Positions 1 to 64,000 of a DNA stretch of 64,000 nucleotides are shown here, piece after piece (position 1 is the first letter of the stretch; each line of letters opens with the position of its first letter). Position numbers and translations under genes: made by a program. Source of the DNA: Takakia lepidozioides (taxonomy: Eukaryota; Plantae; Bryophyta); assembly GCA_030704615.1 (NCBI GenBank), contig CM060732.1, positions 54,622,001 to 54,686,000 of the forward strand, written 5' to 3'. The notes under the pieces are model-generated. The model had not been told where the DNA came from. It made no database searches and was given only the letters and a program-made list of their open reading frames with translations.

Positions 1-1090
1 TCATCCGAGTTTTCCAGATATCCTCTAGGAATCCCTTTACACAAGCACCAATCTGCTGTGTGTGATTTGCCCAATAACTAGGCCCCAAAAGGGCCTGGGC
101 TTTTGGCTTAGCCTTGAGATTTTCAAAGTTGGTAAATACAGGAACAAATCTCTTGATGGAAGAGGGTGTTTCTCTGGTGAGAGTACCCAGGACAATGAAT
201 CAGAAAATGGATATTGTCTTCAGGTTGCCCACACAATAGGCATTTGCAATCCCCCTTTCCTCTCTGCATCTGTTTGCTGTTCAAAGGTAGGCTTCCTGCC
301 CTGAGTTTAAATTTCAGTCTAGTGCCGCGAGTGGTTAAACCCCTGAGGTCATCCATGATGGCCTCACCCATGTCACAGACTGGAAACAAGTTCAGGGAAG
401 TTTTCTGCCGAACTTCATCGCATGCAGAGAGAGAGGGATGGGTGGTAGCTCAAGAAGGTGGTAACGAAAGGATTCTTAGGTGTTGCTGTAAGCTTTGAAA
501 TCATAGTGAGCCTGTAGGTGTTTTGTGTCAGGCTGGTGGCGATGAAGGTAGGGGGGCATGGATGGAAAGTACCTGTACACTTGCAAGACAGTAATTACCG
601 TGATGTGGATCCTCTTGATTCTGACTTCGGCATTGTCATCCCCCCTCCCGCGGATGGTGAGTTAACCATTTGTCTAGGATTGGTCATGTTTATTTGCCTA
701 TGTTTGGGCCATGGTTCTCTGGTAGATCTGACAGGTTCTACTTGGGAGTGAATTGTACGAAGGTGTAGCACACTCTTGAAGGTAGTAGGAATGATTTATT
801 CCTACATCTTGTAGACTTGCAAGCAGGTAGGCTGCTCTCCATTTCTCCAGTTAGGACGTACGACACTTGTTAGTAAGGTAGGTAGGATGAGTTTGAATTG
901 AACTTTCCGGGGAGGTGTAGGTAGGTGTTTCCATTGCTCTAGCTGAGACACAATTTGCTTATATGGTAATGAGGGAAAGGGTTTTTCCATAACCCTGGAG
1001 CCACACCCGGGGCTTGTAGTGGCAAGCTGCAACACCAAGATGCTGCCCTGGCCTATAAAATTTTAAAAACCTGCTTGCCAAGGAACTTGC
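1..1090 (-). mobile_element. Degenerate 3' part of a non-LTR retrotransposon (LINE, RTE/RTEX-like C-terminal CCHC region), running off the window edge
   Basis: ORF 123..389(-) RLKFKLRAGSLPLN...CLLCGQPEDNIHFLIHCP has the LINE ORF2 C-terminal Cx2Cx7Hx4C motif. It is clearly homologous to the copy at 5397-5940. The upstream boundary is approximate. Confidence 0.6.
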
Positions 1091-1373
1091 TCACAGTCTT
1101 GTGGTTCCAGATGTTCTGGTAGGCTATGTAGTACATGGGCAGGATCCAGCAAGTGTGCATCGTTTGACATTATGAAAGTGGGGAGTCTGTTGTATTCTAG
1201 GCTCTCTTATTGTTGTGTCGGTGGAAGCAGGCTATGAAGTGAATTCACCCGTCACACTTAGAATAAGAAATCTGTTTTGTACCTGTGTCCAAGGGCTGGG
1301 ATTCTCTTGTGTCATTTTTTGATACGTTCAAGGGTAGATTCAACCAGCTGAAACTACTTGGGTCCTTCCAGTC

Positions 1374-4300
1374 ATGTGTGACCGAGCCTTGCAATTGGAG
1401 AAGCAGCAAGAGAGAGTATTCTCGTGGACCTCTGAGAGGCTGAAGCTGCTAGATGGCCTACTTGACCAAGTGTACAGAGTGTTACAACCCACTAAAGAGC
1501 AATGCGATGCTCGCCGCCTTGTCATCCAGTTTGTTGACAACTTTGTTAGACAAAAGATACCTGGTGAGTTGAGAGGTAGTTGATGGTTCTTTGCAAGTCT
1601 TCAATTTGAAGGTCCATTTTCAAATTCAGTATATGTCGTTATTTTCCTATCATGTTGCAACTGTTGTCTTGTTTGTATGTGGAGCTCCTGTGCCTGGAGA
1701 GTGGCCATGCAATGCACTTGCATGCACCTTGGAATGCATCCAGGTTGTAATTGCACATTCCTTTGTTGGCTTCTTAACGGAGCTACACAGAGCCACATAG
1801 AGAGAATGTACTCATAAGACGTTGTTTGCCGTAGCCTTGTGGCCATAGACCCTCTGCCCGGTTTGAGCGGAGCTCGAGAGAGGGAGAGAGAGAAAAGCTC
1901 ACAGTAGATTTTTTGCTGGGAGAGGAAAAATCTGTGATGCTGACTGCAGTCTTTCAGTAGTTCTTATGCACTAACTTTGCACCAGTTCTTTGGTGAAGAG
2001 ATTACAAAAGACTCTGGCATGCAGGGAGCAGCATCAGTGTTTTTGGATCGTTTGTAATGGACTTGTTCACAGCCTCCAGTGACCTTGACCTCTCTTTAAA
2101 TGTGGGCGACATGCCCGTTGATCGCTCTCGCGGTGATAAAATTTCCTATCTCCGGAAGCTGACTCGGGCACTCCAAGGTCTTCAAAAAGGTATTATCTTC
2201 CTGCTCATTAGCAGTAGTGACACACCACCACTTGGCCAAATTATTTGTGTAGTGTTGATATGGTTGACTAGGCTCTCACATTGACATGGTGAATGTGCTA
2301 GGGCTTAGGATTTGCATGATAACCATTAAGGGAGGTACAGTGAGCTGGAAGATGTAGTTAGTGCTTGTGGGTGCTCATTGTATGGAAAACCTCCAAACAG
2401 TGCAAACTTGGATATATAAGCAATGTGTATTGACTGTTCTTTCACTCTGCTGGGGAAATTGGTAATACCACTCACAGTGGAATTCTCCCTTGTGAGGGCA
2501 CCGTATGTTTGATTTGACGAGTGTTGAAGGACATGATAGTATATTGGGCTTGGTTGGGCATAACTGAGTATCAGGCCTATTTGTCACAGGCAAAAATGGA
2601 GCACAGAGGAATACAGTGCGTAAGGTAGAGCCGGTCATGCGAGCAGCAGTTCCTGTCGTAAAATTTGTGGAGGGCAGCACAAACATTGAGTGCGACGTGT
2701 CTATGGAAAATAGGGATGGGATTTTGAAATCGGAGCTGCTTGGCATTTTTTCTTTGATTGACCCCAGGTTCCGGCAGCTCTGCTTCTTGGTCAGTCCCCT
2801 TTAAAGAGACTGAAAAGCCCCTTAACTTTCCTCAAGAAATTGTGAGAGCCTGAACCATGCTTCGCCCCCAGCTCTGAAACAACAGATGTAAATTGACAAC
2901 TGTATCCCTGAAATCAGTAAATCCAGAAGCATTTTCCCAAGTTCAGTATGAGGTTGACTGTGAAAAACCATTTACTATGTAGGTCAGCTTTTATTGTGAT
3001 ACTATCCATTTTCAGATTCCTTGAAAATCTGCAATGCTCTGCTGTATTGATCAGCTTGCCTGAAAGTTGGATCATGGTTCCATGCTTTTGACCTATCTGC
3101 AGCATTTGTTCTTCAAAACCTTCTTGAATACTGGCCTTGGCATATTTGTGCTGTGTGGAATTGCACTTCCTTGCAGGTCTCTCTTTCTGTATCTTTAAAG
3201 AGTTTGATCCGACTCCTTCTCTTGCAAAGAATGTTAACCACTGTTGAAGGGAATGCTACAATCCTAGAATGATGACTATACCCTTCGAAAAGTGTACCCA
3301 GGTACTCGTTCAGTGGGGTTGCAATATTGTAACATGGATGGCAGATGTCTTACAGCTGAAGGCCTGGGCTAAAGCACATCAGATCAACGACTCCAAGAAG
3401 GGCACTCTCAACTCTTTGTCTATCATTCTGCTTGTCGCCTTTCATCTCCAGGTATTCACAGATGATTCCAGAACCTCTTAGTTTGTTATCTGTTAGAGTA
3501 TTGCAACCTTTCTGTTGGTGCCTAGTATTTGAATCTCCTTCAAGGAAAGCAGTTTTAGACAGGTCTCTTAAGTATCAGGGGATGGTGCATCAAAGTTACA
3601 TCCATTATGAATCGACAATTCACACATAGCCGACTACCACAAAGAATGACATCAAACCAGGACACCCACACTTGCCTTGCTGACTGTCTTGACCTAGTGG
3701 CACTCTGGTTCACCTTTTGGTCTTATTCCACCATTTGCTCATTATCTGTTAAATGTTTCCTGACACTGCAGACACGAACGCCACCAATTCTCCCTCCATT
3801 TTCTGTCTTCCTGGAAGGTACACATCACACAAACTCTCTCTGCCCGTTCTGCTCTGTCTGTGTTTGTGTATGTGTCCCCAAAAGGGACGAGTTATGAGGT
3901 CCAATCTGTTGGCTTCAATGTGTCCGTGAACCTGTCGAGGACAGAGCTCATGAGTAGTTGCTGGGCAACGGTGAGGCGGATGGTTACTAAAACCGGATAT
4001 GGTGCTCAAAAGTGAACCAACTGAGGCTTGACTTACATGTACAAGACCTGCAAGGGGTGCCTTGGAGTAACTTTATTACCAGGCTGAAGCCCAAAGATGA
4101 TGGTGTATCTCTGGACAGTTATAAACTCAGGTAGATAGGAGAACTGATGTGCCTCAACGGTGGCATGGTGGTGAGGAAAGTGTGCATGTCCGCGATGTAT
4201 TGCTATCTCTATCCATGCAGGCAAGATGACCTGCTCATGAATATGGAGTGCCTGTCACTTCACCTCTTTTCGCATAGTTCAAGAGTTTTCTAGTCAATAC

Positions 4301-7065
4301 GTTAACATGGACCCTTCTCGGGTCTGAATTCTTGGGTACAATTTCACCTCTGGCCATTGTATTATGTGAAAGCTTGGTAGGTCAGAATTCCATTACTGGA
4401 CTAACCGTCCACTGATTTTGACTCCTTGTTCTCACTCCACCCTTTTGCCGCCCATCTTTTCCTGTCCAAAAAGGACAGATGTAGTCACCTGCAAGGACAA
4501 AATACAGTTGCATCCTTATGAAGGGCAACAGTGATCCTAGGGGAGTGATGCATAGCATGCCTGTAAAAGACTATTTTGAACAAAGCTTTGATCACTTTCA
4601 GCAACCAGTGGCAAGCAAATTCATCTTGGTGAGTGCTTCTCTAGAATAAGAGCCTGGGAACTTGATGAGGCCATCCACCTGGATGCAGTGAAAGGCCTCT
4701 TACTGACATGATAAGGTGTGTTGGGTGACGTAGAGCAGGGTTGCTATTGCAAGCGACAGCCAACTGCATCTCAGCCGTGAGCCAACGTGTGACGTCCTAC
4801 AAGGAACGTGGCTTTGGGAGAGAGAACAATGAGTCCATCACCCAGTTGTTTGGTTCCTTCTTCCTAAAGGTTACCCACGTACTGTGCTTCTACTGTTTCT
4901 CTTCCATTGTATGACGTCCGCCCCCTTAGTTCGCTGCTTCAGCTGGTTGTTGAGTTTGTATATAGTGATGGGAGAGAACCTCACTACCACCCTACTCCTT
5001 TTGACTGATAAGGAGGGAACATGGTGGAGCAGTTGAAAGCAGTGGAGTGTTTGTGGGAGCAAGGCCTTTGTGCAAGCTCATATGAAGGCAAGTGGATCTC
5101 AAAAAAATGGGCAGAAAATCATCTCGGCCGCATGTCCGTAAGTCTTCTATGTTGTTTTACTCAATGATTTTTGTAGGGCGGAAGAGAATGAGAATGTCCA
5201 TGTAGAATGTCTCGCTCTCTGAGAAATGCCTGGCAGCATATCTACATGAGGCTCTCCACCTTAGAGAAACTCCTAGAATATTATTTTTGGACTGATTGCT
5301 TCTTGTATAATGCTTTGTTTCGTCCCATAACCTCTATGAGCTTCCCCTGGATGAAATAAAATTCCTTCTCTCTCTCTCTCTCTCTCTCTCACTCTTCCCT
5401 GAACTTGTTTCCAGTCAGTGACATGGGGGAGGACATCTTGGATGACCTCAAGGGTCTACCCACTCTCCGCACTAGACTGAAATTTAAACTCAGGGCAGGA
5501 AGCCTACCTTTGAACAGCAAACAGAAGCAGAGAGGAAAGGGAGAGTGCAATTGCCCGTTGTGTGGGCAATCTGAAGACAGTATTCATTTTCTGATACACT
5601 GTCCGGGGTTCTCTCACCAAAGAGACGCTCTCTTCAAATCTATCAAGGGAATTGTGCCTGTACCCCTGTTTACCAACTTTGAAAGTCTTGAGGCTGAGCC
5701 AAAAGCCCAGGCCCTCCTGAGGCCTAGTTTTTGGGCAAATCACACACAGCAGATTGATGCTTGTGTGAAGGGATTTCTAGAGGATATCAGAAAACCCAGA
5801 TTAATTCTATATATGAAGGTAAGTCTTACTACCAACGTCAGCCCCTGACAGAGGTAGGTTCTGTCCCTTTTGTTCCCGCTCAAACTGGGCGCGGGGTCAA
5901 TGGCCACAAGGCTACGGCAAACAACGTCTTATGAGTACAATCTCTCACTCTTTGTGAGGCACTTCCGTCTTTGGGTATCTTTTGGTGGTTGTAAAAATGG
6001 TTTCTGTTTTCTACTTCGTCCCATAGGCCGTCAGGGATCTTGTGGAGGTGTTAAAGTTTCTTTCTTTCTTTCAATCTTCCAGTCGTTGGTGGTGACAAGT
6101 GGGCTGTTTTGCAATCCATTATCCCTTTTGATGGTTTCTGAAGGTGGTAATGTCAACAGTTTTCTTGCAGAGTCCTTGTTCTCATGTGTGGTCATAGTGT
6201 GGCCAATATACAGGTTGAAGATTTTGCTGATCGCTCACAAAACTGTGCACGATCTGTGAGAGAAAGGGAGTTTGACATCATTCATGATTGCTTTCGTGAG
6301 ACAGTGCTGCAGCTCCAGCGCCCAGTCACTACTGCCTCCCAGGTAGCTGAGCTACAAGCTACCCTATTCTCATGGAAGTCCTTCAAAAGACCTTCAGAAG
6401 AGCCGCTTCTACAACCTGTGGAGAAGCAAGCGAAGCTGAGCAATGGATGGGGCAGCCCTAGGAATGGAACTGTCTCACAACCACCCAGTTGGGACTATAT
6501 GCCCAGCATGTCCATGGCCAGGGTGACACATGGCAGCGCACAACACAACAGATTAGGGTACACCAGCTTTGATCAGGGCCTGGGATTTGGGGTGTCAAGT
6601 GGTGATGCTCCATATTTTGGTAATTGGGATACAAGTTTTGCAGCATATAGGGACAACTACCAGGGAGCCAGCACTGGCTTGGGTCCAGCAGTGAGGGTAG
6701 GCCCAGTGGGACGTCAGGGGGTGCAAGGGGGGCATGGACTCATACATGGTGTGCAACGAGTGAGTTTGTTGGGACCTCCCCCAGTTGATGATAGATCTCC
6801 TACTCCGTATCTTCCTCATTCAGATGAGACCCAACCATACCAGGCATCTACAAGATGGGATGCCCCGGGTTTTGTGGTAAGGTCTAATGGTTATCCCCCA
6901 TACTATCCTCCTCCCTCTCAATTCTATGCTTCCCCACCTCTTTCGTACAGGCCAGATGTTGTGGATGCTGTATCCACTCTTCAATGGCAAAGAAGTAACG
7001 GACGTTTCGATCAAACACAAGCAGGCCGACATGGACAGTTCCCACCACGTTTCGATCGTAGATAG
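1374..7065 (+). CDS. HESO1: HESO1-like terminal uridylyltransferase (non-canonical poly(A) polymerase family), 8 coding exons, long low-complexity C-terminal tail
   Basis: Hand-spliced GT-AG exons: 1374-1563, 2025-2189, 2590-2789, 3356-3451, 3772-3817, 4739-4869, 5033-5137, 6214-7065. The product has FGSFVMDLFTASSDLDLS (GS and DxD motifs), AAVPVVKF...IECDVS, LKAWAKAHQINDSKKGTLNSLS, QTRTPPILPP, NNESITQLFGSFF and VEDFADRSQNCARSV. The start codon is uncertain (splice acceptor at ~1338, so upstream exons are possible). Confidence 0.85.
1797..1873 (-). mobile_element. Very short 3'-end fragment of the same LINE family, in a HESO1 intron
   Basis: Its reverse complement ...ATGGCCACAAGGCTACGGCAAACAACGTCTTATGAGTACA-TCTCTC matches 5899-5946 almost exactly. 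It is flanked by GA/CT-rich tracts. Confidence 0.75.
5397..5940 (+). mobile_element. 5'-truncated LINE insertion with a 12-bp TSD at a (CT)n microsatellite, in the last HESO1 intron
   Basis: ORF 5405..5848 has CPLCGQSEDSIHFLIHCP. TCTCTCACTCTT is duplicated at 5385-5396 and 5941-5952, and a (CT)n tract lies at ~5367-5390. Confidence 0.8.
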
Positions 7066-8583
7066 AGCAGCATGGTTCGGATGTTCCTGAATCTAGCTGT
7101 AAGAGGCTCAGCAACTATGTAGCCCTCACAGCAGTTGGAGGAGGTCGTGTTCATTGCAAAGCCGGGCTGCAGGTTTGACTTGGACACTATGCAATCTTGT
7201 AAAAGTACGGTAGCTTATGTCAGTCAAGTGGAAAAATGAGCACCCATGTGTTGCATTGTACCATGTAGATGAGGTTTGTGTCGCAATATCCAGGTATTTA
7301 TCTCCAGTATTACTATACAGGAAATAAGATCTTGGAATCATCACAGTAGCCATGAAGAGCTTGAAAAGTCTTGGGGATATTTGAAGTATAGGGATGCCTT
7401 CGATTTACAGGCAGGACAAAGGACCTGCTTGTTGCAAACTTATTTTTGCAGAGTGTCTCAGGACATAAGCCTTGCAGCAATTCACATTTTGCAAATAAAG
7501 TGCAAAAGTTGTTGGATACTTAAGTGCAAGTATTTTAATGAACCCAAGTTGTGACTTGTCTGCACTGATATTGAATTGATGAGCTTGTGTCTTTCTTTCT
7601 CATGTAGGATTCACTGTTGCCAGATGACAATATAGTGTTTATCTGTGAAGGTGCTTGTACCCTTGGTTGATGTAGCCTCAGACAATTTTGTCTGTGCAGC
7701 AGTCCACCTCTGGTTGCTCCCACTGCAGGCATCCATGAATACTTCAAGGCTAGTGCAGTTCAATACCAACTCAGCTAACTTAAATTGAGTGTGAGACAAC
7801 ACTACCTACTCTCTATCGCCACCGGAAAAAACAATTCGACCTTCTAAACATCCGCAGTCCCTACTATCTTCAACCCTGGAACCTGAAAATCAATAAGATG
7901 TGGTCCACCAATATTTTGTTGGCTACATTTATGATCATATTGAGTTCCAAAGCAGATTTAGATGATGTATGAAGGTGAGTGCATATTCAACCTTAAAAGC
8001 ATGCCAAACAGTAGTTGCCCCACTCAATTTTTAAGCATCTAGGCTGGTCAGTGGTATTGGCTGAAAGGATCTTCAAGAAATATGTTGGAACACCGGGAAT
8101 TTGTGAAAAGAATCTTAAACCCTCCCCAGTTCGCATGCTGGGCCACTAAAGAAAAAGAACAGATTGCTAACCAACAAGGTTAATTCTTGCAACAGAAACA
8201 AACCCAATTTCTCATCCCCCATATTGCTGTGATATTCACAGTCATCAACTCAGGGAAGGACAGAAGCACCTGCACTATTCCCAGTAAGACATCCACACAA
8301 TCAAGTTCAGAGTAGCCAAGACCCACAATGGCAAATCCTTTCCTGGTATTGCTTTTCAACAGATCGAAGAAACTTGCGAACCCAGAGAGGAGATTTGGTT
8401 CACATACACAATTGCCTCTTGCCAAGGCTAATATATTAATGGCATGACTATCATACATCTAGCAAAGCTCTATGCCCAGTAAAAACAAGGACTAATTCCT
8501 TGCACTGGAATCTGAGGGTCCATGAGACCTGAGAGGGACCAAGAGAACATAAGGATAGAAGTAGCTCTCGCGTGGTCACATTG

Positions 8584-9426
8584 CTAGTACTCTGGAACCA
8601 GTTGTGAAATCTTGCCCTCTTCAGCAGCAAGGCGCTGCTCTGTAACTCTTAACCATATGCACACAGCTGTGAAGCTCAAAAACAAGCTAAGCATTCCACT
8701 ACCCAAGCCTATTCCCACAATTGCAGCTACGCTTAGGGCATGGGGCTTGCTGGCTGTCACACTCAGAGGGTAGCCAGACAAGCCTCTGTTCCCTTGAAAT
8801 GAGCTAGCATTGAATCGAGGGCCACCACTCGAAGTATTTGATAGGCTTGAGGGAATTATACCAGAGAGGTCATTGTTTGAAACATCAAAACTTTGCAGGG
8901 TTGCCAGTGAACCAAGGTCAGCCGGAATCTGGCCTGTCAGCTTGTTGTTGTGAAGATCTAGAGTATGAAGGTATTTGCAGTTGCCAAATCCAACTGGAAT
9001 TCCCCCTCCCAGGTCATTGAGCGAAAAATTTAGGGTCACAAGATTCTGAAGCTGGACCAACTCAGATGGGATATTCCCAGACAGCTGATTGGAAGAGAGA
9101 TCCAGTGTGGTCAAGTGCCCACATGTTGATAGATTTGATGAGATTGACCCACTAAGCCCAGAATTGCTCATGACAATACCAATGACCCTGCCGCTGCTAC
9201 AAGTGACCCCTGTGGTAAAATTGCTGTTGCATGGAAAACCTGTCGCAGTCCAGTTGGTCAGCAAAGAGTTTGTGCTGTACTTCAGGTCCGCTTTGAATCC
9301 TTGGAGGCATGCGAGGTCGTCGTCATTGTTGGTCTGGCTGCGTGCACCCCCAAGAATGATGGAACCTAACAACATAAGCGTGGCCCACGCTCGAAACCTC
9401 GGACATACCCAGGCTTCCACACTCAT
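8584..9426 (-). CDS. RLP44: LRR receptor-like protein, RLP44/RLP57-like (signal peptide, N-cap, ~4 LRRs, TM, short cytoplasmic tail)
   Basis: 280-aa ORF with a signal peptide, DDLACLQG...NW...C...GVTC cap, plant LRRs ([13 protein letters not shown]), [12 protein letters not shown]-cap, [15 protein letters not shown] and tail [13 protein letters not shown] typical of RLP44. There is a probable 5'-UTR intron at ~9533-10091. Confidence 0.85.
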
Positions 9427-12400
9427 TGCTACCGCCCTTGCGTCTCCTTCTCACATTTGCACTTCGTTGTGGATTACACTCGGAAAAGCTCGTATTAAAA
9501 GGGCGGCCACAGATGCAAGCATTCTCTATCCAGCTGGCGAATAGGGAAGGACTCACAACAAAAAGTACTTTAGTAAATATAACCAGTCATCCTCCACCAA
9601 GAGAAACTCTCTTCCTGTCACCCCAACACCCCTGTTTCTCTTGTACGAGAATCGTCCCCGGACGTCCTAACAGTGTGAGGTCTCGTGTCACCTCCTTGTT
9701 GGGAACACTCCTATGTTTCTGCGGCCGTATTTTTATGCTTGCTACCTACGATGCTCGATTCTCTAGGCTATCTACATCCCCCTCGTCTCCCTTATATCAT
9801 GGTCTTGCCCCCTTCCCTCCCTCTCCCCTTCCCTCACAAGAAGCACCAAAAACTCCAGGTCATCCAGGTCATAGGACACGAAAGAACGATGAACAGAAAC
9901 CATGCATACAACCCAAGAGCGCAGACGCCAACCGAGACAGGACAACACCAAGAGAGATCGACGAAAGAGTCAACAACCAAAACAAAAACTACGAAATACC
10001 CAAAAAAGCTTCACCGCAAAACAAACCAAACAGACAGAGTCGCACCAAAATGGAAACCAACCAGATGTAAAACCAGAGGCAACTCGCATACCGTGTCAAG
10101 GCCGTCGGCTGGAGCTGTCCAGTCAAAGATGCGGAGCTGTTGCTGTGAGCTGCCTGCCCCAGGCGTGCATGGCCGCAGAAATTGAGGAATGAATCCCCCA
10201 CAGTCCGAGCTCCTCGCTCGCCATCCTCGTCTCTACACTCCACACTGTAGGGTCCAGTCCGGTCGTCTGCTTCTTCTTCGCTCAATTTTGACCACCTCCC
10301 TTCAACTGACCCTCCTCTCCGCCCCTCCCCTCCTTCCTTCTGCCCACCCCAACCACGGTTACCTGACCCCGGTTAGTCTGCCAGAAATAGAAATCTGATT
10401 TATTAAAAACTTTATTATGGTAAAACTAAACTAAATAATTTTAAATTAAATGTCTCTTGAAATAAAGTAATCATGTAAAGCTAGATTAAGTAGAGTACTT
10501 ACATATTCAAAGCTTGTTAATTACTGAGCGATCATTTAAACGTACATAGATTTGAAATATATAATATAAATCGGAACTTTGTCTTTTTTTTTAAAAAGAG
10601 GGGAATTGTTTTCTGTTTTTTCTGTTTGTTTTTTATTTCTGATTGTTTTTCTATCTTTTTTTCTGTTTCTGAAGAGGGGAAGTAGCAGCTGTCACTAGGG
10701 AACTTTTCCTCTAAATAATTTAAATAATGGTTTTATAAGGGGAAAAGAAAACTTTTATTTATTTATTTATTCTCAAACAGGGGACAGTGGCCGTGAAGAA
10801 ATTTTAGTGATGGAAGATAAAACATAAGGAGGAAAAAAAAAACCCTCCGAGGGGCCGTAAGAGCGAAACGCATGGTAAACTTTTAGAATAGTGAAGTATC
10901 CAGGAATATGCTACTGCGAAATTCAGAAACAATGGATATAGTATATACGGTATACACGGAATATGCTAGAATATTTAGTGTTTTCTCTGATATCTAATTA
11001 ACTAAAGCAATTGAAACCGCCAAAATATAGTACTGGCCAAAAAATTCAAAAAAAAAGTACTGGCTATGTTGGGCGAAACTTCATTCTACGTACGACGGCT
11101 AAATGTTCGTAGCTCCAATTGGGTTAATTCTTCTTCATGTACTAATTATTTTTCTAATACTAATTATTATTTCATTTTAAGACAATCTTAGTTCCGTTGA
11201 TAACACGACGGTGATTAGTGAGTGTAATTAGCTTCGGACTATTTTATTATAAATTTCCAGGCTGTATTTCTAGTTAATTGGACCGGGTCGTGACCCTTTG
11301 ACGGAATCTGAAAGTGACACGTGGCGTTTTGTAAGTGCCTGAAGGTATGTGGATGAATGAAGAACGTCAGCTGAGGATGGATAACTGGGTTTGATTTGAT
11401 TGTAGAATCCCAGGAGAATATAAATTTACATTTATTGGATGGAAAATGGCTGGTTAGCTCATATCTGTTCCGTCAACAATTTATTGGGTCCATTGTTGTC
11501 AGTTCGCCTCCAACAGAATGGACAGATTTCATCCCTTATATACCATACCGAAAACAGATCTGTAAAATAAATATTAAAATGTGTTTTCTAGTTTAGTGCT
11601 TTGGATGATGTTTGTCATCTATTTCTAGTTCTGGATGGATAGAATCAACCAATTGGGAAAACAATTAGACGGATAGTTAATTTAGTTTCAATTATAGTTA
11701 CTATTTTTTCTAAATTTCAATAACGGATTTAAGAGAAAGGTGGTGTGCTAAATTGCTTATAGAGTGATGTGAGCTCCATGGTCTGCGGAGAGGCGGTCTC
11801 TTCATCTCTCTCTATTGATCTCCTCCCTGATTCTTCTAATATTTGTCATCTGTTCAATTTCCTTTTCCTAGTTGTATCCACATGATGAAGAGCTCTTGAA
11901 CGATATATTGTTTTTTATTTCCTCATAAGGTTTCCCCCAATACCTTTCATCACACAATCATCCATTAATCATCCCTTCTTCTTTCATGGTTTCTACCTTT
12001 AACTCGTCTTAGATCGGGCGGCGCCTTAACCTAGGTACTCACACCCCCAGCCGTCCCCAATTTATGGGCTCCGCCCACTCCTTTCTAGGCTGCAATCACC
12101 TTCCTCCTTCCTTCCTAACTGCACCCTGCTCTCTCCCCTCGTGCTCTTTACAGCGCACTCTCTCTCCACATTCTCAGGGTTCACCGGTCAACTCCATACC
12201 TTCTCCTGCTCCAAACCATGGGCCGAGGGAAGCTACGCCATGAGCCTGCTCATGTGAGCCTATGAGCCCAGGCTCACAATTGACCCATTAAGCGCGAGCT
12301 TGGGCGTCACGCTAAGTGGTCAAGAGCATAGAGTGTTGACGTATTACAATTAAGAGGGCCTATATCCGAGGACAAAGACAGACCTATTCCCGCGAGAATA

Positions 12401-12463
12401 CCAGCAGCGACATTTGGAAAATTGAAATCGTATTGGTGCATTCATTATGTGCCTATAATCAAG

Positions 12464-12646
12464 TGTGAGGACTTATATGGGCGTTGACGACCACATGATT
12501 CCTAGACCTCACAAAGCCATGTTATGTTATGATATGTTTTTTTTTCTTGAAATAAATTGAAATTTTTGCTATTTATTGTGTCATTGGAGGACTTGCGGGA
12601 GGTCCACAAATTATGTGGGCGTCAACACCCACATAAGTCCTCACAT
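12464..12646. mobile_element. Small MITE-like inverted-repeat element
   Basis: TGTGAGGACTTATATGGGCGTTGACGACCACAT (from 12464) and ATGTGGGCGTCAACACCCACATAAGTCCTCACA (to 12646) form an imperfect inverted repeat around an AT-rich core. Confidence 0.55.
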
Positions 12647-12789
12647 TAATATTTAAAAAATGGAACCTTGGCCTTCCACCTCGTTTTTACACAACCGTTC
12701 CTTCTCCCCATAGGTCCCCTTACTCTTGTTAGAATTTGTTGCTAGTCATTTGTCTCCTACAAAGACATGAACCCTCTGCCCCACGTCCC

Positions 12790-13800
12790 TCAATCCCTCT
12801 AGCTGGCCACCAGCATGTTTGTTTGGATTTCAGGAAGACCATTGGCAGAGCTCCACTTTGACCCCAAAGAATGGTCATGGGCGTTCTCTAGGACCCTGCA
12901 ACCTTTCTTCACCTATTCTACGGAAAAAATGCTACAAGGCCATCTCTATACACAGCCTTTACAGACCAAATGGGATGCTAGATGGGAACATCATAGATTT
13001 GAAGAGGGGAGAACTAGTCTGTCATTTGGAGCTCCATATGGATCAAAATACGCTCGGCTAAAATTGCAACATTCCTTTGGCAAATAACTAATAGAGTTCT
13101 CAAGGTAGCTAGGAGAATGGTTAGAGTTCAATGATGCTCTCTTATGTGCTGCGCGGCTCTTTTGGGATCATTGAATCAATAGAACGTAGCCTCATTTTCT
13201 GCCACGCCCCAACAAACATTTGGCCTTTCATCAAAGACCTTTACCTACACTGGAACAAATAGAGCCCTATCCACTATCAACCTTCTTCTCAACTATGACA
13301 CTGTCACTAAGAAGACACATCTATCAAATGCCCAATGTTTGAAACCCTCAGGAGCTCCACTCTATGGCACCTTTGGAAGACTAGATGCGTAAAGACATTC
13401 TCGGGTGAAACAATTCCAATCTCTGCTTTGCACTCTCTGGACTTTTATGATCTAGGCACTGAATCAACGAAAGCTTGGGCTAAAATGTTCGCACATCAAA
13501 CGGAAACCGTAGAATGGGGCAGCTATATTGCACGCCACCTTCAGGAATACATGGGGCTGTCATGGGATCATTTGCTCGCAAAACCTCTGCGCCTCGGCCG
13601 AGCTCCTTCCCACCTGCTGGCTGGCGAGGCCTCCGCTCCACCATCCAAAGCCTCCCCCGAGTTTGATCGTGAAATTAATTGGAAACACCTTAAGACTTCC
13701 ACAAAAGCCTCACGGATTCGATTAGATGACATAACTCAGCTACCTCAGGTCAATGGATAATGATTATGGGAGTTGGCAATACGTTTATGGTTCTTCTTCA
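12790..13800 (+). mobile_element. Degenerate L1-type LINE 3' fragment (zf-RVT region)
   Basis: Fragments WISGRPLAELHFDPKEWSW and FETLRSSTLWHLWKTRC (plant L1 WxLWKxRN-like motif), with stops and frameshifts. Confidence 0.55.
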
Positions 13801-14114
13801 TCCTCGGGCCTTTAGGCATGACTTATTATTAGTTAGGGCAGATTGGGTTGCCCCATTGCTAGGTCCATGTCTTGGTCACTACCCCTCTTGGGGTAATGGT
13901 TCGCTTTTCACTGATTACGGTGTCTGTGTGTTCCGGGGTTTTAATTTTTTTCCCAAAATAATTCCAAAATCCTGACATGACACTCTATTTGTATCTTCTT
14001 GACACTCTTTCGGTATCTTCATGCTTTTTTATTCTGCTCCCGGAGGTTTTATGTAGTTAATATGCTCTAGTCGCAGGGGAGTTCCCCCAATCTAAACCTG
14101 CACGGCCTCCACGG

Positions 14115-14835
14115 GGCTCTCATTTTTGAATAATTGGAAATTTAAGGCGCACGCGCCAGGCAGCGGGCCCATGCACGGACGTCGGGCGCCCCCGCGACCA
14201 CCCGGAGGGTCCGGGTTTGCCTGCAGGTTGGGTCTGTTGGTAGGTCGGGTCTCCTCGCGGGTCTTGTGTCCAACTGAATGGTCTGCTCGTCGCGCCGTAG
14301 CCCGCCCACGGGACTTACAAATTCTTGCGGGAAAACTCGCCCATCAAAAATAAGATCATTAATGCATGTGCAACGCTAGCTGGAACCATCATTAATACAC
14401 ATTTGGCGCAACCAGATTTGAACTTCCATTCTCATAGGTACCACTCCATGCACCCAACCACCACACTACCCACTACTAAATGAAACCCCATCATTTTTTT
14501 TCTCTCTTAACCTAGAAAACAGCCGCAATCAGCCCCAACGCCGCCTAGGGTCAGAGCCTGCGGAGACCCACCCCAACTGAGACTCGCCTAGACTCAGGGC
14601 CTGTGGACCCTACCTAGCGGTAGACCATACCTACCCGGGCCGAGTCTGGCGGCAGACCATACCTAGGGTAGACCCATCCTCGCGGCAGACCCACCCGGGC
14701 GGGTCATGGGTCGCGGCGGGGCCACCCAAGGGCGCCCGTCGTCCCTGCATGGTGCGCCTAGCAGTCCGTGCATGGGGCCCGCTGCTAGGCGCACGTGTGA
14801 GCCTTAAACTCCCAATTATTCAACAATGAGAAGCC
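14115..14835. mobile_element. Non-autonomous TIR element (Mutator/hAT-like MITE), ~720 bp
   Basis: ~65-70-bp imperfect TIRs: GGCTCTCATTTTTGAATAATTGGAAATTTAAGGC...CCCATGCACGGAC versus the reverse complement of 14763-14835. Flanks CTCCACGG (14107-14114) and CTCCATGG (14836-14843) form an 8-bp TSD with one CpG transition. GC-rich AGACC/GGTCT subterminal repeats are present. Confidence 0.75.
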
Positions 14836-15558
14836 CTCCATGGTGGTTATTTTTGCCATCAGTGTGACTCTTTTTACTATTTAATTTGAGTAAAAGGGCC
14901 GCTGTCCCCTTTCCTTCAAAAACAAAATCCAAATAAAATCTCCACCGTGAGGGCCTCTGCCAACCCCAGTTTATAAGAACAAAAATGCTAATAGTTTAAT
15001 TTATTTTTATTTTTTATTTTTAGGTCTTTTCAAAGAACAGGGGGATTGACGGTAGCCCTGGGATCATAGTTTCCTACAGTGAGTAAATTTATAGTTTCAG
15101 AAGTATAATACAATTTTAAGGCGAAGGGGATCGCCAACGAGAACTCCTCGTTCGGATGCCAAACAGATGAGGATGAATATCATGCGTCATTCCTACAAGC
15201 TGAAACTGAGGTGTGCCACGTGGAACCACCTCGGACTGATGGATGGATGACCAACTTGGAAGTTTTGTAGATGATCGGTTGCTGTGGGTGGGATGATGAA
15301 TTCAAATAATCGCGCGCTCTTTCTGCTGCCTTGCAAGTTTGAGAGACAAGACAGAAATGTGGAGTGTGTGTGTGGGTGCAGCCTTGCTTGCTGTTTCTGA
15401 GCTGCTCGTCGATTCTCAAGGGAGCGAAGGGGAAGGAGAGAGAGAGATAGAGGGGTTGTACTACTGAATTCCTTGCAGAGAGAGGTCTAGGGTTGAGAGA
15501 TTGATGCAGAGAGAGGGGGGGAGGACCAATTGAGGGAGGTAAGGGTTAGAGAGCAAGT

Positions 15559-16569
15559 ATGGAGGAGGCGCAGGAGGAGGCATTTGTGGAGGAGGAGCAG
15601 CAGCATCATGGGCCTTACATGGTGGACCAGCTGCAGTCATGTGGGATAGCCGCAGCGGATATCAAGAAGCTGAAGGAGGCAGGGTACTGTACCGTGGAGG
15701 CAGTTGCGTACTCTGCGAAGAAGGACCTGGTGACGATCAAAGGCATCAGTGAGGCGAAGGTTGATAAGCTTACGGAAGCTGCGACGAAGCTGGTGCCCAT
15801 GGGCTTCACAAGTGCCAAACAGATGCATGAGCAGCGGGCAGAGATCATTCAAATTTCTACAGGATCCAAGGAACTCGACAAGATTCTTGAGGGGGGCGTT
15901 GAAACGGGATCCATCACTGAAATCTATGGGGAATATAGGACCGGAAAGAGCCAGTTGTGCCATACGATGTGTGTCACTTGCCAACTGCCTCTTGACCAGG
16001 GAGGTGGTGAAGGAAAAGCTCTGTACATTGATGCAGAAGGCACCTTCAGACCACAGAGGCTGATACAAATTGCGGAAAGGTATGGATTGAATGGAAGTGA
16101 TGTCCTGGACAATGTCGCATATGCTCGTGCCTACAACACGGATCATCAATCAAAGCTTCTGATGGAGGCAGCATCCATGATGGCGGACACGAGGTTTGCG
16201 TTGATGGTGATAGATAGTGCTACTGCTCTGTATCGCACTGATTACTCAGGCCGGGGTGAGTTGTCTGCCAGGCAAGTGCATCTTGGACGGTTTCTAAGAA
16301 GCCTCCAGAAACTGGCAGATGAATTTGGGGTGGCAGTTGTAGTGACAAATCAGGTGGTGGCACAAGTTGACGGAGGAGCAGTTTTTGCTGGTCCTCAGGT
16401 CAAGCCTATTGGCGGCAACATAATGGCTCATGCTTCAACGACCAGGTTGTCTTTACGGAAGGGGCGTGGCGAGGAGCGGATCTGCAAGGTGGTGTCCTCT
16501 CCCTGCCTGGCTGAGCAGGAGGCACGATTCCAAATCGCTCCTGAGGGTGTCACTGATGTGAAAGACTAG
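15559..16569 (+). CDS. RAD51: DNA recombinase RAD51, intronless
   Basis: 336-aa ORF with [10 protein letters not shown] (FxxA), Walker [16 protein letters not shown] Walker [16 protein letters not shown] and [13 protein letters not shown]. Confidence 0.97.
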
Positions 16570-17982
16570 GGTTAATCTCCTTGTTGCCACTCACACTTTA
16601 GGTATTGTGAAGCATTTCACCGAATGTGTATCTAACTTGAAACTGGAAATGTCACTCATGTGAAGCATTGGGGATGCTATTGGCGGCAATGCAGTCTGGG
16701 AGTAACCATGTCTCAAAGTGGCCTCCTTGCAGCACATTTTGTCAGACCTGAGTTCAGGACTGCCCACCATAGCCCTCGGGTACTATTAGAAGGAGCGCTA
16801 GGGTACCCTCGGATTCCCTTCAGTCTAATGTCCTGATAAATCACGCTGTGACCAGATGTCATAGCTGCTCATAGCTGTGGTGTACCTGTTGGCCCAACCT
16901 TCAGAACACCATTGATTTCAGGGGTCTTGTTGCATAGTTATTTTTCTCAATTAAAATCTGCATTTGTAGTTGGACAATTGCCTAACAGGCTACTGTTTAC
17001 ATGAAGCTGGGATTCATGCCTTCTCACACAGGTAGATGTCTAGTATGAAGAGGGCCAACTGGTGGTCTGGTTTGCAGGGTTGGCTTGCATGTCTGTCATA
17101 AGCTTCCTGTTGTTTTGTTGATGAGAGCAATGCAATCAGTACAGACTGCAAAGACGTGTTGTAATGCGCTGATGAGTGAGCTGTTCCACACAACCTGGGA
17201 TATTTCTAGGGTGCATCAGATGAAATGGTTTCTCTAGATTTGATCGAATCTTGGGATAGAATGTATGTCAGCCAACAAGTGAAACGCATGCATGGTGTTG
17301 TGACAAATGAACCTTCGGCTTCACTAGCAAACAAATGGCATGGACACCATGAAGGATTGCATTATGGGTGCTCCACACAAAACTTGCAAGAAATGTGGGT
17401 GTAAGAACTGGTTTGGTGGTTATAGATGCAATGATCATGATTCTTCAGATTTTTCACAAGAGCTTAGAAAGAAATTGCTGTGTCCACTAGGGCCCATAGA
17501 AAACCACAAGCATGGCAATCAAGCCCCTGAGACATTAGGTCTCTTTCTTGAATCCCAATATGATTGAGTACCATTGAAAGTTCCACACAAAGCAAAAGGT
17601 TCTGCCTTCATGGAGCAGGTGCCTCTGCATCTCTATTTGAGAGTTAAATCTCAAACATCTCAAATTTTTTTGAATGTTCGAGTTATTCAATGCTACAGAT
17701 CAGCAATGTTATCTCTCTACCTCTGTGGAATTCTCACCTCTTCAGGAAGGGTATCCCAACAAACAGACAGACTCATGTTCTCTCAAGTTGTTTCCAATGG
17801 ATCTTGATCTATTTTTTATTCTACACTAGGTCTGGAAGGAGGTTGCAACTGTGGTAAGTTTGGAGAACAGAATGCTCCCTAGAATGAAGAAGCAATCTCA
17901 CATCTAGATCCAGATCAGGTACAACACCTTCATAGACTTCAGAGGTCTCTCTAACCATGTACAGCTCCATGCAAAGGAATGT

Positions 17983-18981
17983 TCAAGGCCAGGCATGGGT
18001 ATAAAATCCTCTAGCTCGCAGTTCAGCAAACAGGTGGGTGGCATCCTCAAGTGTGCGATTAAACTTGTTCCAACCGAAAACAGTCATTCTGGGGTGGTGG
18101 TAGTGGATCTCCACAAACAACTCATCAATAATATCTGCCATGGTAGGGTCTTGGATCCACCTCTCGAGAATTGGCCATTCAAATCCCTCTATGTCCATCT
18201 TCACCACAACGGTGTCAGCTGCCGTAAGCTTCAATTCCTGTTTGATGAAGCGCGTTATGTTGATGGTCGTGGTAGCCATGTCATCGAAGTCGGAGACACG
18301 GCTGTAGTAAATCTTTATGACATCAAGCATACCCTGTGGAACACTTGCTTGCTCTTTCACTCGGGTTGGGTCTTCATCCTCAAAACTCCAGTTCATGTCT
18401 TCCTGAAGTCCGGCATTCGGTATTCTCAGCAAAGATTTATCCATTTCAAATGCGTGGACCTCCGTGAAGTCGCAGGGATACATTCTCTGAAACCATTGTA
18501 TGCTTGTTTGAAAAGCATTTGCTCCGAGATCCAAGTAAACGCGACGATTTCTTTTATTAAGATTGATCTTGCTCCCTAGGAGCCATGGCAGAAGATGAGT
18601 TCTGTCTTCATAGTCCGTAGCAAACCTAAGGCTGTAACCTCTTCGAAAGTTGTTGAAAGAATCCAGGCTCTCAATCAGTTGCCCCTTCACTCTACACAAG
18701 GCCGGCTGCCCAATCCACTTCATCTGATTCCACGCACTCCAAGTCATTTCTGGTGACTGCAAAGCTGCATCCGGAAGGTGTCCCTCCACAGAGGTACAGA
18801 TGAAAACATTCTCTTCTGACCCAGGCATGCTGTGTAACTTTGCCCGAGGCCACTTAGAGCCGAAGAAATTTGAGGATGTATCCAAACCAATGTAGCTGGC
18901 GAGAATGAAAATAATGAAGTACAGTAGCCAATGAGGTGTTTCACGGGCGGCGAGAATCGTGCGGAGGGTCGTAATTGCCAT
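17983..18981 (-). CDS. Membrane-anchored FkbM-family (Methyltransf_21-like) SAM-dependent methyltransferase, intronless CDS
   Basis: N-terminal TM (WLLYFIIFILASYIGL), VYLDLGAN, EVHAFE, VVVKMDIEGFEW and IDELFVEIH motifs. The first ATG is at 18981. Confidence 0.75.
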   Translation of the reverse strand: MAITTLRTILAARETPHWLLYFIIFILASYIGLDTSSNFFGSKWPRAKLHSMPGSEENVFICTSVEGHLPDAALQSPEMTWSAWNQMKWIGQPALCRVKGQLIESLDSFNNFRRGYSLRFATDYEDRTHLLPWLLGSKINLNKRNRRVYLDLGANAFQTSIQWFQRMYPCDFTEVHAFEMDKSLLRIPNAGLQEDMNWSFEDEDPTRVKEQASVPQGMLDVIKIYYSRVSDFDDMATTTINITRFIKQELKLTAADTVVVKMDIEGFEWPILERWIQDPTMADIIDELFVEIHYHHPRMTVFGWNKFNRTLEDATHLFAELRARGFYTHAWP

Positions 18982-19970
18982 CGCAGCGCACACCAATGTA
19001 GTTACTCTAAGGTTGAATGAATCCCAATCCTCCAGGACACGATTCCTCCTTGATTTCTCTTTGCTTCATAGTAATTATGGCTGTCCCATATGCAGCTGCC
19101 TTAGATCCACATGTCTAAGCAGCTCTTTCCTCCCGCTCAATCGACCATACAGGATTGTCTTGCAACTGCGGCCCAGGAGAACTTCGATATGTACTTTTGC
19201 AAGTCCATAATAAGCACATCACATGGCACATAGAGTACTTCGACTCCACTGCTACGCTCACTTCTCCACTCAGAACCCGTTGAAACATACCTAACCCTTA
19301 AGATCAATAGTCACGTCAACTGAAGATTGATAGACCAGTAGTGGGCAGAACTCGGATTTTTCATGATTAGCGCCGATGTGCAGTAACATAATTTGATGGA
19401 TACATGTGCTCCTCAGCACCCCGGTACTTGAAACTATGTCCCACTTGTAGGAAGCCATCTCTGAAGGCAGTTGAACCTGCTCCAGCCTAAATCGTCGCTC
19501 TTGAGGAACACTGCTTGCAGTCACGTTGCGTGCGAAGATGAAAGCGAAGAGACAGAAACGTGCGAGAAAATGCAGACGTAGCAAAGAAGGAGAGAGACAA
19601 CCTAACTGACCTGGATGGATGCACACATCTCACGTGGATGGATGAATCTTAAATGTCGTGCCTTGTTTTACCATTCAAGTGCGGCTCATACTGGATGAAC
19701 TGGATGAACGCTTACTCATCCAGGTGATGGTACCTCTGAAGCTTAGGTCATGGTCAAGAGATGAACGACTGTGCGTCTCTCTGTGTGTGCACGTGTGGTT
19801 GACTGGCTGCAATCTGTCCAAATGGATGTAGATGTATGATGGATGGAATCACCTTACTTGAGTTGGATGGATGAAGATGACGTGTCTGACGCGCCGTTCT
19901 GGAGAGAGGGACGTGTCGCTGCACGCGCATTTTGCCGCGTGATAGTGGATGAGGGCTACGAAAACTCAGA

Positions 19971-22900
19971 TGAAAGCTCGTTGTCATCCGTTGATTAGGT
20001 TACGATATAAGCCTTGTGCGTGCAGTCAGCAGGGAGTGGTGAACAGAAGAAGAGCGTCGTTGGGGGTGACGGTATGGTACTTATTAATGTGATGCTTCTG
20101 ACGCTGGTGTCTCACTAGAGTGCTTGGCTTGGCATGCCAGGCTTGTGGTTTGGATTTTTTGATTGTGTTCACAGATGTCCTTGTCTGCTTGTTTTCTGTA
20201 TTCACTTTGCCTGTTTTCTGTCTGTTTTGATTCCTTGTTGCGTTTTAGTGTCATTTTTCATCTTCAGCTGTGTTGGATGTCCCGAGTTTACCATTTCGCC
20301 ACTGCGGATGAGGCTTTGTGCCTTGACACATTCTTGAGTGAGCCCAGCATCCGTCTGCGTGTCTCACTCGCATTGTGTTAACTGCACTGATTAGGATAGA
20401 TTCCTTTCATGAGGTTTCTTGAAGCATTTTTGCCAATCTCCTTAGAAGGTGCTTTCGATGTGGTTCAAATTTCTCCATCATGTTAAAGCAGTTCAATGGT
20501 TCTGTTGGTGTCCCTTGAGCCCCCCTGAGTCCTATGGACGAAATGAATCTCTTTCTTTATCTTTTCATTCTCCCTCTTTTTGCTTTCTAAGACCCAGTTT
20601 CCTGCAAGTGGATTTTAATGGCTGTAAGCAAGGCCGAGTCTCATATATTGTGCTCAGGTCAAACTTCACAAAAGTGTCCTCAAGATTCTAGCATTCTGTA
20701 TACCTCTAAGGGTGCTTCAAAACCAATGTTCGGCAGTCAATGAGTACATCCTCTGTATGTCCGGCTTTCCCATTTTTTGGAATCTGTTTTGTAACCCCTC
20801 AGGAGTTGATTCTTTGCAGAAGCTGGATGAGTGGAGGAAGGAGATTGAATGTTGTGACTTGTGACCTCCTTTTCTTTAGTGGCAACATGCCGTTTGGAAC
20901 GAGGTCTAGTCCTTAAACACTGTAGCTTGATAGGAATGTGCCTAAGTTACTAAAATTTGCAGTCGGCGAGTGGCATCAATTGACAGACATCTCAAAGACA
21001 GTCCAAGATTGCGAGGGTCATGGTCCCTAGATATGGATGGCACCCCCCGATCCGTAGGCACCTGGATCACTCAAAATCTCTAGTGGGTGGGGCATGTTTG
21101 AAAATGCCCTTTCTGCAGACCGCACCTGAAGGGTAGGTGCAAGGATCTCATTATCCACATGTAACTCCGGAAGCTGTACTGCGTACATCCCACTTCCTTC
21201 TGGTAGCAAAGGGTGGGCAGGGGCCTGGCTGTCTTCAGGTTGTAGGATGATCATTTGGCCCATTGGGGCATACAGCAGTCTCTGCTCATGCACACAGCAA
21301 ATCCAGAGTTTCTATGTCAGAACAAAAAGGACCATAATTACTAAAGATATGTCTTCATGCTCAACCCACATCCAGATACGTGAAAGGCTCACAAGCACAT
21401 GCAAGACATATAGGCACACCAAGAGCTATCTGAGTACCTGGTGCAGAAGGTAGGAATGTTTGCGGAAGGTTCCATTGACTCGCTTCAGAACCTCAGCAAA
21501 TGTGGTGTGGTCTGGATAGTCAGAGGAAAATGTGCGGCGAACGAGATCACGGTGCATTACAACCGACTGAATATGGCAAGGCACAGTCCCAGCTGTCTCA
21601 GCAGATGGTCACCCTCACACATTATAGAAGGTGCGCCAAATGTATAAACTGGTAATAATGCGGACGATGGAACTGCACCTCGAAATCGAAGCATGAGACA
21701 GAGAAGTACGGCGATACTGCCACCCTCTTTCTCCATTGGTAAGCTGTCAGTGTACTTAAGATGGGGAGAGATACTGTTCCCTCTACCAAAGCTAATCTGG
21801 GATCGCTCATTGAAGGACTCAGAAGTGAAAGGTGGAAGAAAGTGGGTGAATTGTTGCAACTTGAGGCCAACGATGGCAGGGCAGGGTTGCAGAAAGCCCT
21901 GAAGGTATGTGTGTATGTGTTTCCTTTTCCTGGGATGCAGACAAGGAAAAGGAAACACGCAAACACATACACACATACCCTCAGGGCTTTCTGAGAAGAC
22001 GTGCATGGGAATCAGACACTTGGTGAAGTGGAGTGTGAATTCTTTACATATGATAATGTCATTTGAGCTGCCACACACCCCAACATCTATTTTATTAGGT
22101 GCTTCTGCCATGTTGAGCCCCCTACCTCTTCTTCAGCCTGACCTGAAGGCCATGGTCTACACCTTGGGTACTTCCAACAGGCCTCAAGGGACTTACAAAA
22201 TGCAGGAGAATCTCATGGTGTAACTATGGATGAGATCTTCAAGTTGTGATATGCTTATGCACCGTCCGTATATGTGCAATCAATTGGTTAGGGCCTGTTT
22301 GTGTCACACTTGATCCCTTTGTCTCTCCAGGGAGTGTATTGGCAGTTGTTCTATACAAGTCTCAAATGCAAAACTTTCTACTCCATAGACTCTTCCTGCT
22401 TGTATTCCACTCACTGTTGAGTAGAGGGACCCCAGAAATTAGGAAAAGCTGCCGTGTGATGCCTTCTATACCGATGCTGTTGCAATTACACAAGTTCCAC
22501 CAATCAAATCCTTCACTTGGGATTTGGTGTCAAATCCACATTATGAAAGGAAATTTGTGGCGAGATGGAAGAAACTTTTCGAGGGAAGCCCCCATCTCTC
22601 ATTTTCATGTATGCTACACTTCAAGTGAAATGAAGAGCATCTGGATTGGGTAGCGCATCATACAGTGAAATTCATGTAGCCTAATCTTAATTTGATCTTC
22701 AGCCTAGTACCAAGCTTGGGAAGCCTTTAGAGGTTTTGGAGAGAAGACATTGATTATTTCCACTGGAGTACCAAAGGGGGAGCAGGAGAGGAGAGGGGGA
22801 GAAAAAAATGAAATGAAAGAAACTTTCCAATGTACGTGGAAGGCAGGATACAAGAAAGAGAGTGGGGGCCCTATGTGGTTAGGGGGGGCGGGATGTGAGA

Positions 22901-23732
22901 AGGACAAGGGAAGAGAACAGACCTGATGGGCAGGAACAGCATCAGGATCCAAGAGATCCTGTGATTCAGTTACTATAGCTAGTGTTTGGCTGGTGTCATG
23001 CAGCTGCTGCCATGCATGTGCCACAGCCCTGGGCACCTTGACCAACCACAGAGCAGATTCTGCCCTATCTAACTCCAGGGATGATGGCCCTACTCCCAGC
23101 CTTTCCTCGTCACCCCCACTTACTAGTTAGGACTTCCTCTACGGAACGCCCCAACTGATGAGTAACTTGCACAATTACGCACAGGGCTACCCACCTTCAT
23201 TTTGTAGGCCAGTTTCTGTAGGAGCGTGTTGTCACCTTGGTGGGTGAATGTCACGAAGATCTCCAGAGAGCAGAAATCAGCGGGGACACATTCAAAACCT
23301 ACTTTTAACCCGTCACATGAAAGCTGTCCTTGTACCTTCCTAGATGCTCTAATCGAAAAGGAGCTGGTGATGGGAGTGATGGTTGCCTGTGATTAGTGAT
23401 ACTGCAACTACATGAGGCTGAGGCTTACTGCTCAAAGAGCATGTGAAAGCGCGGCGCTATCCGTTGATTAGGCAACACTAAGCATGTTGTGTGACAGAGA
23501 GGGCGATGCGAGGAAGAGCGTCGCTGTGGGCGAGGGTATGGTGGAGTGATGCTTCTACAGTGCTTGGCTTGGCACGTCGAGCTTGTGGTTTGGATCTTTT
23601 GATTGCATTTGCAGATGCCATTGTCTTCTATTTTTTTCAGCTTTGACTTTGGCCGTGTCCTGTCTGTTTGATTCCTTGTTGCGGTTTAGGTGTCATTTTC
23701 ACCTTTGAACAGCTTTGTTAGATATCCGGAGT
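19971..23732 (+). repeat. Diverged ~300-bp direct duplication (19971-20287 and 23444-23732)
   Basis: Shared blocks in the same order: ATCCGTTGATTAGG, GAAGAGCGTCG, GGTATGGT, AGTGCTTGGCTTGGCA, GCTTGTGGTTTGGAT, TGATTCCTTGTTGCG. Confidence 0.8.
20990..21880 (-). pseudogene. Frameshifted PLIP-like (class-3 lipase, phospholipase A1) pseudogene
   Basis: Fragments [12 protein letters not shown]...[14 protein letters not shown], then by frameshift [21 protein letters not shown]...VNGTFRKH, then after an intron LLYAPMGQMIILQP...HPLEILSDPGAYGSGGAI, then by frameshift SRDHDP. The GHSLG nucleophile motif is missing. Confidence 0.75.
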
Positions 23733-23799
23733 CTGGATGGATATCCTTCGGAGCTTACTATGCAACAATTTGCAGGAATAGGACCCATCACTCAATCAA

Positions 23800-26700
23800 T
23801 AGAAACCTCAAATATGTAATTAATCACGATTAATCTCGCAATCTGTTTGTTGGTAGCTAGCACACGAAATCTTCCTTGTCTGCACCTTACATCAAGAGAA
23901 TCTGGTTTCACGACTCGTGCGATTTTTGTTGGCTGCCTTCTTGAAAGCCACGTTGTTGCAATGCCTGCAATGAGCAACTTTTGGTGATGATTCGTAGTCG
24001 TTCAAAAGACAGTGAGGAATGCTACATTCTGTGCAGCCATGCGTATTGATTTGAAGCACGCCGAGAGAAACACTGCAACAAAATTTGGGAGATCATGAAG
24101 AGTCCATTTAACAGCTAAACTAGTCTCTACACCAAGCATGTGGTTTCAATAGATCTGAGATCAACTCTGATCTTAGGTACCAAATACCTTGTAGAGTACA
24201 GTGACAGAGATTACTTGCATTGGATATAAGAATGTAGTGACATACTCAGTTTATTGTGTGACCAGTTCAATCGCTAGTCCATTGTCAACCAAACAAACAC
24301 CAGGGGATACTCGTCGGAACACATTTGGGTTCACCAAAACTGCAGAGGAGAACATCCAATAGCGTGCGCACAAGAATGTTACTGTAGAGAATTTGTAACC
24401 GGACAGACATTAATAATCTGCACACTGAATTAGGGTGATACACCCTGCAAGGAGATTTTCATATCTTTCACTGCAATCCAGCCGAATTTCCCTCGGATTA
24501 ACACTCAAAGTGGATCTAGACGGTTGCAGGTCCTGGTCAGCTTATTCTGTAGATAGACAGCGCAAATGTCGAAAGCGAGGTCTCCGGGGGATCAGTTAGG
24601 GTAGATTAGCTTAGCACCCTCCTCCTCGCCTCATCCTAATTTGTAGCACCTTCGTAAAGTGAACTGCGATCATCCTAATTATCACATAGACAAACGTGAA
24701 AACATCTGCAGCTGAGCACTGTGCTAACTCCGAGCTCAGATGAGATCGAGTCTTTTCACCGCCCTTTCAAGATAAAAGGGCTCGAATGGACACGGATCAT
24801 AAAAGCTTTCATCATTACCCGTAAACAAGTCTACCAGAGGCCCTCGAATGTCTAACGATGATCTGTCGAACTGATCTTGAATTCGCTTCGTACTTGGAGT
24901 ATCTGAATGCTCGAAAACATGTGCTATCAAAGATCTGTAGACGACAGAACTGCTCAGAATTTGTATTTCTCATCAGTTCCTTTATGAACTTGCAGGACTA
25001 AGCTGTGAACAGCAATTGAAGCGAGTTCGTCATTGCAGCTTTAAGCACTGCTTGATCGAAGAGAAGGTGAGGCTCAATACAAAGCATGTAAGGGATTCAG
25101 CGATCGAGAATAGGACATACCTGTACATGTATACAGACACTATTTGAATTCATGAAGAATTATTTAATGGCCTAGGTACCCCACGACCAGACAAGGACCC
25201 TGCAGGCGCGCATCATAATCTGATTACTAAGGTCAATGAGCACTATACTGGCTGTTCAACAATCTTGCAGTTCTTACCCTTGCAGCTTACAGAATCCAAG
25301 CAAATGGAACTAGAATGTACATCGATCATGTACTTGTGTCTGTTCAAGCTCTAGACATTCTGCATATTGTCATTGAATTGCTAACATTTGAGCACGGCAG
25401 ACTAATTTACTGCATAGCCCTGGGGCAGATTTTTCACTTCAGGAAGCCACTATGATCACTATGTAGCTGCATGACTCGGACTGTATGAATTCATGCATAT
25501 ACGATCCTTGAAAGTGCTGTCGGAGTCTGGCCGAGATACTTGAGTCAAGTTCAGCCAACATGGTCGAGAACAAGGTACTTCTAGAAGACTTGTGGATTCA
25601 TCTGAGTTGTTGTATGTACATACATTGAATCAATTCATGAGATCAGCACATGGGGATCCAGATGTGACAGAGATGGTTCACACATTCGGAACACAATCTA
25701 GTCTATTTCATCTGGACCTACAGGTACTTTTAAGAACTTGAAATAAAGAAGTCCTAGGCCGACAGAGAATGAGGAGACCATTTGCTGGAAGCGTATTTAT
25801 TTGCGGAGCTCGCTCAGAGAAGTTGAACTCGACATTTGTAACTATCAGTACTTGAGAACGACGCTCGCGATGCCCGGCCGTTGCTCAAGCTAAAGCGCTC
25901 TGCATGGCGTGCGTTACGGACAGCTGCAACGAAGTCATCACACCTCGGATAGATCTGACGTTTCACCTTATTTCAAGAATAACTCCAGACTTTGACAGAC
26001 TATGTACACGCTGATACAAACCAAAACAAAACTTGCGAAAATTGATGCGACAGCACTTTGTCATACAACTGAGAACCGCAAAGCTCACCCTGCTTAAAAG
26101 CAGTTCGAGGTAAGAGAAATCTGACCGCGGGGGAGGCCACCATGGCCCACCATGTACATTTGCTTAAGCTGTAAAACCGAAGACAGACAGCAGAATCACT
26201 ATTTAATGGCCAGGCTCCATTATATGACAAGATGTGGTTCAAAGAAGGGTTTGACACAGGCCAATGGTGCAGCAAAACATTGACAGGGACACGAACGTTA
26301 TGCAACGGTTCAGGACTGCTTTTGGGAGCGGTACGACAGAAGGAAGCAGAAGAACGTCATTCCATGAGAGAACCTGGGGAGGTTTCATCAGACACTTCAG
26401 AGTCGCTCCATGGAACCTGGAGGATCAACCTCGGATCCAGTCGCCATCTTCACCTGCACAACCACCGAGCGTGGACTGCGAGTTAATCCCAACTGTCGTA
26501 CTTTTGTATACATTAGCCTAGATCCTGGGGACCCACAACAATGCAGAGTATTATGCATTGATCAGGCTCGAATTATCCCATATCGATTGCCCATTTTCAG
26601 AACCCCGTGGAGGATATAAACCGGGGTGAGCTTCGAGGAAATGGCGGGTGGGGTGATGAGCGACTCGTTGAATTTTGGATAGTATTACATTCTGATACCC

Positions 26701-27330
26701 TCGTTCTCCATAGCTGCCTGGAATCTAAGCAAATAAGCACTCAGTCACATGAGGCTCCACCCATTGACTCTAACCCAACCCCAACCAGATTGGTCACACA
26801 TCTCCATGAGTGACATGCTCGGAGACATAGTTACTTGCGAGCAACTACCTTGCAGTCTGACAAGCAATGTTGAGAACCTCAGGCCCAGTACAACACTTCT
26901 GCTGGCAGCCGGGTACCCACACATGGAGGTACAAAAAAGTTCAAGTCCGGGAAGTAACATTGTACTAGGTAGTGCCCTGGAATAAGGCCACTACGAGCTG
27001 TAAGAGATCCCAGTTTCCCATACCACGAGCAAGTTTAAGCAGAACATGATGAAGCACGTTGAACCACATCGAAAGCACCTGCTAAGGAGATTGGCAAAAA
27101 TGCTTCAAGAAACCTCATGAAAAGAATCTATCCTAATCAGTGCAGTTAACACAATGCCTGTGAGACACCACGACAGATCCTGGGCTCATTCAAGAAAGTG
27201 TCAAGGCACAAAGCCGAATCTGCTGTGGCAAAATGGCACAAAGATAACATCGACACTGGGGACGTCCGACACAGCTGAAGATGAAAAATGACACTAAAAA
27301 CGCAACAGGGAATTCAAAAAAAAATTAATG
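23800..27330 (+). mobile_element. Very old, heavily decayed L1-like LINE (endonuclease to zf-RVT remnants)
   Basis: Scattered remnants in LINE order (CLLESHV ~23934, GDF ~24451, RGCP-like ~25867, LWQxW-like ~27224), no long ORF, and an A-run at ~27316. Boundaries are approximate. Confidence 0.35.
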
Positions 27331-28077
27331 AAAGGGGACGGACTGGCCTGTGAAGCACGATTCCGGCGCCAGGGGGTTATTCCCCTTCCTCTACCGGTTT
27401 GGCTTAGTAACGTAGGGATGTAGTCTTGTAAGCAGGCTTGCCAAGAAGATGGAATCTCACGTAGAGGACTCAATAAACTCACACATCCACTGGCCTCTCA
27501 TTCATGCAGACACTCAAGCACTCAAGCCACGCTACGCCACGCCCATACACTATTGAGATGAAAATCCACCACCCGGTTTGCCACGACATTCCAGTTTAAT
27601 AGTATTTTAGGCGTAATCTAATCTTAAGGCCAAATGGCGCATACATATACGTCAGCCAGATGTCGTTCCAGCATAACCATAGAGAGAAGCCACATCATCC
27701 AGTTCCATCCTAATCTGATTCTAAACTAGCTGTTAGAATAAGGCAGATCTATATTTAACCCTAAGCTGTGTCCAGCTCATCCTCATTACATAAAGCGTAA
27801 GTTCATCCAAGCTACATCCTACATCCGTTCGTCCAGGCAGAATAATCAGGTGAGGAGGAATCCCATCTCCACAAGCCCTTTTACTCAAATTGATAAAACT
27901 AAAAGAGTCACAATTGGTGGAAAAAATAACTACCATGGAGGCCATCGTGCTTATTATGGGTGAACTTCCCATGTCCATAGCAAACTAGCTACAAAAATTC
28001 TACCTAAAATGGAGTGAGAAGTAGAAGTGAGAAGAAGTAGGATGTTGCAAAGTTTACTGCACTGCCACTGAACAGAG

Positions 28078-28498
28078 TGTCATGGTTTTAGTCATGGTTA
28101 TCTAGAATTACCTACTTCTAGTTAACTAGGACATTTTAGATATTTATATTTATATTTTGTGTGTTGGGACTTCATTTGGTCTCACATGCCAAGTGAGGTG
28201 TCGAGCCTCACTTGAGACATGGAGATAGGTTTTCCCCTTGTGAGTGTTGAGGAGGCTCATCTTCTTGTAGTTGAGCCTCCATGAGCTTCTCTCACCTCCA
28301 TAGCTCTAGGTATTGAGAGGGAGTGTGTTGAGGGCTTTGTAGGGTGGATTCCTTTAGCAAAGGTGCCCTTGGCTTGACTTAGTTTATGTGATAGAGTGGA
28401 GTTCACTTGGAAGGACTAAGGCTTGTTCTTCATGTGATTGCTTCATGCTTTGAGAGCTTTCATTGTCTTCTACTTCTCTCATTTTTCATCTCTTATCA
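28078..28498 (+). repeat. Terminal repeat 'B', 5' copy (421 bp, TG...CA)
   Basis: Matches 38586-39006 with ~9 substitutions counted by eye and no indels (~98%). Confidence 0.95.
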
Positions 28499-28510
28499 CT
28501 ACAAGAAGAT
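28498..28510 (+). promoter_or_regulatory. Putative self-priming PBS (ACTACAAGAAGAT)
   Basis: It sits at the 3' edge of the 5' repeat and is the perfect reverse complement of 28259-28271 (ATCTTCTTGTAGT) inside the repeat. No TGG-starting tRNA PBS is present at this position. Confidence 0.6.
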
Positions 28511-29815
28511 CACCTTATGCTTGTGAGTGCGGAGTGTAAGGATTAGTTTTGCACTTGTATTTTAAAGAGGTTGAGAGCTAGGAGAATTTAGCTTTTGTAT
28601 CACAAGGCTTGCAAGGGGTTGCAAGGAAAGGTGCTCGAGTATTGCATGCACCAAGGAGTTGGAGAGCTTGAGAAGAAAGCTCTTGAGTCACAAGATTTTG
28701 CAAGGATTGTAAGGAGGAAGTCTTGTGTGTGTGTGGAAGCATGGATTCTAGGGTTTGAGAATCCTTTGTATGCATTATGGAGTCGATGGTGTGCGCCATG
28801 GCTTGTGGAGAGTGACTAAAGGCTTGTTAGTGCTCATTTCACTATCAAGCTAGGGTTAAGCAAGTTCAAAGTGTGGATGTTGTGGAAGAGAAGCCAAGGA
28901 GCTATATATGCTTGGGTTTGAAGACAACAAGGGCAAGCACTTGGAGAGCACTAAGAAGCTCAAGAGGTTTTGAAAGGGAGCATGTGAAGAAATCTTCCAA
29001 TTATGGTGGTGTGGAACCAAGCTTAGGGTGCCATATTGGAAGGGCTTGGAGAACATGTGGTGGGAAAACCTTGAAGGGAAATCATCATTCAATGTATGCA
29101 TAGCTTCACCCTAACTATGTAATGTGACAAGAGGGGGAGGCAATACTTGGCTATTCATGCTCTTGGTAGTGCGAGCTTTGTGGTGGATAGTTGACCAAGC
29201 AAGTGGTGCATGTGTGGAGCATGCTCGCTTGAGTTTGTAAGTTCAAGTTTGAGAAGGGGAGCTCTTGAACTAGCAAGAGGTGAAGGCCTTTGATATCCAT
29301 TTGTGTGTGAAGTGGAGAGGTGTTGATTCATGTTATGATAAAGGAGAGCAACACATAGGCCAAGAGGTCATGAAACATGCATTCAAATGACCACGGGGAG
29401 CACATGGATGATGGATTGGTGCAAGACCCCAAATGAGGCATATGGCGTGAGAGTGGGATCCAAGGCGGATTGCTTGGGAGCATTATTGTAAGTGACAAGC
29501 ATTGCTCCTACACATTGAGATAATTTGTGTTGATTTGGAGCAATTGTCAAGTGATGAGGAGACAAATGCATGATTGCTCGGCAATGGAGATATGGTAGTT
29601 TGCAATCAAATCCCAAGGACTAAAAGGGGGATTGATTTGGTGGACAATGACTTGCAAGTTGAGTTGGACCACTCTTGGTTGCACATTGGGGTGGAAGAGA
29701 GCAAGAAGATGTCTCTTATGACCACCTAGAGACCATATTTTTGCTTGAGTAGAAGCATAGAAGTCAAGGACTTGCATTCTAGCTCTTCATTACAAACCCT
29801 AGTAGTGTATGCTCA

Positions 29816-30205
29816 GACTATACCTCTGTTAGTATACCAAACAAGAGCTTGTCCCTTTGACTATACCTATGTTGAGGTATCACCATATGTGAACCCTAAT
29901 GTGAGACTATACCTCTGTTAGTATACCAAACAAGAGCTTGTCCATTTTACTATACCTCTATTGAGGTATCACCATATGTGAACCCTAATCAGCCAGACTA
30001 TACCTCTGTTAGTATACCAAACAGGAGCTTGTCCCTTTTACTATACCTTTGTTGAGGTATCACCATATGTGGACCCTAATCAGCTCAGACTATACCTCTG
30101 TTAGTATACCAAACAGAACCCTCATTTTCAGACTATACCTCTGTAAAGGTATCATCAACATAAGGGACCCTAGCAACCTCAAACTTTACCTCTGTTAAGG
30201 TATCA
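29816..30205 (+). repeat. Tandem array (~89-92-bp unit, ~3.5 copies plus partial motifs) in the retroelement leader
   Basis: GACTATACCTCTGTTAGTATACCAAAC starts at 29816, 29905, 29996 and 30088. Each full unit also has an ATACCT-N6-AGGTAT inverted motif. Confidence 0.9.
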
Positions 30206-31172
30206 ACAGTGAAAGGACTTAAGTGAAATTTAAGGGCCTTTGGAGGATTGTTTGGAAGATATTTGAGGGCCCTTGGAGGAGTATTTGGAGGATCTTTGGG
30301 GTCCTTGGAGGACCCTTCGAGGAGCTTTGGTGGACAATGTTGAAGAGCTCTTGAAGGATTGATTGAGGGATATTGAAGGATACTTGCCACGGCCATACAA
30401 GCGAGTGGATAGAGACAGGAGGGAGAGTGGTGGGATGAGAGCATTCTGGGGTTAGGAATTGCTTTAGTTTCTCTTCTCCATAGTCTTTCACCCTCTCTGT
30501 AGGCCAAAAACTTTCCGTAGGTGGAGGCAAGAGTCAGTCCGGGTTTGGGCTGGGGTGTCATTGCAAGAGCGACACTGTGGAGTGTTTTTGGTGTGGGGGA
30601 GTTGCTGTCTTGATTTTCTTGTGTTTGGATCCCCTCCACACCTGCATGCTTGACTGTGTGTCATGTTAGCTTTGTGTGGGCGCTTGTTTTCATAGGAGGT
30701 TGGTCCGGATTTGATCACCGGCCAATCCTAGAGTATGCTGTCAGTGGTGAGGTTGGAGTGATGACCAGCAAGACCACCAGTGTTTCTTCTATGGTGAGGC
30801 TGGGTTGATGACCAGCAGACCATAGGAGTGCTTGCGGTGGATGCAGGTGCAGGTACAGGTCTACGTTAGAAACCTATTATTCCTGCTTGAACCAGTAGCC
30901 GCAACAAGTTCTTTACCCGGTTACCTTGTAGAAAGTGGGGATTAGAGACAGGTTGACAACCGGTTGGGTTGTGAGTTTTCATCACGGAGGTGCCACCAGC
31001 TGCTGAGGGGAGTGCCGGTACAAGCACCAGCGATACTAGTGGATACACAAGACAAGGTGTGCGGTTTAGGCCACTTTCACCTTCAATGTCTTCTGAGGAA
31101 GGTTCAGACTCGGAGTCAAGAGGATTCTCGCCGAGGGTGCAAGTCATTTCCGTGCCATTGTTGTGGGACACG

Positions 31173-33500
31173 ATGGAGGAGATGTATGGAGCTACCAAGG
31201 GGCCACGTAGGTACTCTGGAGCTGTGGGCACCATCGAGCTTGATGACTTTATACAAGAGTTTGACAGTTGGTGTGATTTGCAACAAATGCGCAATCCACA
31301 ACTGTTTACGCCCTTTATAGGAAGGGGCTATTCCAGCACCTTGAGGGGCCGCCCATGGATGATTACCATGAATTTTGGCGGAGACATGCGGTGAAGAATG
31401 AGGAGTGGCGAGAGTATTGGTCACCTAACTATGTCTCAATCACTAGAGGCACAAGGGCAGCGGTGACACCAACAGCTACACAAACATCTCCAACTACAAG
31501 CACTAGTAGTGGAACAAGTAGTGCCGGCACTTCTGCAAGTGGTACCAGTTCAAAAGGTGCTACTACTTCTCCTACCACAATTACAACACATGTGCCTAGA
31601 TTCAACCTGGTGGTGGAGTTCTTCCAGGAGTTGTGGAGGAACTACCAAGGTATACGGACAGAGAAGCTGCGAAGTTTGCAAGACTTCCAGCGCAAATCCA
31701 GTGAGAGCTTGCGAGAGGCCTACACTCGTATGAGGCGCTTGATAAGTGTGACCCAAGGGGTTACTGAAGCTCAGGCAGTCCAGTTCTGGTATGGAATTTT
31801 GGACAAGGAGCTCAAGAGAAGGGTGCGGGATGCAACCCTGTTACAAGCGGCCCAACCCACATTAGCGGATGTGTTTCTGCTGGCTGAGCGGATTGAGCTC
31901 AACATGGTGGAGGAGCGAGTTGTTACCATTGGATTTGGCAAGGACATGCCTGCACGAGGTGCAGCTGCCAGCCAATAGGTACAAGGGACTGCCCAACAGC
32001 GTGGTCAGGGGGACAAGGTTGCCCAACCCAAGTTCCATGGAGCTTACAGGGGACCTCAGCTGCAGAGGCCCATGGCATCTTTTGCAGGCCAACAGCAACC
32101 AGGGGTGATATGTTGGACATGTGGAGGACCCCATGTCAAGAGAGATTGCCCAGAGAGTGGCAGAAGGCCGGCACAAGCACAGCCTGCACAGTTGCAGTGT
32201 GGGCATTGTGGTAAGTATGGGCATGGAGATGCCCAGTGTTATGACTTGTACCCTGAGTTGCGCCCAGGCCAGTTCCAAGGGAACAATGGTGGTCGGGGGC
32301 GAGGTGGACCAGCCCAGAGAGGACAAGGTGGTCGGGCACAAGGTGCAAGCCAAGGGCAAGCTCAACATGGCCAAGGACGCGGAGGTCAGGGTGTTGACCA
32401 ATACATGGCCAACCGGCTTCAGCAGCTAGAGCAGAGGCTCGCTGCCATGGCTACAGCTCAAGTGGTATCGGCTCCCAGGCGGGATGGTCCACCTCCTGCT
32501 CCTGAGGGAGGAGATATGGGAGGCATGGGATTCATGTGCGGAGCAGCACTACCACTAGTGCAGGTGGAGTCTGCTACAGCCGTGAATCGAGGAGCAGCAC
32601 GAGTTCCTAAGCCACGAGGTGCAAAGGTGGAATTGGATCCACAGCGTGGGGAGGCAAGCCGTCAGGCGAGGCTTCCTCAGTCATTCACATTGGCGGAGAC
32701 AGTGTCGACGCCATCCATGGCACCTAGTTCTCGCCCGACTGTTACCGAGGCGGAGGTTACTATGCCATTGGGGAGAGCTACACGTGCAGCACTGACACCT
32801 GCTACCAAGGCTAGTGCAGCCGGTGTGTTATTGGGGGCAGCCACCTCTGTGTGTCATGCCCCACTGTTCTCGGCAACCATGATTGCGACGCCGGGGGTAA
32901 GACCAGCTGCAGTGTTCAGACTAGCAGCAACACTCTGCGAGAGTGGGGAGGTCACTTCATCTTCTGCGGAGTTACTGGAAGGTGTAGTGGCAGAGGGATC
33001 CTCGGATTTGAGGGTCAAGACTGCCACGGCTGCGCCATGGCAAGCTGCAGCTGCCAGGTCGACGGAGCTGCCAGCTAGGCCAGCCTTTGAGTGCGCCATG
33101 GTGACACCTGGAGTTGTCTTGTTAGACAACCAAGGAGGCATTTTCACAGGCAAGAAGTACCGGCCATTGCGGGTCTTGTTGGACTCAGGAGCTCAGCCAC
33201 TGATGTTGGGCAGAGCTGCTATTGCAGGTTTGGGCCTCATGGAGGCGGATATGGAGCCTTGTCCTTTCCAGATACAGACATCTTTGGGAGGATCAGAGCA
33301 GGCTCGGGGCATAACACGGCGTGAGTTGGCCATTGGACTACAACCAGATCATCCTGTATATGGCTCAGTGATGCGAGCCAAGGCCATTGTGACAGACGCG
33401 GTCTCTTACGATGTCCTTGTTGGTGGGGCAGTGTTATATCCCATGGGTTTCATCCTGGACTTTTGGGAGGAGTCAGCATCCTACAGGCCTGGATGGCAGT
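31173..33500 (+). pseudogene. Retrotransposon gag (capsid-like, two CCHC zinc knuckles) and aspartic protease, disrupted
   Basis: Gag-like ELDDFIQEFDSWC and LQDFQRKSSESLREAYTRMRRL. In-frame TAG at 31976. Knuckles CWTCGGPHVKRDC and CGHCGKYGHGDAQC. Protease RVLLDSGAQ (~33170) with YDVLVG. Confidence 0.85.
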
Positions 33501-33889
33501 CAGGGGATGGTCGTCGTGCACAGCTCCCTGTGACATTCATTGGGGGTATTGCGGCTGCACAGCGGGGCAAGCTGCCAACACTAGCCGCCTTTACAGCTGC
33601 AGTTAGTTGGCCTGGAAAGTTGCTGGAAGGCAATGCCGATGCAGAGGATGTGCCACCTCCAGCAGAGCAGGATGACATGCATGGTACGGCGGAGTTGTCT
33701 GCCATGGTTGCTCACACTCCATTATGGGGTACGAGCAAGGATTTGCAGCAGGCTGCTGATGGACGGGTACAACAAGCCTGGGTAGAGGCCTTCGTACCGT
33801 CAGGAGAAGAGGAGAGTGCGGTGATTGCACCAGGACCACCTCAGTTGTCGTCATTGGACACCACACCTCTTGTGTGGCAGTGCCCGGAT

Positions 33890-34830
33890 GAAGGCATATG
33901 CCTTCTGGACTTGTTTGGCGGGATCAGCACTGGATTGGCTGCAGTACTGCAGGCAGGTGTACGAGTTCGACGTTACCTGTATGTGGAGAGGGATGAGACT
34001 GCACGACGCGTCTCACTGCGCCATGTTGCTCAGTTGGTACAGCAGTACCCTGATTTGTTGCCAGTGTCTGCAGTTCGTGGATACCAACAAGCCTTGCCAG
34101 CAGACATTTCGTTGCTGGGGGCGCAGGATTTGGAGCGGGTTAGCTCCATTGATTTAGTAGTGGCAGGTTGGCCCTGCCAAGGGCATTCATCAGCCGGGCA
34201 TGACAATGGATTGCGAGACTCGAAGACGGGTCTGTTTTGGGAGATGGTGCGGATTTTGCGCCACTTGCAGCTTCATCAAGCTGTATCTCCAGCATACATC
34301 TTGGAGAATGTGCCACTGATGGGTGATTCTCGGGCGGGTGATGGCCAGTGTGCATCAAGTCCAGTCGTGGCTTGGGTCAGCAGTGTTGCTGGATGCAGCT
34401 GCAGTGGGGTCATGGGCTCATCGTCCACGGCTATGGTGGACTAACTTGATGTCACACCACACTGCTCAAGCGTGCATTTGATGGGGTGCAGCGGCCAGCA
34501 CACCTCACAGTGGATAGCATTTTGGACACAGGAGGCAGTTCAACGTGTGAGACACGATGACCGTTCGCCTTTGGCAGTGGTCAACAGGGTGGGTCAACCA
34601 CGAGCAACATTACCTACACTGCTCAGCTTCCCAGGATCCCATGCTTTTCGGGATGGTGGACCTGGCCTCTTGTGGGATAGCCAGTTGCAACAATTAGTGG
34701 AGCCCAATGCTGACGAGCGCGAGCGGGCGATGGATTTTACCACAGGTACCATCTCTTTCTGAGGCATCACGTCGTCAGGTGTTGGGGCAAGCAATGGATC
34801 TCAATTGCTTGACCTGGATTATCAGCTTGG
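33890..34830 (+). pseudogene. DNMT3-like DNA (cytosine-5) methyltransferase domain within the retrotransposon polyprotein (frameshifted)
   Basis: Motif I LDLFGGI, II YVERD, III ADI, IV AGWPCQGHS (~34163-34189), VI YILENV. After a frameshift come VIII LDAAAVGSWAHRPRLWWTNL (~34389-34448), IX ERERAMDF and X RRQVLGQAM. Confidence 0.92.
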
Positions 34831-35258
34831 CTATGGCTGAGCAGCGCAGAGTACGGAGTACACTTCCCTTCATGGTCTCCCTGCCTACCGAGACGGTACA
34901 GGCAGCGAGTGGGGGCGAGCAGGTGAGGACCACGAGGTGCAGGCCGCATCCATGGCACACGTGGGAGGTGCTCGAGGTTCAGAAGGAGTTGGCAGCCAAG
35001 GCGGCGGTGATGGATCAGGTTGGGGATTTTTCTCGGATTGAGGAGGTCCTCAAGGATGGGATGATGGGGCAGGATGAGACATTGTCACTGACAGAGGAGG
35101 CAGTGGTCACTGCTCAAGAGGTTGCAGCATAGCAACCACGGGACGCGTCTTCTACCTCTAAGCCTGCTGGACTCAAGGTTGCAGTCACGGAGGACAACTG
35201 GGAGCCTGATGTTGGACCTATAGTCACCGGAGGAGAGAGACGACGTATACGGCGGTTC

Positions 35259-38249
35259 TTGAGGGCTTACAGGAACTGCTTTGCCTTCAGTTTGAAGGGT
35301 CAAGAGATTCGCATTGAATTGGCTACTGACACGCCAATCTTTCGGAGACCCTATAGATACAGTGACATGGAGAGGTCCTTGATTCAGATGAGAACTCAGG
35401 ACCTTTGGGAGGCTGGTTTGGTGGAGCTATCTAGGGGAGAGTATGCTTCAGCCACAGTGATGCCAGCCAAGAAGGATGTCTTTGGCAATTGGACGGAGAG
35501 ACGTATGTGCGGTGATTACCGGCCTGTAAATCGTCAGACCAAGTCCGATAGGTATGCCATGCCAACACCAGAGGAGATCTTTGATGCCATTGGGCATGCC
35601 AAGGTCTTTAGCACGTTGGATTTACGATCCGGATATAACCAGTTGCCGATCAAGGAGGCGGATAAGCAAAAGACGACATTCTGGGGGATCAATGAGCATG
35701 GGAAGGATTGCCTATACCAGTGGCGGTTCTTACCATTTGGGCTTAAGAACGCTCCGGCAGAGTTTCAGAGAGTCATGGACAGGATTCTAGCAGGGGTGGA
35801 GTTTTCTCGGTGCTACATAGATGACATCATCATCTTTAGTGCTACAGTGGAAAAGCATGAGAGACACCTTCAGGGGGTATTTGAGCGCTTGAGGGCGCAC
35901 GGATTGAAGTTACATCCGGGAAAGTGCAAGTTTTTCCACAACCAGATTGAGTATCTGGGTCACATGATATATCCTGGAGGATTGGGGGTACAGCAGACTA
36001 AGGTAGAGTCCATTGCACAGGTTCCATGCCCCACGGATGTGAGCCGAGTTCGAGCTTTCATGGGATTAACAAACTATTATAGACGGTTTGTTAAGGGATT
36101 TAGTGCCATTGCAAAGGCTCTAACCAAGCTAACCAAGGTGGACCAGGAGTGGCAGTGGGAAGATGAGCAAGAACAAGCTTTTCAAGAGCTCAAGGCGAGG
36201 TTGACCTCGGCGCCCATCTTGAGACGACCTATCAGGGGGCGTCCTTTTCAGCTGCATACAGATTGGAGCATGCTGGGGCTTGGAGCGGTGCTCACACAGG
36301 TGGATGATGAGGGAAGAGAGTTCATAGTGGCTTATGCTAGCCGCTCGAACAACGTTGCAGAGTCTAAGTATAGCTCATATGAGGAAGAATGCTTAGCTGC
36401 AGTGTGGGCCGTGGCACACTTCAGGTGCTATCTATACGGCAATCTCTTCACCCTTGTCACGGATCACCAACCACTCAAGTGGTTGATGGAGTCAGACAAG
36501 CTTACGGGGAAGCTTGCACGGTGGGCACTCATCCTTCAAGAGTATGACTTTTAGGTGGTGCATCGACCGGGTTTGGTCAATCGCAATGCAGATGGGTTGA
36601 GTCGCAATCCATGCACGAGCCAGCAGGATGACACTGGAGCTCGGTGGCATGGTAAGACGGACGAGGAGATGGTGCCCGGATGGCATGCATCTGCATTTCT
36701 GTGTATCTTGGCAGCGGAAGACCAAGTTGGACCTGCAACAGGGATGACTGTAGATCAAGTGTCTGAGGACCGTGAGGCCAGCAATGAGCAAGGTGGCGCT
36801 AAAGATATACATGAGGATTCAGTTGTGTTGGACTACCTCCGCACTGGAGACACTGCAGCCACTGTGACTGCCAAGGAGAGGGATCGGATCCTACAACGAG
36901 CCAAGAGGTTCAAGTGGGAGGGGACACACCTGCTCCGAGTGTGGGAGGATGGTCGAGTGAGGATTGTGCCTCACCCAACACAGCGGGCATGGTTAGTGCG
37001 GCATGCCCATGAGGAGTTGGGGTATTTTGGGGTGCAACGCACTCATAGTCTACTGCAGGGGCAGTATTGGTGGCGTGGTATGCACACAGAGGTGCAACAA
37101 TTTGTGGCTAGGTGCATGGTGTGTGACAAGGTGCGTGCTTCATTCAACGCCCCTACTCCACAATTGTACCCTCTTCCGATCATGGGATTGGGCTACAGGT
37201 GGAGTCTTGACTTCGCAGGGCCGTTGCCACTGACCATGCGCCACAACAAGTACATGTTGGTGATGGTGGAGCACTTCTCCAAGTGGATTGAATTGGTTCC
37301 ATTGCCTGATAAGGCTAGTGAGGGAGCTGCGTATGCATTCTTGGATTGTGTGCTTAGCCGATTCGGTGCTCCAGCTGAGGTACTCACGGACCAAGGGAGA
37401 GAGTTCTTGGGGGAGTTTCAGGCTTTGTGTGACAAGGCCTTGATAGACCACCGCACCACTTCTCGGGATCATCCTGAGGCCGATGGCTTTGCAGAGAGAG
37501 TTGTTCAGACAGTAAAGAGGGGTTTGCGCAAGTATGGCTTGCAGAAGGGACACCTAGGAGATTGGGACCTTCAGTTACCCTGGTTAGCCATGGGCTATAG
37601 GTTCAGCAAGCAAGCATCACTTGCCTCCTTCTCACTATACTTTCTTCTCTTTGGCCGAGAGCCGGATTTGCCTACATCCATTCGCAGAGAAACTGCTACA
37701 GTTCTTAACCTTGTCGATCCGGACGTGTGGGCACGTGCATGTGAGCAGCGTGCAGAGTTGTTCAAGAAAGTCATGCCCGTGGCTTTCGAGAACCTTGCCA
37801 TTGCACAACATCGTGATACGTTGAGGTATGCTACCATACGTGGTGGGGGCTATCGTCCTGGGGTTCGGAGATTCAACCCTGGTGACTATGTTTATCTGCA
37901 GCAGACTGCTCCTACGACCTTGGATGTGACTGTAGGACATACTATTTTGAGGGTTCGAGAGGTGTTGCCCTCAGGAGTCCTGATCTTGGAGGGTCGGGAT
38001 GGCATGATTTGGAAGGACCATGTGCGTAATTGCGCGCCAAGTCACCTTCCAAATATTGATGGAAGGGTTGACCCAAACCTGGCAGTGGTACCTGCAAATT
38101 TGAGGTGCATGTTGTGTGGGTCTGCTAGAGGGGCAGCCACCATGCTGGTGTGTGATCAATGCTCTAGAGGTTGGCATATGGGATGCTTGACTCCACCTCT
38201 TGAGATGGTTCCTGATGGGGATTGGTTATGTCCGCATTGCATTGGATAG
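35259..38249 (+). pseudogene. Pol: reverse transcriptase, RNase H, DDE integrase, C-terminal PHD finger (one in-frame TAG at 36552)
   Basis: RMCGDYRPVN, LPFGLKNAP and YIDDII (RT). FQLHTDWS and TDHQPL (RNase H). SLDF, TDQGREF and AER (integrase DDE). PHD CMLC...CDQC...WHMGC...WLCPHC at 38106-38240. Confidence 0.95.
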
Positions 38250-38506
38250 TGGGAGTGGATACAACCATGGAAGGCTAACAAGAAATGCAAGGCCAAGCTA
38301 CTAGGAGACCAACACACGAGATCCTGACTCAAGTTCACAGATTGCAAGACGGCAACTAACGATGGGGTTGCTCTTGTACCCGGCCTCTTGGTCTATAGAG
38401 TTTGAGTACAATAGGGACAGTGATAGAGGACTTAGTACGGCTGTGGCTATTACATCTTGTAGCTATCTGGAGTTAGAGGGACCTAACCACCAGCTAGGGG
38501 GGCGAT

Positions 38507-39092
38507 TGTGGTATAGGATTGTGTGCTTAGATTGTGTGGTGGACAACGATGTATATTGTGGCACGATGCTTAGGTGCACGACAGCTGTCATGGTTTTAGT
38601 CATGGTTATCTAGAATTACCTACTTCTAGTTAACTAAGACATTTTAGATATTTATATTTATATTTTGTGTGTTGGGACTTCATTTGGTCTCACATGCCAA
38701 GTGAGGTGTCGAGCCTCACTTGAGACATGGAGATAGGTTTTCCCCTTGCGAGTGTTGAGGAGGCTCATCTTCTTGTAGTTGAGCCTCCATGAGCTTCTCT
38801 CACCTCCATAGCTCTAGGTATTGAGAGGGAGTGTGTTGAGGGCTTTGTAGGGTGGATTCCTTTAGCAAATGTGCCCTTGGCTTGACTTAGTTTATGTGAT
38901 AGAGTGGATTTCACTTGGAAGGACTAGGGATTATTCTTCATGTGATTGCTTCATGTTTTGAGAGCTTTCATTGTCTTCTACTTCTCTCATTTCTCATCTC
39001 TTATCATTGTGGTATAGCTTTTTAGGATTGTGTGCTTAGATTGTGTGGTGGACAGCGATGTATGTTGTGGCACGATGCTTAGGTGCACGACA
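38507..39092 (+). repeat. 3' repeat block A(38507-38583)-GC-B(38586-39006)-T-A'(39008-39092)
   Basis: A and A' (TGTGGTATAG...GGTGCACGACA) differ by an 8-bp indel and 2 transitions. A is directly preceded by the PPT AGGGGGG plus CGAT. The A/B junction is the palindrome GACAGCTGTC. Confidence 0.93.
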
Positions 39093-39363
39093 AGAGAACT
39101 ACCGAACTGCCTAAGCCTAAGGGAAACTGAGATGTTGCCAGATGAAGAGGCCAGAACAAGAACAAACATTCCATAGCTAGAATCTCAGCTGGGCTTCTGA
39201 ACTTGGTGTCGAGAGCCTTCTTGTGACGTCAGATGAAGTCTTTATCCTCCCCCTCACCAGGAGACTTCCCAAGTAGTGGGGATGGTGCTTTGCCATTGAG
39301 TAAACGCACGATGGGAAGACATGTGCTGAGTATGTTATTTTTGCCCCAAGACTACTGAAAATC

Positions 39364-39615
39364 CTAGATGAGCTTCTTCCCGCGTTGTTGTGAAGTTTTG
39401 GAAACAATTGCACACATAGTGCCCCAAGCTTTCATCCCCTCAATAAGCAGGTCATGATAAATGTTAAACAGAATGGACTTGCCCCTGGGTGAAATCCCCT
39501 CATAAAACCAAGCACATCTAGCCTTCCACAAATTCCACAAAGTATAAGCCCTAAGATAGGGCCATACTGGGCAAGAGCAGAATATGTGATGAGGAAGAAA
39601 ATTCACAAGTAACAA
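39364..39615 (-). mobile_element. L1-type LINE 3' remnant
   Basis: WPYLRAYTLWNLWKARC motif, similar to the fragment at 13335. Confidence 0.5.
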
Positions 39616-40519
39616 GGAGGGTGGGGAGGGGTAAAGGCAGACTACACTGACTCAAAAGCGGCAGATGTGCCCTCCACTGAAAGTCCATGAGAAAAAATTA
39701 ATTAAAGATATTTGTTCAAATATATTTTTATCTTCATATGTAATGGTATACTAATCATATTTAGTAAATGGTCTCATCCCAAATATTTGAGATATTTTTT
39801 ATTTTATATATATATATATTCTTATTTAGAAATAATAGCTACTTATTATTATCTTGTAGTTTATGAAATTTGTCCATATAACAATAAGCTCCTAGAGACA
39901 ATAACAATATATATATTCTTAGCAAAGATCTCCACCCAAATATGAATTTTTCAAAATGTTATGGACAAATCGTCATTTTGCGGGTTTTTTTGGTACAAAA
40001 GAGTGCATAGTGTCTTGATGGATGGATAGAATTGTTCACAAATTTATATTTGTGTCTATTCAAACATTGTAACACTATTTTAATTAAGTCTGGACTTTTG
40101 GCTTAAATCCGGACTAAACTTAATATATATTTGCATTAAAATGAATTGAAATATTAATAATATCATGGTGTAATGTGTGATTGAACTTTGTGAAATTTCA
40201 GGTGATGTCATACTTGTTTCAAAATGTGTCATATAAGAGGTCCATTTGACATTGAAGTGCTCAATGTGAAGTAGCAGTATTGAACAATTCATTGAACGTC
40301 CACTTGGAAGTCGAATAAAGTAATATTGCATTGCAGGATCACGATAAACAAATGGGTGCATCGAACATGGGCCAGACTCCTACTCTACCATACTCTATAC
40401 AACTTGCTAGTAATTTTATTGATTGAATCTTCATATGAAGCACAATGTTCACATACCACCCCATTGGAATGAATCATGTTTTGGATGTGACAAGGGCAGT
40501 AAAATATTAGAATAGCATG

Positions 40520-42170
40520 AAACATTCGGAAGAGGTACTAGGGTAGTACAATAAGGTTTGGGGTGTAACTAGAGAGAAGTGTAATAAGGTTTGGGTTTAC
40601 AGTAAGGGTAAGGATTTAGGGTACAAAAAGACAAACAAATATGATGGACTCACACTCGGTAGAATTAAGAAATGGTTGAGGAATTTGATATCCCTGTAAT
40701 CATTCTATCATACATTATCCAACAAAAGAAAATATTAAAAGAGCATGAAACATTGAGAAGAGGTAACATGGTAGTACAATAAGGTTTGGAGTGTAACTAG
40801 GGTAGTACACTAAAGTTATTGGTATATGGTAAGATTAATGGTTTAGGGGTGATGGTAAAGGTAGGGTTTTCGGTTTGGGTTTAAGAACACTATTGGACAA
40901 ACAAATATGGAAAACTCACAGTCGCTAGAACTTGGTGTGTGTTAGTAGGATAAAAAATAAATAAATAAATGGAGAAACAAATATTATAGAAGAGTCATTG
41001 GGCCGAAGAAGTATTTAGATTGAGGATTCGTCCTTGGAACCTGGTATTAAAATACATATGGTTATGGTATGGATACTTCATTCCCATTTGCAGGGGAAGG
41101 GTAAGGGTTTAGACGTAACAATGGCGTAGGGTTTTGTTTAGGGTTCCCGACAAGGGTTTAGGGTTTGGGTTGAAGGCAGAAATGGTGAGCATACATGGCG
41201 GAAGACTCGCACTCACTACAACTTAGTGTTGTAGTAAGGTAGTGCTAAGCAAAATAAAAATGAAGAACCTAATATTATGGAAGTGTAGTCATTGCATCGG
41301 ACAAGTATTTAAATGAAAGACTCGTCCTTGGAACCTGGTATTAAGATACATAGAAAGCAAAGTTCGATAAAAAAATGTAAGTGCATGTCAATCCAAACCG
41401 AAGGCAAAACCTTGTGCAAGGTGAAGGGCGAAGAGATTTGAATAACCATAAATAGTTATGGTTATGGTATGGATACTTCATTCCTATTTGCAGGGGAAGG
41501 GTAAGGGTTTAGACGTAACAATGGCGTAGGGTTTTGCTTCGGGTTCTTGACGAGGGTTTAGGGCTTGGGTTGAAGGTAGAAATGGTGAGCATACATGCCG
41601 GAAGACTCGCACTCGCTACAACTTAGTGTGTTAGTAGGGTACATAATGAAAATTTGGATATATTGAAGAGATTTGGATAACCAAAATGGTTATGGTTATG
41701 GTATGGATAGTTGATTCCCATTTGCAAAGGGAAAGGAAAGGATTCTGGGGTATTGGGTTAAGGGTAAATGTTTAGGGTTTTATAGTAAGGGTTTAGGGTA
41801 AGGGTATAGGATTTTTGTTTAAGTTACTAAATAGACAAACACTTATGGAAAACTCCAGACTTCGTTAGAACTTAGTGTTGTTAGTAGGGTACTAGTAAGC
41901 AAACAAAAAATGAATAACCTAATATTATGGACAAGTATTTAAATGAAAGACTCGTCGTTGGAACCTGGACCTATTAAGATGTAACATAGAAAGCAAACTG
42001 TAACATGCCTAAATGCATGTCAGTCCAAAACAAAGGAAAAAGCTAGCGCAAATGTAAAGGGAGAAGACATTTCAATAACCATAATGGTTATGGTTTTGGC
42101 TATGGTTATGATATGAATAGTTCATGGGCCATTTGCAGAAAAGGGTAAAGGTTAGGGGGAATGCTAACAT
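40520..42170 (+). repeat. Mosaic subterminal direct repeats with GGGTTTAG/GGGTAAG motifs
   Basis: A ~180-bp block starting ATGGTTATGGTATGGATACTTCATTCC occurs at 41058 and 41458, with weaker copies at ~41692 and ~42100. TCGTCCTTGGAACCTGG occurs at ~41028 and ~41322, with a variant at ~41952. Confidence 0.8.
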
Positions 42171-42952
42171 AAAAAGCAAGGTATTATAAAAAAGGTATGT
42201 CAATCCAAAATCCTAAATTGTCAAAAAAAAAAAAGTACACACTATGAGATTTGGAAAGAAAATAGCGTTATATAACGACTTTTGGGAAGCGCCTGGATCT
42301 CATGGGAGAAAATGGATTTGAAGAAAACATGAGAGAGGATAAAAAGTTAGACCACCAAATAAAAACTAAGAGAAATGAAAATTGCTCAAAATTTGAACAA
42401 CGGAAAAGGACATGTGAAATTCCCTCTTAAACTAGGGCCAAAGATGAGAAGTATGAAAATGAAATGAAATGAAATGAAAATTTGGTGCAGAAAAGTCGTA
42501 GAGCTTAGAGAGAAAATGGAGGAAAACCTCAGAGAAAAACTTCAAGACTGGCAAATTGAAAAGTATGTCAACAACGATTGAGTAAGGCTCATCCTAGTGG
42601 GAGACTTCAGTGGGAGACTTGGTTATGCGAAAAACAAGTCTAATGTTTCAGAGAATGACTGGAAATGGGCTATTTTCTTTCGTTGTTAAAAACCTCTTTG
42701 ACTGAATTTGAAGACTCCAGTGGTCGTGCCCGCCATTTTTGTTCTTGTGATCTATATGTTATGTAGGCGAAACTCCCCCACAAGGTTTTCTTTGTTGACC
42801 ATAACGTACAGCAGGCCAGAATCCAGCACACCAGAAACAAAGGACGAGAATGTCCACAGGACATTTAAGGTTCAGTGCGACATAAGAAGATAACAAAAAT
42901 GATCCCCCAACGCAAACAAGAAGGGCCATATAAAGAAGAAAAAATTTATTTC

Positions 42953-45900
42953 TTAAATCGAAATACTGGAGTTGACCTCAACAATATGTCCTTGGTCTAG
43001 AACTCGCTTGCACGACTCATTTTTTGACTGATGATTAGCCTCCTCCAAATTAGCGCGCGCCTTCACTGCTTCGGCGGCAGTAATTCTCTTAGTGCTATTC
43101 CGTGTCGTATTTTTTCGTGGAAGCATTGTCCACACAACATTGTTCATGTGGATCCATTGAGGAGGATCTGACGAGTTATACTCCCAAAATTTTGACCAAC
43201 AGTCCCTGTACCTTTCCAAGTCTGTTAGGTTACCACCTTTTCTCGATCTCCACCACTCCACCTTCACCTTCTTAAAATTAGGATCCTCCCTTTCGCGGAT
43301 CACGTCAGATATTGCCACCCCCCATCCAGACCGGGCACGTACTTGGGTCATGAGGGCGAACAAGCACAAAAAACCCTTTCTCAATATCCTTGAACGGATT
43401 TAAGGATATTCTTGGTCGCTCCCACCTCGGGCCACAGTAAGGTTCTAGGATTTCATCCTCTTCTTCCACATCTGGCACTATATGTGGATGGATTCCATCT
43501 CTGAGATGATTGTTGGACCAATTTGTTTTCGGCTAGAATCCCTCAAGAAGATAAATACGCTCGAGAGCTTCTGGAATTGGCTTATCCAGCTCGGCGAGAA
43601 TGTTTCCCCAGTACTGGTCGTATTGTTCCATTCGACATTCCTGTATTTTTTTATTCTATTCTTAATGAATGACTGTTTTTCGGAGGAGTCGTCCCCGACT
43701 CCCCAGTTAGGTCTCCTTGGAACGACGTCTGGGTCTCCTTCAGGGAGCTTGGGAGTCCCGTCAAGATTGGACTTCCACATCTTCACGCTATAGTTTGTTG
43801 GAAGCCAATCCGAATCAGTAGCAGACTTCTTGTACTTCATGACGGGCCAACCCTCCGCATCCTTAAAAAAGCGGAAGACGTGCATCTCCGAAATCCCGAC
43901 CAACGCCTCCTTTCCATCCAGAATACAGCCCTTGACAAAATTCTTGAAGTCGGGAACCTCCTGAATAATCTGTGGAATGAACTGCAGATCTTGCAAGGTC
44001 ATAAAAGACCTCATCAAATCCGAAAGAATATAGGTGATTCGTTCCTTTAGCTTCTTCAAAAGGTAGCTGAAGAACCCGTCGATGTCCTCATGGGTGTGTC
44101 CGACCATTATGAACCCTAGCTGGATTTTTTCACAAACATCTTTGGCGGTCAGGAGGGATAGAAAAACAATCATCCATCTGTTCTTATTGTCCTTCGCGGA
44201 GTTGTCCATTTGCAAGTACAGTCTTCTCGGAAGTGGACGAGCACCACGTTTGTCTTCCGGCCTGCAGGGTTTAAGAGCATCCAAACATCTCGATTTACCA
44301 CTTAAAAGTGATTCGAAAAACTCGTTTTGAAGTCGGTAATCGAAAATGTTCCTAGACTCGCGACAGGTTGGCTTCTCCAGTTGGTGCAGGCAACGTGCCA
44401 AAGAACCAATTGTAAAGTTTGAATTTCATTTCCAGAACTCAAGAGAATACTGACCGTAAGCTCCATCACCGTGTCCGTGCGTGACCATTCCCGTTAGTGA
44501 AATTGGAAGCTGACTCAATCCAGAAATCATCTTGTTTGAAGTCTGGAGTCTTGGAACAGCTGTTTTCCTATTATCCATTTTGTCGTGAATAATACAGAGA
44601 AACTCTTCCGGAATCATAACAAACTCATTCCTCTAGCTATGGTACAATCTCCTGCACGACTCTTGGTGCCTCAAATGTTTATCAAGCGCTCGTTTGTGTG
44701 TCACCTGTTCCGCACTTCTCTTAACAAACTTTCTGATCGGATCCTTTAACATCTCACACTCCGTGTACTTCGCAAATGTGCTCCCAGTTTTACGAACCTC
44801 CACGTTAGGAAATATCCGACTCCGGATGTGGCTAACAGCCGACTGCGAGACTCTTTCCAACCCGAAAAGTTTGTTGGTCTATTACAATAAGGCAGGGTCA
44901 GGAAAGGAACGTCCACTGGACAGTGGAGGTTCATGAAACTAGAACCAAAGTCGAAAGAGACAAAATCGAAGGGAGGATCATCCACATTGAATCAGAAAAA
45001 ACTTCCAAGAAAGAAATTGAAGAATGGAGATTTCATACCTCGTTGGACTCGTCTCGTATTCGCTTCCAGTTCATTTCAGGTGGTAAGACTCTCAAAATAT
45101 CTCTCTTTCCCTCCCCAATGCATCTTGTCTTATGGGGCATGAGGTCAATATTTCCGTTGATAATGGACATAATGTTACCCTCTGCTTGAAGCGTCCGTGG
45201 GCGTGGCCTCTTCACTCCACGGTTCTCATGGAGACTTGACAAACCAACCCTGTTTACTCAACTTTTTGTACTCCATGTATGTGGACCTGCCAATTCCATG
45301 AATTGTCCACCAAGCAGTCTCACAAACATCTACACCCTCAATCGTAACGTATGCCCTGCGAGAGGTCCCTTCCAGCATGTGAAGTCGTTTTGAAACATTT
45401 AGTCCATGTTCTTTCCTCTCATCGAAAGTGGATCCCCAAAACGAAGTACGGATAGCCAAGATTTTTCGCCAATCGAAATATTGACAGCAGTAAAGTCTGC
45501 AGCAAGGTTTGCTACTTATGGACCGGACTTCTTCCAGAGTAAGATTCTTCATTCTTTTTTTGGAATGCTCCAAATCTCGATCCCTCTTCTTCCTCGTAAA
45601 ATGCCGATACGTCGCTTTCTTCACACCTGCCTCGTGATCTTCGTACAAGATACTGTTAGAAGATCTAATAAAATTCTCCAGATCATTTGAGAGTAGTCTC
45701 CCACTTTCCAAAAGTCGTGTTTTTATTAAAGGCCATTTTACAAGAGACATCAAAGATCCAGATCCTCCAGAAAGTATTTTGGTGACAAGAACTCCAACAT
45801 TGTCCTCTCCCAGTTTGTCATTGAGGATCACCTCGTCCGGATTGCAGGTTTGAATCCTCCCCTCGAACAATGCACCCCCATCATCACCCAAACAGTACGC

Positions 45901-46200
45901 ACTACGAGTTTCTCCAGTTGTTTCTTCCGAGTCCTCCGCTCGGATTCCCGGAACTCTTCGATGGTCTGTGGTTTGATTCATCCTCGTCGACGTCAAAATT
46001 TTCGGCAGTATACCTTGTCTCCGGCATAAAGTCAGGATTCATGTCAAGCCCTCCTTGATACTCATTATTCTCCGCATGAACTTCGCCAACATTCCACACC
46101 ACCGGGGTCCCAATGGCCTCCTTCAAGGTGTCAGCATCCATATGTCCATAAGGAAGAGGACATAATGAGTGTGCTTCATCATAGGAGATGAGAACCACTG
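42953..46200 (-). pseudogene. Fragmented transposase gene of the Sola-like element
   Basis: Successive minus-strand ORFs: CCRLYCCQYF...VCETAWWTIHGIGRSTY (45226-45996), FLCIIHDKMD (44426-44617), LYLQMDNSAKDNKN...VGHTHEDID (43478-44401), KVEWW (42953-43384). Several stops and frameshifts separate them. Confidence 0.75.
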
Positions 46201-46288
46201 AAATAGTTGAGGAAGATAATTGGCGTCCATGACAGGTCCCAACCCCGGAGACATTAAGGCAGTCCCCAGTTGCTACTAGAGATGAAGA

Positions 46289-46547
46289 CCCGGAGGCAGA
46301 AGTATGCTACAGTGGCTCACTTTGCGAAATTTTTGTCTAGTCTAAACTAGTCTATTTTTCATTTAAATCTATTTTCATAGGAACTTTAAATTAGTTGTTG
46401 CAATTTATTTTTGTTGTCAACTCAATTTGAGATTACCCAAAAATTGGTTTCCAAACAAAGCTGTTGTGTTTTGAAGATGAAAAATCAGAGTAAGATTAGA
46501 GTAGACTGGACAAAAGTGAGCCACTGTAGCATGCTTCTGCCCCCGGG
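46289..46547. mobile_element. 259-bp MITE nested in the Sola-like element
   Basis: TIR CCCGG(A/G)GGCAGAAG(T/C)ATGCTACAGTGGCTCACTTT (~35 bp, 2 mismatches). TSD AAGA at 46285-46288 and 46548-46551. Confidence 0.85.
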
Positions 46548-49505
46548 AAGAGTAAGAAACACTCTTTGATCCGTCTCTAAGCTCATGATCACCGGAACCT
46601 CCACTGCTCACGCGAGGCTCAAGAAACTGAAAACCCCTCCGTGACGACCTTACTCACAGTAATAAGCAGTATGAGTTTGACGTATCCCGGGGACTGTTCA
46701 CTATCTCATACAAAAATGTCATTATCTGAATCAGACTGAAGATTGCACTCATCACTTTCATCTTTCTCTTCCTCTGTTTCCTCCGTTGTCTCCCGTCGAA
46801 TAACTCCCTCGAACATTGATTCGTCAGTGCCCGGATTTATGAAGGTTTGCAAGTCAGAGCCCACATCTGATATTTGATTATCAGATCTCTTCTTGATGGT
46901 TTTTGTTTTCGATACAACAAGTGATGCGTCTTGGTTTTCTGCTTCGTTGATGTTTACTGGATTCTGTCTCTTTGGCCTCTTATAGATGTCGACGACAGTC
47001 TCAGAACCATCTTTGGCCACCATGTGCACTCTTACGCACCTTTTTTTTATACTGACAGAACAGAAAATCAACGCAGGGGAGGCACCGACATAAGTCTATC
47101 TCAAAACATCCTTATGTTGTGCCTTGGCATAGTAGCACGCATGAACCTCCACTGGGCAGGCGAGGTTCGTGTGGTTTGTCCTGCCGGAGTTTATGGAGGT
47201 CTACTAGAGATCTAGTGGTCTACGGAGACTAGTCTACTAGAGTAGCCTAGGCCCGAAGAAAAACCCGTTTGCAAATATCGGAAATTCGAAAAATCAATCG
47301 CAAAAAACCATGATCCTAACCTGCCATAACACTAATCCATAACCCTAATAATCCAGCAGCACTAGTAAACCAGGACCACAAACCACCCTTACAAACCACC
47401 ATACAAACCACCAGCAGAGAAGCATCAATGCATTGAAACACCTAAACAGCTTTAATCAATTCAAACTAATTAAAACAGCTTTGGAACCAATGAATTGAAA
47501 TGAGATGCTCCGCATCAGACAAGACAACACACTCACAAAACGTGACATGCAAGAAACAAATGGTGCTCTATAACCTCTGGAACGAAAGCGAGTGAGGAAA
47601 CAGATGCAAACCAACAGCGACGTGGGCGATGCTAACCAACAAAAGCAACAGCAAAACAAAAAGAAAAGCAAATCAATAAACTGAACAAACTGAAACAACA
47701 TAAGAACAACAAACCAACATATCAAAACAAGCCAAAGCGAGCCAGAGAGAATGACATCAAACCAGATATAAACTGTAAATGAGAACATTACCTGCTGGAT
47801 GCCTGAGCCATTTCGGTGCCCCTGTTGCTGACCTGACGCTCCGCTCCACTCTCCCTTACGCTCTGCTTCCCTCCCGTCTCCTGTCTGCACTTGAATCCGC
47901 TGTCTTCTTGCTTTCCTCCACTGCACTCTCACGCTGCACTGAACTGCACACTCTCTTCTCTCTACTCTCACGGCACCTTACACAACATGCTCTCTGCTCT
48001 TCACGCTCTCCATTATTCAAAACTCTCTCTTTTCTAGCGCTAGTCTGTCTTAGCACTTCCGTGTACACAATGGAGTGCCGAAAGGGTGGGCTGAACGACC
48101 ACACCCCTTATATGGTGCCTTCGCAAAGGATCTGAACCATCGCGTCCTTTCGAAATCGAATGGTAGCGCGTGTTCCATCCAACATCCATGCAAATATCAT
48201 CCAATTCATCATTTCCATTATGTCCATCCATTTTACGAATGATTAGATGAAATGAAAAAACTGATGAATGAACGAGAAAGTATGACGTTAATGATCCCTT
48301 GCACAGGATCATCAATTATAACCCCGCGGGATATTTCCCACACCCCACACATGACGATAAATGAAATGTACAAGTCAGATCCTCCTGCGGCGTTTTGCCG
48401 CTTGGAATTATTGCTCCTGACCATGTCTACATTCGGCGGATTAAGGCTTGGAATATTTCCTCTGTCACTCATTTACGCCCGCCGCATTCTCGGCCGAGTG
48501 TCATAGCTGCACGATTTCATGAAACGCTTATCAACAGCGTCAAGCCTTGATCCACTTGGACAACATTGAATGCGAAATACGTACTGCTTTATAAGCACGA
48601 GTACAAAACCATTGAACCACCGTTATCGGCCGTTATCATTCTCACATCATAATTGTTACATAGGGATCTACCAGTATATGACACTCTTTTCCACGGTCAA
48701 AGAGTGCAATCCTGCACCATCCAGATCCGTTTGATTGTGGCCATATCGGATATCAACGGCGCTGAAAATCGATCCGCGAGACAATGTATCACACTATCCC
48801 ATTGGAGGAGTTCCAGCGGGCAACCTGGTTTCCACCTCTACATAAGGTCTGAGTGCAAATTGTTCAAACTTCTATCTCCATACTTTCACTTGCAGATTGT
48901 GTTTCCCGCACCTCTCTGGTCATCTCCCACCTCACTGCCCAAAGTGCACCTCTCTGAGCATCCTGTACCTCTGTGGCCATCGCAGGTGTACCTCTCTAAA
49001 TTTCCATAATCTCTCGTGTGAACTGCATTTTCTCCCGTAGAAAATGTTATGACATCTGTGTGTTTTCGATAGTCTACAGGAAAATCTACTTATTTCTCAT
49101 CTGCATGTTTAGAAATTACAGTCCAATACTCACATTTTGTTGTATTTGTCCATCTCTACAATTTCTGTATTTCGTCATTCCTCAAGTCGTGGACCTCCAC
49201 TGGACAGTCGCGTCAATGCTCACATTCCGTCATTACAATTATTCATCCACGTAACCATATTCATCTACTAGTATTCATCCGTCCGACTTTTTCATCTGTA
49301 TCTCATCTAACCTCCACTGTACAGTGGAGGTTATATAATTAGACTCAATCTTCACATGACATGTTCTAGAACAAACAATAATTCCATTTCTATTCTATTT
49401 CTCTGAAACGTTCATACATGAGTGTATTTCTTTTTATTATATTGAATCAAGAAGTTTTGCTTCATCTGGTCAGCTGAGGATTGCAAAGACACAAACGGTT
49501 ACATC

Positions 49506-49890
49506 ATGCCTGGGATGAAATATCTCGTTAAGGATATTCGCACTTTTCTTGCCAAGTACCCTGGTACACCCTTTGCAACGCATGACAAAATACTCATTGT
49601 CGATGATGAGCTATCAAAGGGCCTCCGAAACCCACCAAATACTGGATTCTTCCATATTTCATACAAGCCATCACCAAAGGGCTTGGTTGACCATGATGAT
49701 ATGACAAAAGTTGTGTGGCCATATATATTGAAAATGGCTGCAGCTTCAACAGTCGTAGATTACATCAGCGATAACCCTGCCAAGTGTTCTCGTAAGTCTA
49801 TTGGTCGCGACCATGCCTATTGGGCTTGGTATGGAAGATATGTTGATCCTCGTATTTGGATCCCACAACAAAAAGAACCTGATTACCTTG
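49506..49890 (+). CDS. Exon or remnant encoding an FCP1/NIF-like (HAD) phosphatase C-terminal segment inside the DNA transposon
   Basis: KYLVKDI...DKILIVDDELSKGLRNPPN resembles the NIF-family KDL...TLLIDDSPxK...NP segment. A GTATGT donor follows at 49891. The N-terminal DxDxT motif was not located. Confidence 0.4.
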
Positions 49891-52800
49891 GTATGTACTT
49901 ATCCCACTGTTTGTTGTTTATGGAGAATTTGATATTGAAAGTGTTTTCCACTTGCACTTTTACTTTATCATTTTTTCTACAAATCTTCCACATTTCAGTT
50001 GACATTTGTCATATGAAAAATTATTTTTCCCAATCACATTCAAGGAGCGAATTCGATAAGAAGAAGAAGAGCTTCGTGATTGGTAAGAATGGCGGGCTTC
50101 CCGGCATGCTTCAAGGGCATCAAGAGATTCAACAAGTAGAGTTCCAAGTAACATTTTGGATGATAATGTTACTACTAGGTTCGAGTTCTCTTAAAGTATT
50201 TCCGTTTCCTCTAGTGCGGAGACCGTTGCAAGTGGTTGTGGTAACCGGAGGCGTCTTCAAACACATGCCTTGACTGCGAGCCGCTTGGGAGGAGGCTCTG
50301 TAATATTAATGGGTTAGTGTAAGCCGTTGTATGGCTTCGAGCCGCTGGATAACATTAAGTCCAACGGATGTACAGTTGATGTTACATTATGTCTGACTCC
50401 AACGCCAAAGTTGCAATCTCTAATAAAATATGAATGTTTATCATCAATGTATGCGGACACATTCTTTCTTGTCATCCTCTTCATCACATGCCATGATTGT
50501 TCTATGTTTGGTTTTGTATGTATATGACAACCATTTTGTGCAAAAAGTTTTATATATCTGACCTCACATCATGGTGTAATTTATTGCATCCTCCCCATTT
50601 TTTTTCGTGAACGTCAACTTGACAGTGGATGTTCTTCTAAAACCACAATACATACTTATATTGTCTCCAAAAAATGTTTGGAGGATTATTGTTCATGGTT
50701 ATATTGTGCATAAAATAGCCAAAATAATCATATACATCGCATTATTTCAATAATAAATTTTATTTATTCATATTTATCATATTATTTCTAGACCAAAAAA
50801 AAGTCCAGAATTAGTTAAAATAGTGTTTTGTGTGTCTAGTTGTAAAGTCCATATAATGAATTGGTTTGCACAAATAGGTTTTTCAGATGGCAAATCTCCA
50901 TCTCAGAGGCATGATTGACCTGGACAAGCGCTATTTGTATCATATAAGAGTCATTGATGGAAAAGGAATGTCAACCCAACTTCGCCAATGGATCAGGATT
51001 TGCAATGGGCTATGCACTCATGATTCTTCACTTGGTTCTTTTCTTATCCACTTGGTGATCTGCAGTTTGACCCGTTATCCTTGTTATAATCAAAGTGGAC
51101 AACATCGTTGTCAACACCTCATGAGGATGGTGTCTTGCATTGGCTCATACACGTTTATGGATCCAATGTATGTTCCGAAGCTGGCTCCGATATTTGGAGT
51201 GACGTCAAGTATGTTACAGGAAGGAAGGGTATTGCAATTACCCTTTGTGGGGGGGGGAGCCATATTTCTTCTCTTCCCACTGGAGGGGTTGGGTTAACCG
51301 AATCATCGGTGCAGTCAAAAACCCGAATATCATACATATCATCGCAGGGCAGAGAAGAAGTCCCCTGAAAGGTAAGAAGCCCGTCTATAGAAGCCGAAAA
51401 GGAAAGACCTTTAGTAGAATTCCCTAGAAAGGACATGAGCAGCATCGCCTTACAAGGAGGTCCTCTTTGGCATCCTTCCCATAACGGAGGAAGACCCCAA
51501 ACATGTCCACCAGAAGGATAGGGGAATATTCAGTTTCAACTGCTGACTCAAGTCCCAACTGCATGATCCCAATTATGAAGCACGAATTATTTTGGAGATA
51601 CAAATTTTTTATGTTCACTTCTTGTAATTATTGAACATATGAGATCAACCATACCATATCAATTGATACATTCAGCCACCAAGCTACCCGCCATTTTCCT
51701 GCAACAAATCAAAATTTTAATCCTTTACTCTATAATGCTAGCACAAAGGCTAGGGACTGGCGATTTGACTGCGGACCCTGCCAAGGGCGTCGAGTCTCCG
51801 GCGGGCTACAATACCGGCAGGCATGCGCGCATTCAACTCCCATTCTATGTCTAGGGTCTTTTGTGGTGATGAAGGAGCATACAATAATGCACTGAAATTA
51901 GACCCATTGGTCTGACACTAAACTGAGAGGATGTCTAACATTGTTGGACTTATTAGGGGGTTCCAGACTAGCGACTGGACAAACGACTAAACTCTCTGAT
52001 TGGTTGAACCTCAGGTCTTGTCCATCGCATACTTTCAGACATGGCTTTGTCAGCACCCCCCAACATGCCTTGTCATTGCTCTATATTTGCCACTTCGGTG
52101 CACAAAGCACAACACATTTGGTGCCACCGTAGTAATAAGCATGCCCCAAATCTTCCCCAATGGACAAAACCCGAACCAACAAAACCAAACAGGCCTCTCC
52201 TCGCCTCTTTGTTGGCTCCACATAAACAACCTCATTTTGCTGTATTTGGTACCCTAACCCTAACCCTATTTTTTTAAAGGTAATTTACCCCCCCCCCGGG
52301 CTTTATTGCTGTGGTGTATAAGCGCAGGCAAAGCCAGGGTTGAGGCAGCAACGGGCATGCAAACACATGCAGAGCACAGCCCCCCCTCCTTTATATACCC
52401 GCCGGCCGGCGGGCCCTGCCCCGGCAACCGGGCGGTGGAGCTTCCAAAAGGCCGGTCTACCCCTCCGCTGCCGACACTTGTGCATCCCTGCACTTAACAC
52501 CTGTCCACTTGCCATCCAGAAAGACACCTGTACACTACACTTCAAAATGCTCCCACGCATGGACCTTAAAAAATCGGGATTTGGGACCTTATTATTATTA
52601 TTATTATATTAAATTGCGCAATGCAAACTTTAGACTGGCCGCGCACTAATAGTGGATGAGAATTAGGCAGGTGCACGTTCATTCGTTCACACGCTCATAC
52701 CAGCAGTCGTCTGCCACGTGCGAGAGTGCTGACCCGGGCTGTAGCAGTGTGCGGCTCTAGTGAGAGCGGAGGATGGCTGCAGTGATGTGTGCCAGGGATT

Positions 52801-54108
52801 GCAGAGATTTTTGTGTCGTGCTCTTGTTTGGGTAATTCGGGACCCTGCTCTGCTCTAATGCGGGGATTTCAGAGATGAGCAGCTGATTCTGTTCGACCTT
52901 GTCAAGATTCATACATGGCATGAGCTGTTCCCCTTAAATGCTTCTCATTGATCTCAGGTGCGGGCCAGGATGTAGGTTCTGTTAGAATCCTCCCACTGTT
53001 TTGAAGCTTTGGTTACGCATTGATTGTCTGCTAAGTTTGAGGAGCTGTGTTCAGTGTTTCTGGTAGTGATAAGCACAATTGGAGCCGACTGGGAGCTGCA
53101 CGGATTTCGAGAAAAGATAGCTGCCACGCAACATCAAGCTGGAGGTAGTACAAGTTGGCAATTCGCTTGTAAGCTAAAATTGTTGGGCTCTCTTTTCTGT
53201 CAGGTCGTAAGTTTGTGTCTCCCTCTTTGTGGGAATGTCTGTAACCCCGGCGAGGTTTTGGTGCAATTAGTTGATGGAGAGATTGCTATTCATTTACATG
53301 ATGCGTTAAGCTACGCGTTGCCACAATGTAGCTGTCGATGGTCCAGATGAGAAATGCCTTCCGAAAGTTATGTGTGTGCTTTGTTTTCGGGCGGATGAGG
53401 TAGACAAGATAGGACGAGAGCAGAACGGCGACACTGCTTTCTCTGGAATCTCAAGTCTCCAATGGTGAATTGCATTATTTTAATGAGATCCCGGAAGGAC
53501 CCTGACCTCATAATTTATTATATATGTTTGAGGTTGTCTGAAAGAGAGGGAGATGGTGTTCTGAAGGTAGATGAAGGGTGTGATGAAATCCTGGGCAGCG
53601 GAGCGCGGTAGACGTTGCCTGTAGTCTTTGTAGAACTATGCAAATCGCGGAGGGTGTGAACAATACTGTTGGTAGTAAAATGGAGATCTGGAAATGTATC
53701 AGCTTCCGAGGAGGAGTCAGTGTCCTCGAAAATTCTTAAGGACAGAAAAGCTGTTGCAAGATAGAGTAGGGTTTGTGTAGGTAGCAGATAGTTTCTGTCA
53801 CTCCAATTACAGCACACAAATATTTCAGGGACACTGACAGTGCACCACACTTCCTGCCTGCATCTCCTGAGTGTTGGAGTATTGTGCACTATCATCAAAC
53901 TCTTGCACATTGTAAACCAGTTGATATGGGCACTAATAGTCGACCTTGATCCTGCCATTGTCTTTCATCTTCCAGGTCTGGAGGAGGCAGACAACTGTCC
54001 TTAAACAGCTTCATCCACTTTCTTGGAGGCGACTTCGCACTGTGGCTCCCCATTACCGAACTTCCTTTTCTCCACACAGTAATATCCACTGCAGCCAAGA
54101 CAGTGGAC

Positions 54109-57100
54109 ATGGGCTGCCTGGAAGTCTCACGGCTTGCAATCTCTCTGGCATGTGGAGGCCAAGACTTTATTTATGGAAGTGACAGTAAGGTTGTACATGA
54201 TCGGAGGGATGTTCCGCACTCAGTTCATTGTCTCAGTTTTCAAGCTTTCTTTGAAGCAAAGGGCTTAGACAGGAGGAGGATGAGCGAGAAAAGGGTTCAG
54301 ATTGTTGCCCCATTTTGCCAGCAGCTTGACAGCAATGAGTTGCACCCAAGGAGGTCCCATATTCGGCAGCACCAACTGGTGGTTAGGAATGCGCTAAGCT
54401 TGGAGAAACTTCGAGTACAAGGGAGTGAATCTTTAATCACTGAAATGAAACCTAAGATGCCTTCCAAACCAGGTTGTATATTCCAGGCATTTGGTTGGAA
54501 ATCCCACCTCCAAGTTGGTGGGAAAATGTTTTATGAAAGAATGATAGATCTTGCACCAGAGTTCAAGGTTGCTGGCTTCACCCATATTTTATTTCCACCA
54601 TGCACAAGGGCAGGAGATCCACAAGGTATTTGCAGGTTTTGCTCTTCTAGCCCCCAACCTCACTATCGCTATGTCTTCTTCATTTTTTGCTCCAGCCCCT
54701 TCTTTGTTTGGTTGACCCTTTGTTTTGAGTGTCTCTCTCTACCGTAAAGCCTGTCGACCCTCCTCCCTCTCTTGAATGCAATTCTCACCCCTGTTCTGTA
54801 TCCCCCTCAAATTCTCTGCAACTGCAATCTGAGTGAAGGAAATGTTTGCATGGGCTGATGAATACTCCTTAAAATTGGTTTGGTCGTGTACTCACCTACA
54901 TGTGATGTATCTATCATGGGCTGTGGCAGGGTTCATGCCGCAAGACTTTTATGACTTGGATTCAGCATATGGTTCTGAAGCACAGCTTAGAGCTGCAGTT
55001 ACCACTCTTCATAAATATGGAATATATGTCATCGCTGATGTTGTCTTGCATCAGTTTGTTGGGAGCGGACCAGCCCACGCGGCTGCCTGGAACAAGGCTG
55101 GCACTATATTGGACTCGGTATCTGTTTCTTATTCTCTTCCTCTTTCTTGTGTATCTCACCTCTCAGTGAAAACCTCTGGCAGGAATTTGGGAAGTAGACA
55201 AGTTCGTGAACTACCGACTACAAGATTATACATGGTTGTCTTGATATTGGTCCATATATTTCTATTCAATTGTATCCAGGACTGAGAAAAACTGGGGCTT
55301 CAGGTATATGTGAGGTTGTATTTTCATGGGTAACGAAGGTAAAAGACAACTAAGGAGAGGTTGGGAAATCTTTTCATTCTGACTGAGGTTGTGTCTGTCA
55401 ACAGGAAATTGAATGGGATGAGTGGTTAGTCGACCGAAGGTTTGAAGATGAACAAGAAATGCCTGAGATTGCTGACGCTGACGTCACGAGGAGTTCTTGC
55501 ATTGATCACTCAAATCCTAACTATCAGAATGATGTGAAGGGGTGGTTATTCTGGCTTAAGAAAGACGTTGGCTTTGATGTATGTGTCGTGGCCTTACACT
55601 TAAGCGCTTGAATCCTTACACTGTATAATCTCATTGTCAAGTGTTCAAGTGAAAGTAAATCATGTATAAACTGGCAGGCAGAGAGGGCAAGAGAAGCAGC
55701 TGTGTCATTTTCATCATCATCTATTTTGGAACTTGCTTTGGTGCTGAAGCAAAGGCCTGTTGAAGTATCCGGTTGATCCTGAAGGTCTATGTGTTGCAAT
55801 TCATGGCAGGGATGGTGCTTTGATTATGCAAAAACACATGATCCCAAGATCTTTCAAATGTAGGTACAATCATTTGTTTTGAATGAAGTCATTATCTGCA
55901 TTGTGAGATATAAGCAAGTGCAAAAACACATGATCCCAAGATCTTTCAAATGTAGGTACAATCATTTGTTTTGAATGAAGTCATTATCTGCATTGTGAGA
56001 TATAACCACTTTCTTGGCACCAGGTTTTTCGACTGCGGACCCATCTTTGGTCTTGTCACATTTTCATAGTGAAATTTGTATTGGCTAATGTTGAGTAGCC
56101 CTTTTTGTATGAGCATTACAGCTTTTGAAGGAATTTCACCTGGATTTGATGACAGATATGGACAGGAAACCAGCCCGCAAATTGCACTTGGAGATGTCTG
56201 GCACCCTATGCGGTAGGATCTGAACCTTTACCTGCCAGGATGTCTGTACTTTGGGAGCAAAGAATGGGGTTGCTTATATGGACTATCTTGTCTAGTTTCG
56301 TTGTGAATCAGACAGTTCATACATCCTGCTCTTTAAGCAATTTTTGGAGCCTTGCTTGATGGAACAAGTGGATTAGCTGTCGCACATGTTTAGAGGGCAA
56401 ATGCACTACGTCTGGCGAGTTCGAGTTCTAACCCTGTGAGGGAACTCTGCCTGTGCTGATTGTGCAGGTACAATGGCACCTATTTGGAGTACAATCAAGG
56501 TACCCAGTCAACGTCTTTTCTTTCCAACCTTGGCAGCTGTTCTGGCTGTAGCCTTCGTTAAGTGTTCATTGACATGAGATGCAATCAGCGCAACTAGACT
56601 CCTCCAGATAACCCGTGATTCGGGGTTAGCCATGAATGTGACTTGACCTTGGTGAGTACATGACACCTTTTCTGTGAAGTGGAGGATGAATTTAGTTCAT
56701 CTACTGATTAGCTTCTCATGTTTGGTCATCCTCTTCTAGTTTTAGCTTTAGCAGGCAGTTTTGTCACTCGTGTTAGGCATAGCTGAATGTAAGTTGGGTT
56801 GGATTTGGAAAACTGCATCTTTGTTGTTAGCAGATGACCATCGGCAACAACTGTGTGACTGGGTAAATGTTTCTGGCGGCACAGCAAAAGTTTTTGATTA
56901 CACAACAAAGGTAATAGTGCCACTTTCCTTTGCACCTCAAAGACTGAGCTCTGAAACATCTAAAGTTGCTCAGCGGCATACTGGTCTCCCTAGCTGTCTC
57001 GATTGTTTGGTCAACGAATAAAGTTTAATTTGTTATGTCAACAAGATCAAGGGAATACCGTGCTTGTAGTTTACTGAGTTGAAGTTCTCTGGGTAAATAC

Positions 57101-57945
57101 CAACCTGTAGGGTCATGGTATCAACCAACGTGTTGCCTGTCTAGCCTACTTTATGATTTCAGCTCTGAGTTCAAGGTGGTTGATCCATACTGAAGTTGCT
57201 ACCAAAATGGTTTACTTGTCTTTATACCTTGAGCACAAAGAAACTTTGTCACTTTACAGATGGTTGATCCTATTTTAGGTCAATTTGATTTGGTATAGTC
57301 TGATTCTATGCAGGGTATACTTCAGCGGGCAGTTGAGCACACGGAATACTGGCGGTTGAGTGATCGTGAAGGAAAACCATCTGGCCTACTTGGATGGTGG
57401 CCTGAAATGGCAAGAAATAAAAGCCACTTTCTGATGTGCATCAAGGCTGATGCAGTTATTTGATATTGGTAGTATAATTTCCTGTGCAGGTTTCAGAATT
57501 GTTTTATACGATCAAGTGTATCCAGGGATGATGATTGATTGGTAGATCCAATTTTGCTGTGTGTACTCTGGGATATAGATAAGTGCTTCAATCAGTAGTG
57601 TTGTGGAAAGTGACATGAATGGTCTTGATGCTAAGCAGGCTATTACATTCTTGGACAACCATAGCACGGGCTCAGAACCGAAGCTCTGGCCATATCCAAC
57701 ATGGCGCAGCGAGTTGGGGTATGCATGATTTTGCCCCATCTAAATGGAGAGAATATATTGGTCCCATGCAGATCATGCCTATGATATACTCTTAGGGCAT
57801 AGTCTGAGACTCAGCCTGAAATTGTCATGGAGTGCTTGCACACTCCCTATAGCAATCTTGTTACTGCAGATTGGCATCATGCGTATACGCAGAATGTTGG
57901 TTGCAACACTGAAAAATTGTGCACACGTTTGCATGTATGTGTGTT

Positions 57946-57986
<41 letters not shown>

Positions 57987-59186
57987 TCAGGCAGCTTCTG
58001 TGGCCTTCCAGGTGTGGGTCCAGTTCCCAACAGAATAGGAACTGATGGTGCCCCATGCAGGCACTGTGAGCCAGTGGTGCTTTAGTTCTTGGAAAATTCT
58101 CAGACCAGTCTAATATATTTTTACTGGAGCATTTGGTGAGGGACTGTTCTAGACTATGATGACACTCAGATATATAACACTCAGATATATGTTTGTTATG
58201 ACAGATATGTGTACATTCTCACACATCCTGGCACACCGTGTGTCTTTGCTGAGGATTTTCAAGACGTAAACCTACAGGTATTGTACATAGTTGAGAGGGA
58301 TTTGTCAAACTAGTCCGATACGTAATCTCTATCTTCCACCATTCATTGAGTTGCTGCTTGAAGTATTGGCATAAATTGACTGCATGAGGCAAGGAACTTA
58401 TAGCCAAAGCAAGGTTGCCTGGCCAGCCCAATCAAGATTATGTCAGTAGGGATGTCACAATAAGCTAGGTTGCTTGAGACCCAAAGCTCTACAAACCCAT
58501 GTTGAGTCATATATATTACCTGAGACTGAAGTGGAAGTTGATGTGACATTTTGCAGATACGTATTAGGTCGCTGCTTGCTATAAGGAGGCAATGGGGGAT
58601 TTGCTGTGATAGCCCAATTAGCATTCTGAAGTGCGACGCGGATCTGTATGTTGCCAAGATCGGCAGTGTAGTTGATGGCCCAGACTTCAAGGGGATATTT
58701 GTCAAGCTTGGCCCCACGTTTGATTTGCGTGGTTTTCTTCCTCGTATGTGCTTCTCTAGCCCGGCAACTACTCATAAGCAATGTCAAATTTATAGGCCTT
58801 CTTGCATTTTGCTCCTGATATACAATTGGAAACTGTCTTGACATAAAGCTAGACCATTTCCAACACATAAACAGACAGGTAGAAATACTATTGGAGTGAT
58901 CACTGTCAAAACATCCCTACTTGTTCTCTTCCTGTGTAGCTGGTGGGTATCCTACTTCTTCACCTTTGGAATTCATGTGAAAGATTTGAGCAACTTGGCC
59001 AATTTTGTGAGGGGTCCTTGAAGTATCAATAAACCCGTTTTTGTAATTCGGCTGGGAAAATATGCACAGTTTGGAAAGCTTTTGACTCACGTCTATGGAT
59101 GTGCAGCACCTGACTTTCAAGTAGCCCTATCCGGTCAGGATTTTGCAGTATGGGAGAGGGCAACGATTCAGGAAACTCAAGACTAA
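54109..59186 (+). CDS. Plant alpha-amylase-like protein (GH13), 12 exons, frame intact but catalytic motifs altered
   Basis: Hand-spliced exons (approximate): 54109-54625, 54930-55117, 55405-55578, 55810-55859, 56156-56212, 56468-56499, 56834-56910, 57314-57409, 57639-57718, 58206-58277, 58557-58743, 59107-59186. Motifs IFQAFGWKSH, YDLDSAYGS, IDHSNP, FDYTTKGILQ, GWWP, YILTHPGTP and GQDFAVWER. Confidence 0.85.
55827..56005 (+). repeat. Perfect 87-bp tandem duplication spanning an exon 3' end and its donor site
   Basis: 55827-55913 is identical to 55919-56005. Confidence 0.95.
57947..57985. repeat. Compound (GT)n(GA)n microsatellite in an intron
   Basis: Read directly from the sequence. Confidence 0.9.
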
Positions 59187-60650
59187 GGAGGCGTTTGGCT
59201 CAAAGAGATTTGACTTTTGCATCCTCCTTACCTAGTCCTTTCTTGCAGTCCACAAATTTGGGCATTTTAGTTCCCAAACAACAGGGACCAAAGTCATATG
59301 ATATAGGTATTTTGATCTATGTGGTGTCTTACTAGCTCAGAATCTCTAATGCCCAGGGCACAGGATTACAATACCTCATTGACAACAACAGAGCAGTAGT
59401 GGGAGAGTCAGAGTTCATGGTTAGTAAAAAACTGCTTGACATGTCACCCTGAATATCCGACTGAGTTTTGCAGTTTTGTCTTTGAAGGCAACACTTGCTG
59501 AGGTCAACCTCTTCAACTTGTTTTTTTTGCTCTCTGTGATGCATGGTCCCCAGGTAAAACATGGGGATATACCTTCAAAGTATTCTTCCATGACAAACAT
59601 GACAATGCTCCCTACACTACAGTCTGCCTTAACCAACAGGGTGTGCCTGCAGCATTGGATTGGGCTCCTTGCAAACAAGACGGGAGAGTATATCAGTGAA
59701 TCACTGGGTCTTGACCAAAAGCTTCTCAAACTTACATGAAATAGCCGTCCTTCATATGAATCCTGCTTCCTAAACCAGTAAAATATAGTGATTAGAGAGG
59801 GCTCTAAAGCAGATTCACACGAGGATTGGAGACTCTGAAAGCTCTATCTCTGCTGTTCCAAGATGTGCACACTAAGAAATCACCCACTAATCATGAGAGG
59901 AGGAAAGTAAGGGATTGTGGCAGTGAAGTAACAAATGAAGTAAGTAAACAGACAAGAACAGACTTCAAATTGTGAAAATGATGTGTGGCTACCACCAAAC
60001 TCCACTATTCTTTTCAAGACTACATACTTCACCAGAAGATATAGTTGAAGACAGTGGATCATGAGATGTGACTCACACAATTTGATCCCCATGCAAATAT
60101 TAACTCCAATTTCCTCTCTACAGATTTCATACCAGGTGGTGAAGAAACACCACCATAACTAACTGCTAATACAATATTCTTCACTCAGTTAACCAAAACA
60201 ATTCTTTCACTCTGCAAATGCAATTTATATTGGCTTCAACAAGTGCAATGTCAAACATACAAGAAAGTCAGGGGGAAAATATGCAAGCCAATGATATACA
60301 ACTACTCGTTTTATCAACATCTCAAAAAGTAATGGGCAATATCCACAAAAGAAGATTTGCGCCAAACAACTCTGAAGAAGTTCGTAGACACCTTGGCCAA
60401 CAAATTTCTGTAGCCTCTATACTAAGATCTACTTTGCATAAAACATTTCTGACACTTGTAGTTGAGACTGAGAATTACATTTCAGTGAAAAGTCTCACAG
60501 CCCAAGACCCAACCTGAAAGATATTTTTTTGATACATCTAAAGACAAGTTTGCTACCGGACAGGGAGATTGGGGGGGGGGGGGGGGAATGGATAAGCATG
60601 AAACAGGGGAAGGATCCAGTCTGGCAATCCCCAAAACAACACAAGTACTG

Positions 60651-62087
60651 TCAGTGCTGTGCCCATTGAATGCTCTTCAGATCAATGCCCTCCTGTACCA
60701 TTTCCCACAAGGGACTCATCTTTCTCAACTTCTGCACTTGGTCAACCGTCAGATCAATGGCCCTCTGAATCTCTTCTTTGGTGGTGAACCTTCCAATGCC
60801 AAACCTAATGGATGTGTGCGCCATATCCTCCTCCACCCCCAAGGCTCGAAGCACATAAGATGGCTCAAGACTGGCACTTGTGCAGGCACTTCCACTTGAT
60901 ACAGCCACTTCTTTGAGCCCCATCAGCAAACTCTCTCCTTCCACATAGGCAAAGGAGAGGTTCAGATTACCTACATACCGATGCTGCATGCTACCATTCA
61001 CAATTACCCCTTCCAACTGCGAGGTGATGCCCTTATAGAGCTGCTCTGTCAGCTCCTGGATGTGCCTTTCGTCATGCCTCATTTCTTGCATGGCAATTTC
61101 ACAGGCAGCCCCCATCCCTACAACCAAAGGAGTGGCAACAGTACCACTTCGTATACCCCTCTCTTGGCCCCCACCACTCATTTGAGCCTCTACACGGACC
61201 CGGGGCCTCCTCCGCATGTACAAAGCTCCAATCCCTTTGGGTCCATAAATTTTGTGGGCACTCAAGGACATCAAATCCACCTTCATCTCATCAACATTGA
61301 TGGGAATCTTCCCCGCTGCCTGAGCTGCATCTGTGTGCAGAAATATTTTCTTCTGTCGACAAATCGCTCCAATCTCAGCCATCGGTTGGATAACGCCAAT
61401 CTCATTGTTGACAGTCATGATTGATACGAGTCCCGTATCAGGCCGGATGGCAGCCTGCAGCTCATCGATGTCGATAAGACCGTCTTTCTTCACAGGAAGG
61501 TACGTGACATCAAAGCCTTCCTGCTGCAGATGCCGGCAGGAATCCAGCACACACTTGTGCTCGGTCTGTGTCGTGATCACATGCTTCTTCTTCTCTTTGT
61601 AGAAATGCATTACTCCTTTGATTGCAATATTATTAGCCTCTGTCGCGCCCGACGTGAATATGATCTCTTTAGGGTCAGCACCGATCAGCTTCCCAATTTG
61701 AGCCCTTGCTTTCTCCACGGCGTCGTCACTTTCCCAACCATACATGTGAGTCCTTGAATGAGGATTTCCAAACTGATCCAAGTAGTAAGGAAGCATCGCG
61801 TCAAGAACACGGGGGTCTACAGGAGATGTTGCCTGCATGTCCAAGTAGAGAGGCCGCCCAGCCATTCTCACACCCTTCATTGTAATTCCCTCAGGTTCAT
61901 CGTCTTGCACAGCAACCGCTGCCGCCGTCGACTGCGATTTCACAAATGATTGCACAGGGGCCCTCGGAGAAACGCAACGGCATTGAGAAAGAAATTCACC
62001 TGTACGATGCTGCGCTGCAAGAGAATCTCTGGCCCTCCAAAACTGGGAAACCCACCTAGCCCCTATCTGCCGCATCTCTGCTCCCAT
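60651..62087 (-). CDS. NFS1: Mitochondrial cysteine desulfurase (IscS/Nfs1), single exon
   Basis: [37 protein letters not shown] (PLP Lys), [17 protein letters not shown] (catalytic Cys) and C-terminal IQWAQH. The N-terminus is Arg/Ser-rich and presequence-like. The first ATG is at 62087. Confidence 0.96.
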
Positions 62088-63284
62088 CACCACCCCTCAA
62101 CAACAAAACCTATGATCGAATCTGCCTCTTGAAAGAGCCCGCAACCTGTCTGTCTCCAACCCTTCTCGGAACTCCTTGTCTCAACTCAACTCATCGCCCC
62201 TTCTCACTCCCGAACACCAGCGCCACATACAAAGGTGTAATATTAAAACCCAACTGCAGAAGGTAACGTCTCAAATGACCTAACAAACACTGTTAATATA
62301 GCCTGTCTCTCTGACCCTATCCTCTCTCCCTCTCAATACTTCCTAATAAAATAAGAGGGTTGCAAGCAGAAATTTTTCGGGCGGTGGGAAGGAATCTAGA
62401 CTAAAAGGGCGGCTTCGTGGCCTGCGGAGATGGAGAGACCTCGCTGCAAGGGACGATTGTTGTCATGCCCGTCACACCATTCGCTCGTGACACGGACGAT
62501 GCCACATGGGCCCCAGCGCGGTCCAAGCTCCAAGCCAGGTCCCACTCCTCTCTCGAAACTCGCCCACACTCAGATATGGCTGCCACGCCCTGTCAACAGA
62601 ACCGTTAGGCCACCAGTTCCCTTTTACTTAGCAAATTCCAGATATCATTTGTTCCTCTTTCGCTGGGGAGAAATATGGGCCCTTTACAAATAGCACCTTG
62701 CAAGTTGTAAGCATAGCAGGTGAATTCAGCCCATAAGCTTCCAGGGATACATAGGGCTTGTATCTGTTTCTGAAGAACCTCAGTCAGGCAAGTGGTTGAT
62801 CTCAGAGTATTGTACTGGTGGTGAGAAGCTTCAAGGACACTGTCCTTTGGAGAAGTATGGGTGGGTTGCAATTGAACCTCACGAAAGCTTAAACGCATAG
62901 TACCGGTCGAAATCGGCACATACTTCACTAGAGCATTTTCTATGTCAATAAAGCTTGGGAGTAGAGGGTTCTACAAAGCCATAATCAGCCATCTCCTGAG
63001 GTATTGATAGAATAATATTGCACTGGTGTGGGGAGACTTTGGAGGAGCTTTACTGTCAAGAAATACAGACCAGAATGTGAGCATGGCATAGCAAGAGTAA
63101 ATTCAGGCCATACTTACACCAGGAATTTTTCTGCCCTAAAGCTCTAGAGTAATGGGTTTCACAAAAACTACAAGCTCGAAGCTAAAGAAGTCTGTAAAAT
63201 AGCCCAAAACATTCTTACTCAAATTGGCGATGTAATCCTTGTTCTAGTGTCAAAAAGTGGATGTATGCTGAAGATTCTCATCAC

Positions 63285-63934
63285 TCAACATTGAAGAAGA
63301 AGATGCGCGACTTCTTCATCAGACATTGTCAGCTCCATGTATCTCTGCAGGGCATTTGCAAGCTTGGCCGCCAACTGATGCTTGCACTGCCCCCACCCAA
63401 CACCCAGTTTTAGGGGCCTGAATTAACCATGACAAACATCCATAGGCTTGGAAAAAGTTTCAATGTACACCTGGGTGGTTGTTGGCTTCCGAATGTTGGA
63501 AATATGCCACGAGTGTGTCAGGGTAATGGCGAAAGAAATAGAGAAGAAACTTTCAAGTTGGCCATGCTCCTTTTGATGCAAGTTGTGTACAATTGTGGTC
63601 AACTCAAAATTGAGCCGAATCTACTCCAGAATGTACACGTTCTGTTTTTCTTGTGGTTTGCAATTTCCAGCTGTTGGCCGAAACACGCGGCATGAGACTT
63701 GGCATTGCCATAGGCCAGGCCTCCTGTCTGGCAGGAACAGAATGGGTGGTGCAGAAGGGCAGATGAAATGAGTGCAGAATGACGGCCAACTTTACTAGAC
63801 AAAGGAGAGGAGAAAACACGCACACAGAGTTGGTTGCTTTTGCCCACAACATCAAAGAAAAAGGAATGGCAGGAGCAGAAGTGGTCAGAGAAGCACAAGT
63901 AGTACTCTGCCCCACCCTTGGACTCTCCAACCAC
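63285..63934 (-). CDS. ZSWIM7: Last two exons of ZSWIM7/SWS1 (SWIM zinc-finger Shu-complex subunit); 5' exons lie beyond the window
   Basis: Exon 63934-63824 (VVGESKGGAEYYLCFSDHFCSCHSFFFDVVGKSNQLC) and exon 63386-63285 (CKHQLAAKLA...LLLQC*) join in frame through GT-AG, giving the SWIM CxC-x(n)-CxH motif. The ORF track does not show this as a single ORF. Confidence 0.85.
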
Positions 63935-64000
63935 CTGCATGTATGGCAAAAGGGACTATCTCTTCACTTGTTCTCCTGGTCAAGATGATCTTCTCCTCCC

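Follow-up and report, generated by a model that had tools for sequence, protein, structure and literature searches.

The closest described system to the element analyzed here is KnitGypsy-Dnmt3 of Klebsormidium nitens, in which a Gypsy-borne DNMT3 is combined with DIRS-like repeats (de Mendoza et al. 2018, PMC5890265), and it is the Klebsormidium precedent that a preliminary description of our locus had cited. Its activity in yeast was negative, a result called inconclusive by its authors, and we found no mechanism for the DIRS-like repeats in the published account of this element (PMC5890265). SymbioDIRS-Dnmt3 of Symbiodinium is reported in the same source to methylate CG de novo in yeast. 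Where later papers touch on the subject, they cite only a "streptophyte Gypsy-DNMT3" (bioRxiv 10.64898/2026.05.21.726589; PMC12344493). With respect to priming, Tcn1-type chromoviruses are described as present in non-seed plants (PMC6317226; bioRxiv 10.1101/2022.12.06.519325), and with respect to integration, foamy-virus integrase is described as cleaving the palindromic LTR-LTR junction of circular cDNA (PMC1180852).

The window, by which we mean the whole stretch of 64,000 nucleotides of Takakia lepidozioides DNA that was analyzed, holds at positions 28078-39092 one decayed member of a Ty3/Gypsy family present in high copy number, with the order gag-protease-DNMT3-RT-RNase H-integrase-PHD (Table 1). 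Compared by published description, this element and KnitGypsy-Dnmt3 have in common the Gypsy domain set, A-coding-B-A-B repeats, purifying selection, and a DNMT3 domain that is intronless, unrearranged, and situated in the polyprotein region (PMC5890265). They differ in that the DNMT of KnitGypsy-Dnmt3 shares an open reading frame with RT according to its authors, whereas a conserved stop lies between the two in the window's clade; in that the capture was ascribed to the K. nitens lineage (PMC5890265), whereas relatives are found here in Mesostigma, Closterium, bryophytes, and, with a second layout, Scenedesmus; and in that the window family occurs in land plants at very high copy. With SymbioDIRS-Dnmt3, which carries its DNMT3 in Pol, the element shares a DNMT3 domain and the A-coding-B-A-B repeats, but SymbioDIRS-Dnmt3 uses a tyrosine recombinase (PMC5890265), in contrast to the DDE integrase, protease, and 4-bp target duplications of the window element. 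Likened by layout, it resembles Tf1/sushi and the plant Tcn1 chromoviruses in being a Ty3/Gypsy element with predicted self-priming from the transcript 5' end (PMC6317226; bioRxiv 10.1101/2022.12.06.519325); Tf1 and Tcn1, however, have a chromodomain and ordinary LTR ends in place of the PHD finger, DNMT3 domain, and permuted ends seen here. The concept of a Gypsy-borne DNMT3 is already published, and the conserved stop and the permuted-LTR reading go beyond what is described in PMC5890265. In the mainly open-access literature searched, we found no account of a Gypsy-borne DNMT3 in land plants, of its read-through stop, or of a permuted-LTR mechanism.

Table 1. Features of the methyltransferase-bearing element and its flanking duplications in the window.
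Feature	Position	Strand	Basis
Target-site duplication, left copy AGAG	28074..28077	+	identical to 39093-39096
Repeat A1, left element end, TG...CA	28078..28498	+	412/421 identical to A2
Predicted self-primer, likely transcript 5' end	28259..28270	+	exact complement of the primer-binding site, 12 nt
Predicted primer-binding site, self-priming Tf1-like type, abutting A1 on its 3' side	28499..28510	+	complementarity
Four tandem ~90-nt repeats in the long 5' leader	29815..30176	+	repeat family D2
gag	30975..33103	+	homology to intact relatives; Retrotrans_gag E 0.008, below cut-off
Aspartic protease, LLDSGA at 33176-33193 (DSG motif)	33104..33523	+	weak Pfam match and homology to relatives
DNMT3-like cytosine-C5 methyltransferase, motifs I-X, four frame breaks	33893..34835	+	Pfam, motifs, profile, fold
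Conserved in-frame stop, CARYYA context TAG CAA CCA, predicted read-through site between Gag-PR-DNMT and Pol	35130..35138	+	comparison of copies
Reverse transcriptase (YIDD at 35814) and RNase H, Ty3-type	35313..36551	+	Pfam; PDB profile
DDE integrase	36840..37814	+	D 37209, D 37389, and E 37494 all present
PHD finger at the integrase C-terminus	38106..38240	+	Pfam PHD E 2.9e-10
Polypurine tract AGGGGGGCGA, abutting B1 on its 5' side	38496..38505	+	same G-run ahead of B1 in relatives
Repeat B1, U3 side, where the true LTR is predicted to start	38506..38583	+	repeat comparison
Palindromic B1/A2 junction GACA-GC-TGTC, predicted integrase attachment site	38580..38589	.	sequence
Repeat A2, two bases after B1	38586..39006	+	repeat comparison; 9/421 sites differ from A1
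Repeat B2, right element end ...CACGACA	39007..39092	+	repeat comparison; diverse flanks beyond 39092 in the same organism
Target-site duplication, right copy AGAG	39093..39096	+	matches left copy

The assignment to Ty3/Gypsy is borne out by gene order, a Ty3-type RT, and a DDE integrase (Pfam and PDB profiles), with RT proper at 35313-35987 finding its best PDB matches in Ty3 RT (E 6e-69). A Pfam scan of the element returned no tyrosine recombinase domain, the rve integrase and the target duplication being present instead, and at the integrase C-terminus it returned the PHD finger and no chromodomain. Within gag, a capsid-like part (~31616-31783) and two zinc knuckles (32093-32263) are recognizable. 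This copy of gag is broken by one frameshift and one stop, the DNMT frame is broken near 34335, 34456, 34539, and 34750, and RNase H is likewise broken, so that this copy is dead. Since contigs of other copies from the same organism are unbroken at the first three of these DNMT sites, the breaks reflect decay of this copy. In run X1, from the same organism, 87,060 contigs match the element, and the DNMT is covered to about the same depth as RT (summed depth being no measure of copy number). Separately, homogeneous loose ends just past the polypurine tract (38510-38513 in window coordinates; runs X1, X5, and X8) show that subfamilies with a different B repeat exist in the same organism.

The identity of the enzyme emerges from sequence and structure comparison together. 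Pfam PF00145, the profile proposed as a check in the preliminary description, matches the window DNMT with an E value of 3.5e-12 and 46.8 bits against a cut-off of 22. The motifs (I, LFGGI at 33911; II, YVERD at 33980; IV, WPCQG at 34169; VI, LENVP at 34301; VIII, AHRPRLWWTNL at 34416-34448; IX, DERERAM at 34712; X, QAMDLN at 34788) follow in linear, unrearranged order, unlike those of DRM, and include the catalytic PCQ, ENV, and the motif VIII arginines. The same description had put motifs I-IV, VI, and VIII-X upstream of RT and in frame with gag-protease; the place is right, but only motifs I-VI share that frame, in an 821-aa open reading frame (31979-34444) together with the zinc knuckles and protease, while the frame breaks throw motifs VIII and X into another frame. 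Its reading of motif VIII as DNMT3-like agrees with the profile search, Foldseek, and structural alignment. A profile built from 32 relatives retrieved DNMT3A from the PDB (E 3e-24) ahead of DRM (3e-15) and HhaI (3e-8). An AlphaFold model of the naturally intact relative P0162 (74% identical; pLDDT 90.5) found only DNMT3 chains among the Foldseek matches listed, and its VIA alignment gave a Z of 28.2 for DNMT3B (rmsd 2.6 over 279 residues), compared with 24.9 for M.MpeI and 21.9 for HhaI. On the basis of these alignments and this model, the window enzyme is placed with DNMT3, nearer than to DRM, DNMT1, DNMT2, DNMT5, or bacterial enzymes.

The domain is at the same time only ~22% identical to DNMT3A. 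It shares fold and catalytic motifs with host DNMT3, as exemplified by animal DNMT3A/B and plant DNMT3-DUF3444 (PMC6453930), but is without PWWP, ADD, and DUF3444, carries extra residues, and has a changed target-recognition loop. DUF3444 was absent from the Pfam scan of the window element, and no intron gaps were seen in the alignment to relatives. In the column matched by eye to the CpG-reading arginine of DNMT3A, which we take to be R836, 32 of 44 rows have Tyr, Phe, or Thr and 6 of 44 have Arg; a CG specificity is therefore not assured.

The domain is a regular component of a widespread family. Relatives form 413 clusters at 50% identity (E<=1e-10), and among 202 proteins with the domain, 44 show the order protease-DNMT-RT and 34 the order RNaseH-DNMT-integrase, the remaining 124 being uninformative as to order. 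The first layout has bryophyte members in Marchantia, Calypogeia, and Sphagnum (50-76% identity), in keeping with the land-plant-like genome proposed in the preliminary description, and algal members in Closterium and Mesostigma; the named member of the second layout is Scenedesmus. The same gene order recurs, where flanks allow it to be read, in most of 80 metagenome loci, which were chosen by the presence of the DNMT and so form a DNMT-bearing comparison set. Among the named matches and the 30 clusters inspected there was no K. nitens protein, and Atlas searches returned generic family names only. A phage or viral origin was also considered and rejected: a viral scan gave only phage-type enzymes (25-48%), which are placed outside the element clade, and viral contigs searched for the integrase yielded a single weak match.

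Several variants of the family deserve mention in their own right. The Marchantia protein P0197, counted among the 34 of the second layout, is a deletion form; like L025, it retains protease, DNMT, and PHD without RT and RNase H. P0056 and P0118 are polyproteins that combine a related cytosine methyltransferase with a Dam adenine methyltransferase, P0118 also with RT, and their cytosine enzymes branch apart from the Gypsy-borne ones in the DNMT tree; in the dual-methylase EpiLTRs, which may be compared with them, the DNMT is described as DNMT4-related (bioRxiv 10.64898/2026.05.21.726589). In P0106 and P0124, related DNMT domains stand alongside a Copia-type RT (RVT_2), which may reflect chimeric gene models or a further capture.

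Phylogenetic analysis used proteins spanning both domains, with six near-duplicates removed, and for the DNMT took in element-borne and phage-type enzymes only. In the RT tree (35 rows, a quick tree) one branch separates the two layouts with an SH-aLRT of 100. In the DNMT tree (61 rows) the RNaseH-DNMT-integrase group forms one clade (100), and the window groups with bryophyte sequences (100) and then with the outer clade that also neighbors it in the RT tree; taken together, the protease-DNMT-RT sequences do not resolve as a single clade. The agreement of the two trees shows that DNMT and RT descend jointly in the window's clade.

Purifying selection on the DNMT resembles that on the protease. 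From 81 sequences, 67 distinct copies were retained (98.5% cut). Median dN/dS between the window and 63 relatives, three distant copies being left apart, is 0.12 for DNMT, 0.13 for protease, 0.08 for RT, 0.06 for RNase H, 0.10 for integrase, and 0.30 for PHD, ratios that are rough on account of saturated dS in comparisons with the window and of a codon filter favoring well-aligned positions. Between lineages, the DNMT ratio is 0.11-0.12, below a Ka/Ks of 0.2, with dS near saturation (L073 versus L074: dN 0.138, dS 1.23). Neutral evolution of the domain, which the preliminary description had named as a possible refutation, is not what these values indicate. The catalytic Cys is present in 66 of 66 distinct copies and in all 45 deep rows, as is the Asn of ENV in 45/45, and each motif VIII Arg is found in 40 of 41. 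An open frame across the domain persists in only 5 of 53 copies, the other 48 being broken, which is not surprising for old genomic copies.

The stop between DNMT and RT gives an indication of how the enzyme is made. In 36 copies with the DNMT end and RT in one frame, a stop is found at the homologous place in 35, at one codon in 32 of them and seven codons off in three from a distant clade, which rules out mere decay as the origin of the stop at 35130. The codon after it is CAA or CAG (CAR). The full CARYYA context occurs in the window and in L029, L032, L073, L074, and L076, and peat-moss-type copies mostly have CAA CCC, one base off, with TAA as the stop in at least 12 of them; several algal-type relatives (P0048, P0217, P0219, and P0224) are without a stop. 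CARYYA is described as stimulating read-through in plant viruses (PMC4132726). The sequences suggest that the abundant product is likely Gag-protease-DNMT and that Pol needs read-through, and from the position of the stop the enzyme is likely made at capsid level. The preliminary description, in which neither this stop nor the split terminal repeats figure, had the DNMT built into the retrotransposon polyprotein. This holds for its union with the Gag-protease frame; a conserved, leaky-type stop, however, precedes RT-RNaseH-integrase-PHD, so that DNMT does not share an uninterrupted open reading frame with RT and RNase H and, being in the same frame, would join them only via read-through.

The ends of the element are equally unusual for a Gypsy element, in that they are not two equal LTRs with a polypurine tract before the right one. 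Instead, the order is A-coding-B-A-B in the window and in L038, L062, L067, and L080, with the polypurine tract preceding B1 and not A2 and the G-run placed likewise in relatives. TG...CA ends with a 4-bp target duplication are present in 9 of 11 copies having both ends, and B stands ahead of A1 in none of 24 loci with an A1. Among the loose-end rows listed for run X1, at least 18 contigs carry unrelated flanking sequence ahead of 38586, and at least 30 carry it beyond 39092. Five copies, L023, L029, L039, L040, and L044, have A-genes-B only, with a target duplication (four exact, one near); these could be one-LTR-circle insertions, products of B1-B2 recombination, or assembly collapses.

Repeat A1 likely holds promoter, R, and U5. 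The 12-nt complement between A1 and the predicted primer-binding site was reached by none of 300 shuffles, and among 24 A1 copies, 15 have a complement of at least 9 nt (at a second site in three cases; three locus pairs are duplicates). In relatives the sequence of the primer-binding site differs while its pairing with A is kept, and a TATA-like box lies ~30 bases upstream of the self-primer site. The self-priming helix appears in both MFE and centroid folds, which are overall no stabler than shuffles (z -0.73, with a fold start chosen by the analyst). A tRNA-primed site was considered and self-priming preferred, since B begins with the TGGTA that follows A2 and the window contains no tRNA gene.

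With a primer-binding site after A1 and a polypurine tract before B1, ordinary reverse transcription would yield a cDNA with B+A at both ends. A-coding-B-A-B is then predicted to be a circular permutation of this cDNA, in which A2/B2 is the joint of its ends. The element termini are the two halves of the palindrome GACA-GC-TGTC that survives at B1/A2, and the form CA-NN-TG was found in all eight intact junctions examined, including those of the distant L073 and L074, with GC, AT, AC, GT, or TC as spacer. It is therefore likely, to judge from the repeats, that the integrase opens end-joined cDNA inside the LTR, the intermediate being either a closed circle or a template-switch product. The proposed model and foamy virus would have in common that a DDE integrase cuts circular cDNA at a palindromic CA..TG junction; they would differ in the origin of that junction, which in foamy virus arises from the true cDNA ends (PMC1180852) but in this element lies within the LTR as an encoded palindrome, the joint of the true ends remaining intact in the insert.

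Base composition gives a mixed picture. A1 contains 1 CG and 0 CWG against 17.6 and 10.3 expected, and in 16 related A repeats these sites are about half as rich as expected. Such poverty would spare the promoter from methylation, and ordinary long-term deamination explains it too. Extra CpG loss as a footprint of self-methylation was not seen in the coding region (0.44-0.56, compared with 0.49-0.54 in the flanks). Decay among related copies (CG 0.22, CHG 0.26, CHH 0.08) follows host CG/CHG marks, and host silencing alone would explain it.

It can be hypothesized from these comparisons that the DNMT is produced and packaged at the level of the capsid protein and acts on the element's own freshly made double-stranded cDNA, methylating it ahead of insertion, a reading to which we assign a probability of about 0.5. 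Read-through of the UAG would give a minority Gag-PR-DNMT-Pol product, and the protease would free the DNMT inside the particle. The preliminary description had likewise proposed that the protease would release the enzyme and that it could methylate the cDNA or the insertion site. Self-priming at the primer-binding site and priming at the polypurine tract would then produce an ordinary cDNA with B+A LTRs, whose ends would be joined (A2/B2), and the integrase would open the palindromic B/A junction inside the LTR and insert there. Methylation of the cDNA by the DNMT could mark the new copy like host heterochromatic DNA or shield it while it is extrachromosomal, and the CG/CWG-poor A repeat would keep the promoter usable. 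Methylation of cDNA appears the most likely role in view of the catalytic conservation, the predicted travel with Gag, and the activity of DIRS-borne DNMT3s on CG. Against it stand the lack of CpG loss in the coding region, a decay that follows host marks, the frequent replacement of the putative CpG-reading Arg, and the silence of KnitGypsy-Dnmt3 in yeast. By our estimate, a Ty3-sized shell may be too small for a 1,400-residue Gag precursor at full capsid number, and much of the enzyme could therefore act outside particles.

The PHD finger may add to this scheme. Its closest PDB fingers are those of CHD4, PHF12, KDM5A/B, ATXR5, and PHF21A, which we take to be readers of unmodified H3 tails, and by eye it lacks the aromatic-cage Trp; judged by this resemblance, it would suit targeting away from promoters. 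More tentatively, and with limited confidence, the whole may be envisaged as an old Gypsy lineage of green plants, reaching from Mesostigma to bryophytes and having a sister layout in chlorophytes, with a replication cycle of which we found no description in the literature searched and in which a read-through-controlled, capsid-level DNMT3 would methylate end-joined circular cDNA in the particle, the DDE integrase would insert it via the LTR-buried palindrome, and methylation together with the PHD finger would decide which junction is cut and where the element lands.

The enzyme might instead be active mainly in trans in the nucleus, methylating resident copies or other DNA and limiting copy number or competitors. 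A brake on transposition was raised as a possibility by de Mendoza et al. (PMC5890265), the stop puts the DNMT in the abundant frame, beyond the need of one cDNA, and the internal B/A junction is intact in every full genomic copy. We nevertheless regard such a role as rather unlikely, given that the family reached very high copy number (the 87,060 contigs of run X1), that its own promoter repeat is almost without CG and CWG, and that the domain resides inside a particle-forming precursor.

A further possibility, which we consider unlikely, is that methylation serves integration by marking or shielding one B/A junction, in end-joined cDNA or in the genome, so as to steer the integrase and prevent self-cutting. 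It would account for the fact that only A-coding-B(-A-B) is seen, with B before A1 in 0/24, though a two-LTR circle has two equal junctions. CG and CAG/CTG sites in the junction (ACGACA-GC-TGTCA) are moreover kept in distant clades, but the varying spacer removes the CAG/CTG site in some copies, variants that may themselves be decay. DIRS elements with the same repeat layout are reported to have captured methyltransferases as well (PMC5890265); the comparison loci here are all DNMT-bearing, with no DNMT-less sister family among them.

It is improbable that the domain serves some task other than DNA methyl transfer, either by binding DNA or RNA or by acting as a decoy for host DNMT3. The divergent target-recognition loop and the inactivity of the Klebsormidium relative in yeast (PMC5890265) would fit such a function, yet the Cys is retained in 45/45 rows, ENV and the motif VIII Arg are near-invariant in both layouts, and the DNMT3 fold is complete in the model of P0162. 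That a host DNMT3 piece was captured in a one-off or neutral event, or that the domain comes from a nested insertion or a misassembly, as the four breaks in the window copy and the 48 broken among 53 related genomic copies might suggest, is scarcely credible, because the domain occupies the same position in dozens of loci from several genera with low dN/dS and congruent trees, and shows neither intron gaps nor a match to DUF3444, whereas host plant DNMT3 is described as carrying DUF3444 (PMC6453930). With this last alternative falls the refuting outcome of a one-off capture that the preliminary description had anticipated, and methylation of the element's own cDNA stays our preferred reading.

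Outside the element, the window contains an intronless full-length RAD51 open reading frame (15550-16569, + strand; Pfam Rad51 E 7.5e-130). An intronless RAD51 is a moss feature, and this one represents that feature or a retrocopy. Taken with the nearest named relatives of the element, it suggests a bryophyte host. On the minus strand are an intronless class-V aminotransferase or cysteine-desulfurase-like open reading frame of 481 aa (60651-62096), the N-terminus of an LRR protein with LRRNT_2 (8584-9450), an FkbM-type methyltransferase with DUF7870 (17983-19065), and a DUF7869 open reading frame (43478-44425; E 5.6e-34) that is probably a transposase fragment and adjoins degenerate repeats at 40500-42150. 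Two inverted repeat pairs (20243-20484/27043-27299 and 11-400/5394-5794), 88-93% complementary and 5-7 kb apart, may be inverted duplications or the ends of DNA transposons.

Plants rely chiefly on DNA methylation to defend themselves against transposons, yet this transposon family has retained a DNMT3-type, predicted de novo methyltransferase of its own among streptophytes, including land plants, in which the family is abundant. The permuted ends suggest that end-joined cDNA, generally regarded as a dead end, can be the normal substrate of a DDE integrase; they suggest as well that LTR finders built around two equal ends may misplace the boundaries of such elements. DNMT3 gene counts in bryophyte annotations can include element-borne copies; several NCBI gene models encountered here are element fragments. 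The Marchantia relatives, finally, bring the question raised in 2018, of what use a retrotransposon has for a DNMT, into a genetically tractable plant.
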